Source of the DNA: Cardiobacteriaceae bacterium
Lineage (GTDB): Bacteria; Pseudomonadota; Gammaproteobacteria; Cardiobacteriales; Cardiobacteriaceae
NCBI GenBank assembly: GCA_030532785.1
Contig: JAUNKJ010000012.1
Coordinates: 1 to 23,489, forward strand
DNA length: 23,489 nt
Direction: 5' to 3'
The translations under genes were made by a program, and so were the position numbers. How positions within the stretch are numbered: position 1 is the first letter of the stretch; the number at the start of each line of letters is the position of its first letter. Positions 1 through 23,489 of the stretch are shown here, piece by piece. The notes beneath the pieces are model-generated. The model ran no database searches. It was not told the DNA's origin and saw nothing but the letters and a program-made list of their open reading frames with translations.

Positions 1-380
1 TTGTCGTCGCGGTCGTTATCGCGATCATCGCGATCATCGTCACGATCGTCAACGCGATCATCGTCGCGGTCATCATCATGATCACGGCGCGGCTGGCCGG
101 GCGCGGCGCGGCGGTCGTCATCATCATCATCGCGATCCAGACGGCTGTCGATCACGCGGCCGCTGCGCGCATCGATGCGCACTTCATGGCGGCGGCCATC
201 GGCAGCAATCACATCCACCTCATACTGGCCGCGCTTGGCGTAGTAATCCACATCGGCAACGCGGCCGGCAACATGCGCCTTGGCGGCATTGGCAGCCTGC
301 GAGGCATTGATTTGCGCGTGAGAAGCGCCGACCGCCGCGATGGCCACGGCTACCGCGAGAAGATGCTTTTTGTTCAACAT
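1..380 (-). CDS. PepSY-domain secreted protein with a C-terminal Asp/Arg-rich low-complexity tail; 3' end truncated by the window edge
   Basis: Minus-strand ORF from ATG 380 (not in the ORF track because it runs off the window). Translation: MLNKKHLLAVAVAIAAVGASHA|QINASQAANAAKAHVAGRVADVDYYAKRGQYEVDVIAADGRRHEVRIDARSGRVIDSRLDRDDDDDDRR...DRDDDRVDDRDDDRDDRDND. It has a signal peptide ending AHA, then a PepSY-like core (YEVDV...G..hEV.IDA.SG.Vh), then a DR-rich repeat. A strong SD sits 6 nt upstream of the ATG (AAGGAG at 387-392 on the minus strand). The +-strand ORF 78-473 in the track is its mirror. Confidence 0.65.
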   Translation of the reverse strand, partial: MLNKKHLLAVAVAIAAVGASHAQINASQAANAAKAHVAGRVADVDYYAKRGQYEVDVIAADGRRHEVRIDARSGRVIDSRLDRDDDDDDRRAAPGQPRRDHDDDRDDDRVDDRDDDRDDRDNDRDD

Positions 381-550
381 GATGGACTCCTTTGTCGAAA
401 TACAAAACGTGCTGGCCTTGCCATCACGCGGGAACACTCTAGCCAATTCCGCCGCCAATGGCTCATGACATAACGTTTACCTTGCGCTTATGTAACCTCA
501 TGTTTGCAAATTGGTTTTCCTGAATAATCCGTTTTTCTCGATTTTTATAA

Positions 551-600
551 AAAAATAGTGGTTTTTTACCACGGGCAAGCGCTTGTCGCGGTAAAAAACG
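551..600. repeat. Copy A (short form) of the AT-flanked modular palindromic intergenic element, ATAGTGGTTTTTTACC-AAGCGCTT-GGTAAAAAA type
   Basis: Imperfect palindrome centred on AAGCGCTT, with TTTTTTACC / GGTAAAAAA flanks and an ATAGTG head. It shares these modules with copies at 3608, 5447, 8966, 9805, 15157 and 20839. Confidence 0.6.
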
Positions 601-664
601 TTTATTTTTCATCCCGTAAAGCAATGCTTTCCTGAGCGGCACGGCAAGGGCGCTTCGCGCTACA

Positions 665-3634
665 ATGCCGCCTCTTTTCCCTCGTCATTGCGCCATGTCC
701 TCCCCGATCTCCCCCCTGATCACCAAATTTCTCGACGCGCTTGCCGCGCGCGGTTTTCGTGGCGATATTGCCGCCACCCCCGGCGAACGCGCGGTCTATG
801 CCACCGACAATTCGATTTATTTCCGCCTGCCGCAGGCCGCCGTTTTCCCGCGCGATCATGCGGATGTGGTGTTGCTGATGACCCTGCTCGGCGAAGACGA
901 TTTTCGCGGCGTGCATATCGCCGCGCGCGGCGGCGGTACGGGAACGAATGGCCAATCGCTCACCGACGGCATCGTCGTCGATCTGTCGCGTTACATGCAC
1001 CGCATTGTCGCCATCGACCCGGAAAAGCGCACCGCCACGGTAGAGGCGGGCGTGGTCAAGGATCAGCTGAACGCCGCACTCAAGGCGCACGGCCTCTTTT
1101 TCGCGCCCGAGCTGTCCACCTCGAACCGCGCCACCATCGGCGGCATGATCAACACCGACGCCAGCGGCCAGGGGAGCTGCACCTACGGCAAAACGCGGCA
1201 TCATGTCCTCGCCCTGCACACGGTGCTCGCAGGCGGCGAGACGCTGGTTTCCGAAGCGCTTGCCCGCCACGATTGGCAGGAAAAAATCCGCGACAAACCC
1301 CCGGCGCAACAAGCGTTCTATCACGCGCTTTATCGCCTCGCCGATGAGCATCGCGAAGTCATCGCCAACGCCTTCCCGCCGCTCAACCGCTCGCTCACCG
1401 GCTACGATCTGCCCCATTTGCTCGATGAGAATACCTTCAATATCAACAGTGTCCTTTGCGGCGCGGAAGGCTCGCTCGGCATCGTCACCCAGGCGACGCT
1501 CAATCTCCTGCCCATTCCCAAGCATCGCGCGCTGGTCAATATCGGCTACGCCGATTTCATGGCGGCGCTCTCTGACGCGCGCACCCTGATGGCGCGCAAG
1601 CCGCTCTCCATCGAAACCGTGGATGCCACGGTACTCGCGCTCGCGCAAAACGACATCGTCTGGCAAAGCGTCGCCGACTATTTCCCGGCGGAAGTCGCGG
1701 GCATCAACCTCGTTGAATTCAATGCCGAGAGCGAAGCCGCGCTGCAAGATATTCTCGCTGCTTTTCGCGAACATCTGAAAAATGATCAAAGTGTTGCCCG
1801 GCTGTCGATGACCGAAGCGCATGGCGCACAAGCCATCAACGCGGTGTACAACATGCGCAAGCGCGCCGTGGGGCTTTTGGGCAACGTGCAGGGCGAAGCG
1901 CGGCCGCAGCCCTTTGTGGAAGACACCGCCGTACCGCCGGAACATCTCCCGGAATTTATTGCGGAATTTCGCGCCATTCTCGACCGGCGCGGGCTTGCCT
2001 ACGGCATGTTCGGCCATGTCGACGCGGGCGTCTTGCATGTGCGCCCGACGCTGGACATGAAAGACCCGCAAAGCGCGGAAAAAGTCAAAGACATCAGCGA
2101 CGAAGTCGCGGCGCTGACGCGGCGCTACGGCGGCGTGCTTTGGGGCGAACACGGCAAGGGACTCAGATCCGCCTACGCCCCCGATTTTTTCGGCGACGCC
2201 TACCCGCTCGCGCAACAGGTCAAAGCGCTCTTCGACCCGCACAACCAGTTGAATCCGGGGAAAATTGCCACCCCCGACGCCAGCGCTTTGACCGGCCTCA
2301 CCGACGTCCATTTGCGCGGCAGCCGCGACCGCGCCATCGCCGCCCAAGACTGGCAAGCCTTCGGTGCCGCCATGCACTGCAACGGCAACGGTGCCTGTTT
2401 CAACTACGATTTTCTTGATCCCATGTGTCCCTCGTGGAAAGCCACCCGCGACCGCCGCCACTCGCCCAAAGGCCGCGCGACGCTGATCAAAGAATGGCTG
2501 ATGCAACCCCCGCCCGCGCCGCGACTCTGGAAAGGCAAGGCGCAAGGCCTTGATTTGGAAGTCTATGAGGCGCTGCACGGCTGCCTCTCCTGCAAATCAT
2601 GCAGCGGCCAATGCCCGGTGAAAGTCGACATCCCCGACAGCAAGGCGCGTTTCCTCGAACGCCACCACCACCGCTACCGCCGCCCCTTGCGCGACCATGT
2701 CATCGCCAACCTCGAACACCTCCTGCCGCGCCTCGCCTTCGCCGCGCCGCTCTACAACGCCATCCAGGGCAGCCGCCCCATGCGCGCCCTGCACCGCCGC
2801 CTCCTCGGACTCGTCGACGCCCCGCTCTTCGCCCGCAACGTCGAACTCCCCGCCGTCAACCTCCTGACAAGCCCGGCACAACTCGTTGACATCGAAAAGG
2901 AAAACAGCATCATCCTCGTGCAGGACGCCTTCACCCGCCACTTCGACACCGCCGTGTGGCGCGACTGGCTCCTCCTCCTGCAAGCGCTCGGCGTCAACGT
3001 CTGCGTCCTCCCCTACGTTCCCAGCGGCAAACCATTGCACGTCCACGGCTTCCTCAAACGCTTCGCCAAAACCGCCGAACGCAACCGCGCGCGCTTCGCC
3101 GAATACGCACAAAGCGGCATCGCGCTGGTCGGCCTCGACCCCGCCATCACATTGATATACCGCGACGAATACCGCAAAGACTACGGCCACGCGAAAAGCG
3201 ACCGCGACGACTGGCACATCCTCCTGCCCCAGGAATGGCTCGCGCAATGGCTGGCAAAACAACCGCCCCGCCCCACAAGCAACACCGCGCCGTACTACCT
3301 TGCCGCGCACTGCATGGAAAAAACGCAAATGAACGGCAGCGCGAAAGCCTGGCAACGCATCTTCGCCCACTTCGGGCTGGAACTGCATGAAATCGCCAGC
3401 GGCTGCTGCGGCATGTCCGGCACCTACGGCCACGAAGCCGAACACCTCGGCCTCTCGAAAACCCTCTACGCGCAATCGTGGCAAACGCCCGTCGGCGAAC
3501 ACGGCGAGCGCCTCCTCGCCACCGGCTACTCCTGCCGCAGCCAGGCAAAACGCGTGGACGGGCAAACCCTCGCCCATCCCCTGCAAGCGTTATTGCAGGA
3601 AATATACAAAAATAGTGATTTTTTACCATCATGA
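665..3634 (+). CDS. Fused FAD-linked oxidase / 4Fe-4S + CCG-domain oxidoreductase. A GlcD-like N-terminus is joined to a GlcF-like C-terminus, giving a YdiJ-like D-2-hydroxyacid dehydrogenase architecture
   Basis: 989-aa ORF. FAD_binding_4-type motif RGGGTGTNGQS...GIVVDL near the N-terminus. Ferredoxin-like CLSCKSCSGQCP (C-x2-C-x2-C-x3-CP) at about aa 640. CCG-type cysteine motif CCGMSGTYGHE near the C-terminus. The true start may be ATG 695 (MSSPISP...) rather than 665, since ATG 665 lies inside a TACAAT -10-like hexamer. The last 9 codons and the TGA stop (3632-3634) lie inside repeat copy B. Confidence 0.8.
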   Translation: MPPLFPRHCAMSSPISPLITKFLDALAARGFRGDIAATPGERAVYATDNSIYFRLPQAAVFPRDHADVVLLMTLLGEDDFRGVHIAARGGGTGTNGQSLTDGIVVDLSRYMHRIVAIDPEKRTATVEAGVVKDQLNAALKAHGLFFAPELSTSNRATIGGMINTDASGQGSCTYGKTRHHVLALHTVLAGGETLVSEALARHDWQEKIRDKPPAQQAFYHALYRLADEHREVIANAFPPLNRSLTGYDLPHLLDENTFNINSVLCGAEGSLGIVTQATLNLLPIPKHRALVNIGYADFMAALSDARTLMARKPLSIETVDATVLALAQNDIVWQSVADYFPAEVAGINLVEFNAESEAALQDILAAFREHLKNDQSVARLSMTEAHGAQAINAVYNMRKRAVGLLGNVQGEARPQPFVEDTAVPPEHLPEFIAEFRAILDRRGLAYGMFGHVDAGVLHVRPTLDMKDPQSAEKVKDISDEVAALTRRYGGVLWGEHGKGLRSAYAPDFFGDAYPLAQQVKALFDPHNQLNPGKIATPDASALTGLTDVHLRGSRDRAIAAQDWQAFGAAMHCNGNGACFNYDFLDPMCPSWKATRDRRHSPKGRATLIKEWLMQPPPAPRLWKGKAQGLDLEVYEALHGCLSCKSCSGQCPVKVDIPDSKARFLERHHHRYRRPLRDHVIANLEHLLPRLAFAAPLYNAIQGSRPMRALHRRLLGLVDAPLFARNVELPAVNLLTSPAQLVDIEKENSIILVQDAFTRHFDTAVWRDWLLLLQALGVNVCVLPYVPSGKPLHVHGFLKRFAKTAERNRARFAEYAQSGIALVGLDPAITLIYRDEYRKDYGHAKSDRDDWHILLPQEWLAQWLAKQPPRPTSNTAPYYLAAHCMEKTQMNGSAKAWQRIFAHFGLELHEIASGCCGMSGTYGHEAEHLGLSKTLYAQSWQTPVGEHGERLLATGYSCRSQAKRVDGQTLAHPLQALLQEIYKNSDFLPS

Positions 3635-3698
3635 AGCGCTTACCGTGAGAAATTTTCTCATTATAAGCGCTTAGTGATGAGAAAATTTCTCATCATGA
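3608..3698. repeat. Copy B (long form) of the modular palindromic element
   Basis: AAAAATAGTGATTTTTTACCATCATGAAGCGCTTACCGTGAGAAATTTTCTCATTATAAGCGCTTAGTGATGAGAAAATTTCTCATCATG. It contains two AAGCGCTT cores and two GAGAAA(A)TTTCTCA palindromes. It overlaps the stop codon of the upstream oxidoreductase. Confidence 0.7.
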
Positions 3699-3714
3699 CC
3701 GAAGGATGGGCGTC

Positions 3715-3998
3715 AACCCACCTTTCGTAGGTTGGTGGTGCATCTCGACAGGCTCGATAACCATTGCAAGGTCGCTGCATTTCGACAGGCTCAATAACCA
3801 CTTGTCGAAGCTCCTTGCAATGAACTCCAACATGTGACGGCAATAGAAGCCGTAGGCTGGGTTAGTTGCGCAGCAACGTAACCCAGCAGAAATGGTCAAA
3901 TCGCGCTGGGTTACGGCTGCGCCTAACCCAGCCTACGGAAAATGTGCCACGGAAAACGTGCGGTGCGAATTGTCATGGTGGGCTGAAGCCCACCCTAC
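3715..3998. repeat. Cluster of GTAG-headed REP-like palindromic units (BIME-like mosaic) plus a 26-nt direct repeat
   Basis: CGTAGGTTGGTGGTGC (3727) and CGTAGGCTGGGTTAG (3853) on the + strand. The reverse complement carries CCGTAGGCTGGGTTAG (3920-3935) and GGTAGGGTGGGCTTCAGCCCACC (3976-3998). A perfect 16-bp inverted repeat CCGTAGGCTGGGTTAG / CTAACCCAGCCTACGG flanks about 55 nt and contains the nested inverted repeat GTAACCCAGC / GCTGGGTTAC. The direct repeat TGCATYTCGACAGGCTCRATAACCA occurs twice (3740-3766 and 3778-3804). The ...CAGCCTAC ends recall the E. coli REP terminus GGCCTAC. Confidence 0.6.
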
Positions 3999-4056
3999 CA
4001 TGCTTATCCTTGCTCAACCCATTGGCAAAACAGCCATAAAAAAATTTCCCCATATC

Positions 4057-4098
4057 ACATGTAATGCTCTTGCATTTTACATGTAACAAATCTACAGT
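4057..4098 (+). promoter_or_regulatory. Sigma70-like promoter (TTGCAT-17-TACAGT) with an overlapping operator-like inverted repeat ACATGTAA-N12-TTACATGT; predicted leaderless or near-leaderless transcript
   Basis: -35 TTGCAT at 4070-4075, a 17-nt spacer, -10 TACAGT at 4093-4098. The predicted TSS is about 4104-4106, at or 1-2 nt before ATG 4106, and there is no SD. The perfect 8-bp inverted repeat at 4057-4064 / 4077-4084 straddles the -35. Confidence 0.4.
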
Positions 4099-4105
4099 AG
4101 CGCCC

Positions 4106-4765
4106 ATGAACAAAAAGACTTCTGGAAAAACCGCCGCCAAGGCATCTGCCGCTAAAACTTCCGCCGACTATCAGCGCGCCTTTCGCCAGCGTTTGCGCGA
4201 ACAGGGCTTGAAGAAGCGGGAGGTCTGGATTCGTCCCGAGCATGAAAAGCTTCTGGGCGAGATTGAAGAACGCCTGCGGCATCCCGCCGCAGGCACTACG
4301 GGAGCAACGCTGATGGATATCCGCAAAGACAGTTGGCATACTGAAGCGCTTTATCAGGCGCTGGCCGCCGAGCCTTTTTTCACTGACGGACGCGCGACGC
4401 TGGAGCTGATTGACGGCCTGCATCCTTCGTTGCTCGTAGTGCTGCATGATTACGGCGATTTGCCCGTGTATCTCGGGCTGTCCGGGGCGCAGATCGTGGT
4501 GGAAGCGGTGTTGTGGCAGGCGTCTTTGGTGCGCGACAGCGCCGCGTTTCACGAGGCGGTACTCGCCACGCACAAGTATTTTCCGCTGTCCACCATCAGT
4601 CTGGAGCAGACGGCGGACGGCGAGGCATATTACGGCATGTTCGGTGCGCTGTTGGCAGCGTCATCGCTTGCCGATATTCTGGTGGAGATTGAAACGCTGG
4701 CGGCAAACGTCATCGAGGCGGCGGCGGCGTACCGCGACTTTTTGCACACGGGAGAAGAGGCATGA
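4106..4765 (+). CDS. DUF2170(YjfI)-like protein with a roughly 85-aa Lys/Ala-rich basic N-terminal extension. Family assignment tentative; it rests on gene-order analogy with E. coli yjfI-yjfJ
   Basis: ORF in the track starts at 4064, but the promoter analysis favours ATG 4106 (MNKKTSGKTAAKASAAKTSADYQRAFRQRLREQGLKKREVWIRPEHEKLL...). The stop TGA at 4763-4765 overlaps the ATG of the downstream PspA-like gene (ATGA). The N-terminus resembles histone-H1/AlgP-like AKA/KTA low-complexity tails. Confidence 0.55.
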   Translation: MNKKTSGKTAAKASAAKTSADYQRAFRQRLREQGLKKREVWIRPEHEKLLGEIEERLRHPAAGTTGATLMDIRKDSWHTEALYQALAAEPFFTDGRATLELIDGLHPSLLVVLHDYGDLPVYLGLSGAQIVVEAVLWQASLVRDSAAFHEAVLATHKYFPLSTISLEQTADGEAYYGMFGALLAASSLADILVEIETLAANVIEAAAAYRDFLHTGEEA

Positions 4766-5451
4766 CCATGTGGGGAAAATTGATGACCGCGTTGCGCGGT
4801 GGGGTACACGAAACGGGCGAGGCGCTGATGGATAGCCAGGCGCTGCGCATTCTCGAGCAGGAAATCCGCGAGGCCACTGCGGAAGTGCAGCGTGCGAAGG
4901 ACAGCCTGGTGGAAGTGATGGCGCAGCAGAAGCTTGCCGAGGGGCGCGCAGGGCAGGTTGCGGAAAAAATCATGGAATATGAGGGCTATGCCTTGCAGGC
5001 GCTCGACAAGGACGAGGAAACGCTGGCGCACGAAGTGGCGGCACGCATTGCCGCGCTGGAGGCGGAAAAGGGCGAGCATGACGCGCTTGCTGGGCAATAC
5101 CGCCACGCCGTCCGTGCTTTGCAGGCCACGATTCAGGAGAGCGAGCAGCATTTGCGCCGCATCCGTCAACAGGCCGATACGGTGAAGGCCACGGCGCATG
5201 TGCAAAAGGCGCAGGCGGCGGTGGCGGAGCGCTTCGGTTCGTCGCAATCGAAGATGCACAATGCGATGGAATCGCTGGCGCGCATTAGGGAACGGCAGAT
5301 GGAAGACGCGATGCGTCTCGAGGTTTCGGGGGAATTGGCGCGCGCCGGCAGCGATGCGGCGCTGGAGGCAAAATTGCGCGATGCCGGGATTGGTGGCAAG
5401 GGCAATACCGATACGCAAGCGATATTGGAACGATTGAAGGCAAAAAAATGA
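4762..5451 (+). CDS. PspA/IM30 (phage-shock protein A / Vipp1, ESCRT-III-like) family protein, YjfJ-like
   Basis: 229-aa all-helical coiled-coil protein (MTMWGKLMTALRGGVHETGEALMDSQALRILEQEIREATAEVQRAKDSLVEVMAQQKLAEGRAGQVAEKIMEYEGYALQAL...) with the characteristic PspA N-terminal amphipathic region and heptad pattern. It is translationally coupled to the upstream gene. The TGA stop (5449-5451) lies inside repeat copy G. Confidence 0.75.
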   Translation: MTMWGKLMTALRGGVHETGEALMDSQALRILEQEIREATAEVQRAKDSLVEVMAQQKLAEGRAGQVAEKIMEYEGYALQALDKDEETLAHEVAARIAALEAEKGEHDALAGQYRHAVRALQATIQESEQHLRRIRQQADTVKATAHVQKAQAAVAERFGSSQSKMHNAMESLARIRERQMEDAMRLEVSGELARAGSDAALEAKLRDAGIGGKGNTDTQAILERLKAKK

Positions 5452-5512
5452 GAAATTTTTGCACACCAAGCGCTTTGTGAGGGTAAAAAATGATTATTTT
5501 GAGTGATAGTAT
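5447..5512. repeat. Copy G (partial, divergent) of the modular palindromic element
   Basis: AAAAAAATGAGAAATTTTTGCACACCAAGCGCTTTGTGAGGGTAAAAAATGATTATTTTGAGTGATAGTAT. It carries the AAGCGCTT core, a GGTAAAAAA flank and a terminal GATAGTAT (ATAGTG head inverted). Confidence 0.5.
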
Positions 5513-5561
5513 GACTTCGTCGGTGTTGTCGTGATAACCCTATAAGATGAAAGGCTATTAT

Positions 5562-5683
5562 CCTCCCCTGCTTGCGGGGGAGGGACAGGGTAGGGGGAAA
5601 CGAGGTTTTCCACTTTATTGCCTCAAAAGAATGCTATGCGTTTGACACCCCCATCCCAACCTTTCCCCGTAAGCAGGGGAAGG
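5562..5683 (+). promoter_or_regulatory. Structured intergenic leader upstream of the yqiJ-like gene: two C-rich/G-rich hairpins, a G-quadruplex-capable G-run motif and a long-range 9-nt inverted repeat
   Basis: Hairpin 1 CCTCCCCTGCTTGCGGGGGAGG (5562-5584). G-run motif GGGGGAGGGACAGGGTAGGGGG (5576-5597). Hairpin 2 CTTTCCCCGTAAGCAGGGGAAGG (5661-5683). TTGCCTCAA (5618-5626) pairs with TTGAGGCAA (5690-5698). The function (terminator, attenuator or sRNA) is unknown. Confidence 0.35.
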
Positions 5684-5760
5684 AGTGGATTGAGGCAAAA
5701 CGAAACATCAATGCCAATAGCTGTACTTCTCCTTCAATTGAGACTGGCAAAGGAACAACC

Positions 5761-6399
5761 ATGGAAACCTTTTTCTACACGGCGTTTACCTTCCCCACGG
5801 CGGTGCCGACATTTTTGCTGATGCTCGCCGTACTCTTCTGGCTGGTGTCGCTTTTGGGTCTCATCGATGCCGACAGTCTGCTCGATGGCCTTGACGGCGG
5901 CGACGGCAACTTTGCCGAAAGCGGCGGGCTGCCCGCAGCACTCCTCTGGCGCTTCCGCCTGATCGGCTATCCGATCACGCTGACCCTGACCGTGGTGGCG
6001 CTCTTTGCCTGGTGGCTGTGCTATTACGCGATGTTTTTCCTCACGCCGCTGTTGCCGTGGCCATGGCTGCGTTATCCCGTGGGCATCGCCCTGTTGCCGC
6101 TCGCGTTTTACGCCGCCGCGTGGCTCGCGGGCAAGGCGCTGCTGCCGCTGCGGCCGCTCTTTGTGCAAAAGGAAACGCGGGCGCAGGGTTTTGTCGGGAA
6201 AACGGCAGTGGTGCGCACCTCTGCCGTCGACGAGCATTTCGGCGAGGCGACGCTTGACGACGGCGGCGCGGGGCTGATTGTCCAGGTGCGCAGCCGCACG
6301 CCGCTCGATGCCGGGACGCGTGTGGTGCTGCTCGAATTCGATGCCCAGGATCATGTGTATTATGTGATGGCAGAACAGGAATTTTTTGCAAAGGAGTAA
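5761..6399 (+). CDS. YqiJ-like (DUF1449 / NfeD-type) inner-membrane protein; predicted partner of the downstream flotillin
   Basis: Start at ATG 5761 (METFFYTAFTFPTAVPTFLLMLAVLFWLVSLLGL...), preceded by AAAGGAACAACC. The ORF in the track, starting at 5572, runs through the structured leader and is rejected. The protein has several N-terminal TM helices and a C-terminal soluble OB-fold-like segment (GFVGKTAVVRTSAVDEHFGEATLDDGGAGLIVQVRS...VVLLEFDAQDHVYYV), as in NfeD/YqiJ proteins. The TAA stop (6397-6399) sits inside the SD of the next gene. Confidence 0.65.
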   Translation: METFFYTAFTFPTAVPTFLLMLAVLFWLVSLLGLIDADSLLDGLDGGDGNFAESGGLPAALLWRFRLIGYPITLTLTVVALFAWWLCYYAMFFLTPLLPWPWLRYPVGIALLPLAFYAAAWLAGKALLPLRPLFVQKETRAQGFVGKTAVVRTSAVDEHFGEATLDDGGAGLIVQVRSRTPLDAGTRVVLLEFDAQDHVYYVMAEQEFFAKE

Positions 6400-6403
6400 C
6401 ACG

Positions 6404-8287
6404 ATGATGGAAATGATATTACCGGTCGCGACCGGCGCGGCGATTGTGCTGGCAGTGCTGATTTGCGTGGCGCTGCTGTTCAAGGCCTTCTATTACAAAG
6501 TCAATCAGGGCACCGCCCTGATCGTCAATGATCTCAGCCGCACGCCCAAGGTGCATTTCACCGGCGCATTTGTCTACCCGGTGATCTACCGCAAGGAATT
6601 GATGAATATCTCATTGATTACCATGGAAATCGACCGGCGCGGCAAGGACGGCCTCATCTGCGCCGACAATATGCGCGCCGATATTACCGTCGCCTTCTAT
6701 CTGCGCGTCAACGAAACCGCCGAAGATGTGCTGAAAGTCGCCAAATCCGTGGGCGCGGGGCGCGCCTCCGACAAAGACGCCGTCAACGACCTCTTCAACG
6801 CCAAATTCTCCGAAGCGCTGAAAACCGTGGGCAAACAGATTGAATTCGTCAAACTCTTTGAAAACCGGCAGGATTTCCGCGACAAAATCATCCGCGTCAT
6901 CGGCAATGATCTGAACGGCTACATCTTGGAAGACGTCGCCATCGACTACCTCGAACAAACGCCGAAAAGCTCGCTCGACCCCAACAACATCCTCGACGCC
7001 GAAGGCATCCGCAAAATCACCGAACTCACCGCGCAGCAAAACATCCGCACCAATATGCTCGCCCGCGATGAAGAACTCGCCATCACCAAGAAAAACGTGG
7101 AAACGCGCGAAGCCATGCTCGAACTCGAACGCCAGCAAGCCGACGCCGAAGCCAAACAGCAGCGCGAAATCGCGAGCATCCGCGCCCGCGAAGAAGCCGA
7201 AGCACGCAAAGTGCAGGAAGAAGAACGCAAAAAAGGGGAAATGGCGCACATCCTCGCCGAGCAGGAACTCGCCGTCATGCGCGAAAACCAGCAGCGCGAA
7301 GTAGACGTCGCCGCGCAAAACCGCGAACGCGCCGTCGCCGTGGAAATCGAAAAAGTCAACCGCGCAAGGGCGCTGGAAATCGTCTCGCGCGAACGCGAAG
7401 TGGAACTGCACCGCATCGAAGCGGAAAAAGCCGTGGAAGTGCAGAAACAGGAAATCGCCAACGTCATCCGCGAGCGCATCAGCGTCGACAAAACCGTCGC
7501 CATCGAAGAAGAACGCATCAAGGAAGTGCGCGAAGTGGCGGAAGCCGACCGCGCCAAACAAGTGCGCATCCTCGAAGCCGAAGCGCGCGCCGAAGAAGAA
7601 AAAGTCCGCGCCATCAAAGCCGCCGAAGCCGAAGAACAAAGCGCCAAACACCGCGCGGTGGAAATCACCACCATCGCCCAGGCGCGCCTCGACGCCGCCG
7701 CCAAAGACGCCGACGCCAAGAAAAAACTCGCCGAAGGCACCCAGGCCGAACAGGCCGCCTTTGGCCTCGCCGCCGCCCGCGTCCAGGAAGCGCAAGCCAT
7801 TGCCAGCGAAAAACAGGGCATGGCGGAAGCGAACATCATCCGCGCCAAAGGCGAAGCACAGGCGCAGGCCGAGCGCGACATCGGCATGGCACAAGCCGAG
7901 ATCACCCGTGAACAATTCCGCGCCGAAGCCGATGGTTTGACAGAAAAATTCGGCGCGATGGACACCATGAGCGCGGAATCCCGCGCGCACGAGGAATACC
8001 GCATGCGCCTCGACAACGCGCTGAAAGAAAGCCTCGCCGCCATCGCCGCCGGACAGGAAATCGCCCAGGAAAACGCGCGCATCCTCGCGATAGCACTCGA
8101 AAAAGCGAAAATCGACATCGTCGGCGGCGAACAGCACTTCTTCGACACCTTCGCCAAATCACTCTCGCTCGGCAAATCCATCGACGGCCTCATCGGCAAA
8201 AGCGACATCGCCAGCAGCGTCATCCAGCAATTGCTGGGCAGGGACGCGCTGCCGGAGCGGCATGACGAACAAAACAGTGGGGGATAA
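6404..8287 (+). CDS. Flotillin / band-7 (SPFH) family protein, YqiK-like, with a long Glu/Ala/Arg/Lys-rich coiled coil
   Basis: AAGGAG at 6391-6396 lies 7 nt upstream of ATG 6404 (MMEMILPVATGAAIVLAVLICVALLFKAFYYKVNQGTALIVND...). It has an N-terminal TM anchor, then an SPFH core (ADITVAFYLRVNETAEDVLKVAKSVG...), then an EA-repeat coiled coil of about 300 aa (7050-7950), as in bacterial flotillins. Gene order with the upstream NfeD-type gene matches E. coli yqiJ-yqiK. Confidence 0.8.
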   Translation: MMEMILPVATGAAIVLAVLICVALLFKAFYYKVNQGTALIVNDLSRTPKVHFTGAFVYPVIYRKELMNISLITMEIDRRGKDGLICADNMRADITVAFYLRVNETAEDVLKVAKSVGAGRASDKDAVNDLFNAKFSEALKTVGKQIEFVKLFENRQDFRDKIIRVIGNDLNGYILEDVAIDYLEQTPKSSLDPNNILDAEGIRKITELTAQQNIRTNMLARDEELAITKKNVETREAMLELERQQADAEAKQQREIASIRAREEAEARKVQEEERKKGEMAHILAEQELAVMRENQQREVDVAAQNRERAVAVEIEKVNRARALEIVSREREVELHRIEAEKAVEVQKQEIANVIRERISVDKTVAIEEERIKEVREVAEADRAKQVRILEAEARAEEEKVRAIKAAEAEEQSAKHRAVEITTIAQARLDAAAKDADAKKKLAEGTQAEQAAFGLAAARVQEAQAIASEKQGMAEANIIRAKGEAQAQAERDIGMAQAEITREQFRAEADGLTEKFGAMDTMSAESRAHEEYRMRLDNALKESLAAIAAGQEIAQENARILAIALEKAKIDIVGGEQHFFDTFAKSLSLGKSIDGLIGKSDIASSVIQQLLGRDALPERHDEQNSGG

Positions 8288-8290
8288 GCC

Positions 8291-8554
8291 ATGGATATCA
8301 CGACCATTGATTTGCACGATGCAGAAAAACAGCTCGTGCAATTGGTGCAGAAAGTCAGCCGTTCGGGCAAACCAATCGTGATTGCCGAAGATGGCAAATC
8401 TTTGGTGCAGATCGCGCCGCTTGCGGAAAAAAACCGCAAACCGATTTGGGGCTTTATGCAAGGGCAAATCACCGTGCCGGATGATTTTGATGACATGGAA
8501 GCGGAGACGATCGCGGCCATGTTTGCCGGAGAGGATGATGAAGATTCTCTTTGA
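8291..8554 (+). CDS. Type II antitoxin, Phd/YefM (VapB-like) family
   Basis: 87 aa. MDITTIDLHDAEKQLVQLVQKVSRSGKPIVIAEDGKSLVQIAPL...KPIWGFMQGQITVPDDFDDMEAETIAAMFAGE. The C-terminal G.M.G.I.IPDDFD...F segment is typical of antitoxins paired with PIN toxins. Its 3' end overlaps the toxin start. Confidence 0.75.
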   Translation: MDITTIDLHDAEKQLVQLVQKVSRSGKPIVIAEDGKSLVQIAPLAEKNRKPIWGFMQGQITVPDDFDDMEAETIAAMFAGEDDEDSL

Positions 8555-8933
8555 TACCCATGTCCTTTTATGGATTGCGCTGGATCAGAAAGAAAAATTT
8601 TCCCGGAAAAGCCTGGCCTTGCTTGAAAACGCAGATCAGGATTTTTATGTGAGCGTGGCGAGTATTTGGGAAATTGCGATCAAGGCATCGTTGCAGAAAA
8701 CGGATTTCCAGATTGACCCTCGGCAGATGGTATTCCAGATGCAGGAGGCGGGAATCCATTTGCTGCCCATTGCATGCGAGCATATTTTTCATCTTGCGCA
8801 ATTGCCATCCATTCATCGCGATCCTTTTGACCGCCTGCTGCTGGCGCAAGCGGAAACGGAAAAGATGTATTTGATGACCGCCGACAGTAAATTGTTGCAG
8901 TACGCAAGCGCTTGGGTCATCGCGGCGGGATAG
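8535..8933 (+). CDS. vapC: VapC-type PIN-domain ribonuclease toxin
   Basis: Start at ATG 8535/8538 (MMKILFDTHVLLWIALDQ...), overlapping the antitoxin stop (8552-8554) by about 20 nt. The track ORF 8382-8933 begins inside the antitoxin and is not used. PIN acidic residues appear in the expected context (FDTHVLLW; SVASIWEIAIK; DPFDRLLLAQAE; LMTAD). Confidence 0.8.
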   Translation: MMKILFDTHVLLWIALDQKEKFSRKSLALLENADQDFYVSVASIWEIAIKASLQKTDFQIDPRQMVFQMQEAGIHLLPIACEHIFHLAQLPSIHRDPFDRLLLAQAETEKMYLMTADSKLLQYASAWVIAAG

Positions 8934-8965
8934 AATGAACCAGGTATATGTACCGTTCTTTTTTT

Positions 8966-9051
8966 GGTGAGAAAATTTCTCATGTATAAGCGCTTTGCGC
9001 GAGAAAATTTCTCACCATAAGCGCTTAATGATGGTAAAAAAACCACTATTT
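8966..9051. repeat. Copy C (long form, inverted orientation) of the modular palindromic element
   Basis: TGGTGAGAAAATTTCTCATGTATAAGCGCTTTGCGCGAGAAAATTTCTCACCATAAGCGCTTAATGATGGTAAAAAAACCACTATTT, the reverse complement of the ATAGTGGTTTTTTTACC...AAGCGCTT...GAGAAAATTTCTC arrangement. It is followed directly by the SD and ATG of the ankyrin gene. Confidence 0.7.
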
Positions 9052-9062
9052 CAAGGATAAAT

Positions 9063-9800
9063 ATGAAAAAATATACAAAAACCGGCAAAGCCCTGTGGTT
9101 ATCCCTGCTCTGCGCGCTGAACCTCGCCCACGCCACGGACGATGCGCAGGCGGAAAAACTGCACGAGATGTCGCGTGCGGCGAAGGCGGGCGATGTGGCA
9201 GCGTTGCAGACGCTCGCGGGCACGCCGCCGGATCAGGCACTTTATGCGCGTCTCTTGTGCCGCAGCATCGCCGCGGACAATTTCCGCGCGTTTGTCGCCC
9301 TGCTCGATGCCGGTGCCGATGCCGGCTATGGCGAGCGCGGCGTGCGTGATCCCGGGATACACTGCGCCGTGTTGCCGCCCGCGCTTCGAGCGCGCTATCT
9401 CGAAGAACTGTTGCGGCGTGGCGTGGACGTGAACACGCGCAATACCCTGGGGGAAACCCCGCTGCACAGCGCGCTGGGGCTGACGAAAAAGCCGTTCGTC
9501 CAGATCGAGATGGTCGACATGCTGCTCGCGGCAGGCGCGGACATCCACGCCCGCGACAAATACGGCAAGACCGTGCTGTTCAAGGCCATCGTCGGCGGCA
9601 ATCCGCACCGCGACTGGGTGATGTATTTTCTCGAAAAAGGCGTGGACCCGCAGGCGAGAAGCGATATGGGTTACACCTTCCAGTTCAACTATCTCTACAG
9701 CACCCGCGAAATGAAAGGCGAGGGGAAACGCCGCCGCGACAAAGTCAGACAATGGCTTAGCGAACGCGGCATACCGCTGGAAAGTGATGCAAAAAAATAA
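9063..9800 (+). CDS. Secreted (Sec signal peptide) ankyrin-repeat protein
   Basis: MKKYTKTGKALWLSLLCALNLAHA|TDD... signal peptide with an AxA site. There are at least three ANK repeats (e.g. GETPLHSALGLTKKPFVQIEMVDMLLAAGADIHARDKYGKTVLFKAIVGG). RBS AAGGA sits 7-10 nt upstream. The stop TAA 9798-9800 immediately precedes repeat copy D. Confidence 0.75.
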   Translation: MKKYTKTGKALWLSLLCALNLAHATDDAQAEKLHEMSRAAKAGDVAALQTLAGTPPDQALYARLLCRSIAADNFRAFVALLDAGADAGYGERGVRDPGIHCAVLPPALRARYLEELLRRGVDVNTRNTLGETPLHSALGLTKKPFVQIEMVDMLLAAGADIHARDKYGKTVLFKAIVGGNPHRDWVMYFLEKGVDPQARSDMGYTFQFNYLYSTREMKGEGKRRRDKVRQWLSERGIPLESDAKK

Positions 9801-9804
9801 CCAT

Positions 9805-9860
9805 TTATAGTGATTTTTTACCACCACAAGCGCTTCACGATGGTAAAAACATACTATATT
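9805..9860. repeat. Copy D (short form) of the modular palindromic element
   Basis: TTATAGTGATTTTTTACCACCACAAGCGCTTCACGATGGTAAAAACATACTATAT, a roughly 50-bp palindrome ATAGT...TTTTTTACCA...AAGCGCTT...TGGTAAAAA...ACTAT. Confidence 0.65.
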
Positions 9861-9878
9861 TAAGCAAAGGATGAAAAA

Positions 9879-12800
9879 ATGACCGATCTGCACAGCGAAA
9901 CCCTGGTCAATCAGGCGGTGGCCGAAGGCAGCGCCTACGCCATCATCCGCAAGCGTCTGGAGGAACAGGGCGCGCGCTTGCAGACCCTGACCCGTGCCTT
10001 GAACGAGGCGCGTACCGCGCATTTCGGCAGCACCGAGATGCGCGTCGTCGCCCGCATCCGCGTGCGCACCGAACACAATTGCATCGCCCGCGACATGGTG
10101 CAGCTCGGCGACACACTCCTCTTCGGCTACAACGTTTTCATGGGACTCAAGCCGGAAACGCATGTGGCAGACGTCTTCGCCCTGTTTGCGCTGGAGGTGG
10201 CGGACGGGCAAACCACCATCCGCGAAGTGCCGCTCGCGGGCAGCTTCCTGCAAGACAGCCGCTTCACCAGCGATTTCGACGAACTCTACCGCTATTACAA
10301 GCACACCCGGCTCACCGAACTCACCGTGCGCGACGGCAAACTTCTGGCCGCCTTCCAGATCGGCGAACGCGCCGAAGACCGCCGCGTCTTCCGCTGGCAA
10401 TTGCGCCCCGACGGCACGCCGGATTACATCGACAACCGTGGCGAACGCGACATCGCGCTCCCCGAACCCTATGATTTCCTGTGGCATAGCGCCGGGCGCG
10501 AGCGCCTGAGCGAAGACGGCAGCCACCTCAACATCGCCGACACCCTGTTTGTCGCCACACGCGACGGCACCCTCACCCTGCGCATGGAAGACAACACCCA
10601 AGGCGGGCAAACCCTGCTTGCGGAAACGCTTGCCGACCGCACCCAATCGCTCGCCGATCTCGACGCCGCATGGGCGGATGTCGACGGCCTGCTGCTCCTG
10701 CGCCTCACCCCCTACCGCGAAGCGCCGCGCCACTACATTTTCAACCGCCTCACCCAAGCGCTCACGCGCGAAGACAGCCTCGGCGACTCCTGCGTGCAGC
10801 TCCCGGAAGGCCACGGCATCCTCTACCCCGGCGGTTATGCCCTTGCAAGTGGCGAGATCAAAAACTACGACGAACCGCAGGGCATGACCTTCAAGCGCAA
10901 AATCCGCGCCCCCAACGGCGAAGACATGCTCTTCGTCTTCTACGCCCCGGCGCGCGGCGAATTTGCCCTCTACTCCTACAACCTCATCAGCAAAAGCCTG
11001 CAAAATCCGGTGTATGGCCACGGCTATGCGCTCTCGCCTTCCGGCGCGCTCACCATCTTCAGCGCCGAAGGCGAGCCGACGCGGGTGCATCCCATGCAAA
11101 TCTGGCAAACGCCCTATTGCAGCGACGAACACGCCGCCAACCAGCCGCAGGACGACGCCCCCTTCTCGCGCATCGGCAACCCCGATCTGGTGCGCGGCAT
11201 CTCCGACCTCTACAGCGTCGCCCGCCTCATCGGCGAACAGCAGGCCAGCCAGGCCGTCTACGAACGCCTGCAAAAACAGATACAAAAACTCTTTGACGAC
11301 TACTACTGGCTTGATGACGCCAGCCTCGCCGCCGAAGCAACGCTTGCGCCCTTTGCCGCCCTGCTGCGCGACATGGACGCCACCGCCGACAACGTCATCG
11401 ACGAATTTGAAAAAGCCGAAGCCATCCGCCGCGACGCCGCCCACGCGCTCGAACAGGCGCGCGAGGCGCAGCGCCAGTTGCAGCGCGACCTGCAACACGG
11501 GCAATGGGCAACCGTGGGCGAACACGCCCAGGCGCTCGCCCGCATCGGTGAAGCGCGCGGGCAGCTCGTCATGCTCGGCGAACGGCGCGGCATGGATACG
11601 GCAGCGCTTGGCGAACTGCAACAGGCGCTCGACGCCCTGCAGGCGCAGACCGGCGAGCGCACCGTCGCCTTCTTGCGCGACGCCAACGCCTTTGCCGCCT
11701 ACCACGACGCGCTGGCGCAACTGGCGGCGCAAATCGATGCCGCCGCCAAACGCAGCGATCTCGACGCCATCCTCGCCGACATCCAGCACAGCGCCGCCGG
11801 GCTGGATGAACTCTCGGCGCTGATGAACACGCTGGAGATTGAAGACGCCACCCTGCGCACCCGCATCATTGACGACATCTCCGCCGTCTACGCCCGCCTC
11901 AACCAGGAGCGCGCCCGCGCGCGCCACAAGGGGCAAGGCCTCGGCAGCGAAGAAGCCGCCGCGCAATTCGCCGCGCAAATGAAGCTGCTCACGCAAAGCC
12001 TCGGCAATGCGCTCGCCGACGTGCAAACCCCGGAGGACTGCGACGATGCGCTCGCGCGTCTCCTCGTGCAACTGGAAAATCTGGAAAGCCGCTTTGCTGA
12101 CGACGAACGCTTCCTTGCCGACCTCGCCGACAAGCGCGACGACCTGCACAGCGCGCTCACCGAACGCAAGCAGCAACTGCTCGAAGCGCGCGAACGCAAG
12201 GGGCAGCAACTCGCCGACGCCGGCTCGCGCATCCTCGACAACCTCGCGCGCCGCGCCCAGACCTTCAGCGACGTCGCCGCCTTCAACACCTGGCTTGCCA
12301 GCGATGCACTGGTGCAGAAAATCGCCCAACTCGGCAAAACCCTGCGCGAACAGGGCGACACCGTGCGCGCCGACGACCTCGACGCCCGCTTCAAGGCCAT
12401 CCGCGACCAGGCTATCCGCACCTTGCGCGACAAAAGCGAACTCTTTGACGGCGAACATCTCATCCGCTTCGGCCAATACCGCTTTTCCGTCAACAGCACA
12501 GCGCTCGACCTCGTCCTCCTGCCGCGCGAGGGCAAACTCTGCGCCCACCTCGCCGGTACCCAATATTTCCAGCCCATCGAACACCCCGAACTCGACGCCC
12601 TGCGCGACTACTGGGACATCAGCGTCCTCTCCGAAAGCGCCGCGCTCTACCGCAGCGAATATCTCGCGGCCGAAATGCTGCGCGCCGCCGTGCGCCGCGA
12701 ACAGGGCCTGACCCTCGAAGCGCTGGGGCAGGCGGTGCAAAGCCTGCCCGACTTGCAGGCGCTGGCAGCCGCCTTTGCCGCGCCGCGCTATCAGGAAGGC

Positions 12801-15164
12801 TATGAAAAAGGCATTCACGACCACGACGCCGCGCGCATCCTGCAAGCCGTCTTTCCCCTTTGGCAACACGCGGGCAGCCTGCGCTACCCGCCGAACGCGC
12901 GCGCCCTTGCCCAGCTTTACTGGGCAGAACACGCAGCGGATCATCCCGCGCTGGCCGTCGAAGCGCAGGCAGCGGCGCAGATGGCAGCGCGCTTTGCCCA
13001 CAGCGCCGCCAGCGATGCCCTCGTGGCCGAACTCGCGCCCGCGCTGCGTGCCTTTGCCGAGGGCGCACGCCTCGACAGCGCCGCAGCCGACGTGGCCGCC
13101 GCCTATCTCGTCGCCGAATGTGCGGCGGCGCAGCCCGCGTTTGTGGTGAGCCGTGCCGCGCGCGCGGCGCTTGAGCGCCTGCAACAGGCGCTGGGCGATG
13201 CCGACTGGCGCGCAGGGCAGGCGAACCTCGCCACCCTGGAAAGGCTTGCGCGTTACCGCCTCGCGCGCCATTGGCTCGCGAGCGTGCATGAAGCAGACAG
13301 CGCCTTTCTCGACGAAGCCGCCGCCGTGCTGGCGCTTGAGGGCGAGCTTGTGCATCAGGACAGCGCCGCCGACCTTGATTACCGCGTGGAAGGGCTGCTT
13401 GGCAGCCATCCGCGCCTCGACGGGCAAGCGCTGGCGGGCAGCGTCGACGATTTCCTCGCGCGCAGCCGGCATCACCGCGAGGTCGTCATTCCGGCAGTCG
13501 CGCGCTACCACGCCCTGCGCCAGCAAGTGGCGGCCGCAGAACGGCAGGCGCTCGATCTTGACAACCTCGTCGCGAGACCGCTCACGAGTTTCGTGCGCAA
13601 CCGCCTCATTCACGAACATTATCTGCCGCTGATCGGCGCCAACCTCGCCAAGCAGATGGGCGCGGCGGGCGAGGGCAAGCGCAGCGACCTCATGGGCTTG
13701 CTGCTGATGATCTCCCCGCCCGGCTACGGCAAAACCACGCTGATGGAATATGTCGCCAACCGCCTCGGTCTCGTCTTCATCAAAATCAACGGCCCCTCCC
13801 TCGGCCATGCGGTCACCGGCATCGACCCGGCGCAAGCGCCGGATGCCGCCGCGCGCGCCGAACTGGAGCGCCTGAACCTCGCGCTGGAAATGGGCGACAA
13901 CGTCATGCTCTATATCGACGACATCCAGCACACCCATCCCGCCTTCCTGCAGAAATTCATCCCGCTCTGCGACGCCACGCGGCGCATGGACGGCGTGTGG
14001 CGTGGCGAAGCGAAAACCTACGACCTGCGCGGGCGCAAATTCGCCGTGGTCATGGCGGGCAACCCCTACACCGAAAGCGGCGAAGCCTTCAACGTCCCCG
14101 ACATGCTTGCCAACCGCGCCGACATCTACAACCTCGGCGACATCATCGGCGACAGCGGCGAAGCGTTTGCACAAAGCTATCTGGAAAACGCGCTCACCTC
14201 GAACCCGGTACTCGCGCCGCTCGCGCTGCGCGACCCTGAAGACATCCGCCGCTTCATCCGCCTGGCGCAGGGGGAAACCGTCGCTGCCAGCGATTTTGTC
14301 CACCCCTACAGCGGCGCGGAAAGCGGGGAAATCGCCGCCGTCCTTGCGCGCATGATGCGCGTGCGCGATGTGGTGCTTGCCGTCAACCGCGCCTACATCG
14401 CCTCCGCCGCACAGGAAGACCGCTACCGCAGCGAGCCGCCCTTCCGCCTGCAAGGCAGCTACCGCAACATGAACAAAATGAGCGAAAAAATCTCCGCCGT
14501 CATGAACGACGCCGAACTGGAACAGCTCATCATCGACCACTACCAGGGCGAAGCGCAGCTCCTGAAAGACGGCGGCGAAGCCAACCTCCTCAAATTCGGC
14601 GAACTGCGCGGCACCTTGAGCGACGAAGAAAAAACGCGCTGGGACGACATCAAAACCGCCTTCCGCCGCCTGCAGGCGCTCGGCGGCAGCGACAGCGCCC
14701 AGGAAAAAATCGTCATCCAATTAAAAGGTTTGCACGACACCCTGCAACAAACCTTCGCGCAAATGGATCAAACGCTCGCCACCTTGGCACCGGCGCAAAG
14801 CGCGGCGCAGCAGCAAACGCTTGACGCCATCCGCCGCCTTACCGCAAGCATCGCCGCCATCGCCCCCAAAGAACTGCACATGCAGCAGGAAAACCTCGCC
14901 GCGATACGGCAACTGGCGGAAGGCGTACAGGCGATCAAGCCCACGGTCAACATCGCCGCGCCGCAGGAAGACGCATGGCTCGCGCGTTTCTCGGAAATGG
15001 TCAGCCGGCTGGAAGCGGGGCTGCAACCGGTGCTGGAACAACTGGGACGCAACCTCGACATGAACTACGTCTCCATCTACAAAATCAACCGCCTCGCCAA
15101 ACAGGTGGACAAACTCGCCGAACAGGAAGCAAAAGGCAATATTTCACAAAAACCGAAAAAATAG
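9879..15164 (+). CDS. Giant (1761 aa) uncharacterised protein with a single dynein/MoxR/McrB-type (AAA_5-like) ATPase module near the C-terminus, a long helical Ala/Leu/Gln/Arg/Glu/Asp-rich middle region and a distinct N-terminal domain of about 450 aa
   Basis: One uninterrupted ORF with strong GC3 codon bias. Walker A LLMISPPGYGKTTLMEY at nt 13713-13739. Walker B NVMLYIDDIQH around 13902-13931. Downstream lies KFAVVMAGNPYTESGEAFNVPDMLANRADIYNL, which matches the hhhATxNP...L..AhhsRF pattern of AAA_5. The N-terminal 450 aa are rich in Gly/Tyr/Pro (GHGILYPGGYALASGEIKNYDEPQG...VYGHGYALSPSGALTIFSAEGEP). Residues about 450-1250 are strongly helical with heptad-like repeats. There is no signal peptide or TM segment. 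The last two Lys codons and the TAG stop (15162-15164) come from repeat copy E. RBS AAAGGA lies upstream of ATG 9879. Confidence 0.85.
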   Translation: MTDLHSETLVNQAVAEGSAYAIIRKRLEEQGARLQTLTRALNEARTAHFGSTEMRVVARIRVRTEHNCIARDMVQLGDTLLFGYNVFMGLKPETHVADVFALFALEVADGQTTIREVPLAGSFLQDSRFTSDFDELYRYYKHTRLTELTVRDGKLLAAFQIGERAEDRRVFRWQLRPDGTPDYIDNRGERDIALPEPYDFLWHSAGRERLSEDGSHLNIADTLFVATRDGTLTLRMEDNTQGGQTLLAETLADRTQSLADLDAAWADVDGLLLLRLTPYREAPRHYIFNRLTQALTREDSLGDSCVQLPEGHGILYPGGYALASGEIKNYDEPQGMTFKRKIRAPNGEDMLFVFYAPARGEFALYSYNLISKSLQNPVYGHGYALSPSGALTIFSAEGEPTRVHPMQIWQTPYCSDEHAANQPQDDAPFSRIGNPDLVRGISDLYSVARLIGEQQASQAVYERLQKQIQKLFDDYYWLDDASLAAEATLAPFAALLRDMDATADNVIDEFEKAEAIRRDAAHALEQAREAQRQLQRDLQHGQWATVGEHAQALARIGEARGQLVMLGERRGMDTAALGELQQALDALQAQTGERTVAFLRDANAFAAYHDALAQLAAQIDAAAKRSDLDAILADIQHSAAGLDELSALMNTLEIEDATLRTRIIDDISAVYARLNQERARARHKGQGLGSEEAAAQFAAQMKLLTQSLGNALADVQTPEDCDDALARLLVQLENLESRFADDERFLADLADKRDDLHSALTERKQQLLEARERKGQQLADAGSRILDNLARRAQTFSDVAAFNTWLASDALVQKIAQLGKTLREQGDTVRADDLDARFKAIRDQAIRTLRDKSELFDGEHLIRFGQYRFSVNSTALDLVLLPREGKLCAHLAGTQYFQPIEHPELDALRDYWDISVLSESAALYRSEYLAAEMLRAAVRREQGLTLEALGQAVQSLPDLQALAAAFAAPRYQEGYEKGIHDHDAARILQAVFPLWQHAGSLRYPPNARALAQLYWAEHAADHPALAVEAQAAAQMAARFAHSAASDALVAELAPALRAFAEGARLDSAAADVAAAYLVAECAAAQPAFVVSRAARAALERLQQALGDADWRAGQANLATLERLARYRLARHWLASVHEADSAFLDEAAAVLALEGELVHQDSAADLDYRVEGLLGSHPRLDGQALAGSVDDFLARSRHHREVVIPAVARYHALRQQVAAAERQALDLDNLVARPLTSFVRNRLIHEHYLPLIGANLAKQMGAAGEGKRSDLMGLLLMISPPGYGKTTLMEYVANRLGLVFIKINGPSLGHAVTGIDPAQAPDAAARAELERLNLALEMGDNVMLYIDDIQHTHPAFLQKFIPLCDATRRMDGVWRGEAKTYDLRGRKFAVVMAGNPYTESGEAFNVPDMLANRADIYNLGDIIGDSGEAFAQSYLENALTSNPVLAPLALRDPEDIRRFIRLAQGETVAASDFVHPYSGAESGEIAAVLARMMRVRDVVLAVNRAYIASAAQEDRYRSEPPFRLQGSYRNMNKMSEKISAVMNDAELEQLIIDHYQGEAQLLKDGGEANLLKFGELRGTLSDEEKTRWDDIKTAFRRLQALGGSDSAQEKIVIQLKGLHDTLQQTFAQMDQTLATLAPAQSAAQQQTLDAIRRLTASIAAIAPKELHMQQENLAAIRQLAEGVQAIKPTVNIAAPQEDAWLARFSEMVSRLEAGLQPVLEQLGRNLDMNYVSIYKINRLAKQVDKLAEQEAKGNISQKPKK

Positions 15165-15240
15165 TGATTTTTTACCACCATGAAGCGCTTATCGCGAGAA
15201 AATTTTGCACGATAAGCGCTTCATGGTGAGAGAATTTACC
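15157..15240. repeat. Copy E (long form) of the modular palindromic element
   Basis: AAAAAATAGTGATTTTTTACCACCATGAAGCGCTTATCGCGAGAAAATTTTGCACGATAAGCGCTTCATGGTGAGAGAATTTACC. It contains a perfect 19-bp stem CACCATGAAGCGCTTATCG / CGATAAGCGCTTCATGGTG around a 13-nt loop. Confidence 0.7.
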
Positions 15241-15264
15241 AAATAACCACGCAGGATGCGCGAC

Positions 15265-15328
15265 GGTGGGCTGAAGCCCAGCCTACAAATCGCTGCGCGA
15301 TTCCCCCACCCCCGCAAGTGGGGGAGGG
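15265..15328. repeat. REP-like GTAG-headed unit plus a C-rich/G-rich hairpin, in the convergent gap between the giant ATPase gene and polA
   Basis: The reverse complement of 15271-15296 reads TGTAGGCTGGGCTTCAGCCCACC, the same family as 3976-3998. CCCCCACCCCCGCAAGTGGGGGAGGG (15300-15328) has the same stem type as hairpins 5562-5584 and 5661-5683. The hairpin lies just 3' of the polA stop on the minus strand, but no U-tract follows it. Confidence 0.55.
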
Positions 15329-15336
15329 CGTTTCAT

Positions 15337-18039
15337 TTAATGCGCTTCATCCCAGTTTTGTCCGCTGCCGGCGTCGACGATGAGGGGGACGGCGAGGGCG
15401 AAGGCGTTTTCCATGCGTTTGATGATGTCTTCGCGGTAGTGGTCGAGGCGCGTGGCGTCGATTTCAAAGACGAGTTCGTCGTGGACTTGCATGATGAGTT
15501 GGCAGGCGGGGTCGTTGCCGTGGGCGCGCTCGATGTCGAGCATGGCGCGTTTGATGATGTCGGCGGCGCTGCCTTGCATGGGGGCGTTGATGGCAAGTCT
15601 TTCCGCGGCCTGGCGGCGCTGCATGTTTTTGCTGCCGATATCGGGCAGATAGAGGCGGCGGCCAAGGAGGGTTTCCACATAGCCCTGGCGGCGCGCGGTT
15701 TGTCTGGCGCTTTCCATGTAGGCGTGGACTTTGGGGTAGCGCGCGAAGTAGGTGTCGATGTAGTCGGCGGCTTGTCCGCGCGGGATGCCGAGTTGCCGCG
15801 AGAGGCCGAAGGCGCTCATGCCGTAGATGAGGCCGAAGTTGATGGCTTTGGCGTCGCGGCGTTGTTCGCGGCTGACTTGCTCAAGCGGGACGTTGAAGAT
15901 TTCCGAGGCGGTGGCGCGGTGGATGTCTTGTCCTTCGGCGAAGGCGCGGATGAGGCCGGGGTCGCCGGACAGATGCGCCATGATGCGCAGCTCGATTTGC
16001 GAGTAGTCGGCGGCGAGCAGTACTTTGCCGGGCGCGGCGATGAAGGCTTGGCGGATGCGCCGCCCTTCGGCGGTGCGGATGGGGATGTTTTGCAAATTGG
16101 GGTCGGAGGAGGAGAGGCGGCCGGTGCTGGTGACGGCTTGGTGGTAGCTGGTGTGGATGCGGCCGGTGCGGGCGTCGATGAGTTCGGGGAGGCGGTCGGT
16201 GTAGGTGGATTTGAGTTTGGCGAGGCTTCGGTGTTCGAGGATGAGGCGCGGCAGTTCGGCGTTGTGGAGGTCGACGAGTTCTTGCAGGGCGTCTTCGTTG
16301 GTGCTGGGTTGGCCTTTGGGGGTTTTGCGCACCACGGGGAGTTGCAGGCGCTCGAAGAGGATTTCCTGGAGTTGTTTGGGCGAGGCGAGGTTGAAGGTGT
16401 CGCCGACCATGTCGTGCGCCTGTTTTTCAAGGTTTGCGAGGGTTTGCGCGATTTCCTGCGATTGCGCTTTGAGCAGTGCGGCGTCGATGGCGACACCTCT
16501 GGCTTCCATGCGGTAGAGCACTTGCGACAGCGGCCGTTCGAGGTCGCGGTAAAGCGCTTCGAGGCGCGGTTCGGATGCGAGTTTGCCCGCGAGGAAGTGG
16601 TAGAGGCGCAGGGTGATGTCGGCGTCTTCGCAGGCGTAGTGGCCGGCGGTGTCGAGGGGGATTTGGTCGAAGGTGAGTTGTTTTGCGCCTTTGCCGGCGA
16701 TGTCTTCGAAGGTGGTGGTCTGGATGTTGAGGTAGTGGTCGGCGAGGTCGTCCATGTTGTGGCGGGTGGCGGTGGCGTTGTGGCAGTAGGACATGAGCAT
16801 GGTGTCGTCGCATTCGCCGCGTAGCGCAATGCCGTAGCGCGCGAGGATGTGGCGGTCGTATTTGAGGTGTTGCCCGGTTTTGTTGAGGCGTTCGTTTTCG
16901 AGGAGGGGTTTCAGCGCTTGCAGCGTGTCGTCGAAGGGGAGGTTGGGGGCGAGTTGGTGCGCGAGCGGCAAATAATAGGCTTCGCCGGGTTCGAGGGCGA
17001 CGCTGATGCCCACGAGTTTTGCCTGCATGTAATCGAGGGCATCGGTTTCGGTGTCGAAGGCAAAGCGCTCGGCGCTGGCCAGGCGGGCAATGAGGGCGTC
17101 GCGCGCGGCGGTGTCGGTGACGATGTGGTAGTCGCGTGCCACCGGGGCGGGCGCGGCGTCGGCGACGGGCTGACCGAGGTGGCGCGCCTTGATGCTGTTC
17201 AGTTCGTAGGTGTCGCAGAGTTGTTCGAGTTTGTCCGGGTTTTGCGCTTGCAGGGCGAGGTCGGCAATGGTGGTGTCGAGATCGAGGTCGCAGTTGATGG
17301 TGGCGAGTTCGTAAGAGAGCGGCAGGGTGGCAAGGCTGGTGCGGAGGTTGTCGCCGATTTTGCCTTTGATTTTCGGGGCGTTGGCGATGATGCCGTCAAG
17401 GCTGCCGTATTCTTCCAGCCATTTGGCGGCGGTTTTCGGCCCGACCTTGTCAACGCCGGGGATGTTGTCGGCCTTGTCGCCAACCAGCGCCAAAAAGTCC
17501 ACGACCTGTTCGGCGGTGAGCGCATCGACTTTGAAACGGCGCGCCACGTCTTCGCGGGTGGTGACTTCGTTTTTCATGGTGTCGAGGAGGGTGATGCCGG
17601 GGTGGGTGAGGAGTTGCACCATGTCCTTGTCGCCGGAGGAGATGACGACGTGGTAGTTGTCGGCCAAGGCGCGTTTGGCGAGCGTTCCAATCACGTCGTC
17701 GGCTTCGACGCCGCTTTCAATAATGAGGGGAAAGCCGAGGGCGGCGACGAGTTGGTGCAGCGGTTCGATTTGCGCTTTCAAATCAGGCGGGGTCGGCGGG
17801 CGGTTGGCCTTGTAGTCGGGGTAGAGGTCGTGGCGGAAGGTTTTGCCTTTGGCATCAAAGACGACGCCGAAGTAGGCGGGGCGGTAGTCGTCGTAGAGCT
17901 TGGCGAGCATTTTGATGACGCCGTGCAGGGCGCCGGTGGGGTGGCCGGCGCGGTTGGTGAGCGGGGGCAGGGCATGAAAGGCGCGGAAAAGGTAGGACGA
18001 GCCGTCAACGAGGACGACGAGGTGGTTGGAATCGATCAT
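15337..18039 (-). CDS. polA: DNA polymerase I
   Basis: 900 aa. N-terminal 5'-3' exonuclease (MIDSNHLVVLVDGSSYLFRAFHALPPL...), a 3'-5' exo/Klenow-like middle, and polymerase motifs A/B/C (DYSQIELRIMAHLS; RRDAKAINFGLIYGMS; QVHDELVFE). GGGAG lies 8 nt upstream of ATG 18039 on the minus strand. The +-strand ORFs 15256-16824 and 16849-18171 are antisense artefacts. Confidence 0.95.
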   Translation of the reverse strand: MIDSNHLVVLVDGSSYLFRAFHALPPLTNRAGHPTGALHGVIKMLAKLYDDYRPAYFGVVFDAKGKTFRHDLYPDYKANRPPTPPDLKAQIEPLHQLVAALGFPLIIESGVEADDVIGTLAKRALADNYHVVISSGDKDMVQLLTHPGITLLDTMKNEVTTREDVARRFKVDALTAEQVVDFLALVGDKADNIPGVDKVGPKTAAKWLEEYGSLDGIIANAPKIKGKIGDNLRTSLATLPLSYELATINCDLDLDTTIADLALQAQNPDKLEQLCDTYELNSIKARHLGQPVADAAPAPVARDYHIVTDTAARDALIARLASAERFAFDTETDALDYMQAKLVGISVALEPGEAYYLPLAHQLAPNLPFDDTLQALKPLLENERLNKTGQHLKYDRHILARYGIALRGECDDTMLMSYCHNATATRHNMDDLADHYLNIQTTTFEDIAGKGAKQLTFDQIPLDTAGHYACEDADITLRLYHFLAGKLASEPRLEALYRDLERPLSQVLYRMEARGVAIDAALLKAQSQEIAQTLANLEKQAHDMVGDTFNLASPKQLQEILFERLQLPVVRKTPKGQPSTNEDALQELVDLHNAELPRLILEHRSLAKLKSTYTDRLPELIDARTGRIHTSYHQAVTSTGRLSSSDPNLQNIPIRTAEGRRIRQAFIAAPGKVLLAADYSQIELRIMAHLSGDPGLIRAFAEGQDIHRATASEIFNVPLEQVSREQRRDAKAINFGLIYGMSAFGLSRQLGIPRGQAADYIDTYFARYPKVHAYMESARQTARRQGYVETLLGRRLYLPDIGSKNMQRRQAAERLAINAPMQGSAADIIKRAMLDIERAHGNDPACQLIMQVHDELVFEIDATRLDHYREDIIKRMENAFALAVPLIVDAGSGQNWDEAH

Positions 18040-18167
18040 GGGGCTGCTCCCGGCCGGGGTAAAAGGTTTGCGAAGGTGTCGGGAAATGCGGCAGAATGGC
18101 GCGTTTTCCCCGAACGGCGGGCATTTTTAAGAATGCCCTTCCGCTTGTCAAATGCAGGACACCGCCC

Positions 18168-18914
18168 ATGAACGACAACGACCAGAGCCAGTGCTACAAA
18201 CGCAATCCGCCAAAGCTGATCCGCCTGAAAGATACCGATACCTTGCAGAAGGAATCGTGGAAAGTCTTTCAAATCATGAGCGAATTTGTGGAAGGCTTTG
18301 AGCGGCTGGCGGTGATCGAGCCGTCGGTGAGCATTTTCGGCTCCGCCCGCATCAAGGAAGATCATCCCTATTACCAGCTCACCATGCAGGTGGCGAAGCG
18401 CTTGTCGGACGAGGGGTTTTCCGTGGTCTCCGGCGGCGGCCCCGGTTTGATGGAGGCGGCCAATCGCGGCGCATACGCGGGCGAGAAGGGGCTTTCCATC
18501 GGCCTCAACATTCAGTTGCCGCACGAGCAGAGCGGCAATCCCTATCAGGATATTTCCATTGATTTCCGCCACTTTTTCTCGCGCAAGGTGATGTTTGTCA
18601 AATACGCGAATGCCTATGTGGTGATGCCCGGCGGCTTCGGTACGCTGGATGAACTGGCGGAGATTCTGACACTCATCCAGACCGGCAAGAGCCGCCGCTT
18701 CCCGGTGGTGCTGGTTGGCAGCGAGTTCTGGGCAGGGCTGATTGCCTGGTGCAAGAACACCCTCGTCACCGAGGGCATGATTGCCGCCGAAGACCTGGAT
18801 TTGGTGACGATGGTGGACGATGTCGACAGCGTGCTCGAGGTGATTCATGCCTTCTATGAAGACCGCCCCTACGCCCCCGTCGGCGATGAAGTGAAACGGC
18901 AAAGGGAGTTGTGA
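18168..18914 (+). CDS. LOG / TIGR00730-family Rossmann-fold protein (cytokinin riboside 5'-monophosphate phosphoribohydrolase-like nucleotide N-glycosidase), long type-II form
   Basis: SGGGPGLMEAANRGA and PGGFGTLDELAEILTL motifs. Start assigned to ATG 18168 (MNDNDQ...). The in-frame ATG 18096 is also possible. The stop TGA 18912-18914 overlaps the dctQ start (GTGATGG). Confidence 0.75.
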   Translation: MNDNDQSQCYKRNPPKLIRLKDTDTLQKESWKVFQIMSEFVEGFERLAVIEPSVSIFGSARIKEDHPYYQLTMQVAKRLSDEGFSVVSGGGPGLMEAANRGAYAGEKGLSIGLNIQLPHEQSGNPYQDISIDFRHFFSRKVMFVKYANAYVVMPGGFGTLDELAEILTLIQTGKSRRFPVVLVGSEFWAGLIAWCKNTLVTEGMIAAEDLDLVTMVDDVDSVLEVIHAFYEDRPYAPVGDEVKRQREL

Positions 18915-19432
18915 TGGACGCGATGGTGCGGATGATCGATGCCTTGTCGGCCTTTGTCGGCAAGGCGGCGGCGTGGTTGACGCTGGCGATGGTGCTGCTC
19001 ACCACTTATCTCGTGATTGGCCGTTATGTATTGCGCCAGAATTCCATCGCCTTGCAGGAGCTGGTGGTGTATATGCACGCGGCGGTGTTCATGCTCGGCG
19101 CGGCATGGGCGTTGCAGCGCGATGAACATGTGCGCGTGGATGTGTTCTACCGCAAGGCGTCGCCGCGCCGCAAGGCCATCATCAATATCTTCGGCACCGC
19201 ATTGTTCCTGCTGCCTTTTGCGGCGACGGTGCTTTATTTCTCCTGGGGCTATGCGGCCAACGCCTGGCGTTACCATGAGGGTTCGATGCAGGCGGGCGGC
19301 CTGCCCTATGTGTATGTCCTGAAAACGCTGATTCCGCTTTTTGCCGGTTTGCTGGTGATACAGGGCATCGCCGAACTGTTGCGCAATGTGCTGATTCTGC
19401 AAGGCAGAATCGTTGTGGCGCGGGAGGACTGA
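18914..19432 (+). CDS. dctQ: TRAP transporter small permease subunit
   Basis: About 172 aa with four TM helices (MDAMVRMIDALSAFVGKAAAWLTLAMVLLTTYLVIGRYVL...). AGGGAG lies 8 nt upstream of ATG 18914. The track starts at the alternative GTG 18911. Confidence 0.8.
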   Translation: MDAMVRMIDALSAFVGKAAAWLTLAMVLLTTYLVIGRYVLRQNSIALQELVVYMHAAVFMLGAAWALQRDEHVRVDVFYRKASPRRKAIINIFGTALFLLPFAATVLYFSWGYAANAWRYHEGSMQAGGLPYVYVLKTLIPLFAGLLVIQGIAELLRNVLILQGRIVVARED

Positions 19433-19433
19433 C

Positions 19434-20822
19434 ATGGAATGGCTGTCGCTCGTGATGTTTGCCGTGCTTTGCGTCGTGCTGATGCTGGGCTATCCCGTGT
19501 CCATGTCGCTCGCGGGCGTGGCGCTGCTCTTTGCCGGGCTGGGCATCGGCGTGGAAGCGTTTGATGCCACCTTCCTGCAAGCCATCAGCAGCCGCATGTA
19601 CGGCATCATGACCAACGAAACCCTGATCGCCGTGCCCACTTTCGTTTTCATGGGCATTACCCTGCAAAAGGCGAAAATCGCGGAAGATTTGCTCGACACC
19701 ATGACGCTGCTTTTCGGCGGCATTCGCGGGGGGATGGCCTTTTCCGTGGCGGTGGTGGGCATGCTGCTCGCCGCGTCCACCGGGATTGTCGGCGCGACGG
19801 TCGTCACCATGAGCTTGCTCTCCCTGCCGGTGATGCTGAAGCGCGGCTACGACCCGGCGCTCTCCTGCGGCATCATCTGCGCCTCGGGAACGCTTGGGCA
19901 AATCATTCCGCCGTCCATCGTCCTGATTCTTCTCGGGGATGTGATCGGCAATGCCTACGGCGAAGCACAACGCGACATGGGCAATTTCGCCCCCGATACC
20001 GTGTCGGTGAGCGACCTTTTCATCGCCGCCATCATCCCCGGCACGCTGCTCGTCGGCCTCTATATCCTGTATCTCATTGCCCGCGCAATCTTTACTCCGC
20101 AAGCGCTGCCCTTGCTCAGCAAGGAAGAACGCGCCGCGCAACGCGGCGAGCGCTTCTATTTGCGCCTCGTTTTCGTGCTGCTGCCACCGCTCACCCTGAT
20201 CGTCTGCGTTCTCGGCTCCATCACCATGGGGCTGGCGACGCCGACTGAAGCGGCAAGCATTGGCGCATTCGGCGCGCTCATCCTCGCCTTCATCCGCTAT
20301 GCCGTGGACAAAAGCAAAGGCAAAGCGGCCAGCCTGCGCTGGCTCATCGACGTGCCACGCGAAACGCTGATCCTCACCAGCATGGTGTTCTTCATCCTCA
20401 TGGGCGCGTCGCTGTTCTCCCTCGTCTTCCGCGCCTACGGCGGCGATCATCTTATCGAAACCGCGCTCACCAACCTCCCTGGCGGCGTCATCGGCGCGAT
20501 GCTCGTGGTCATGCTCGTCATGTTCCTCTTGGGCTTCGTCCTTGATTTCCTCGAAATCGTCTTCGTCGTCGTCCCCATCGTCGCTCCCATCCTCTTCAAG
20601 ATGGATGTCGACCCGGTGTGGTTCGCGATCATGGTGGCGATGAATCTGCAAACCAGCTTCCTCACCCCGCCCTTCGGCTTTGCGCTTTTCTTCCTGCGCG
20701 GCGTGGCCCCAGCGAGCGTGCCGACCAGCGCCATCTACCGGGGCGTCATCCCCTTTATCATCATCCAGATGCTGATGCTCCTCATCCTCGCGCTGGTGCC
20801 GGGTATGGTGCATTGGTTGTAA
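19434..20822 (+). CDS. dctM: TRAP transporter large permease subunit
   Basis: Start at ATG 19434 (MEWLSLVMFAVLCVVLMLGYPVSMSLAGVALLFAG...) with GGGAGGA 7 nt upstream. The track ORF begins at an upstream in-frame ATG at 19413. The 462-aa polytopic permease is typical of DctM. No dctP solute-binding gene is present in the window. Confidence 0.85.
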   Translation: MEWLSLVMFAVLCVVLMLGYPVSMSLAGVALLFAGLGIGVEAFDATFLQAISSRMYGIMTNETLIAVPTFVFMGITLQKAKIAEDLLDTMTLLFGGIRGGMAFSVAVVGMLLAASTGIVGATVVTMSLLSLPVMLKRGYDPALSCGIICASGTLGQIIPPSIVLILLGDVIGNAYGEAQRDMGNFAPDTVSVSDLFIAAIIPGTLLVGLYILYLIARAIFTPQALPLLSKEERAAQRGERFYLRLVFVLLPPLTLIVCVLGSITMGLATPTEAASIGAFGALILAFIRYAVDKSKGKAASLRWLIDVPRETLILTSMVFFILMGASLFSLVFRAYGGDHLIETALTNLPGGVIGAMLVVMLVMFLLGFVLDFLEIVFVVVPIVAPILFKMDVDPVWFAIMVAMNLQTSFLTPPFGFALFFLRGVAPASVPTSAIYRGVIPFIIIQMLMLLILALVPGMVHWL

Positions 20823-20838
20823 TTTTTCATAAAAACAG

Positions 20839-20925
20839 TAAAAATAGTCGATTTTTACCACCATGAAGCGCTTATTGTGAGAAATTTTTGCACAGTAAGC
20901 GCTTTGCGGTGGGAAAATTTCCCAT
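20839..20925. repeat. Copy F (long form) of the modular palindromic element
   Basis: AAAAATAGTCGATTTTTACCACCATGAAGCGCTTATTGTGAGAAATTTTTGCACAGTAAGCGCTTTGCGGTGGGAAAATTTCCCA. Confidence 0.65.
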
Positions 20926-20949
20926 TGCAACAAAAAATCCACCGCGCGC

Positions 20950-20978
20950 TTGCACAAAGCGCAGGTCACGCGTAAAAT
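20950..20978 (+). promoter_or_regulatory. Sigma70-type promoter for rpsO-pnp (TTGCAC-17-TAAAAT)
   Basis: -35 TTGCAC at 20950-20955, an exact 17-nt spacer, -10 TAAAAT at 20973-20978, about 55 nt upstream of the rpsO ATG. Confidence 0.55.
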
Positions 20979-21036
20979 CGCGCGCTTTCGCCTTGAGCCA
21001 CAGCCATCGGTCCATGCGCAAAAACCGGAGTTAAAA

Positions 21037-21303
21037 ATGTTAACCGTTGAACAAAAGCAAGAAATCATCAAAAAATACCAGCGCGCCGAAGGCGACACCG
21101 GCTCTGCGGAAGTTCAGATCGCGCTTCTGACCGCCCGCATTCTCGACCTGCAAAACCACTTCGCGAGCCACAAAAAAGACTTTCACTCGCGCCGTGGCCT
21201 GCTGAAAATGGTCAGCAGCCGTCGTCGTCTCCTCGACTACCTCAAGCGCACCAATTTCGAATCCTACCGCAGCCTCATCGCTGACCTCGGCCTGCGCCGC
21301 TAA
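21037..21303 (+). CDS. rpsO: 30S ribosomal protein S15
   Basis: 89 aa. [71 protein letters not shown]... GGAG lies 7 nt upstream of ATG 21037. The track ORF starts further upstream at 20950. Confidence 0.95.
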
Positions 21304-21323
21304 TCATTTTCGGGAAAACAGAC

Positions 21324-23396
21324 GTGAAACACACGAGCACTTTCGCTTACGGGCCGCATCAGGTCACACTGGAAAGCGGCGAGATCGCCCGTCAGGCCGA
21401 CGGTGCCGTGATCGTCAACATGGACGACACGGTGGTCATGGTGACTGCCGTGGCGCGCCGCGAGGTTGCCGACGGCCAGGACTTCTTCCCCCTCACCGTC
21501 GATTACCAGGAAAAAGGCTACGCCGCAGGCAAGATTCCCGGCGGCTACTTCAAGCGCGAAGGGCGTCCCAGCGAAGCGGAAATCCTCGTCTCGCGCCTGA
21601 TTGACCGCCCCATCCGCCCGCTCTTCCCCGAAGGTTTCTTCAACGAAATCCAGATTATCGCCACCGTTATCTCGCACAACCCGGCAGTCAGCGCCGACAT
21701 CCCGGCGATGATTGGTGCCTCTGCCGCCCTGAAACTGGCAGGCGTACCCTTTGCCGGCCCCATCGGTGCGGCGCGTGTCGGTTACATCAATGGCGAATAT
21801 GTGCTGAATCCCTCGGAAAAAGCGCTCAAGAAATCCAAACTCGACCTCGTCGTCGCCGGTACGGAACAGGCAGTGCTGATGGTCGAATCGCAAGCCGACG
21901 AATTGCCGGAAGACGTCATGCTCGGTGCTGTCATGTTCGGCCATGCGCAAATGCAGACCGTGATTGCCGCCATCAACGACTTTGCCGCCAAGGCTGGCAA
22001 GCCCGCGTGGAACTGGCAGGCTCCGGCACGCGATGGCGCGCTTGACGACAAAATCCACGCCCTCTACGGCGCGCGTCTTTCTGCCGCCTATCAAATCGCC
22101 GACAAGCAGGATCGCCAACAGGCCGTTGGCGACATCCGCCGCGAAGCGGAAGAAACGCTCGCCAGCGATGACGGCTGGAGCGCCAAACTCGTCGGACAAT
22201 ATGTGCACGACCTCGAATACCGCACCGTGCGCGACCGCATCCTCGCCAACGAACCGCGCATCGACGGCCGCGACACCACCACGGTGCGCCCGATCAGCGT
22301 GCGCACCGGCGTATTGCCGCGCGCCCACGGTTCAGCGCTCTTTACCCGTGGCGAAACCCAGGCGCTGGTGGTTACCACCCTCGGCACCGGGCGCGACGCG
22401 CAACTGCTCGACACCCTGAACGGCGAAGTCAAAGACGGCTTCATGTTCCACTACAATTTCCCGCCGTTTTCCGTCGGCGAAACCGGGCGCTTCGGCTCGC
22501 CCAAGCGTCGCGAAATCGGCCACGGCCGCCTGGCGCGTCGCGGGGTTGAAGCCGTCCTGCCTGCTGAAAAAGACTTCCCCTACATCCTGCGCGTGGTCAG
22601 CGAAATCACCGAATCCAACGGCTCCAGCTCGATGGCTTCCGTGTGCGGCAGCAGTCTGGCGCTGATGGACGCGGGCGTGCCGGTCAAGGCACCCGTTGCC
22701 GGTATCGCCATGGGACTCATCAAGGAAGGCGAGCGCTTCGCAGTACTCACCGACATCCTTGGTGACGAAGACCACCTCGGCGACATGGACTTCAAGGTCG
22801 CAGGCACCGCCAACGGCGTTACCGCCCTGCAAATGGACATCAAAATCGACGGCATCACCCGCGACATCATGGAACAGGCGCTCAAGCAAGCCAATGCCGG
22901 CCGTCTGCACATCCTCGCGGTGATGAACGAGGCGATTGCCGCGCCGCGCGCTGAACTCTCGGAATACGCGCCGCGCTTCTCCACCATCCGCATCCATCCT
23001 GACAAAATCAAGGATGTCATCGGCAAGGGCGGGGCAACCATCCGTCAGATCACCGAAGAAAGCGGCGCGACTATCGACATCGCCGATGACGGCACTATCA
23101 AGATTGCCGCCGTGGACAAGGACGCTGCCGACAACGCGCGCCGCATGATCGAAGAAATCACCATGGAGCCGGAAGTCGGCCGCATCTACAGCGGCAAGGT
23201 GACGAAAATCACCGACTTCGGTGCCTTCGTCAACTTCCTCCCCGGCAAAGAAGGCCTGGTGCACATTTCGCAAATCGCCGACTACCGCGTCGCCGACGTG
23301 CGTGACGAACTGAGCGAAGGCCAGGAAGTGAAAGTCAAACTGATTGAAGTCGACCGCCAGGGGCGTGTGCGCCTGTCGATCAAGGATGCGAGATAA
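21324..23396 (+). CDS. pnp: Polynucleotide phosphorylase (polyribonucleotide nucleotidyltransferase)
   Basis: 690 aa. Two RNase PH-like domains, then KH ([15 protein letters not shown]) and S1 ([29 protein letters not shown]) domains. GTG start at 21324, by N-terminal alignment logic to canonical PNPases (E. coli pnp uses a non-ATG start). Only 20 nt separate it from the rpsO stop. Confidence 0.95.
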
Positions 23397-23438
23397 CAGA
23401 CAGCAATAAACCGGTTTTACCCAAGTTTTTACACTTTC

Positions 23439-23489
23439 GGAGAGATGGCAGAGTGGTCGAATGCGCACGCCTGGAAAGTGTGTATACGT
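23439..23489 (+). tRNA. tRNA-Ser (anticodon GGA), 5' portion only; cut by the window end
   Basis: GGAGAGATGGCAGAGTGGTCGAATGCGCACGCCTGGAAAGTGTGTATACGT. The acceptor and D-arm with GAGTGG, and the anticodon loop CTGGAAA with the long variable arm beginning, closely match bacterial serX-type tRNA-Ser(GGA). Confidence 0.7.

Follow-up and report, generated by a model that had tools for sequence, protein, structure and literature searches.

An abundant family of intergenic palindromic repeats in uncultured Cardiobacteriaceae

Seven elements between the genes of one contig

The window analysed here is the entire contig of a Cardiobacteriaceae MAG, 23,489 nucleotides in length. Among its genes are an FAD-oxidase gene, pspA, a DUF3686 ATPase gene, polA, dctM and rpsO, and the genes bracketed by the repeated elements described below are ordinary housekeeping genes. 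The original prediction, made from the letters of this DNA, placed seven copies of a palindromic repeat in the window; exactly seven are present, at the same coordinates and all between genes. An HMM profile (nhmmer) derived from 16 long forms matched the window at those seven places only, and a gene map with Pfam support confirmed that every copy is intergenic. The elements have no protein-coding content and are as AT-rich as had been claimed (36% GC, against 60.5% GC for the window). They are listed here together with the parts of the focal copy, B; a core is the 8-bp palindrome AAGCGCTT, and elements without polarity are given as unstranded.

551-600, unstranded: copy A, a short form whose single core (577-584) is flanked by two inverted TTTTTTACC/GGTAAAAAA arms, with the head AAAAATAGTGG at the left only; nhmmer match 550-611; weak hairpin (-16.9 kcal/mol, z -2.9); the FAD-oxidase gene starts 65 nt downstream (665)
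3608-3698, forward strand: copy B (focal), a long polar form in the order head, core 1, Y1, core 2, Y2 tail; nhmmer 84.2 bits on the forward strand vs 52.2 on the reverse; fold -32.6 kcal/mol, z -7.2
3608-3627, forward strand: head of copy B, AAAAATAGTGATTTTTTACC, the family's conserved terminal block
3634-3641, unstranded: core 1 of copy B, the invariant 8-bp palindrome
3647-3659, unstranded: Y1 palindrome of copy B, GAGAAATTTTCTC, centre of the long hairpin
3665-3672, unstranded: core 2 of copy B, spaced 31 bp from core 1 and paired with it in the long hairpin
3676-3695, forward strand: tail of copy B, consisting of the Y2 palindrome GATGAGAAAATTTCTCATCA and folding into a second small hairpin
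5447-5512, reverse strand: copy C, a one-core polar form, inverted, with its tail by the pspA stop and its head toward the next gene; nhmmer match 5501-5448 on the reverse strand; fold no better than shuffles (z -0.7)
8966-9051, reverse strand: copy D, a long form, inverted, with 12 nt between the end of its head and the ATG at 9063; 77.5 bits on the reverse strand; fold -29.1 kcal/mol, z -4.9
9805-9860, unstranded: copy E, a short symmetric form with a head at each end (TATAGTGATTTTTTACC ... GGTAAAAACATACTATA) and one core (9828-9835)
15157-15240, forward strand: copy F, a long form between the convergent DUF3686 ATPase gene and polA; 82.0 bits; strongest hairpin by z-score (-40.0 kcal/mol, z -10.1)
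20839-20925, forward strand: copy G, a long form that follows the dctM stop and precedes the promoter and leader of rpsO; 81.1 bits; fold -40.2 kcal/mol, z -7.0

In three cases the upstream gene ends inside the element. The 989-aa FAD-oxidase ORF upstream of copy B extends 27 nt into the element (TGA, 3632-3634), the pspA stop (TGA, 5449-5451) lies in the tail of copy C, and that of a 1761-aa gene (TAG, 15162-15164) in the head of copy F. The component motifs were strongly over-represented in the window: AAGCGCTT was found 16 times vs 0.91 expected, with 11 of the 16 inside elements, and GAGAAAWTTTCTC, allowing up to two mismatches, nine times vs 0.37 expected. For the combination TTTTACC-N5/6-AAGCGCTT, nine occurrences were observed vs 0.00 expected from shuffles.

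These results bear out the earlier claim that the small, non-coding palindromic elements form a real, dispersed family. The claim that it belongs to no named family also held: Rfam did not match it, the sole match at E <= 1 in the window being a truncated tRNA at the 3' end, and a literature search using the core, the extended core, and REP or uptake-sequence reports for Cardiobacteriaceae found no description of the family. The repeat is an abundant, intergenic, palindromic and hitherto undescribed family of some uncultured Cardiobacteriaceae.

Architecture and folding

The long form is one polar 86-nt unit whose order is fixed: a 20-nt head, a core, a GAGAAAWTTTCTC palindrome, a second core 31 bp from the first, and a second palindrome as tail. 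The elements had been described as modules in variable number and orientation. Singlets, doublets and one triplet were indeed seen and arm orientation alternates, but this description understates the order, since the long forms of five genomes align without internal gaps in a single polar architecture. Mean column identity across 16 long forms from these five genomes was 81%, with AAGCGCTT invariant in 16 of 16 and the head (alignment columns 1-21) at least 90% conserved. The conserved blocks of the 89-column alignment are AAAAATAGTGA, T6ACCA, AAGCGCTT and GAGAAAWTTTCTC, and A/T tracts stand at a fixed distance from the core; a conserved GTAG tetranucleotide is absent from this alignment. The long-form profile scores about 30 bits higher in the forward direction than in reverse.

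The elements are built on a repeat period of ~31 bp, or three helical turns, composed of one AAGCGCTT and one A-tract/T-tract palindrome GAGAAAWTTTCTC. Each contains one to three periods capped by the conserved 20-nt head, and the core-to-core distance was 30-32 bp in all 25 of the doublets examined. Short forms carry a single core with a head on either side, their inverted heads measuring 17-21 nt.

The predicted folding energies of long forms range from -29 to -40 kcal/mol (z -5 to -10), and these forms can make a hairpin of roughly 25 bp in which the two cores pair, whereas the folds of short forms are weak (z -0.7 to -3.1). Copy E had been credited with a perfect 19-bp stem; it actually forms 7 + 9 pairs with an internal loop between them and a 17-nt loop, at -12 kcal/mol. 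Over 16 copies, the 25-pair helix centred on Y1 was 81.8% paired, against 36-50% for slid controls. Double changes in this helix numbered 28 vs 17.9 +/- 3.1 in shuffles, a value reached by 0 of 500 shuffles. The pairing exceeded that of column-shuffled controls by a small margin only (81.8% vs 79.1%), and a spacer test gave 3.5/6 vs 3.0/6.

Placement, conservation and the core in sister lineages

Intergenic gaps of 40 bp or longer were surveyed in four loci, namely the window and three loci of relatives (L114, L115 and L117) picked independently of the repeat. Elements occupied 15 of 19 tandem and 7 of 9 convergent gaps vs 1 of 9 divergent gaps (Fisher p = 0.0006). Placement at gene 3' ends, which the original prediction gave as invariable, is therefore a strong bias (22 of 28 3'-end gaps vs 1/9 divergent) rather than a strict rule. 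All seven window copies and the 18 copies of the other three loci are intergenic, and the next start codon lies 12-20 nt downstream of several copies. Separate canonical GC-rich terminators with T-runs adjoin elements in L115 and L117. One of these stands after the tRNA downstream of pnp.

The three loci of relatives carry six, seven and five elements, respectively (51.3 kb), and the window seven (23.5 kb), which corresponds to a density of about one copy per 2.6-3.4 kb over the four loci. Extrapolation from these sequences (about 75 kb) suggests several hundred copies per genome. The family is far from limited to the few copies first noticed: four other genomes, sampled over about 107 kb, yielded at least 35 more, and it is present in at least five related genomes. 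Across 125 loci (1.06 Mb), the long-form profile matched only the window clade and the MAG S15M_Sa_46; the family was found neither in 105 unrelated loci nor in seven other Cardiobacteriaceae loci.

Identity between copies was 86% in the conserved blocks vs 44% in the spacers. No two copies were more than 88% identical, and an orthologous pair was no more similar than non-orthologous pairs. The constancy of the blocks together with the lack of near-identical copies indicates constraint and not recent spread. Orthologous sites hold an element while the number of periods changes, and this retention spans 72-93% protein identity. In L114, the site orthologous to copy E carries a two-core form with the right head and the Shine-Dalgarno region unchanged, and the site orthologous to copy F has three cores. 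The L115 ortholog of copy G matches it in position and orientation; its blocks are preserved and its spacers differ. L113, the sole contig from the same strain, showed 100% identity.

Two sister lineages carry the core in other forms, again in massive excess. The first, L121, contains CAAAGCGCTTTG 61 times in 22 kb (2.8/kb), with 45 of the 61 inside genes, in all three frames, and ten in polA. The second, comprising L124 and 47 metagenome contigs, contains CGAAGCGCTTCG in dense arrays with a 30-bp period (1069 cores in 318 kb), and its intergenic arrays reach about 50 sites. Core flanks in the window clade are (A)TAAGCGCTTA(T). There, the density of AAGCGCTT (0.68/kb in the window) is raised solely through the intergenic elements; the five occurrences outside them are within the 0-5 per 22 kb of motif-free relatives, and comparison of the 23-kb window with these relatives gave no core enrichment in coding DNA. 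Five other lineages of Cardiobacteriaceae, one of them Cardiobacterium-like, lack the motif, and motif-free lineages separate the two motif-bearing groups in a PNPase tree. The presence of a common core in the window elements and in the arrangements of the sister lineages suggests that these lineages share a recognition protein or are subject to a drive of the DUS/HIP kind.

Candidate explanations for the repeat

The original prediction compared the elements to MITE and Correia-type repeats. The closest kind appears instead to be REP/BIME, a mosaic of alternately oriented palindromic units; we prefer it to a MITE with terminal inverted repeats (TIRs) and target-site duplications because the long forms are polar, the flanks show no target duplication and a parent IS was not found. 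Our leading explanation, to which we give somewhat less than an even chance, is a clade-specific extragenic palindromic repeat of this kind. Like the REP/BIME sequences of Enterobacteriaceae and the REPINs of Pseudomonas, the elements are non-coding, extragenic, dense and clade-specific in sequence. They share with REP/BIME the bias to operon 3' ends and convergent gaps, the imperfect palindromic units of alternating orientation with conserved linkers, and the occurrence of singlets, hairpin-forming doublets (like REPINs) and longer arrays whose unit number varies at orthologous loci. In contrast, REPs are normally GC-rich whereas the elements have 36% GC in a 60% GC genome, and the GTAG typical of many REPs is absent. 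Further differences are the invariant 8-bp perfect palindrome in each unit, the strict 31-bp period, the 20-nt head cap and the recurrence of the core motif in a non-REP-like form inside genes of a sister lineage. No RAYT or other transposase was found, a weak negative: E. coli RayT, run by tblastn against 0.96 Mb of loci from related genomes and thus against only part of each, gave no match below E = 0.7. The REP model leaves the scatter of the 8-mer in essential genes of the sister lineage unexplained.

Under the REP/BIME explanation, the conserved blocks, and above all the core, would be recognised by at least one trans-acting protein, probably a dimer, of host or selfish origin, and this recognition, rather than recent copying, would hold the blocks constant. 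Arrays may grow and shrink through slippage or unequal exchange between periods. New sites would be rare, arising by copy-paste or conversion and surviving only outside genes and promoters. Long forms transcribed at the end of an operon would act like REPs, forming a stable 3' hairpin that may protect the upstream mRNA or insulate neighbouring units, and the phased A-tracts might be bound by DNA-bending or topology proteins.

The sister lineages also call to mind the uptake signals DUS (Neisseriaceae) and USS (Pasteurellaceae). The competence machinery of these Cardiobacteriaceae would then prefer AAGCGCTT, the phased A/T tracts would assist bending or melting as in Haemophilus USS, and elements would build up between genes through uptake bias and recombination. 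One Cardiobacteriaceae species is reportedly naturally transformable, going by a study title in the references of PMC3630211. As in DUS/USS, a short, GC-rich and here invariant core with lineage-specific flanks ('dialects') is hyper-iterated in the sister lineages at very high density, coding DNA included; A/T tracts stand beside it at a fixed distance, as in the extended USS; and inverted repeats lie between genes at their ends, resembling the inverted DUS/USS pairs at terminators. A dyad-symmetric DUS arrangement has been reported in Simonsiella (PMC3630211). Unlike DUS/USS, however, the core is a perfect palindrome, its distribution is patchy within the family (missing from five lineages, with the bearers separated in the PNPase tree), and enrichment in the window clade is confined to the 86-nt structured element and does not extend to genes; over-representation in coding DNA, a DUS/USS feature, was seen only in L121 with its 45/61 copies in genes. 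An uptake signal also needs far less than a fixed polar 86-nt architecture with conserved head and tail, and we regard such a role as rather unlikely. HIP1 of cyanobacteria is a highly iterated palindrome, GCGATCGC, linked to a methyltransferase. HIP1 resembles the present motif as an 8-bp perfect palindrome with lineage-specific extensions and, in L121, in a density of at least 1/kb across coding and non-coding DNA. Its sequence and phylum differ, and the palindrome of the window clade keeps to modular elements between genes and does not reach such a density irrespective of coding status. More broadly, AAGCGCTT could be the recognition sequence of one conserved sequence-specific system in part of the Cardiobacteriaceae, either an uptake receptor or a HIP1-like drive, with three genomic outcomes: a bare 12-mer in genes (L121), arrays with a 30-bp period (L124 type) and capped AT-flanked elements (window). 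We consider this possible although doubtful; the uptake-receptor version, if true, would make a third, palindromic family of uptake sequences.

The constant 30-32 bp core spacing with AnTn tracts in phase would also suit structural arrays of phased sites for a nucleoid-associated or topology protein (gyrase, IHF or Lrp), selected in situ and non-mobile, which at operon ends would handle supercoiling or mark domain boundaries. E. coli BIMEs bind gyrase and IHF. The contrast between block and spacer conservation is typical of binding sites, and the occupancy of tandem and convergent gaps is consistent with this role. Yet a purely in-situ origin leaves the fixed 86-nt polar architecture at many loci of five genomes unexplained, and we find it improbable as an account of its own; it largely overlaps with the REP/BIME explanation and does not exclude it. 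We likewise see little chance of a classical MITE, that is, of Correia/ERIC-like deletion derivatives of an IS moved via TIRs in their heads by a transposase encoded elsewhere. The inverted heads of short forms, the defined ends and the dispersal would agree with it, and the elements resemble Correia/ERIC/RPE-type MITEs in being small, non-coding and hairpin-capable, with some copies overlapping gene ends. But the long forms are polar, with a head that differs from the tail and no long TIR; no duplication of TA or another target is visible in the flanks; near-identical copies, a sign of recent transposition, were not found; and the interior is periodic and modular, not a single inverted-repeat body. 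About 130 kb of family-positive DNA contains no transposase, with housekeeping genes between the elements, and elements are kept at orthologous sites across the range of protein identity given above. The 3'-end bias and strong hairpins of long forms could be those of intrinsic (Rho-independent) terminators, which we judge very unlikely. The T-tract lies 5' of the hairpin and the A-tract 3' of it, so that the stem lacks a following U-run on either strand; a terminator scan was not enriched, giving one weak site only, in copy A, and the canonical terminators adjoining elements in L115 and L117 are separate from them. A reading of module Y or the core as a regulon box, the operator of one particular dimeric regulator, is hardly credible. 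The half-sites are palindromic, and AAGCGCTT fits the AANCGNTT centre of LacI-family operators, with literature matches to cre boxes, but the flanking TG/CA of LacI-type boxes are out of register. The earlier suggestion that module Y is an operator seems unlikely because the elements fill most non-promoter gaps, avoid divergent gaps (1/9), precisely where promoters lie, and occur about once per 3 kb beside unrelated housekeeping genes.

The family fills most non-promoter intergenic gaps of a clade known solely from MAGs, and annotators of 3' UTRs, terminators, small RNAs and gene ends in these genomes will therefore meet it. Across the Cardiobacteriaceae, one palindrome takes three forms, occurring in a structured element between genes, in periodic arrays and as a 12-mer that invades genes. 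The lineages concerned constitute a natural comparison for the forces behind hyper-iterated short sequences, REP, DUS/USS and HIP1 among them, and phylogenetic profiling of motif-bearing versus motif-free Cardiobacteriaceae could point to the responsible protein.

Architecture and folding of the element

The seven AT-rich palindromic elements of the window (copies A, 551-600; B, 3608-3698; C, 5447-5512; D, 8966-9051; E, 9805-9860; F, 15157-15240; G, 20839-20925) share an invariant 8-bp palindromic core, AAGCGCTT. We aligned 16 long copies from five genomes without internal gaps. The resulting consensus is polar and about 86 nt long: aAAAATAgTga-TTTTTTAcCA-N5-AAGCGCTT-At.gtGAGAAAwTTTctCAc.a.-AAGCGCTT-..tgATGAGAAAaTTTatCA. 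A conserved 20-nt terminal head is followed by core 1, an A-tract/T-tract palindrome (Y1), core 2, which lies 31 bp past core 1, and a second palindrome of this kind (Y2) as tail. The core-to-core distance was 30-32 bp in all 25 doublets examined. Other copies are built from the same parts: a single core between two inverted heads forms the short elements (copies A and E and all five in L117, a related locus), copy C is polar with one core, and one element of the related locus L114 has three. The original prediction of two modules in variable number and orientation was thus a fair first description, but the true order is stricter: one to three repeats of a 31-bp period, with a head as cap.

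A profile built from the 16 long copies matched exactly the seven predicted places and no others in the window. The combination TTTTACC-N5/6-AAGCGCTT occurs nine times in the window against 0.00 expected from shuffles, AAGCGCTT 16 times against 0.91 expected, and GAGAAAWTTTCTC, allowing up to two mismatches, nine times against 0.37 expected. The predicted AT-richness also held, with 35.8% GC over the 520 bp of elements relative to 60.5% for the window.

Folding energies of the long forms range from -29 to -40 kcal/mol (z -4.9 to -10.1); the short forms give weak folds, with -11 to -17 kcal/mol and z values of -0.7 to -3.1. In copy E, which had been credited with a perfect 19-bp stem, the pairing is interrupted (7 + 9 pairs). 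Over the 16 long copies, pairing reached 81.8% in a helix of 25 pairs that is centred on Y1 and joins core 1 to core 2, relative to 36-50% for slid partners. Within this helix 28 cells changed on both sides, compared with 17.9 +/- 3.1 in column shuffles, and none of 500 shuffles reached 28; the excess in pairing itself is small (81.8 vs 79.1% in column shuffles). A separate test of spacer complementarity gave a modest difference, with 3.5/6 within copies and 3.0/6 between copies. Strong covariation of the spacers within copies, which had seemed likely at first, was dropped, as these formal tests give only a modest excess. A palindrome centred on a single core was not supported either (41.9% paired, lower than shuffles).

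Placement relative to genes

All seven elements of the window are intergenic. Stop codons of three genes lie inside them (TGA at 3632-3634 for the FAD-linked oxidase, TGA at 5449-5451 for pspA and TAG at 15162-15164 for the DUF3686 ATPase), so that the final codons and the stop codon of those reading frames come from the elements.

Genes of the window
665-3634, + strand, FAD-linked oxidase
4064-4765, + strand, DUF2170
4762-5451, + strand, PspA
about 5761-8287, + strand, two genes of unknown function
8382-8933, + strand, PIN domain protein
9063-9800, + strand, ankyrin-repeat protein
9879-15164, + strand, DUF3686/AAA ATPase
15337-18039, - strand, polA
18096-18914, + strand, LOG-family gene (in a block, 18096-20822, with dctQ and dctM)
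18911-19432, + strand, dctQ
19413-20822, + strand, dctM
about 21037-21303, + strand, rpsO
21324-23396, + strand, pnp

We tabulated all gaps of 40 bp or more in the window and in the related loci L114, L115, and L117. Elements occupied 15 of 19 tandem and 7 of 9 convergent gaps, but of nine divergent gaps just one was occupied (Fisher p = 0.0006). The claim that the repeat always lies at gene 3' ends therefore stands as a strong bias, "always" being too strict. Polar copies face either way with respect to the upstream gene (in tandem gaps about seven head-first and three tail-first, by our reading). Within the elements a T-run lies 5' of the hairpin and an A-run 3' of it, so they are not ordinary intrinsic terminators. 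Canonical terminators, with a GC-rich stem followed by a T-run, are found separately beside elements in L115 and L117, for example after the tRNA downstream of pnp. Consensus scans for promoters and terminators revealed neither enrichment nor overlap with the elements, the one exception being a weak site in copy A. Outside copy G, the promoter and leader of rpsO are conserved.

Several other repeats were observed in these gaps. A GC-rich palindromic repeat, GGTGGGCTGAAGCCCA(CC/GC)CTAC, occurs at 3977-3992 and 15265-15280, 281 and 25 bp from an AT-rich element; near 3705-3735 there is a related half-copy. A third small family (5565-5580, 15309-15324, and also about 5640-5680) consists of GC-rich hairpins with the pattern CCCC-N-GCWWG-N-GGGG (CCCCTGCTTGCGGGGG, CCCCCGCAAGTGGGGG) and shares intergenic gaps with elements C and F. 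The 429-bp gap past copy B, in which no gene was called, contains a direct repeat TCGACAGGCTCRATAACCA at 3745 and 3782 and an 85-bp inverted repeat GTAGGCTGGGTTA...TAACCCAGCCTAC at 3852-3936. At its end the window contains a truncated tRNA (23439-23489; Rfam 24.4 bits, 3' end cut); in L115 and L117, where the tRNA is complete, a canonical intrinsic terminator comes after it, and L117 has a repeat element there too.

Relatives, conservation, and the core in sister lineages

Among the matches listed in a genome scan, only the MAG "Cardiobacteriaceae bacterium S15M_Sa_46" had many, and its seven 8-kb blocks contain at least 17 further copies and nothing else common to the window. We also fetched loci through orthologous proteins (DUF3686 and PNPase), which chooses them independently of the repeat.

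Elements in loci fetched by orthologous proteins (identity to the window protein)
L114, DUF3686 protein, 72%: 6 elements in 15.4 kb
L115, PNPase, 93%: 7 elements in 19.8 kb
L117, PNPase, 88%: 5 elements in 16.1 kb
L118 (strain TAE3-ERU3), PNPase, 83%: no elements
L119 (Suttonella sp. R2A3), PNPase, 82%: no elements
L122, PNPase, 80%: no elements
L120 (clusters with a PNPase labelled Cardiobacterium sp. by NCBI), PNPase, 78%: no elements
L123, PNPase, 75%: no elements

The long-form profile found nothing credible in 105 unrelated loci, with a lone exception at E = 5e-4. A strict long-form pattern had no matches in a metagenome collection, indicating that the window clade is absent from that collection, and a viral scan for two cores returned single-match loci only, with one core pair each. 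The repeat had not been recognised as a named family, and this agrees with our searches: Rfam gave nothing relevant to the elements over the whole window at E <= 1, no description turned up in the papers searched on REP or uptake sequences in Cardiobacterium and Cardiobacteriaceae and on HIP in Gammaproteobacteria, and literature matches to AAGCGCTT and AAAGCGCTTT were primers or cre boxes.

Identity between copies is 86% in block columns and 44% in the 20 spacer columns. The highest pairwise identity is at most 88%, the best pair comes from two different genomes, and copy G is no more similar to its orthologue in L115 than non-orthologous pairs are to each other. Elements are nevertheless kept at orthologous sites despite considerable divergence. 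In L115 the counterpart of copy G likewise follows dctM, in the same orientation. At the site of one-core copy E, upstream of the DUF3686 gene, L114 carries a two-core element whose head and Shine-Dalgarno region match those of copy E; downstream of the gene, two-core copy F has a three-core counterpart. Such a combination of conserved blocks, site retention, and no near-identical copies is the signature of constraint on the blocks (recognition, selection, or drive), with whole periods gained or lost in place; a recent burst of transposition would look different. We saw no transposase, and in the ORFs bracketed by elements Pfam identified housekeeping enzymes only (amidohydrolase, epimerase, ABC-F proteins, acetolactate synthase, and similar). 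A tblastn search of 0.96 Mb of related loci with E. coli RayT gave no match, a negative of little weight, as sampling of this kind can easily miss a single-copy gene.

The 1761-aa DUF3686/DUF7902/AAA protein (9879-15164), named "DNA repair ATPase" by NCBI, has one close relative only (72% identity, L114), with remaining homologues at 52% or less; its named distant homologues come from other marine Gammaproteobacteria, e.g., Bacterioplanes, Reinekea, and Teredinibacter. The window and L114 have different genes upstream of it, suggesting that it was acquired horizontally or relocated along with its flanking elements. In L115, the closest relative (PNPase 93% identical), an extra Na+/sulfate-symporter-family gene is inserted in the interval between the copy G orthologue and rpsO (5844-7268); the corresponding interval of the window (20926-21036) lacks it.

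The core itself is not private to this element family. L121, a Cardiobacteriaceae MAG (GCA_030525785.1, JAUNEA010000005.1; PNPase 76% identical, GC 45%), contains 61 AAGCGCTT in 22 kb (2.8/kb), nearly all as cAAAGCGCTTTg. There the 12-bp palindrome CAAAGCGCTTTG is hyper-iterated and conservation ends at 12 bp; 45 of the 61 cores are within genes (10 in polA), in all three frames, read as QSAL, KAL, or KRF. Such iteration of a 12-bp palindrome through genes resembles HIP1 and DUS. L124 (PNPase 76% by BLASTP, GC 62%) has 57 cores, as cGAAGCGCTTCg, with dense non-coding arrays of (C)GAAGCGCTTC(G) at 15654-17540 and 5535-6113. About 50 sites, degenerate ones included, fall in one 1.9-kb non-coding stretch, with 28-35 bp as the modal spacing. 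When a metagenome collection was scanned for three cores so spaced, it yielded 47 contigs of L124 type (e.g., L133, L140, L153, and L203) from three ENA assemblies (ERZ773090, ERZ1033833, and ERZ773099). Together these contigs carry 1069 cores in 318 kb, and 84% of the cores lie in arrays. The spacers are mostly dissimilar, and the arrays are neither plain tandem repeats nor CRISPR. Readings as integron attC sites or CRISPR were set aside on the housekeeping neighbours, the 8-12-bp repeat, the lack of R'/R'' boxes, and the duplication of some spacers.

In a single-protein NJ tree, the motif bearers form two groups, {window, L115, L117} and {L121, L124}, with motif-free lineages between them. 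The base flanking the 8-mer defines three "dialects": T/A in the window clade, A/T in L121, and G/C in L124. As there are 256 possible 8-bp palindromes, the recurrence of this one in sister lineages is unlikely to be due to chance.

Low-GC (0.39-0.46) metagenome contigs contain three to four copies of CCACAAAGCGCTTTGTGG plus an AT linker at an exact 31-bp period (L125:1974-2205, L127:2752-2921, L185:8476-8680; also L147, L179, L182, and L199), capped by about 50 nt ending ATTTTTTACACCAYR and then AAGCGCTT, which is nearly the head of the window elements. They at first resembled wider relatives of the family, but because they lack prokaryotic ORFs and all represent a single orthologous locus, their source is probably eukaryotic host DNA, and they were set aside. 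Their likeness to it may reflect chance, convergence, or shared origin.

Nature of the family

Anatomy, placement, and evolutionary behaviour lead us to favour, tentatively and at somewhat less than even probability, a REP/BIME-like extragenic repeat whose core would be read by a putative trans-acting dimeric protein. As in REP/BIME, the units are extragenic, biased to 3' ends, palindromic, alternately oriented, and hairpin-capable, and they vary in number through singlets, doublets, and arrays. Unlike REPs, the family is AT-rich, with a strict 31-bp period, an invariant perfect palindrome, and a capping head. We keep it apart from the REP family proper: of the defining REP features, the GTAG motif is absent, no cognate RAYT was found in the related loci sampled, and copy number is given by the density in sampled loci. 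The REP-like reading leaves L121 unexplained; there the motif must spread within genes in the manner of uptake sequences and cyanobacterial HIP1, through base substitution or short conversion.

That the core or the elements serve as a DNA uptake signal is the leading alternative, but we consider it doubtful. In its favour are the dialects of the core flanks, the A/T tracts adjoining the core, the dyad-symmetric DUS reported for Simonsiella (PMC3630211), and a title cited in that paper on genetic transformation of Cardiobacterium hominis. However, the core shows no coding enrichment in the window clade, the fixed 86-nt architecture exceeds what such a signal needs, and the phylogenetic distribution is patchy. 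A structural binding array is improbable, and a classical MITE slightly more so. An intrinsic terminator is very improbable given the order of the T- and A-runs around the hairpin and the separate canonical terminators beside the elements, and a regulon operator is the most improbable of all. These readings overlap, and it is possible that the family is a REP-like element whose core doubles as an uptake or binding site.

Follow-up and report, generated by a model that had tools for sequence, protein, structure and literature searches.

The closest described counterpart of the locus analysed here is the bac cluster of Pseudomonas aeruginosa, the name given to the four-gene arrangement by Macé et al. 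in 2008 (PMC2587700). The full set, bacABCDEF, corresponds to PA3732-PA3727 or PA14_16140-16200 (PMC2587700; PMC10948618). In P. aeruginosa PA14, RT-PCR showed bacABCDEF to be co-transcribed across all junctions, and BacA acts as a negative regulator, as is evident from a bacA mutant that accumulates BacB-F 6- to 13-fold (PMC10948618). The crystal structure of BacA is CesT-like, and a strong BacA-BacB interaction is cited as unpublished data by Wallart et al. 2024 (PMC10948618). A sigma-54 promoter upstream of bacA has been proposed from sequence (PMC2587700; PMC10948618). More broadly, Ravi et al. (2024, mSystems; PMC11237479, section 19) described an operon class that joins a CesT/Tir-PspA pair to Band-7/flotillin, YqiJ and AAA+ components, within which the trio of YqiJ-like, flotillin-like and ATPase genes has a wider distribution than the complete operon. 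A single membrane-maintenance module, which an earlier note on this DNA had proposed from gene adjacency, is the accepted reading of such operons and agrees with the co-transcription in PA14.

Less complete counterparts exist in other bacteria. Escherichia coli carries homologous families in two unlinked loci, yjfI-yjfJ (within yjfIJKLMC) and yqiJ-yqiK, with DUF2170 and PspA_IM30 common to it and the window. E. coli YjfI, which we take to be about 133 aa long, presumably lacks the N-terminal domain described below. No giant ATPase adjoins E. coli yqiK. Plasmid pQBR103 joins the two E. coli-type gene sets in one string, and the ATPase there is annotated as a 'DNA repair ATPase'. The Bacillus subtilis pspA-ydjGHI and yuaFG (floT) loci have YdjG/YdjH as partners and neither DUF2170 nor a giant AAA+ ATPase; their likeness is one of functional analogy, not orthology.

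The window, meaning the whole 23,489-nt stretch of DNA that was analysed, comes from a MAG of the Cardiobacteriaceae, a family of Gammaproteobacteria, and not from a betaproteobacterium as had first been supposed. Its locus (Table 1) is very probably one instance of the known bac-type membrane-stress/membrane-remodelling operon, with the gene order BacA-like, PspA, YqiJ/NfeD-like, TM-SPFH-coiled-coil flotillin-like (Flot) and giant AAA+ ATPase, and with two junctions interrupted in this Cardiobacteriaceae lineage: that between PspA and YqiJ by REP-like repeats and that between Flot and ATPase by VapBC and an ankyrin gene. The ORF coordinates bear out that the first four genes are co-oriented and contiguous, and the two pairs kept separate in E. 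coli are indeed combined here in one co-oriented string. The earlier note had presented this string as a new 'supercluster'; it was already the bac cluster in 2008 (PMC2587700) and is part of the operon class in PMC11237479, section 19. The first pair overlaps, as claimed, at ATGA ('gaggcATGAccatg', 4 nt, read directly at 4762-4765). The YqiJ-like and Flot genes are separated by 4 nt, with AAGGAG located 7 nt 5' of the ATG at 6404.

By published description, the first four genes of the P. aeruginosa cluster agree with those of the window in order and in family (DUF2170/BacA, PspA/BacB, membrane/BacC and flotillin-like/BacD), and the giant ATPase follows these four in relatives from Pseudomonas and Stutzerimonas. 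The window differs from P. aeruginosa bac by a sub-cut-off BacA score, a repeat-filled spacer of 309 nt, the VapBC and ankyrin genes and the lack of a sixth gene. All five components of the class of Ravi et al. (PMC11237479) are present, and among relatives the trio likewise occurs alone; however, the window has no PLD gene (one was seen in locus L025 only), and the Flot C-terminal domain of its flotillin-like protein goes undetected by Pfam. Transcription of the window genes as a single operon would be expected by analogy with P. aeruginosa PA14, the source of the RT-PCR evidence.

Table 1. Features of the bac-type locus and its surroundings in the window.
Feature	Position	Strand	Remarks
Operator-like palindrome 1	4055-4064		TCACATGTAA; 51 nt before BacA-like ATG
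Sigma-70-like promoter	4070-4098	+	TTGCAT 4070-4075, 17-nt spacer, TACAGT 4093-4098
Operator-like palindrome 2	4077-4086		TTACATGTAA; within promoter spacer
BacA-like (DUF2170)	4106-4765	+	219 aa; inside ORF 4064-4765
PspA/IM30-family protein	4762-5451	+	229 aa; start overlaps upstream stop codon
Degenerate half-copy of dispersed REP-like palindromic repeat	5447-5500		AAGCGCTT ... GAGAAAWTTTCTCA; fold -9.7 kcal/mol
126-nt GC-rich hairpin	5560-5685		33-nt arms 5564-5596 and 5648-5680, 51 nt between
YqiJ/NfeD-like membrane protein	5761-6399	+	212 aa; inside ORF 5572-6399
Flotillin/YqiK-like protein (Flot)	6404-8287	+	627 aa; alternative TTG start at 6386
VapB/Phd-like antitoxin	8291-8554	+	87 aa; weak VapB and PhdYeFM matches
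VapC PIN-domain toxin	8538-8933	+	Pfam PIN 5.8e-15
Ankyrin-repeat protein	9063-9800	+	Pfam Ank_2 and Ank_4; signal-peptide-like N-terminus judged by eye
Giant AAA+ ATPase	9879-15164	+	1761 aa; DUF3686 9e-169, DUF7902, AAA (Pfam)

The four gene families hold as they were first named, and the HMM support proposed for them was obtained for two: Pfam identifies DUF2170 (3.4e-44) and PspA (3.6e-43), and NfeD and SPFH models gave no match. In the BacA-like protein, the DUF2170/CesT-like domain comprises residues 77-213. The protein covers model positions 3-204 of 206 of the NCBIfam BacA model and scores 263 bits against an equivalog cut-off of 300; it also matches the BacA structure (PDB 8Q8O) at 5e-35, in an alignment limited to residues 76-213. 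The PspA match extends over positions 2-217 of 220 of PspA_IM30.

The YqiJ-like and Flot proteins matched nothing in Pfam or NCBIfam even at E <= 10, and their labels passed remote-homology and structure tests instead. The YqiJ-like protein, whose gene is paired with an SPFH-type gene, is composed of three TM helices and an OB-like beta domain at its C-terminus, the NfeD-family layout of TM helices followed by a membrane-anchored OB-fold, and aligns with E. coli YqiJ (hhalign 95%). Flot consists of an N-terminal TM helix, an SPFH region and a long coiled coil rich in Glu, Ala and Lys. Its similarity to E. coli YqiK is significant by BLASTP (5e-46; 29% identity over 445 aa, TM and SPFH included) and by hhalign (99.8%, E 2e-30), its orthologues carry the JGI and NCBI names YqiK or flotillin family, and the N-terminal fragment of the Suttonella orthologue has a recorded Band_7 match. 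Flot itself matched neither the curated Band_7 and Flot HMMs nor, by sequence, any PDB entry, whereas Pfam detects both E. coli counterparts, YqiK (Band_7 and Flot) and YqiJ (YqiJ_N and YqiJ_OB). The AF2 model of Flot is poor (pLDDT < 50 for residues 29-200) and does not confirm the SPFH fold. Because it has no Pfam match yet significant homology to YqiK, Flot is, on sequence grounds, a divergent YqiK-like subfamily missed by HMM models. The NfeD and SPFH labels are backed by profile-profile and fold evidence, not by standard HMMs.

Linkage of the genes, which the earlier note had put forward for checking, is kept in gammaproteobacteria and in Delftia. The DUF2170-PspA dyad is co-oriented and directly upstream of the trio in at least 18 of 34 scanned genome loci; the order is conserved in Reinekea, Zhongshania, Cellvibrionaceae, Oleispira, Agarilytica, Stutzerimonas, Pseudomonas, Delftia, Methylococcales and also Suttonella. 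The gap between the PspA and YqiJ-like genes is 36-87 nt in most loci (median 73 nt). In the window, this spacer (5452-5760) is 309 nt long, rather than the 310 nt first given, which is four times the median, and it is highly structured as described, folding at -102 kcal/mol (z = -3.8 against 100 shuffles, 0/100 equally stable). Besides the degenerate half-copy of the REP-like repeat, it contains the GC-rich hairpin, which has a folding energy of -70.9 kcal/mol. Full REP-like copies (3612-3700, 8960-9045, 15161-15235 and 20845-20910) have folding energies of -26 to -37 kcal/mol, a copy at 9801-9860 has one of -12.1 kcal/mol, and the hairpin has a partial copy at 15305-15325. A search of Rfam with the hairpin returned no family; the only matches, to miRNA precursors, were due to chance and lay far below threshold. 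A locus-specific regulatory RNA was considered for the spacer and rejected: the spacer is made of repeats dispersed among intergenic regions, with further copies elsewhere in the window. Together, the hairpin (-71 kcal/mol) and the REP-like copy may punctuate transcription after PspA.

A long spacer with such contents would suit two independent neighbours, an autoregulated DUF2170-PspA dyad and a YqiJ-like/flotillin/ATPase unit with its own promoter, which would share no transcript and need not share a function. Such independence would also agree with the wider spread of the trio (PMC11237479) and with its occurrence apart from the dyad in L001, L004, L014, L024, L025 and L036, the last a 90%-identical relative with TamAB upstream of its YqiJ-like gene and no dyad there. 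Moreover, in L009, L027, L029 and L031 the dyad beside the trio is a short-form one in divergent orientation, and the operator-like palindromes described below are found solely 5' of the first gene in the operon. Nevertheless, two separate units are unlikely. Co-oriented adjacency is repeated across several gammaproteobacterial orders and one betaproteobacterium, mostly with the short gaps given above; in PA14, RT-PCR connects every junction and BacB-F rise jointly when BacA is lost (PMC10948618); and in the window, a promoter scan of the spacer found no sigma-70 consensus promoter, the hairpin is followed by no U-tract and the spacer holds no terminator with one.

The region upstream of the operon is conserved in its own right. 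Two TTACATGTAA palindromes precede every long-form BacA-like gene and overlap a putative sigma-70-like promoter. In the window, this promoter matches 8/12 consensus positions, under the promoter-scan threshold, and its -10 element ends only 7 nt before the BacA-like ATG, which would leave the mRNA with little or no leader. At the palindrome 1 position, 17 aligned orthologous upstream regions all share an unchanged ACATGT core. Across 687 kb of loci the motif has 44 matches, and 38 of them lie no more than 120 nt 5' of a long-form DUF2170 gene. The palindromes are spaced 22-24 bp apart (13 bp in Delftia), and the orthologous loci repeat a TTGAC-like -35 between them and TAnnnT 6-10 nt before the ATG.

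Each long-form BacA-like protein also has a basic, conserved domain at its N-terminal end; the short-form DUF2170 relatives in L009, L027, L029 and L031 match the C-terminal part alone. In the window protein, this domain is arginine-rich (approximately residues 17-60, about 45 residues; motif SADYQRAFRQRLREQGLKKREVWIRPE), is more strongly conserved than the rest of the protein and lies outside the published 146-residue crystal construct (PDB 8Q8O). It weakly matches UrfF 'plasmid repression protein F' (NCBIfam, residues 16-63; ~1e-5) and PHROG_536 (~1e-2). These weak family matches and the co-occurrence with operators, rather than a fold assignment, suggest a DNA-binding role, and the palindrome pair and the N-terminal domain together suggest direct autorepression by the BacA-like protein. 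PMC11237479 makes no mention of a DNA-binding-like N-terminal domain on the DUF2170 protein or of upstream palindromes; the putative conserved repressor-binding site before the first gene appears unreported and is possibly new.

We lean, by a modest degree, toward bac-type operons being autorepressed by BacA through its N-terminal domain and the palindromes, not (or not only) controlled by sigma-54, with BacA, its CesT-like domain binding PspA, as a one-protein partner-switch sensor; the palindromes would straddle the -35 and fill the sigma-70 spacer, and the mRNA would be near-leaderless in most loci examined. A classical Psp regulon, with a sigma-54 promoter, a PspF-type enhancer-binding protein and PspA as anti-activator, is very improbable here. 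It could draw on the sigma-54 site proposed upstream of P. aeruginosa bacA (PMC2587700; PMC10948618) and on the TGGCGAAAA directly before the first palindrome in Pseudomonas-group loci. However, TGGCAC-N5-TTGCW has no match within 2 mismatches upstream of 4106, the window contains no PspF, PspB or PspC gene, and what is conserved upstream is the pair of palindromes together with sigma-70-like hexamers.

At the other end of the locus, of the 29 loci with room for it, 27 have the ATPase after the flotillin-like gene, at a median gap of 156 nt. In the window this distance is 1591 nt because VapBC and the ankyrin gene are inserted, VapB starting 3 nt after the Flot stop codon. The insertion is confined to the window and the near relative L037, where VapB and VapC are 83% and 85% identical; the ankyrin protein shares 60% identity with the N-terminal portion of an Ank protein of 452 aa in L037 and is absent from other loci. 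The corresponding junction in relative L038 holds another gene, SRPBCC, which marks the junction as an insertion hot spot. The ATPase, whose AAA module is of the classical clade and nearest to Rix7/p97/Cdc48, is the conserved fifth gene of the operon, and VapBC and the ankyrin gene are a lineage-specific insertion. Since the inserted 1.6 kb also holds REP-like copies, at 8965-9041 and 9807-9850, coupling of the ATPase to the operon may be lost here. Downstream of it lies convergent polA and no sixth operon gene; the gene after the ATPase varies between taxa. The idea that VapBC, the ankyrin gene and the ATPase form a separate defence or toxin-antitoxin cassette, the membrane module ending at 8287, is hardly credible: VapBC is a bona fide PIN toxin-antitoxin pair and the ankyrin protein matches the PADLOC candidate model PDC-M72A at 2e-9, but the place of the ATPase and the restricted, hot-spot insertion argue against it, and PADLOC gave no matches for the ATPase, the flotillin-like protein and others, only chance-level or generic ones arising among the core proteins (JetC coiled coil 1e-3; the ankyrin model).

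Under autorepression, the BacA-like protein would repress the operon, as shown for P. aeruginosa bacA, its basic N-terminal domain binding the two palindromes over the promoter. The CesT-like domain would bind PspA, as the unpublished BacA-BacB interaction of Wallart et al. implies, and expression would be set by PspA titration of BacA or by release of BacA once PspA moves to damaged membrane. By analogy with its family, for which this is established, PspA, an ESCRT-III-fold polymer, would bind and seal the stressed inner membrane, and the NfeD-like and flotillin-like pair would form a membrane-anchored SPFH scaffold. The AAA+ ATPase may then remodel or disassemble the polymers as Vps4 acts on ESCRT-III, after the proposal of Ravi et al. 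(PMC11237479).

As a gene cluster, the locus contributes little beyond extending a published operon class to the Cardiobacteriaceae and showing that two junctions tolerate insertions. The module boundary is corrected past 8287, with the AAA+ ATPase in and VapBC and the ankyrin gene out. Pfam misses both a YqiK-like subfamily of > 7,900 relatives and its NfeD-like partner (~2,200 clusters at 50% identity). Furthermore, a cheaply testable regulatory hypothesis is offered for the bac system, which in P. aeruginosa bears on biofilm formation, swarming and virulence, and whose control is currently ascribed to sigma-54 and an undefined 'chaperone/regulator' role of BacA. If true, BacA would couple the polymer state of PspA to transcription, the role of PspF-PspA in E. 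coli.

Four co-oriented, contiguous genes in the window encode a DUF2170 protein, a PspA/IM30 protein, a YqiJ/NfeD-like membrane protein, and a flotillin/YqiK-like coiled-coil protein. This layout, described in an earlier note on the sequence, is borne out by ORF calls and by direct reading of the sequence, in which the DUF2170 stop and the PspA start overlap as ATGA and couple the first pair. The host was assumed to be a betaproteobacterium; it is a Cardiobacteriaceae MAG within the Gammaproteobacteria. Long minus-strand ORFs over 6600-8500 appear to be the mirror of Glu/Ala/Lys-rich coiled-coil coding sequence and not genes.

Features of the window, in window coordinates
Feature	Position	Strand	Remark
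FAD/Fe-S oxidase	665-3634	+	
DUF2170 protein	4106-4765	+	
PspA/IM30	4762-5451	+	
Membrane protein (YqiJ/NfeD-like)	5761-6399	+	
627-aa coiled-coil protein (flotillin/YqiK-like)	6404-8287	+	
VapB-like antitoxin	8291-8554	+	
VapC PIN toxin	8538-8933	+	
Ankyrin protein	9063-9800	+	
DUF3686 + DUF7902 + AAA protein	9879-15164	+	1761 aa
polA		-	3ʹ of ATPase, convergent
Palindromes 5ʹ of DUF2170 gene	4055-4064, 4077-4086		
TTGCAT, promoter-like	4070-4075	+	
TACAGT, promoter-like	4093-4098	+	
ATG of DUF2170 gene	4106	+	
REP-like palindromic element (AAGCGCTT ... GAGAAAWTTTCTCA)	5447-5500		degenerate half-copy
REP-like element, further intergenic copies	553-600, 3612-3695, 8965-9041, 9807-9850, 15161-15230, 20852-20906		
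126-nt GC-rich hairpin	5560-5685		-70.9 kcal/mol

Plain HMM matches sustain only two of the four labels. Pfam identifies DUF2170 (3.4e-44) and PspA_IM30 (3.6e-43) unambiguously, but the NfeD-like and SPFH assignments, half of the cluster, have no such match: the YqiJ-like and flotillin-like proteins match nothing in Pfam or NCBIfam even at E ≤ 10, and PDB sequence and profile searches with them return nothing meaningful. More sensitive sequence comparisons rescue both labels. By BLASTP, the YqiJ-like protein shows no significant similarity to E. coli YqiJ, and a family profile is required; with 89 members, this profile aligns to YqiJ with 95% probability in hhalign (E 4e-8). Weak contact with Pfam YqiJ_N is made by 4 of the 89 members, and clustering at 50% identity gives about 2,185 clusters for the family. 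The flotillin-like protein aligns directly with E. coli YqiK (BLASTP 5e-46, 29% identity over 445 residues; hhalign 99.8%), from the transmembrane helix on through the Band_7 region of YqiK. Its orthologues, which share 70% identity across gammaproteobacteria, carry the JGI and NCBI names "YqiK" or "flotillin family." An AF2 model built with 30 close homologues has an overall pLDDT of 58, falling below 50 in the SPFH region; being poor there, it does not confirm the SPFH fold. This YqiK-like subfamily, with more than 7,900 relatives, escapes Pfam Band_7 and Flot and is a blind spot of standard models.

The linkage of these genes was surveyed by scanning genomes with the flotillin-like protein; this gave 34 loci, onto which all window proteins were mapped. 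The YqiJ-like and flotillin-like genes adjoin in every locus (median gap 38 nt). In at least 18 loci, the DUF2170-PspA dyad stands immediately 5ʹ of this pair in the same orientation, with a median gap of 73 nt from PspA to the YqiJ-like gene; these include Reinekea, Zhongshania, Cellvibrionaceae, Oleispira, Agarilytica, Stutzerimonas, five Pseudomonas-group species, Methylococcales, and the betaproteobacterium Delftia. The four-gene linkage of the earlier note thus recurs across gammaproteobacteria and in Delftia. A dyad whose DUF2170 protein is short-form, lacking the basic N-terminal domain, is divergently oriented in 4 loci, and the dyad is missing from the flank in 5. That the window holds two neighboring units, each regulated independently, is unlikely.

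The locus is, with good confidence, a bac-type operon. In P. aeruginosa, PA3732-PA3729 comprises the same four genes and was named the "biofilm-associated cluster" in 2008; biofilm formation, swarming, rhamnolipid production, and virulence all depend on its PspA homologue, PA3731 (PMC2587700). Work from 2024 enlarged the cluster to bacABCDEF, a single transcript by RT-PCR, in which BacA acts negatively (mutation of bacA raises BacB-F 6- to 13-fold) and crystallizes as a CesT-like dimer (PMC10948618). Ravi et al. (2024) explicitly describe the operon class together with a more widespread abbreviated trio (PMC11237479). A larger fusion, which includes E. coli-type yjfKLMC genes and a rhomboid gene, is found on the Pseudomonas megaplasmid pQBR103 (NC_009444.1, 84437-97641). 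There, genes for a long-form YjfI, PspA, a rhomboid protease, DUF2491, DUF350, DUF1190, a glutathionylspermidine-synthase-like protein, a YqiJ-like protein, an SPFH protein, and a "DNA repair ATPase" form one co-oriented string, so that both E. coli-type gene sets are fused. Given these prior descriptions, the cluster is not new in kind; its type is already published, and the window instance adds lineage-specific insertions.

In these operons, the DUF2170 proteins have a length of about 205-220 aa rather than about 140, and their best conserved part is the first ~60 residues, with the consensus K-[TS]-S-A-x-Y-Q-R-x-[FY]-R-x-R-L-R-E-Q-G-L-x-K-K-E-V-W-I-x-P-E. In 17 of 18 members, this segment matches the NCBIfam model UrfF, "plasmid repression protein F" (E ~1e-5), and in 16 of 18 it weakly matches the "transcriptional regulator" family PHROG_536. 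Pfam and PDB profile searches with the N-terminal domain yield nothing significant, and tblastn against plasmids finds YjfI-family proteins only. Of the window protein, only residues 76-213 are covered by the 146-aa construct of the BacA crystal structure (8Q8O). We infer that the N-terminal domain is the candidate DNA-binding part of the BacA-like protein. In the window, this arginine-rich domain (residues 1-75, 4106-4330) contains an insertion of 13 low-complexity residues, GKTAAKASAAKTS, absent from relatives.

Two palindromes with the consensus TTACATGTAA lie 5ʹ of each long-form gene, both in the window and in 20 loci; Agarilytica has three. They stand at matching positions 5ʹ of DUF2170 genes in L002-L006, L012-L015, L019-L023, L026, L032, L033, and L039-L042, and also occur on pQBR103 (L043 11850-11930). 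They start 49-52 and 26-29 nt 5ʹ of the ATG in most loci, the exceptions being the close relatives L041 and L042 (72 and 50 nt) and Delftia, where they are closer together (42 and 29 nt). The ACATGT cores are invariant across a 17-locus alignment. When the motif is loosened, 38 of its 44 matches in 687 kb fall in the 120-nt windows 5ʹ of long-form genes, where about 0.09 would be expected by chance by our own calculation. Loci with a short-form DUF2170 gene or none lack the motif. One Cellvibrionaceae locus (L017, 3690-3757) has an abutting TTACAGGTAA / TTACCTGTAA pair in place of TTACATGTAA, and its N-terminal domain reads I-N-Q-D where I-R-P-E is otherwise conserved; in this single case, operator and repressor may co-vary.

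A TTGAC-like -35 element lies between the palindromes and TAnnnT lies 6-10 nt 5ʹ of the ATG, while a Shine-Dalgarno sequence is absent. Sigma-70 and terminator scans return results at or below shuffle expectation. The arrangement is consistent with a predicted autorepressed sigma-70-type promoter that would give a near-leaderless mRNA. Membership in a classical sigma-54 Psp regulon is highly improbable, as no sigma-54 consensus site is found upstream of the operon in the window. Neither the N-terminal domain nor the palindromic sites are mentioned in Wallart et al. or Ravi et al., and literature searches on DUF3686, UrfF, and the TTACATGTAA motif found nothing relevant; the point concerning operator and N-terminal domain goes beyond the literature examined.

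The spacer between PspA and the YqiJ-like gene was singled out earlier as highly structured and 310 nt long. It spans 309 nt (5452-5760) and does fold strongly (z = -3.8 versus shuffled sequence), but the structure is not locus-specific, being built from two kinds of dispersed repeat. The first is a REP-like palindromic element, copies of which stand just past stop codons in most intergenic regions examined and recur in contigs of close relatives (L036-L038, L041, L042). Folding energies are -26 to -37 kcal/mol for well-preserved copies, -12.1 for that at 9801-9860, and only -9.7 for the copy after PspA. The second is the long GC-rich hairpin, part of one arm of which is repeated at 15305-15325; no U-tract follows it. 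At gathering thresholds, Rfam assigns nothing in the window to a family, and at E ≤ 1 it yields only chance matches (miRNA precursors, which are long hairpins, and one sRNA family) far below the gathering score. The spacer structure therefore consists of REP/MITE-like elements littering this genome and is not a dedicated regulatory RNA; the elements may attenuate or stabilize the transcript. A tblastn search of the spacer for a remnant of an extra Band_7 gene carried by relatives found none. Other intergenic palindromes lie at 3845-3941 (including a perfect 16-nt inverted repeat, 3850-3865 / 3923-3938), 3977-3998, 15265-15286, and 15305-15325, and an GGTGGGCTGAAGCCCACC hairpin is common to the operon upstream region and the ATPase/polA intergenic region.

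The closest relatives vary at exactly two junctions, PspA|YqiJ-like and flotillin-like|ATPase. At the first, L042 (2737-3573) and L038 (52-888) have the extra Band_7 gene, of 278 aa, and in L036 TamAB stands 5ʹ of the YqiJ-like gene; at the second, L038 has an SRPBCC gene (3492-3935) and L037 the same VapBC and ankyrin insertion as the window. Since the same two junctions hold insertions in close relatives, they are insertion hot spots in this clade. Suttonella ornithocola, also of the Cardiobacteriaceae, shares all five genes and their order, and from this conserved order and the variable junctions it follows that the functional unit is five genes. VapBC, the ankyrin gene, and the giant ATPase were earlier read as a separate downstream cassette, which can be dismissed almost entirely, as the ATPase lies 3ʹ of the flotillin-like gene in 27 of the 29 loci with room for it (median gap 156 nt). 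The ATPase belongs to the module; VapBC and the ankyrin gene are passengers. The antitoxin gene starts only 3 nt past the flotillin-like stop (TAAgccATG, 8285-8293), as in L037, so the toxin-antitoxin pair sits tightly within the operon with no gap the size of a promoter. PADLOC finds no defense system in the window. In Suttonella (L039 11977-20551, S. ornithocola UHIC01000001.1; L040; L028), the flotillin-like gene is interrupted after residue 181 by about 6.7 kb of inserted DNA encoding Rep_trans, Phage_Coat_B, and Zot (filamentous prophage) and an IS110 transposase, with the remainder of the gene and then the ATPase 3ʹ of it. A conserved sixth gene (bacF) was sought 3ʹ of the ATPase; what follows varies by taxon (YaeQ, rhomboid, zinc-ribbon, GST, PLD, or MscS-like in L019, L020, L022, L005, L003, L025, and L012), and a universal sixth gene is therefore not evident.

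The proposal of a single membrane module holds in its conserved linkage, but the cluster had already been published and the module extends to the ATPase. Within such a module, it is somewhat favored that the BacA-like protein would repress the promoter through the palindromes. Its CesT-like domain may bind PspA, an interaction reported as unpublished (PMC10948618). By analogy with their families, PspA would polymerize on damaged inner membrane and the NfeD-like and flotillin-like pair would build an SPFH scaffold. The AAA+ ATPase, whose AAA module is of the classical clade with Rix7/p97/Cdc48 as nearest solved relatives, could remodel these assemblies in a Vps4-like manner, as Ravi et al. propose. 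The main value of the analysis lies in the operator and N-terminal-domain hypothesis and in the corrected module boundary.

Follow-up and report, generated by a model that had tools for sequence, protein, structure and literature searches.

Intergenic repeats that intrude on the ends of bacterial genes have been described in several lineages. In Coxiella burnetii, the QMITE1 and QMITE2 elements extend 1-50 bp into the 3' ends of functional genes, and at enhC an indel decides whether the reading frame continues for 33 residues into QMITE2 (PMC5896051). Enterobacterial RU-1 sequences (ERIC/IRU) are fused to the 3' ends of genes in a manner that abolishes the normal stop (PMC2759123). These cases exemplify the same phenomenon as the one considered here, because repeats give proteins their C-terminal residues and stops, and indels set where an open reading frame terminates. 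However, their sequences and hosts are unrelated to those of the family reported below, and the tails added by the latter are shorter (0-8 residues).

Other repeat classes offer likenesses of form and placement. The REP, BIME and REPIN sequences of gamma-proteobacteria, which are mobilised by RAYT tyrosine transposases, are likewise short imperfect palindromes that occur extragenically in hundreds of copies, are enriched just 3' of genes and especially between convergent genes, and form mosaics of units and specific linkers in which doublets give rise to long hairpins. In contrast to these GC-rich sequences, the present family is AT-rich and lacks the GTAG/GTGG foot, and its head-to-tail modules every 31 nt and stems without compensatory variation also set it apart. 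Used as a tblastn query, E. coli RayT found no homologue in the approximately 450 kb of carrier DNA examined, which covers about 15% of one genome; the best E value was 1.5.

The Correia, NIME and dRS3 elements of Neisseria are also abundant intergenic mosaics with short inverted-repeat motifs, conserved ends and variable centres, and are co-transcribed with neighbouring genes. Correia elements reportedly measure 100-155 bp, duplicate a TA and contain an IHF site, and dRS3 is said to read ATTCCC-N8-GGGAAT, but neither shows sequence similarity to the family examined here. The mycobacterial MIRUs resemble it as tandem short intergenic units of operons whose ends overlap the upstream stop and the downstream start. 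They are reportedly direct repeats of 46-100 bp with small ORFs for translational coupling, whereas the units here are 31-nt palindromes without an ORF. Terminal inverted repeats, as in MITEs and in the QMITEs (which also have direct repeats, one QMITE being linked to IS1111), are present in our family, but no target-site duplication of 3-5 nt was found within 30 nt of any boundary above a shuffled-partner control, a point of difference from the Correia elements and QMITEs as well. Duplication of a palindromic TA is possible.

Anatomy and abundance of the repeat family

The 23.5-kb stretch of DNA analysed here (the window), a contig of a Cardiobacteriaceae MAG, contains a mosaic palindromic repeat seven times over (Table 1). 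The repeat is assembled from 31-nt modules with AAGCGCTT at their centre. Each element contains one or two modules, a module being the imperfect palindrome TTTCTCA-N4-AAGCGCTT-N5-TGAGAAA, and ends in either a T-type (AAAAATAGTGATTTTTTACC) or a J-type (TGAGAAATTTTCTCA) sequence. Including its extension, the T arm has the consensus (TTnTCAnAAAAn5)AAAAATAGTGATTTTTTACCA, with TA at both its beginning and its end, and the J arm consensus is TGAGAAATTTTCTCA. In 41 single-module copies, T arms form the terminal inverted repeats ATAGTGATTTTTTACC ... GGTAAAAAATCACTAT, and a 58-copy consensus displays ATAGTG...CACTAT plus TGAGAAA ends, with GTAG absent. On both strands, a T run precedes the stem and an A run follows it. 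The module period is close to three turns of the helix, the A and T tracts are in phase, and the spacers of 4-5 nt vary freely without covariation. Two-module copies fold at -30 to -40 kcal/mol (z -5 to -10) into a hairpin that begins at or beside the stop.

The core AAGCGCTT occurs 16 times in the window, as compared with 0.91 +/- 1.03 times in shuffles, and 11 of the 16 occurrences fall inside the seven copies. A related MAG, S15M_Sa_46, holds 324 cores in 370 kb (about 0.88 per kb). Roughly three quarters of the cores lie within structured intergenic elements, whose density is about one per 2-3 kb. The remaining 13 matches to the repeat pattern in a genome scan are single matches in unrelated genomes. 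A literature search for the 8-mer returned nothing relevant, and Rfam 15 yielded no match at E <= 1 except a partial tRNA at the window end. The seven copies appear to represent a previously undescribed family of mosaic palindromic repeats, REP/BIME- or MITE-like, from an uncultured Cardiobacteriaceae clade. The same genome also has a family of the classical GC-rich REP-like type, whose foot is CTAC.

Several established classes of element were considered for the repeats and rejected. A stem kept by compensatory change finds no support in alignment A1, where pairing and covariation under three pairing models did not exceed those of column shuffles. In a consensus scan for intrinsic (Rho-independent) terminators, terminator-like sites were no commoner than in shuffles, and the elements contain just one such site, a small hairpin in the copy A T arm. 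The sigma-70 promoter consensus is not enriched at the elements.

Table 1. Repeat copies and neighbouring gene ends in the window
Feature	Position	Strand	Description
Copy A	549..609	.	Single module with a T arm on each side, AAAAAAATAGTGGTTTTTTACCAC-GGGC-AAGCGCTT-GTCGC-GGTAAAAAACGTTTATTTT; between divergent gene starts; -18.7 kcal/mol, z -3.0
Copy B	3608..3697	+	Two modules; T arm toward ydiJ, J end distal; holds the last 8 codons and stop of ydiJ; -32.6 kcal/mol, z -8.4
YdiJ tail KNSDFLPS	3608-3631		T arm of copy B read in frame
ydiJ stop TGA	3632-3634	+	Gene 695-3634; stop overlaps core 1 of copy B (cATGAAGCGCTT)
Copy G	5449..5497	-	Single module; J end TGAGAAATTTTTGCAC at pspA, T arm GGTAAAAAATGATTAT distal; no stable hairpin, z +0.25; orthologous copy in L067
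pspA stop TGA	5449-5451	+	Gene 4762-5451 (PF04012); stop is the first triplet of the copy G J end TGAGAAATTTTTGCAC
PIN gene stop	8931-8933		About 33 nt upstream of the copy C J end
Copy C	8966..9049	-	Two modules; 83% complementary to copy B across 77 nt; J end toward PIN gene, T arm ends 14 nt before ankyrin ATG (9063)
Ankyrin gene stop TAA	9798-9800		Gene 9063-9800; 6 nt upstream of ATAGTG of copy D
Copy D	9807..9857	.	Single module, T arms on both sides; ATPase ATG (9879) 22 nt downstream
Copy E	15156..15241	+	Two modules, between convergent ATPase and polA; -40 kcal/mol, z -9.7
DUF3686 ATPase stop TAG	15162-15164		Gene 9879-15164; TAG of ATAGTG in copy E
dctM stop TAA	20820-20822		17 nt before the conserved arm and directly next to the weakly conserved extension TTTTTCATAAAAACAGT of the copy F arm
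Copy F	20840..20924	+	Two modules, downstream of dctM

Gene ends beside the window copies

The initial annotation of this DNA held that the element had reshaped the 3' termini of at least five genes. Three of them, ydiJ, pspA and the ATPase gene, do stop on an element triplet, but the stops of the ankyrin, dctM and PIN genes are their own and precede the conserved arm, and the larger count must be withdrawn. The accompanying statement that the stops at copies D and E lie within the element or at most 7 nt upstream of it was accurate.

The 3' end of ydiJ reads TAC AAA AAT AGT GAT TTT TTA CCA TCA TGA. Its stop and tail were placed correctly within copy B, except that eight codons, not nine, fall inside the consensus AAAAATAGTGATTTTTTACCA. 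Element-free YdiJ homologues end 2-15 residues past a conserved HPxQxLL and have unrelated tails. The element lies at the same site in four lineages, including all three relatives at 83, 74 and 73% amino acid identity. Among the orthologues, locus L001 shows the same arrangement as the window, L002 carries a 2-nt indel that switches the stop from TGA to the T-arm TAG, and L006 has a degenerate arm with the TGA unchanged. Comparison with orthologues confirms an element origin of the YdiJ tail.

At pspA, which ends AAG GCA AAA AAA TGA, the sequence bears out the initial observation that the stop is the first triplet of the copy G element. The gene of element-free Suttonella has the DNA end ..AAAAAAAGAGAATTAA, versus ..AAAAAAATGAGAAATTT in the window; it contains the same AAAAAAA run and encodes a protein ending in KKEN*, about two residues longer than PspA of the window. 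An A-rich flank of the element had been credited with the Lys-Lys endings of the ankyrin protein (DAKK*), PspA (KAKK*) and the ATPase (KPKK*). These endings were read correctly, but the Lys-Lys of PspA (AAA AAA before the stop) is native rather than element-given, since many homologues end ..RLKKK* or ..RLKNKK*. For this gene, that is the outcome which the initial annotation had named as refuting its claim. The J-arm TGA serves as the stop both in the window and in L067, while L068 uses the T-arm TAG (..QREG*) and L069 its own TAA (..QREGA*), located 53 nt before the same element.

The last Lys codon or codons of the ATPase gene are encoded by the A-run of copy E. Its closest orthologue has a tail of equal length and its own TAA, with the T-arm TAG in the same frame, and distant element-free homologues carry variable, Lys-rich tails. 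A search of JGI metagenomes, informative on tail variation, returned relatives at <=52% identity only. By these comparisons, the ATPase tail falls within the variation of its family.

For the ankyrin gene, a search of a 50% representative library returned mostly multi-ankyrin proteins and one true orthologue (61% amino acid identity), with which homology extends until 4 codons before the stop; the orthologue runs on for 213 residues beyond the end of shared homology. This gene end could reflect a real truncation, such as that of a 452-aa ancestor to the present 245-aa form at copy D, or a fusion, with change in either direction.

Placement and stop overlap across the family

Family-wide counts were obtained from 47 loci of the related MAG, 4 metagenomic loci and the window. 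Genes in the related loci were identified with our own simple codon-usage caller, which was trained on Pfam-supported genes and checked only against the Pfam-supported genes of the window and the database calls for L002. The family fills intergenic DNA proximal to the 3' ends of genes, occupying almost all convergent gaps and rarely divergent ones. Specifically, the loci contain 39 elements for 41 convergent gaps, 97 for 251 codirectional gaps and 10 for 38 divergent gaps. Among 116 T ends, 59 have a stop at a distance of up to 50 nt, a start is as close at 13 of 80, and about half of all 3'-facing ends are more than 50 nt from a stop. Orientation relative to transcription is random (16 T-first, 13 J-first).

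The pattern noticed in the window recurs at other copies. The T-arm TAG is the gene's stop at 11 of the 116 T ends oriented toward the 3' end of a gene, versus 1-2 at neighbouring offsets, and in four cases the stop is located deeper inside the T arm. A J-arm triplet serves in this way at 9 of 54 J ends facing a gene 3' end (TGA 6, TAA 3). The gene stop is contained in approximately 15% of the element ends that face gene 3' ends. Both arms are rich in stop triplets (TAG-TGA in the T arm, plus TAA in its extension, and TGA or TAA in the J arm) because they are 80-90% A+T in a genome of about 60% G+C. Indeed, the T arm closes 72% of the frames that enter it, with a median run of 9 codons before closure. 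Of 16 read-ins, 12 use the frame that gives the short tail (p ~8e-4 in a manual binomial calculation with an expectation of one in three).

Initially, the element had also been suggested to prefer AAAAAA-stop sites as targets. The A-run and the arm extension also occur where an arm points toward a gene start or where every stop is >70 nt away. Because the T-arm consensus itself includes the A-run, no such preference is needed.

Comparison of orthologous copies gives a view of how the elements change. Their conserved blocks are about 100% identical and their variable 4-5-nt segments are close to random, while third codon positions beside them are 69-78% identical. Module number varies between lineages. 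Blocks that evolve more slowly than synonymous sites suggest that the elements are not neutral passengers, and stop overlap could therefore be functionally relevant. The S15M_Sa_46 sample has no locus that overlaps the window, hence no pair of empty and filled sites, and neither an empty site nor a presence/absence polymorphism was found among the loci compared.

Explanations for element-borne stops

We think it probable that element-borne stops and tails are a passive by-product of repeat position and composition, with no dedicated mechanism. Elements would sit 0-30 nt from the native stop, and their sites would stay fixed while re-insertion, or gene conversion with other copies as the source, replaced the elements themselves. 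Whenever the junction altered, whether because an insertion hit the final codons, because a small indel arose in the tail, which is free of constraint, or because the native stop was lost, termination would shift to the nearest element triplet, and selection would retain only those outcomes that alter few non-conserved C-terminal residues. In the window, YdiJ would have gained eight element-coded residues, PspA would have lost about two, and the ATPase would have taken its stop and last Lys codon or codons from the A-run plus TAG. The order of events that we infer is insertion followed by indel or stop loss.

Integration into stop codons could account equally well for the excess of the TAG frame. 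According to this proposal, which we judge unlikely overall, the element enters stop codons or A-rich stop contexts and the insertion chemistry keeps the stop, as when the TA of a TAA or TAG joined to G(TGAT..) recreates TAG. Such integration would fit the sharp peak at the T-arm TAG, the several stops fused to the A-run (TAAaaaatagtg), the TA at both extremities of the T arm, and the finding that one and the same gene end can carry independent, differently built elements from lineage to lineage. However, the occurrence of the A-run and extension far from stops or facing starts marks them as belonging to the element rather than to its target, and direct repeats of 3-5 nt at the boundaries do not exceed a shuffled-partner control. 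Many 3'-facing ends are distant from stops, and J ends overlap stops likewise but with a different triplet. Purifying selection against long junk tails predicts the TAG-frame excess too. Alternatively, the modules might be functional and held at gene ends by selection, the stop inside them being adaptive; their role could be as mRNA 3' hairpins that stabilise transcripts or stall terminating ribosomes, or as phased sites for a putative protein that recognises AAGCGCTT. In E. coli, REPs reportedly stall ribosomes when a stop lies no more than about 15 nt away. The near invariance of blocks beside diverged synonymous sites argues for selection, as do the free, non-covarying spacers typical of protein-binding half-sites at fixed spacing, the phasing of A/T tracts over about three helical turns, and the very stable folds of two-module copies at or next to stops. 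An adaptive stop nonetheless seems improbable to us when so few 3'-facing ends overlap one, orientation is random, copy G has no stable fold, and neither a terminator or promoter consensus nor an Rfam family was found; moreover, gene conversion among hundreds of copies can also conserve blocks.

More doubtful is a version in which the AAGCGCTT modules form a selected phased array that could offer sites to a DNA- or RNA-binding protein or act as an uptake or nucleoid signal. Selection would hold its blocks nearly invariant, conversion among copies would renew it, and it would also serve as a multi-frame translational backstop right at the stop codon. That AAGCGCTT is itself a DNA uptake signal, with the intergenic palindromes comparable to the paired DUS/USS behind Neisseria and Haemophilus genes, strikes us as very improbable. 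Paired DUS are associated with terminators. The core's density, about 0.9 per kb, resembles that of DUS/USS genomes, phased AT tracts lie on either side of it, and coding sequence contains AAGCGCTT 68 times versus 18.6 +/- 3.7 after synonymous shuffling. Yet this excess is just 3.7-fold, sister words reach 2.7-fold (AAGCGCTG) and 2.35-fold (AAGCGCTC), the coding copies have no AT-tract flanks, most cores reside in structured intergenic elements, and Suttonella shows no enrichment in 20.7 kb. To our knowledge, the known uptake sequences are not palindromes. For Cardiobacterium, a literature search for an uptake sequence brought up only the transformability of C. hominis, which speaks for the idea (Tonjum et al. 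1985, cited in PMC3630211).

Returning to the passive by-product that we favour, our judgement is that the repeat family is new, and that its side-effect of supplying stops is minor, already documented and indicative of no new mechanism. The window provides a dense case of a known effect, in which intergenic repeats continually re-draw unconstrained protein tails. For annotation, this means that the C-termini of several proteins in this lineage, derived from a repeat (such as YdiJ ..KNSDFLPS) or set by one, should not count as conserved features. With their invariant blocks, free spacers and 31-nt phasing, the modules may also reasonably be considered a candidate functional site of this uncultured, host-associated clade.

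Anatomy and distribution of the repeat

The repeat unit shared by the seven intergenic copies (A to G, see table) is a module of 31 nt, an imperfect palindrome centred on the core AAGCGCTT, which occurs 16 times in the window compared with 0.91 +/- 1.03 times in shuffles. Element ends are of two kinds, the "T" arm (AAAAATAGTGATTTTTTACCA) and the "J" end (TGAGAAATTTTCTCA). Alignment of 58 two-module copies yields the consensus AAAAATAGTGATTTTTTACCA-N5-AAGCGCTT-ATnGTGAGAAATTTTCTCAC-nAT-AAGCGCTT-N5-TGAGAAAATTTCTCA, in which variable segments of 4-5 nt separate blocks with no variation or >90% conservation. The T arm reaches ~36 nt past ATAGTG through a weaker extension, TTnTCAnAAAA-N5, whose outward strand reads TTTTnTGA/TTTATGA. 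Two-module copies are predicted to form very stable folds (-29 to -40 kcal/mol, z -5 to -9.7); single-module copies fold more weakly, and copy G has no stable fold. Pairing depends on the conserved blocks alone; three pairing models were compared with column shuffles, and each matched them in both percentage paired and covariation. The ATGs of the ankyrin and ATPase genes (window 9043-9065 and 9851-9881) follow CACTAT by 15-25 nt, as downstream start codons often do, and thus elements may also abut or shape ribosome-binding regions.

Repeat copies, genes and neighboring features of the window (gene map from Pfam and a codon-usage gene call)
Feature	Positions	Strand	Detail
Minus-strand gene	3-380	-	
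Copy A	549-609		one module
ydiJ	695-3634		D-2-hydroxyglutarate dehydrogenase type
Copy B	3608-3697		two modules
GC-rich palindrome	3977-3994, 15265-15282		GGTGGGCTGAAGCCCACC then CTAC
DUF2170 gene	4106-4765		
pspA	4762-5451		
Copy G	5449-5497		one module
G/C-tract palindromes	5560-5690, ~15305-15332		pspA- and polA-downstream gaps
Two unknown genes	5761-6399, 6404-8287		
ORF and PIN gene	8291-8933		87-aa ORF without Pfam hit, then PIN
PIN protein gene	8535-8933		VapC-like; small ORF precedes
Copy C	8966-9049		two modules
Ankyrin protein gene	9063-9800		
Copy D	9807-9857		one module
ATPase gene	9879-15164		DUF3686/AAA, 1761 aa
Copy E	15156-15241		two modules
polA	15337-18039	-	
LOG-family gene, dctQ, dctM	dctM end 20822		in this order
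Copy F	20840-20924		two modules
rpsO and pnp	after dctM		
Partial tRNA	23439-23489		cut by contig end; Rfam RF00005, 24.4 bits, below gathering score

A second, GC-rich, REP-like palindrome is also present at position 18377 of the related locus L002, is matched 19 times across 425 kb of related loci, and often adjoins the J end of AAGCGCTT elements. Its CTAC corresponds to GTAG, the usual foot of REPs of the RAYT type. The other G/C-tract palindromes are CCTCCCCTGCTTGCGGGGGAGGG ... CCCCGTAAGCAGGGGAAGG and CCCCCACCCCCGCAAGTGGGGGAGGG. The 87-aa ORF and PIN gene directly upstream of copy C are a possible toxin-antitoxin pair.

A scan of 185,579 species genomes with the pattern GATTTTTTACC-N5-6-AAGCGCTT returned, among the matches listed, at least 47 loci of the related Cardiobacteriaceae MAG S15M_Sa_46 (JAUMXB01) and 13 single chance hits in unrelated genomes; carriers beyond these may exist. 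The 47 loci (370 kb, 58% G+C) contain 324 cores, or 0.88 per kb. Relatives reached by protein searches also carry the family, namely the ENA assemblies MUNK22 and BREA21 and several Logan contigs. It is absent from the 20.7 kb examined of Suttonella ornithocola and from the 22.9 kb examined of a 2.36-Mb genome with 58% G+C. The Suttonella locus (UHIC01000001.1, 1683914-1704600) is syntenic with the window for the DUF2170-pspA operon and the giant DUF3686 ATPase gene, between which it has a filamentous prophage (Rep_trans, Phage_Coat_B, Zot) and an IS110 transposase instead of the unknown, PIN and ankyrin genes.

Genes in the window, the 47 loci and four metagenomic loci were called with a codon-usage model, for which the window's Pfam-supported genes served as the training set and the database calls for L002 as a check. 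By these calls, 260 core clusters comprise about 190 structured intergenic elements and 71 bare cores within genes. Convergent gaps hold 39 elements (41 such gaps in the loci), codirectional gaps 97 (251 gaps) and divergent gaps 10 (38 gaps); element orientation relative to transcription is random (16 versus 13).

Gene ends in the window

The initial annotation proposed that repeat insertions had reshaped the 3' ends of at least five window genes. Its coordinates and protein endings were all correct on re-reading, but only ydiJ, pspA and the ATPase gene stop on a well-conserved consensus triplet. The ankyrin TAA lies 6 nt upstream of the copy D ATAGTG, the dctM TAA 17 nt upstream of the copy F A-run, and the PIN TAG about 33 nt upstream of the copy C J end. 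Because these three stops are all upstream of the conserved element, the number of genes is three rather than five.

The ydiJ gene ends TAC AAA AAT AGT GAT TTT TTA CCA TCA TGA. Its stop and tail do lie inside copy B, in the T arm and the first core, although the codons concerned number eight (KNSDFLPS) rather than the nine originally counted. Among the best 120 YdiJ homologues, 2-15 variable residues follow a conserved HPxQxLL. An element occupies the same position in three relatives. In L001 (83% amino acid identity) it is read in the same frame and the protein ends KNSDFLPR, and in L006 (74%) a degenerate arm with the same TGA gives KNKQKTPT. In L002 (73%) the element has one module, and translation ends on TAG (..KYCQK) because the tail upstream is 2 nt shorter. 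The protein of an element-free genome ends ..LLTRLNERQA. These orthologue endings show that the YdiJ tail is element-derived, and that the choice of element stop depends on small indels.

The pspA gene ends AAA AAA TGA, the TGA being the start of the copy G J end. Its Lys-Lys ending had been attributed to the A-rich flank of the element. However, the PspA C-terminus is a conserved basic motif, many element-free homologues end ..RLKKK or ..RLKNKK, and the Suttonella gene ends TTGAAGGCAAAAAAAGAGAATTAA (..LKAKKEN) where the window has TTGAAGGCAAAAAAATGAGAAATTT (..LKAKK). The Lys-Lys is therefore native, and the J end takes the place of about two codons plus the stop. PspA of L067 (90% identity) ends as in the window, that of L068 (71%) ends ..LKAQREG at the TAG of a T arm, and that of L069 (63%) ends ..LKAQREGA at its own TAA, which a GC-rich GGTGGGCTGAAGCCCACC-type repeat separates from what looks like the same element.

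The ATPase gene ends AAA AAA TAG, with the TAG belonging to the copy E ATAGTG. Its only close relative found (P0241 in L070, 73% identity) has an equally long tail (..NGKKQP) and stops at a TAA of its own, 15 nt upstream of a T arm that carries its TAG in the same frame. Among distant metagenomic homologues without the element, the tails are rich in Lys but vary (e.g., ..NATKIK, ..ILERFKK). Copy E thus supplies the stop and last Lys codon(s) without detectable truncation. The one ankyrin orthologue found (P0368 in L155, 61% identity, 452 aa) aligns (window 9063-9800 versus L155 74-1432) up to ..RGIPLE(S/T), after which it runs 213 residues further while the window protein has DAKK followed by copy D. 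Nothing homologous to this extension occurs in the window, and its sole Pfam match (DUF6683) falls below threshold. The window end may reflect an element-associated truncation or, alternatively, a fusion in the L155 lineage. Overall, the original observation is confirmed and its interpretation partly supported.

Stop codons across the family and their origin

Among 116 T ends facing a gene 3' end, 11 have the stop on the ATAGTG TAG and four have it deeper in the arm; when the weaker extension is included, 57 contain it. A stop lies within 50 nt of the core at 59/116 of these ends, whereas a start codon is equally close at only 13 of the 80 T ends facing a gene start. J ends facing a gene 3' end have it on the TGAGAAA TGA in 6/54 and on the GGTAAA TAA in 3/54. 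Proteins terminating at the T-arm TAG usually end in K or KK. Arms close 72% of the reading frames that enter them (median 9 codons), and 12 of 16 ORFs that enter the conserved T arm do so in the frame adding Lys alone, compared with an expectation of one third (p ~8e-4, binomial, calculated by hand).

This excess would be expected both from selection against long tails and from integration targeted to stop codons. We consider such targeting unlikely. The preference for AAAAAA-stop sites suggested by the initial annotation need not be invoked: the A-run is no feature of the target but part of the element consensus and, together with the extension, is also found on arms that face gene starts or are >70 nt from any stop. 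A search for target duplications at elements was negative. A selected function at gene ends seems to us similarly improbable; no terminator or promoter signature and no Rfam match were found at elements. It is very unlikely that AAGCGCTT is a DNA uptake sequence, even though Cardiobacterium hominis is transformable, Neisseria DUS pairs sit behind genes, and the core occurs 68 times inside genes compared with 18.6 +/- 3.7 in synonymous shuffles (3.7-fold; window and related loci, 281 kb). The uptake reading is weak because the sister words AAGCGCTG and AAGCGCTC are also enriched 2.3-2.7-fold inside genes and in-gene copies of AAGCGCTT lack AT-tract flanks. In-gene copies are mostly in the frames K-R-F/L and (E/Q/K)-A-L, and their excess could as readily stem from a bias of context, repair or methylation around AGCGCT as from a signal.

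Most likely, and in our judgment probable, is a passive account in which stop overlap results from repeat position and composition, junction changes and selection. An AT-rich, stop-rich repeat would accumulate and be renewed directly behind genes. Termination would then shift to the nearest element triplet when the junction changes, be it through insertion into the final codons, through indels in tails free of constraint or because the native stop is lost, and selection would retain only changes of a few residues. The anatomy, placement and stop usage are shown by the data, as are the source of the YdiJ tail, the native PspA lysines and the indel-driven stop switch; we infer the order of these events and the mechanism of turnover. 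Comparison of orthologous copies (window 3608-3672 versus L001; 5449-5497 versus L067) shows ~100% identity in the blocks and ~random similarity in the variable segments, against 69-78% identity at adjacent third codon positions, so the variable segments evolve faster than synonymous sites. Module number, too, differs between lineages. The pattern points either to copies at fixed sites being replaced or gene-converted by others or to selection acting on the blocks, and simple vertical decay does not fit it.

Relation to known repeats

In architecture and placement the family resembles REP/BIME/REPIN sequences and the NIME/Correia mosaics of Neisseria. It differs from them in the defining tests, having no GTAG foot, no covariation and no duplication detected, and no RAYT homologue was seen in about 450 kb searched. 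Repeat-borne gene 3' ends are already known. In Coxiella, QMITE1 and QMITE2 share 1-50 bp with the 3' ends of ubiB, pntAA, mutT, recN, ruvB and others, and an indel decides whether the enhC ORF reads 33 residues into QMITE2 (PMC5896051). Likewise, enterobacterial RU-1 fused to gene 3' ends eliminates the usual stop (PMC2759123). The window repeat is best classed as a new, apparently undescribed small-repeat family with a known side effect.

Follow-up and report, generated by a model that had tools for sequence, protein, structure and literature searches.

An ancient PspA/flotillin/AAA+ ATPase operon, probably interrupted by vapBC and an ankyrin-repeat gene in an uncultured Cardiobacteriaceae clade rich in palindromic elements

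Introduction

Operons that combine a CesT/Tir (DUF2170)-PspA pair with genes for a band-7/flotillin protein, a YqiJ/YuaF-like protein and a novel AAA+ ATPase have already been described (Ravi et al. 2024, PMC11237479). In Pseudomonas aeruginosa, bacABCDEF is named the "biofilm-associated cluster" (PMC10948618), and two genes downstream of a DUF2170-PspA-NfeD-SPFH cluster share its transcript (PMC10948618, PMC13086221). The P. aeruginosa counterpart of the NfeD-like gene considered below, PA14_16160, has been called a short NfeD (PMC13086221), and bacE and bacF appear only as "hypothetical protein" in the supplements of PMC10948618. Among dispersed repeats, the RAYT-associated REP sequence of Cardiobacterium hominis is close to the REP found at the present locus (PMC4690160).

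Here we analyzed a 23,489-nt stretch of a metagenome-assembled Cardiobacteriaceae contig (the window), of which positions 8291-15336 had been covered by a preliminary description. That description proposed that vapBC, an ankyrin gene and a giant ATPase gene form a three-unit accessory cassette, built by recombination between repeats and inserted between the flotillin operon and polA. Our analysis leads to a different reading, which we consider probable: an ancient membrane-stress operon (DUF2170/CesT-like, PspA, NfeD/YqiJ-like, SPFH/flotillin and DUF3686 AAA+ ATPase) has been interrupted between its flotillin and ATPase genes in one uncultured Cardiobacteriaceae clade.

Results

The ancestral operon is complete around a probable insert

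The ancestral gene order is complete in the window, running DUF2170, PspA, NfeD-like, flotillin, insert, ATPase:

4064-4765, forward strand: DUF2170/CesT-Tir-like protein (BacA/YjfI-like), the operon's first gene (Pfam DUF2170, E = 4e-44)
4762-5451, forward strand: PspA/IM30 family protein (Pfam PspA_IM30, E = 3.6e-43)
5761-6399, forward strand: putative NfeD/YqiJ-like membrane protein (from its three hydrophobic segments, sister gene lengths and position)
6386-8287, forward strand: SPFH/flotillin-like membrane protein with a long coiled coil, YqiK-like (Pfam Band_7)
8291-8554, forward strand: vapB-type antitoxin, 87 aa (sequence; weak Pfam PhdYeFM match, E = 0.014)
8538-8933, forward strand: VapC toxin with a PIN domain (Pfam PIN, E = 5.9e-15)
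9063-9800, forward strand: ankyrin-repeat protein, ank (Pfam Ank_2, Ank_4, Ank)
9879-15164, forward strand: giant AAA+ ATPase (DUF3686 + DUF7902 + AAA), ancestral last gene of the flotillin operon (Pfam, DUF3686 E = 9e-169)

The DUF2170 and PspA genes overlap by 4 nt, and the former lies immediately 5′ of the latter in gammaproteobacterial relatives too; the DUF2170 protein scores 262.7 bits against the NCBIfam BacA model, under the 300-bit cutoff. The likely true start of the NfeD-like gene is Met64 of a 275-aa ORF beginning at 5572. Its translation displays three hydrophobic segments (by eye) followed by a C-terminal beta-rich domain and has no match in Pfam or NCBIfam, while its sister genes encode 213-214 aa and in 51 of the 80 listed loci an NfeD-like gene precedes the flotillin gene. 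In the flotillin-like translation, a hydrophobic segment at the N terminus and a coiled region rich in E/A/K/R can be seen. Its N-terminal 239 aa match Pfam Band_7 (E = 2.5e-8, above the cutoff), the full-length protein has no match in Pfam or PDB sequence searches, and the source annotations of its homologues read YqiK or flotillin family.

The strongest evidence on the nature of the interval comes from the ATPase gene. In 63 of 68 loci a same-strand flotillin gene lies directly upstream of it, at a median gap of 111 bp, and these loci span Gammaproteobacteria, Myxococcota, Actinomycetota, Acidobacteriota, Planctomycetota and Verrucomicrobiota and include Wohlfahrtiimonas (L016, L054), the nearest named relative among them. 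Of these 63 loci, 61 have a gap no longer than 446 bp, compared with 1,591 bp in the window. The ATPase is thus the ancestral partner of the flotillin gene rather than a member of an accessory cassette, its composition is native (GC3 0.80), and its context, a PspA/flotillin membrane system, argues against reading it as mobile cargo. In a PDB sequence search with the protein, the only matches were weak ones to Rix7, p97 and Rpt, located about the Walker A region, and public records label the gene "DNA repair ATPase." In the closest relative of the ATPase (contig L082, 72% identity), no flotillin gene is found within 10 kb upstream, indicating that the linkage is dispensable in the clade.

The probable insert consists of vapBC and ank

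The insert spans 8291-9800 and holds vapBC and ank only; the ATPase gene is no part of the cargo. The vapB gene starts 3 nt past the flotillin stop codon, a spacing from which we infer co-transcription of vapBC with the flotillin gene; the PIN gene overlaps vapB by 17 nt. The acidic residues of VapC (D7, E46, D99 and D117) are all in place. The pair is compositionally foreign, with a GC content of 0.50 and a GC3 of 0.56 for vapB and of 0.48 and 0.58 for the PIN gene, against a GC3 of 0.67-0.83 for all other genes of the window. VapC genes of about 45% identity, partnered by Phd/YefM antitoxins, occur on 502 plasmids, and a search of plasmid DNA with vapBC gave no nucleotide match. In ank, whose GC3 of 0.74 looks native, an N-terminal Sec-type signal peptide is predicted from the sequence MKKYTKTGKALWLSLLCALNLAHA, which would make its product periplasmic. 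The Pfam matches confirm the genes first called here (PIN, ankyrin repeats, large AAA ATPase and polA), and the native GC content and codon bias once attributed to the whole interval hold for ank and the ATPase gene and fail for vapB and the PIN gene.

A reading of the locus as a defence system was rejected: PADLOC has no match for the ATPase, vapBC or flotillin gene, and its match to ank is repeat-driven. An Rfam scan of the window found no known RNA family, and an exact look-up of its polA returned no record.

The slot between flotillin and ATPase differs among relatives

We compared the window with Cardiobacteriaceae metagenome contigs (L081-L088). The gene order is flotillin-vapB-PIN-ank(452 aa)-ATPase in L084 and flotillin-SRPBCC(147 aa)-ATPase in L085, and in L082 dapB adjoins the ATPase gene, so that the variability among close relatives anticipated by the preliminary description is indeed seen. 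vapBC and ank are absent from L085 and from all 80 listed distant loci. Between the L084 lineage and the window, flotillin differs by about 11% and the ATPase by 31%. The vapB of L084 (83% identical) occupies the same position, again 3 nt after the flotillin stop codon; its PIN protein is 85% identical, and over the first 237 aa of its 452-aa protein the window's ank shows 60% identity, the two differing by a 652-bp indel (210 aa).

Gene order is fluid beyond this slot: three different genes lie 3′ of polA in three sisters, and every inter-operon junction of the 23-kb window is broken relative to relatives with 82-92% identical polA; gene order is broken even against one at 92%. An apparent LOG-DctQ insertion in L088 was rejected as a scaffolding gap filled with Ns, its flanks being duplicated.

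A family of palindromic elements fills most intergenic gaps of the clade

The gaps of the window contain a family of palindromic elements of about 57-120 bp, in which inverted termini of about 17 nt enclose between one and three units of 31 nt that share an invariant AAGCGCTT core. The termini start with TATAGTG and read TATAGTGATTTTTT(ACC or CTC), and copies are 75-85% alike. Together with two further repeat types, the sites are as follows (strand given where one is assigned):

8960-9051: copy C, two units, its right terminus abutting the ank ribosome-binding site
9802-9862: copy D, one unit with both inverted termini (sequence, alignment)
15149-15241: copy E, two units, its left terminus holding the ATPase stop codon (TAG, 15162-15164)
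5437-5500: one-unit AAGCGCTT element in the PspA/NfeD-like gap, with a weak RNA fold (z = -0.2)
about 543-598, 3600-3695 and 20832-20924: other sites of the AAGCGCTT family
15265-15286, reverse strand: GTAG-type REP unit (GTAGGCTGGGCTTCAGCCCACC), with two exact copies against 0 expected
15303-15328: C-rich/G-rich hairpin (itself at 15306-15328), a third repeat family (sequence matches, fold)

The window has 16 occurrences of the AAGCGCTT core where 0.91 are expected, a count reached by none of 100 shuffles, and eight of the terminus ATAGTGATTTTTTACC (at most 3 mismatches) where 0.07 are expected; all eight termini fall inside seven element loci, each of which has a perfect core. The family occupies seven of the eight internal window gaps of at least 40 bp and 19 of 25 such gaps (about three quarters) across five contigs, and it is also present in L086-L088; complete copies were seen in the window, L083, L084 and L086-L088. 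As in MITEs, the element is short and non-coding, is bounded by terminal inverted repeats and recurs in many copies at dispersed sites. The flanks of the elements prolong the inverted repeat instead of forming direct repeats, and no target-site duplication, clean empty site or transposase was found for them in the compared contigs. A metagenome scan combining terminus and core retrieved four contigs of 46-52% GC, all with the same single two-unit copy in a DAO-oxidoreductase/DUF302 gap, and no transposase that could be an autonomous partner on any of the four.

Copies C, D and E do follow the PIN gene, ank and the ATPase gene, respectively, as first described. Their RNA folds differ by class, the two-unit copies being strong (z from -4.3 to -11; copy C, -28.5 kcal/mol and z = -4.3; copy E, -40 kcal/mol and z = -11) and the one-unit copies weak (z from -0.2 to -3.3). 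L084 has an orthologous two-unit counterpart of copy C. The right half of copy D, together with the ribosome-binding site and ATG, aligns as orthologous in four lineages, and the element at this site upstream of the ATPase gene is one unit long in two lineages and two units long in another two. A consensus terminator scan flagged none of the three copies, whose stems are long and A/T-rich at the base, and a promoter scan found no promoter-like site before ank or the ATPase gene and none at the copies themselves.

The AAGCGCTT core ranks sixth of 256 palindromic 8-mers, and nine of its 13 in-gene sites share one codon frame. The idea that it acts as an uptake sequence (DUS/USS) was rejected, since 13 in-gene sites compare with 19.8 expected from 7-mers; an apparent six-fold in-gene enrichment (12 against 1.9 under codon-order shuffling) reflects ordinary oligomer and codon-context bias.

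The REP-like unit and C-rich hairpin previously noted in the ATPase-polA gap are both real and jointly fill it (fold z = -2.6 on the forward and -4.2 on the reverse strand). The REP unit has its second exact copy at 3977-3998. The C-rich hairpin has relatives at 5562-5584 and 5665-5687; its three loci hold five matches in all, where 0.45 would be expected.

Alternative explanations

In favour of the three-unit cassette, each of its proposed units is followed by a repeat copy, the interval differs among relatives and a different gene lies 3′ of polA in every sister contig. We nevertheless regard the model as scarcely credible. The ATPase gene it counts as cargo is native in composition and is the flotillin gene's conserved downstream partner across phyla, and its supposed left edge lacks a repeat: contrary to the statement that every gene junction has one, both the 3-nt flotillin/vapB boundary and the vapB/PIN overlap are repeat-free. 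The repeats are not tied to the cassette either, as the same family lies in four other window gaps; because it fills 19 of 25 clade gaps, three junctions that each carry a copy are close to the default outcome. An artefact of assembly, with some contig junctions chimeric at dispersed repeats, is slightly easier to entertain and still very unlikely. Sister contigs often break off at a repeat or inside one: L082 ends in a three-unit copy, L085 begins in a copy, L083 ends 6 nt past the flotillin stop codon, and the ATPase/polA junction is seen on a single metagenome-assembled contig only. Against this, L081, an independently assembled 2-kb contig, equals window 9012-11011 at 100%, the flotillin-vapBC-ank-ATPase order recurs in L084, and exact identity between copies is too limited to cause misjoins at long k-mers. 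The insert might also be a functional recruitment, in which vapBC and a periplasmic ankyrin protein are no passengers but working additions, such as an RNase switch triggered by stress and an adaptor in the periplasm. The order and the 3-nt spacing shared with the L084 lineage despite their divergence, and the intact catalytic residues of the PIN protein, would fit such a role. We find it unlikely, given that vapBC pairs are classic selfish modules common on plasmids, that both vapBC and ank are missing from the distant loci and from L085, where an unrelated SRPBCC gene stands instead, and that ank differs by a 210-aa indel between the two lineages that have it.

A further possibility, compatible with the interrupted-operon reading, is that the palindromic elements, either as active MITE-like elements or as substrates of recombination, rapidly reorder operons on the scale of the genome; this would also cover the separation of ATPase and flotillin genes in L082 and the turnover of the slot between them. 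We hold it to be a real possibility on which we would not bet. In comparisons of the window with its sisters, a break was seen in 10 of 12 cases for gaps with a repeat and in 1 of 15 for junctions lacking one (Fisher p = 8e-5). Even a relative with 92% identical polA differs in gene order, and the inverted termini are MITE-like. Three rearrangement endpoints, independent of one another, map within copy D or to its edge, homology with the window beginning at 9828 (L082), 9802 (L084) and 9816 (L085), and the ank indel abuts the left terminus of this copy. Breakpoints coincide with a repeat on the ATPase side and do not on the flotillin side, where the vapBC and SRPBCC replacements both have their left endpoint at the flotillin stop codon, with no repeat; ank alone is flanked by repeats on both sides. 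The association between gaps and breaks is moreover confounded, because nearly all junctions that lack a repeat are tight or overlapping ones within operons, which leave no space for an element and at which selection acts against breaks, and because the repeat-bearing gaps are also the only inter-operon gaps. Copies 75-85% alike are a poor substrate for homologous recombination, and the examined contigs yielded none of the insertion hallmarks sought (target-site duplication, clean empty site, transposase). Repeat-mediated shuffling at this locus is therefore unproven.

Discussion

Taken together, these results argue for an old operon that has received a variable insert upstream of its last gene. 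By analogy with other AAA+ unfoldases, the ATPase could remodel the flotillin or PspA assemblies encoded upstream. The link between the two genes, tight in many phyla and loosened or lost in this clade, could serve as a natural experiment on whether their proteins need to be produced jointly, and the two halves of the operon (the flotillin side and the ATPase) may no longer work together here.

The sequences of the copies predict that, once transcribed, they fold into long hairpins, very stable in the two-unit copies. Such hairpins might act as 3′-end protectors or partial terminators and, as with REP/BIME and Correia elements, could cut an ancestrally single transcript into segments of differing abundance. 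As dispersed homologous sequences or preferred insertion sites, the copies may also add to the fluid operon order, which makes the family a candidate driver of it. A bolder version, that the AAGCGCTT elements are an undescribed, currently active, Correia-resembling MITE-like family of Cardiobacteriaceae that drives fast operon shuffling and hairpin re-wiring of the ancient PspA/flotillin/AAA+ operon into separately tuned pieces, strikes us as rather improbable. In practical terms, the family breaks metagenome assemblies of the clade. Our reading of the locus itself overturns nothing in current understanding and describes ordinary biology.

Comparison with known systems

The window matches the operon of PMC11237479 and bacABCDEF in its five protein types (the NfeD/YqiJ-like one putative), their order and their strand, with the reservation that bacE and bacF are annotated as hypothetical protein only. 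A DUF2170 gene is followed by pspA, a protein with a transmembrane segment, a band-7/SPFH domain and a coiled coil is encoded further on, and a large AAA+ ATPase gene, whose product in the published type has an N-terminal beta-propeller/coiled-coil region, lies downstream of the flotillin gene. Unlike in those operons, these last two genes are 1.6 kb apart and hold vapBC and ank between them, palindromic elements occupy three of the operon's gaps, and within the clade the linkage is lost in L082 and the DUF2170-PspA pair is not upstream in L083 and L085.

The inserted pair resembles type II VapBC modules with Phd/YefM-type antitoxins: a small upstream antitoxin gene overlaps a PIN toxin gene with intact acidic residues, GC content is atypical and relatives are plasmid-borne. 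It differs in that its antitoxin matches Phd/YefM weakly (E = 0.014) and in that it sits inside a conserved operon, immediately behind the flotillin gene.

The AAGCGCTT elements share with the Correia elements (CREE) of Neisseria and with other MITEs their short length, their dispersed intergenic sites often abutting gene ends, inverted termini beginning TATAGTG and long-hairpin folds. Beyond TATAGTG, however, they show no similarity to the 26-bp Correia repeat tatagtggattaac... (PMC5039591), and their interior is a variable number of 31-nt AAGCGCTT-core units. They are mosaic, palindromic and sited after genes, as BIMEs are, and they depart from the REP/BIME sequences of E. coli and the REP of C. 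hominis in having no GTAG and A/T-rich ends. A 5′ GTAG followed by an imperfect palindrome is found instead at 15265-15286 and 3977-3998, which, with this tetranucleotide and a G-rich hairpin, closely resemble the REP of C. hominis.

A conserved flotillin-ATPase operon

The window is a complete contig (23,489 bp) of a metagenome-assembled Cardiobacteriaceae genome, and only polA lies on its minus strand.

665-3634, +, FAD-oxidase/Fe-S protein
4064-4765, +, DUF2170 protein
4762-5451, +, PspA/IM30
about 5761-6399, +, NfeD/YqiJ-like membrane protein
6386-8287, +, SPFH/flotillin-like protein
8291-8554, +, vapB-like antitoxin
8538-8933, +, PIN/VapC toxin
9063-9800, +, ankyrin-repeat protein with signal peptide (ank)
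9879-15164, +, DUF3686 + DUF7902 + AAA ATPase, 1,761 aa
15337-18039, -, polA
18096-20822, +, LOG, DctQ, DctM
21037-23396, +, S15, PNPase

The 275-aa NfeD/YqiJ-like ORF (5572 onward) shows homology to sister proteins from residue 60, the sister genes encode 213-214 aa, and its extra 5′ part coincides with C-rich hairpins; the ORF is probably over-extended over 5572-5760, with Met64 (nt 5761) as the likely start. The full-length flotillin-like protein, annotated by NCBI as hypothetical, matched nothing in Pfam, NCBIfam or PDB, and its N-terminal 239 aa searched alone matched Band_7 (2.5e-8); its long E/A/K/R-rich coiled coil probably triggered the HMMER bias filter.

From 578 confirmed ATPase matches (best identity about 50%), we picked 80 loci in species-representative genomes and then searched them for the other window proteins. 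The set covers Gammaproteobacteria (with Wohlfahrtiimonas, the nearest named relative), Myxococcota, Actinomycetota, Acidobacteriota, Planctomycetota and Verrucomicrobiota. A flotillin-like gene lies upstream of the ATPase gene on the same strand in 63 of the 68 loci having at least 2.5 kb upstream (median gap 111 bp; at most 446 bp in 61/63), and the loci lacking one are all Sorangium. An NfeD-like gene precedes flotillin in most of the 80 loci, itself preceded by DUF2170-PspA in many of the gammaproteobacteria, while vapBC, ank and polA were found near the ATPase gene in none of the 80. This operon type was already described by Ravi et al. (PMC11237479), and P. aeruginosa transcribes two downstream genes together with its DUF2170-PspA-NfeD-SPFH cluster (PMC10948618, PMC13086221). 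Given the conserved flotillin position and the described operon type, the window keeps the full ancestral gene order, the sole departure being an insert of 1.6 kb that separates the flotillin gene from the ATPase gene; the ATPase, which the preliminary description had placed in an accessory cassette, is not cargo. Public records name the protein "DNA repair ATPase", after the Pfam description of DUF3686. Because its conserved neighbors are PspA, flotillin and NfeD, which point to a role in membrane remodeling, this label is probably misleading.

A variable slot holding vapBC and ank

Sister-lineage contigs, obtained by protein searches, confirmed that the flotillin-ATPase slot varies in content, holding vapBC and ank, an SRPBCC gene, or a dapB neighbor.

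The flotillin-ATPase slot in sister lineages (percentages, identity to the window)
L084: flotillin (89%), 3 nt, vapB (83%), PIN (85%), two-unit repeat, ank (452 aa; shared 237 aa 60% identical), one-unit repeat, ATPase (69%)
L085: flotillin (85-88%), SRPBCC gene (147 aa) that overlaps the stop codon of flotillin, two-unit repeat, ATPase (69%)
L082: dapB, two-unit repeat, ATPase (72%); the 10 kb upstream of the ATPase contain no flotillin gene
L083: flotillin (90%), contig end 6 nt past its stop codon

An independent assembly, L081, is identical to window 9012-11011. With GC3 of 0.56 and 0.58, vs. 0.67-0.83 for all other window genes, vapB and PIN are compositionally foreign, so that the native composition previously attributed to the whole interval holds for ank but not for these two. 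The PIN acidic residues of VapC are intact, and its relatives occur on 502 plasmids (about 45% identity), partnered with Phd/YefM antitoxins. In both lineages carrying vapBC (the window and L084), vapB starts 3 nt past the flotillin stop codon; the pair is a typical selfish module that settled at the junction of an operon, and its acquisition predates the split of the two lineages. The ank product is probably periplasmic, since it has a Sec-type signal peptide. At 245 aa, it lacks the C-terminal ~210 aa of its L084 orthologue, and the underlying 652-bp indel (window 9784-9801 vs. L084 3575-4226) adjoins the left terminus of repeat D exactly.

A family of intergenic palindromic elements

Repeat copies C, D and E, reported after vapC, ank and the ATPase gene, are real (8960-9051, 9802-9862 and 15149-15241). 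The family is built on an invariant 8-nt palindromic core, AAGCGCTT, present 16 times in the window vs. 0.91 expected, a number never reached in shuffles. Cores recur every 31 nt where a copy has several units, and are flanked by A/T-centered boxes (TTTCTC/GAGAAA or TTTTACC/GGTAAAA); complete copies are bounded by ~17-nt inverted termini, (A)TTTATAGTGATTTTTTACC, and copies are 75-85% alike. A terminus-only search of the window returned eight sites (0.07 expected), all within seven element loci, each with a perfect core. Four of the family's loci lie elsewhere in the window (about 543-598, 3600-3695, 5437-5500 and 20832-20924), so the repeats are not peculiar to the interval; nor do they occupy its every junction, being absent between flotillin and vapB (3 nt) and from the vapB/PIN overlap. 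No target duplication, empty site or transposase was found in the copies and contigs compared.

An element supplies the final eight codons and the TGA stop codon of the FAD-oxidase ORF (…NSDFLPS*; 3610-3634), and the TAG that ends the ATPase gene is part of an element terminus, ATAGTGATTTTTT (15157-15164). Because element termini extend into coding sequence, elements inserted at, or reshaped, gene 3′ ends. Sister contigs end within or beside copies (L082 15288-15408, a three-unit copy; L085 1-30; L083 11876-11881), which suggests that the family causes short-read assemblies of such genomes to break up.

One metagenome scan yielded only a single conserved copy of two units, in a context that is unrelated and lower in GC: it is identical in four long contigs from other assemblies (L089-L092, e.g., L090 8860-8960; 46-52% GC), where a split DAO-oxidoreductase ORF and a DUF302 gene flank it, with no further intergenic copies nearby. 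Either the copy is a sporadic one from outside the dense clade, or the segment was transferred.

We also considered AAGCGCTT as an uptake sequence, as it looked six-fold enriched within genes against codon shuffles. The signal vanished when the core was ranked among other 8-mers and compared with its own 7-mers, and the idea was dropped; most coding sites (1254, 4344, 8906, 16552, 18396) are xAA-GCG-CTT codon triplets, a cautionary case on the choice of null model.

At least three repeat families occur together in the window. The ATPase-polA gap contains, as reported, a REP-like unit (GTAG type, 15265-15286; twin at 3977-3998) and a C-rich hairpin (15306-15328). The latter belongs to a C-rich/G-rich family, CC[TA]CCCC…GGGGGAGGG, with three loci vs. 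0.45 matches expected; the other two (5562-5584, 5665-5687) form a 33-nt inverted pair within the called start of the 275-aa ORF. The 429-bp gap 3635-4063, which harbors the REP twin, is dense with other palindromic units, among them two paired hairpins of the GTAGGCTGGGTTA…TAACCCAGC type (about 3855-3945).

Repeats and rearrangement

In the three contigs reaching the ATPase, DNA homology with the window restarts at 9802, 9816 and 9828, all inside repeat D. The left endpoints fall at the repeat-free 3′ end of the flotillin gene. The 55 nt ahead of the ATPase start codon (element right half, RBS, ATG) are orthologous in 4/4 lineages, so copy D is old.

On the polA side, three contigs (L086-L088; polA 92%, 85% and 82% identical) all retain the divergent LOG-DctQ-DctM neighbors, and homology ends exactly at the polA stop codon (window 15336-15339), past which lie argininosuccinate synthase, recC, or a TetR/RND pump. 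The DctM/S15 junction is likewise broken in 3/3, with a different gene past DctM in each (window 20819-20925). These changes show that the ATPase-polA adjacency is particular to this genome and that operon order is very fluid across the clade.

Repeat-bearing gaps are broken in 10/12 window-vs.-sister comparisons and repeat-free junctions in 1/15 (p = 8e-5), but since the latter are nearly all tight intra-operon junctions, this contrast cannot separate repeats causing breaks from repeats and breaks both being inter-operon. Across five contigs, 25 gaps measure 40 bp or more and 19 of them contain at least one core, and L086-L088 follow the same pattern; the repeats therefore do not mark a cassette. 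The preliminary description was largely right in its observation and wrong on where the cassette begins and ends and on any special role of the repeats. What remains is a known operon with a lineage-specific insertion, together with palindromic elements between genes, in a clade whose gene order is fluid.

Possible action of the elements and relation to known repeats

As RNA, two-unit copies fold into long hairpins (-28 to -40 kcal/mol, z -4.3 to -11), and one-unit copies fold more weakly (z -0.2 to -3.3). Scans found no canonical terminators or promoters at the elements, which match no Rfam family. The best-supported reading, with REP/BIME and Correia elements as analogues, is that they may act as 3′-end protectors or attenuators, which would subdivide the ancestral transcript. 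The palindromic family is new but conventional: its termini have only TATAGTG in common with the Correia repeat (PMC5039591), while the accompanying GTAG REP at 15265-15286 closely resembles the RAYT-associated REP of Cardiobacterium hominis (PMC4690160).
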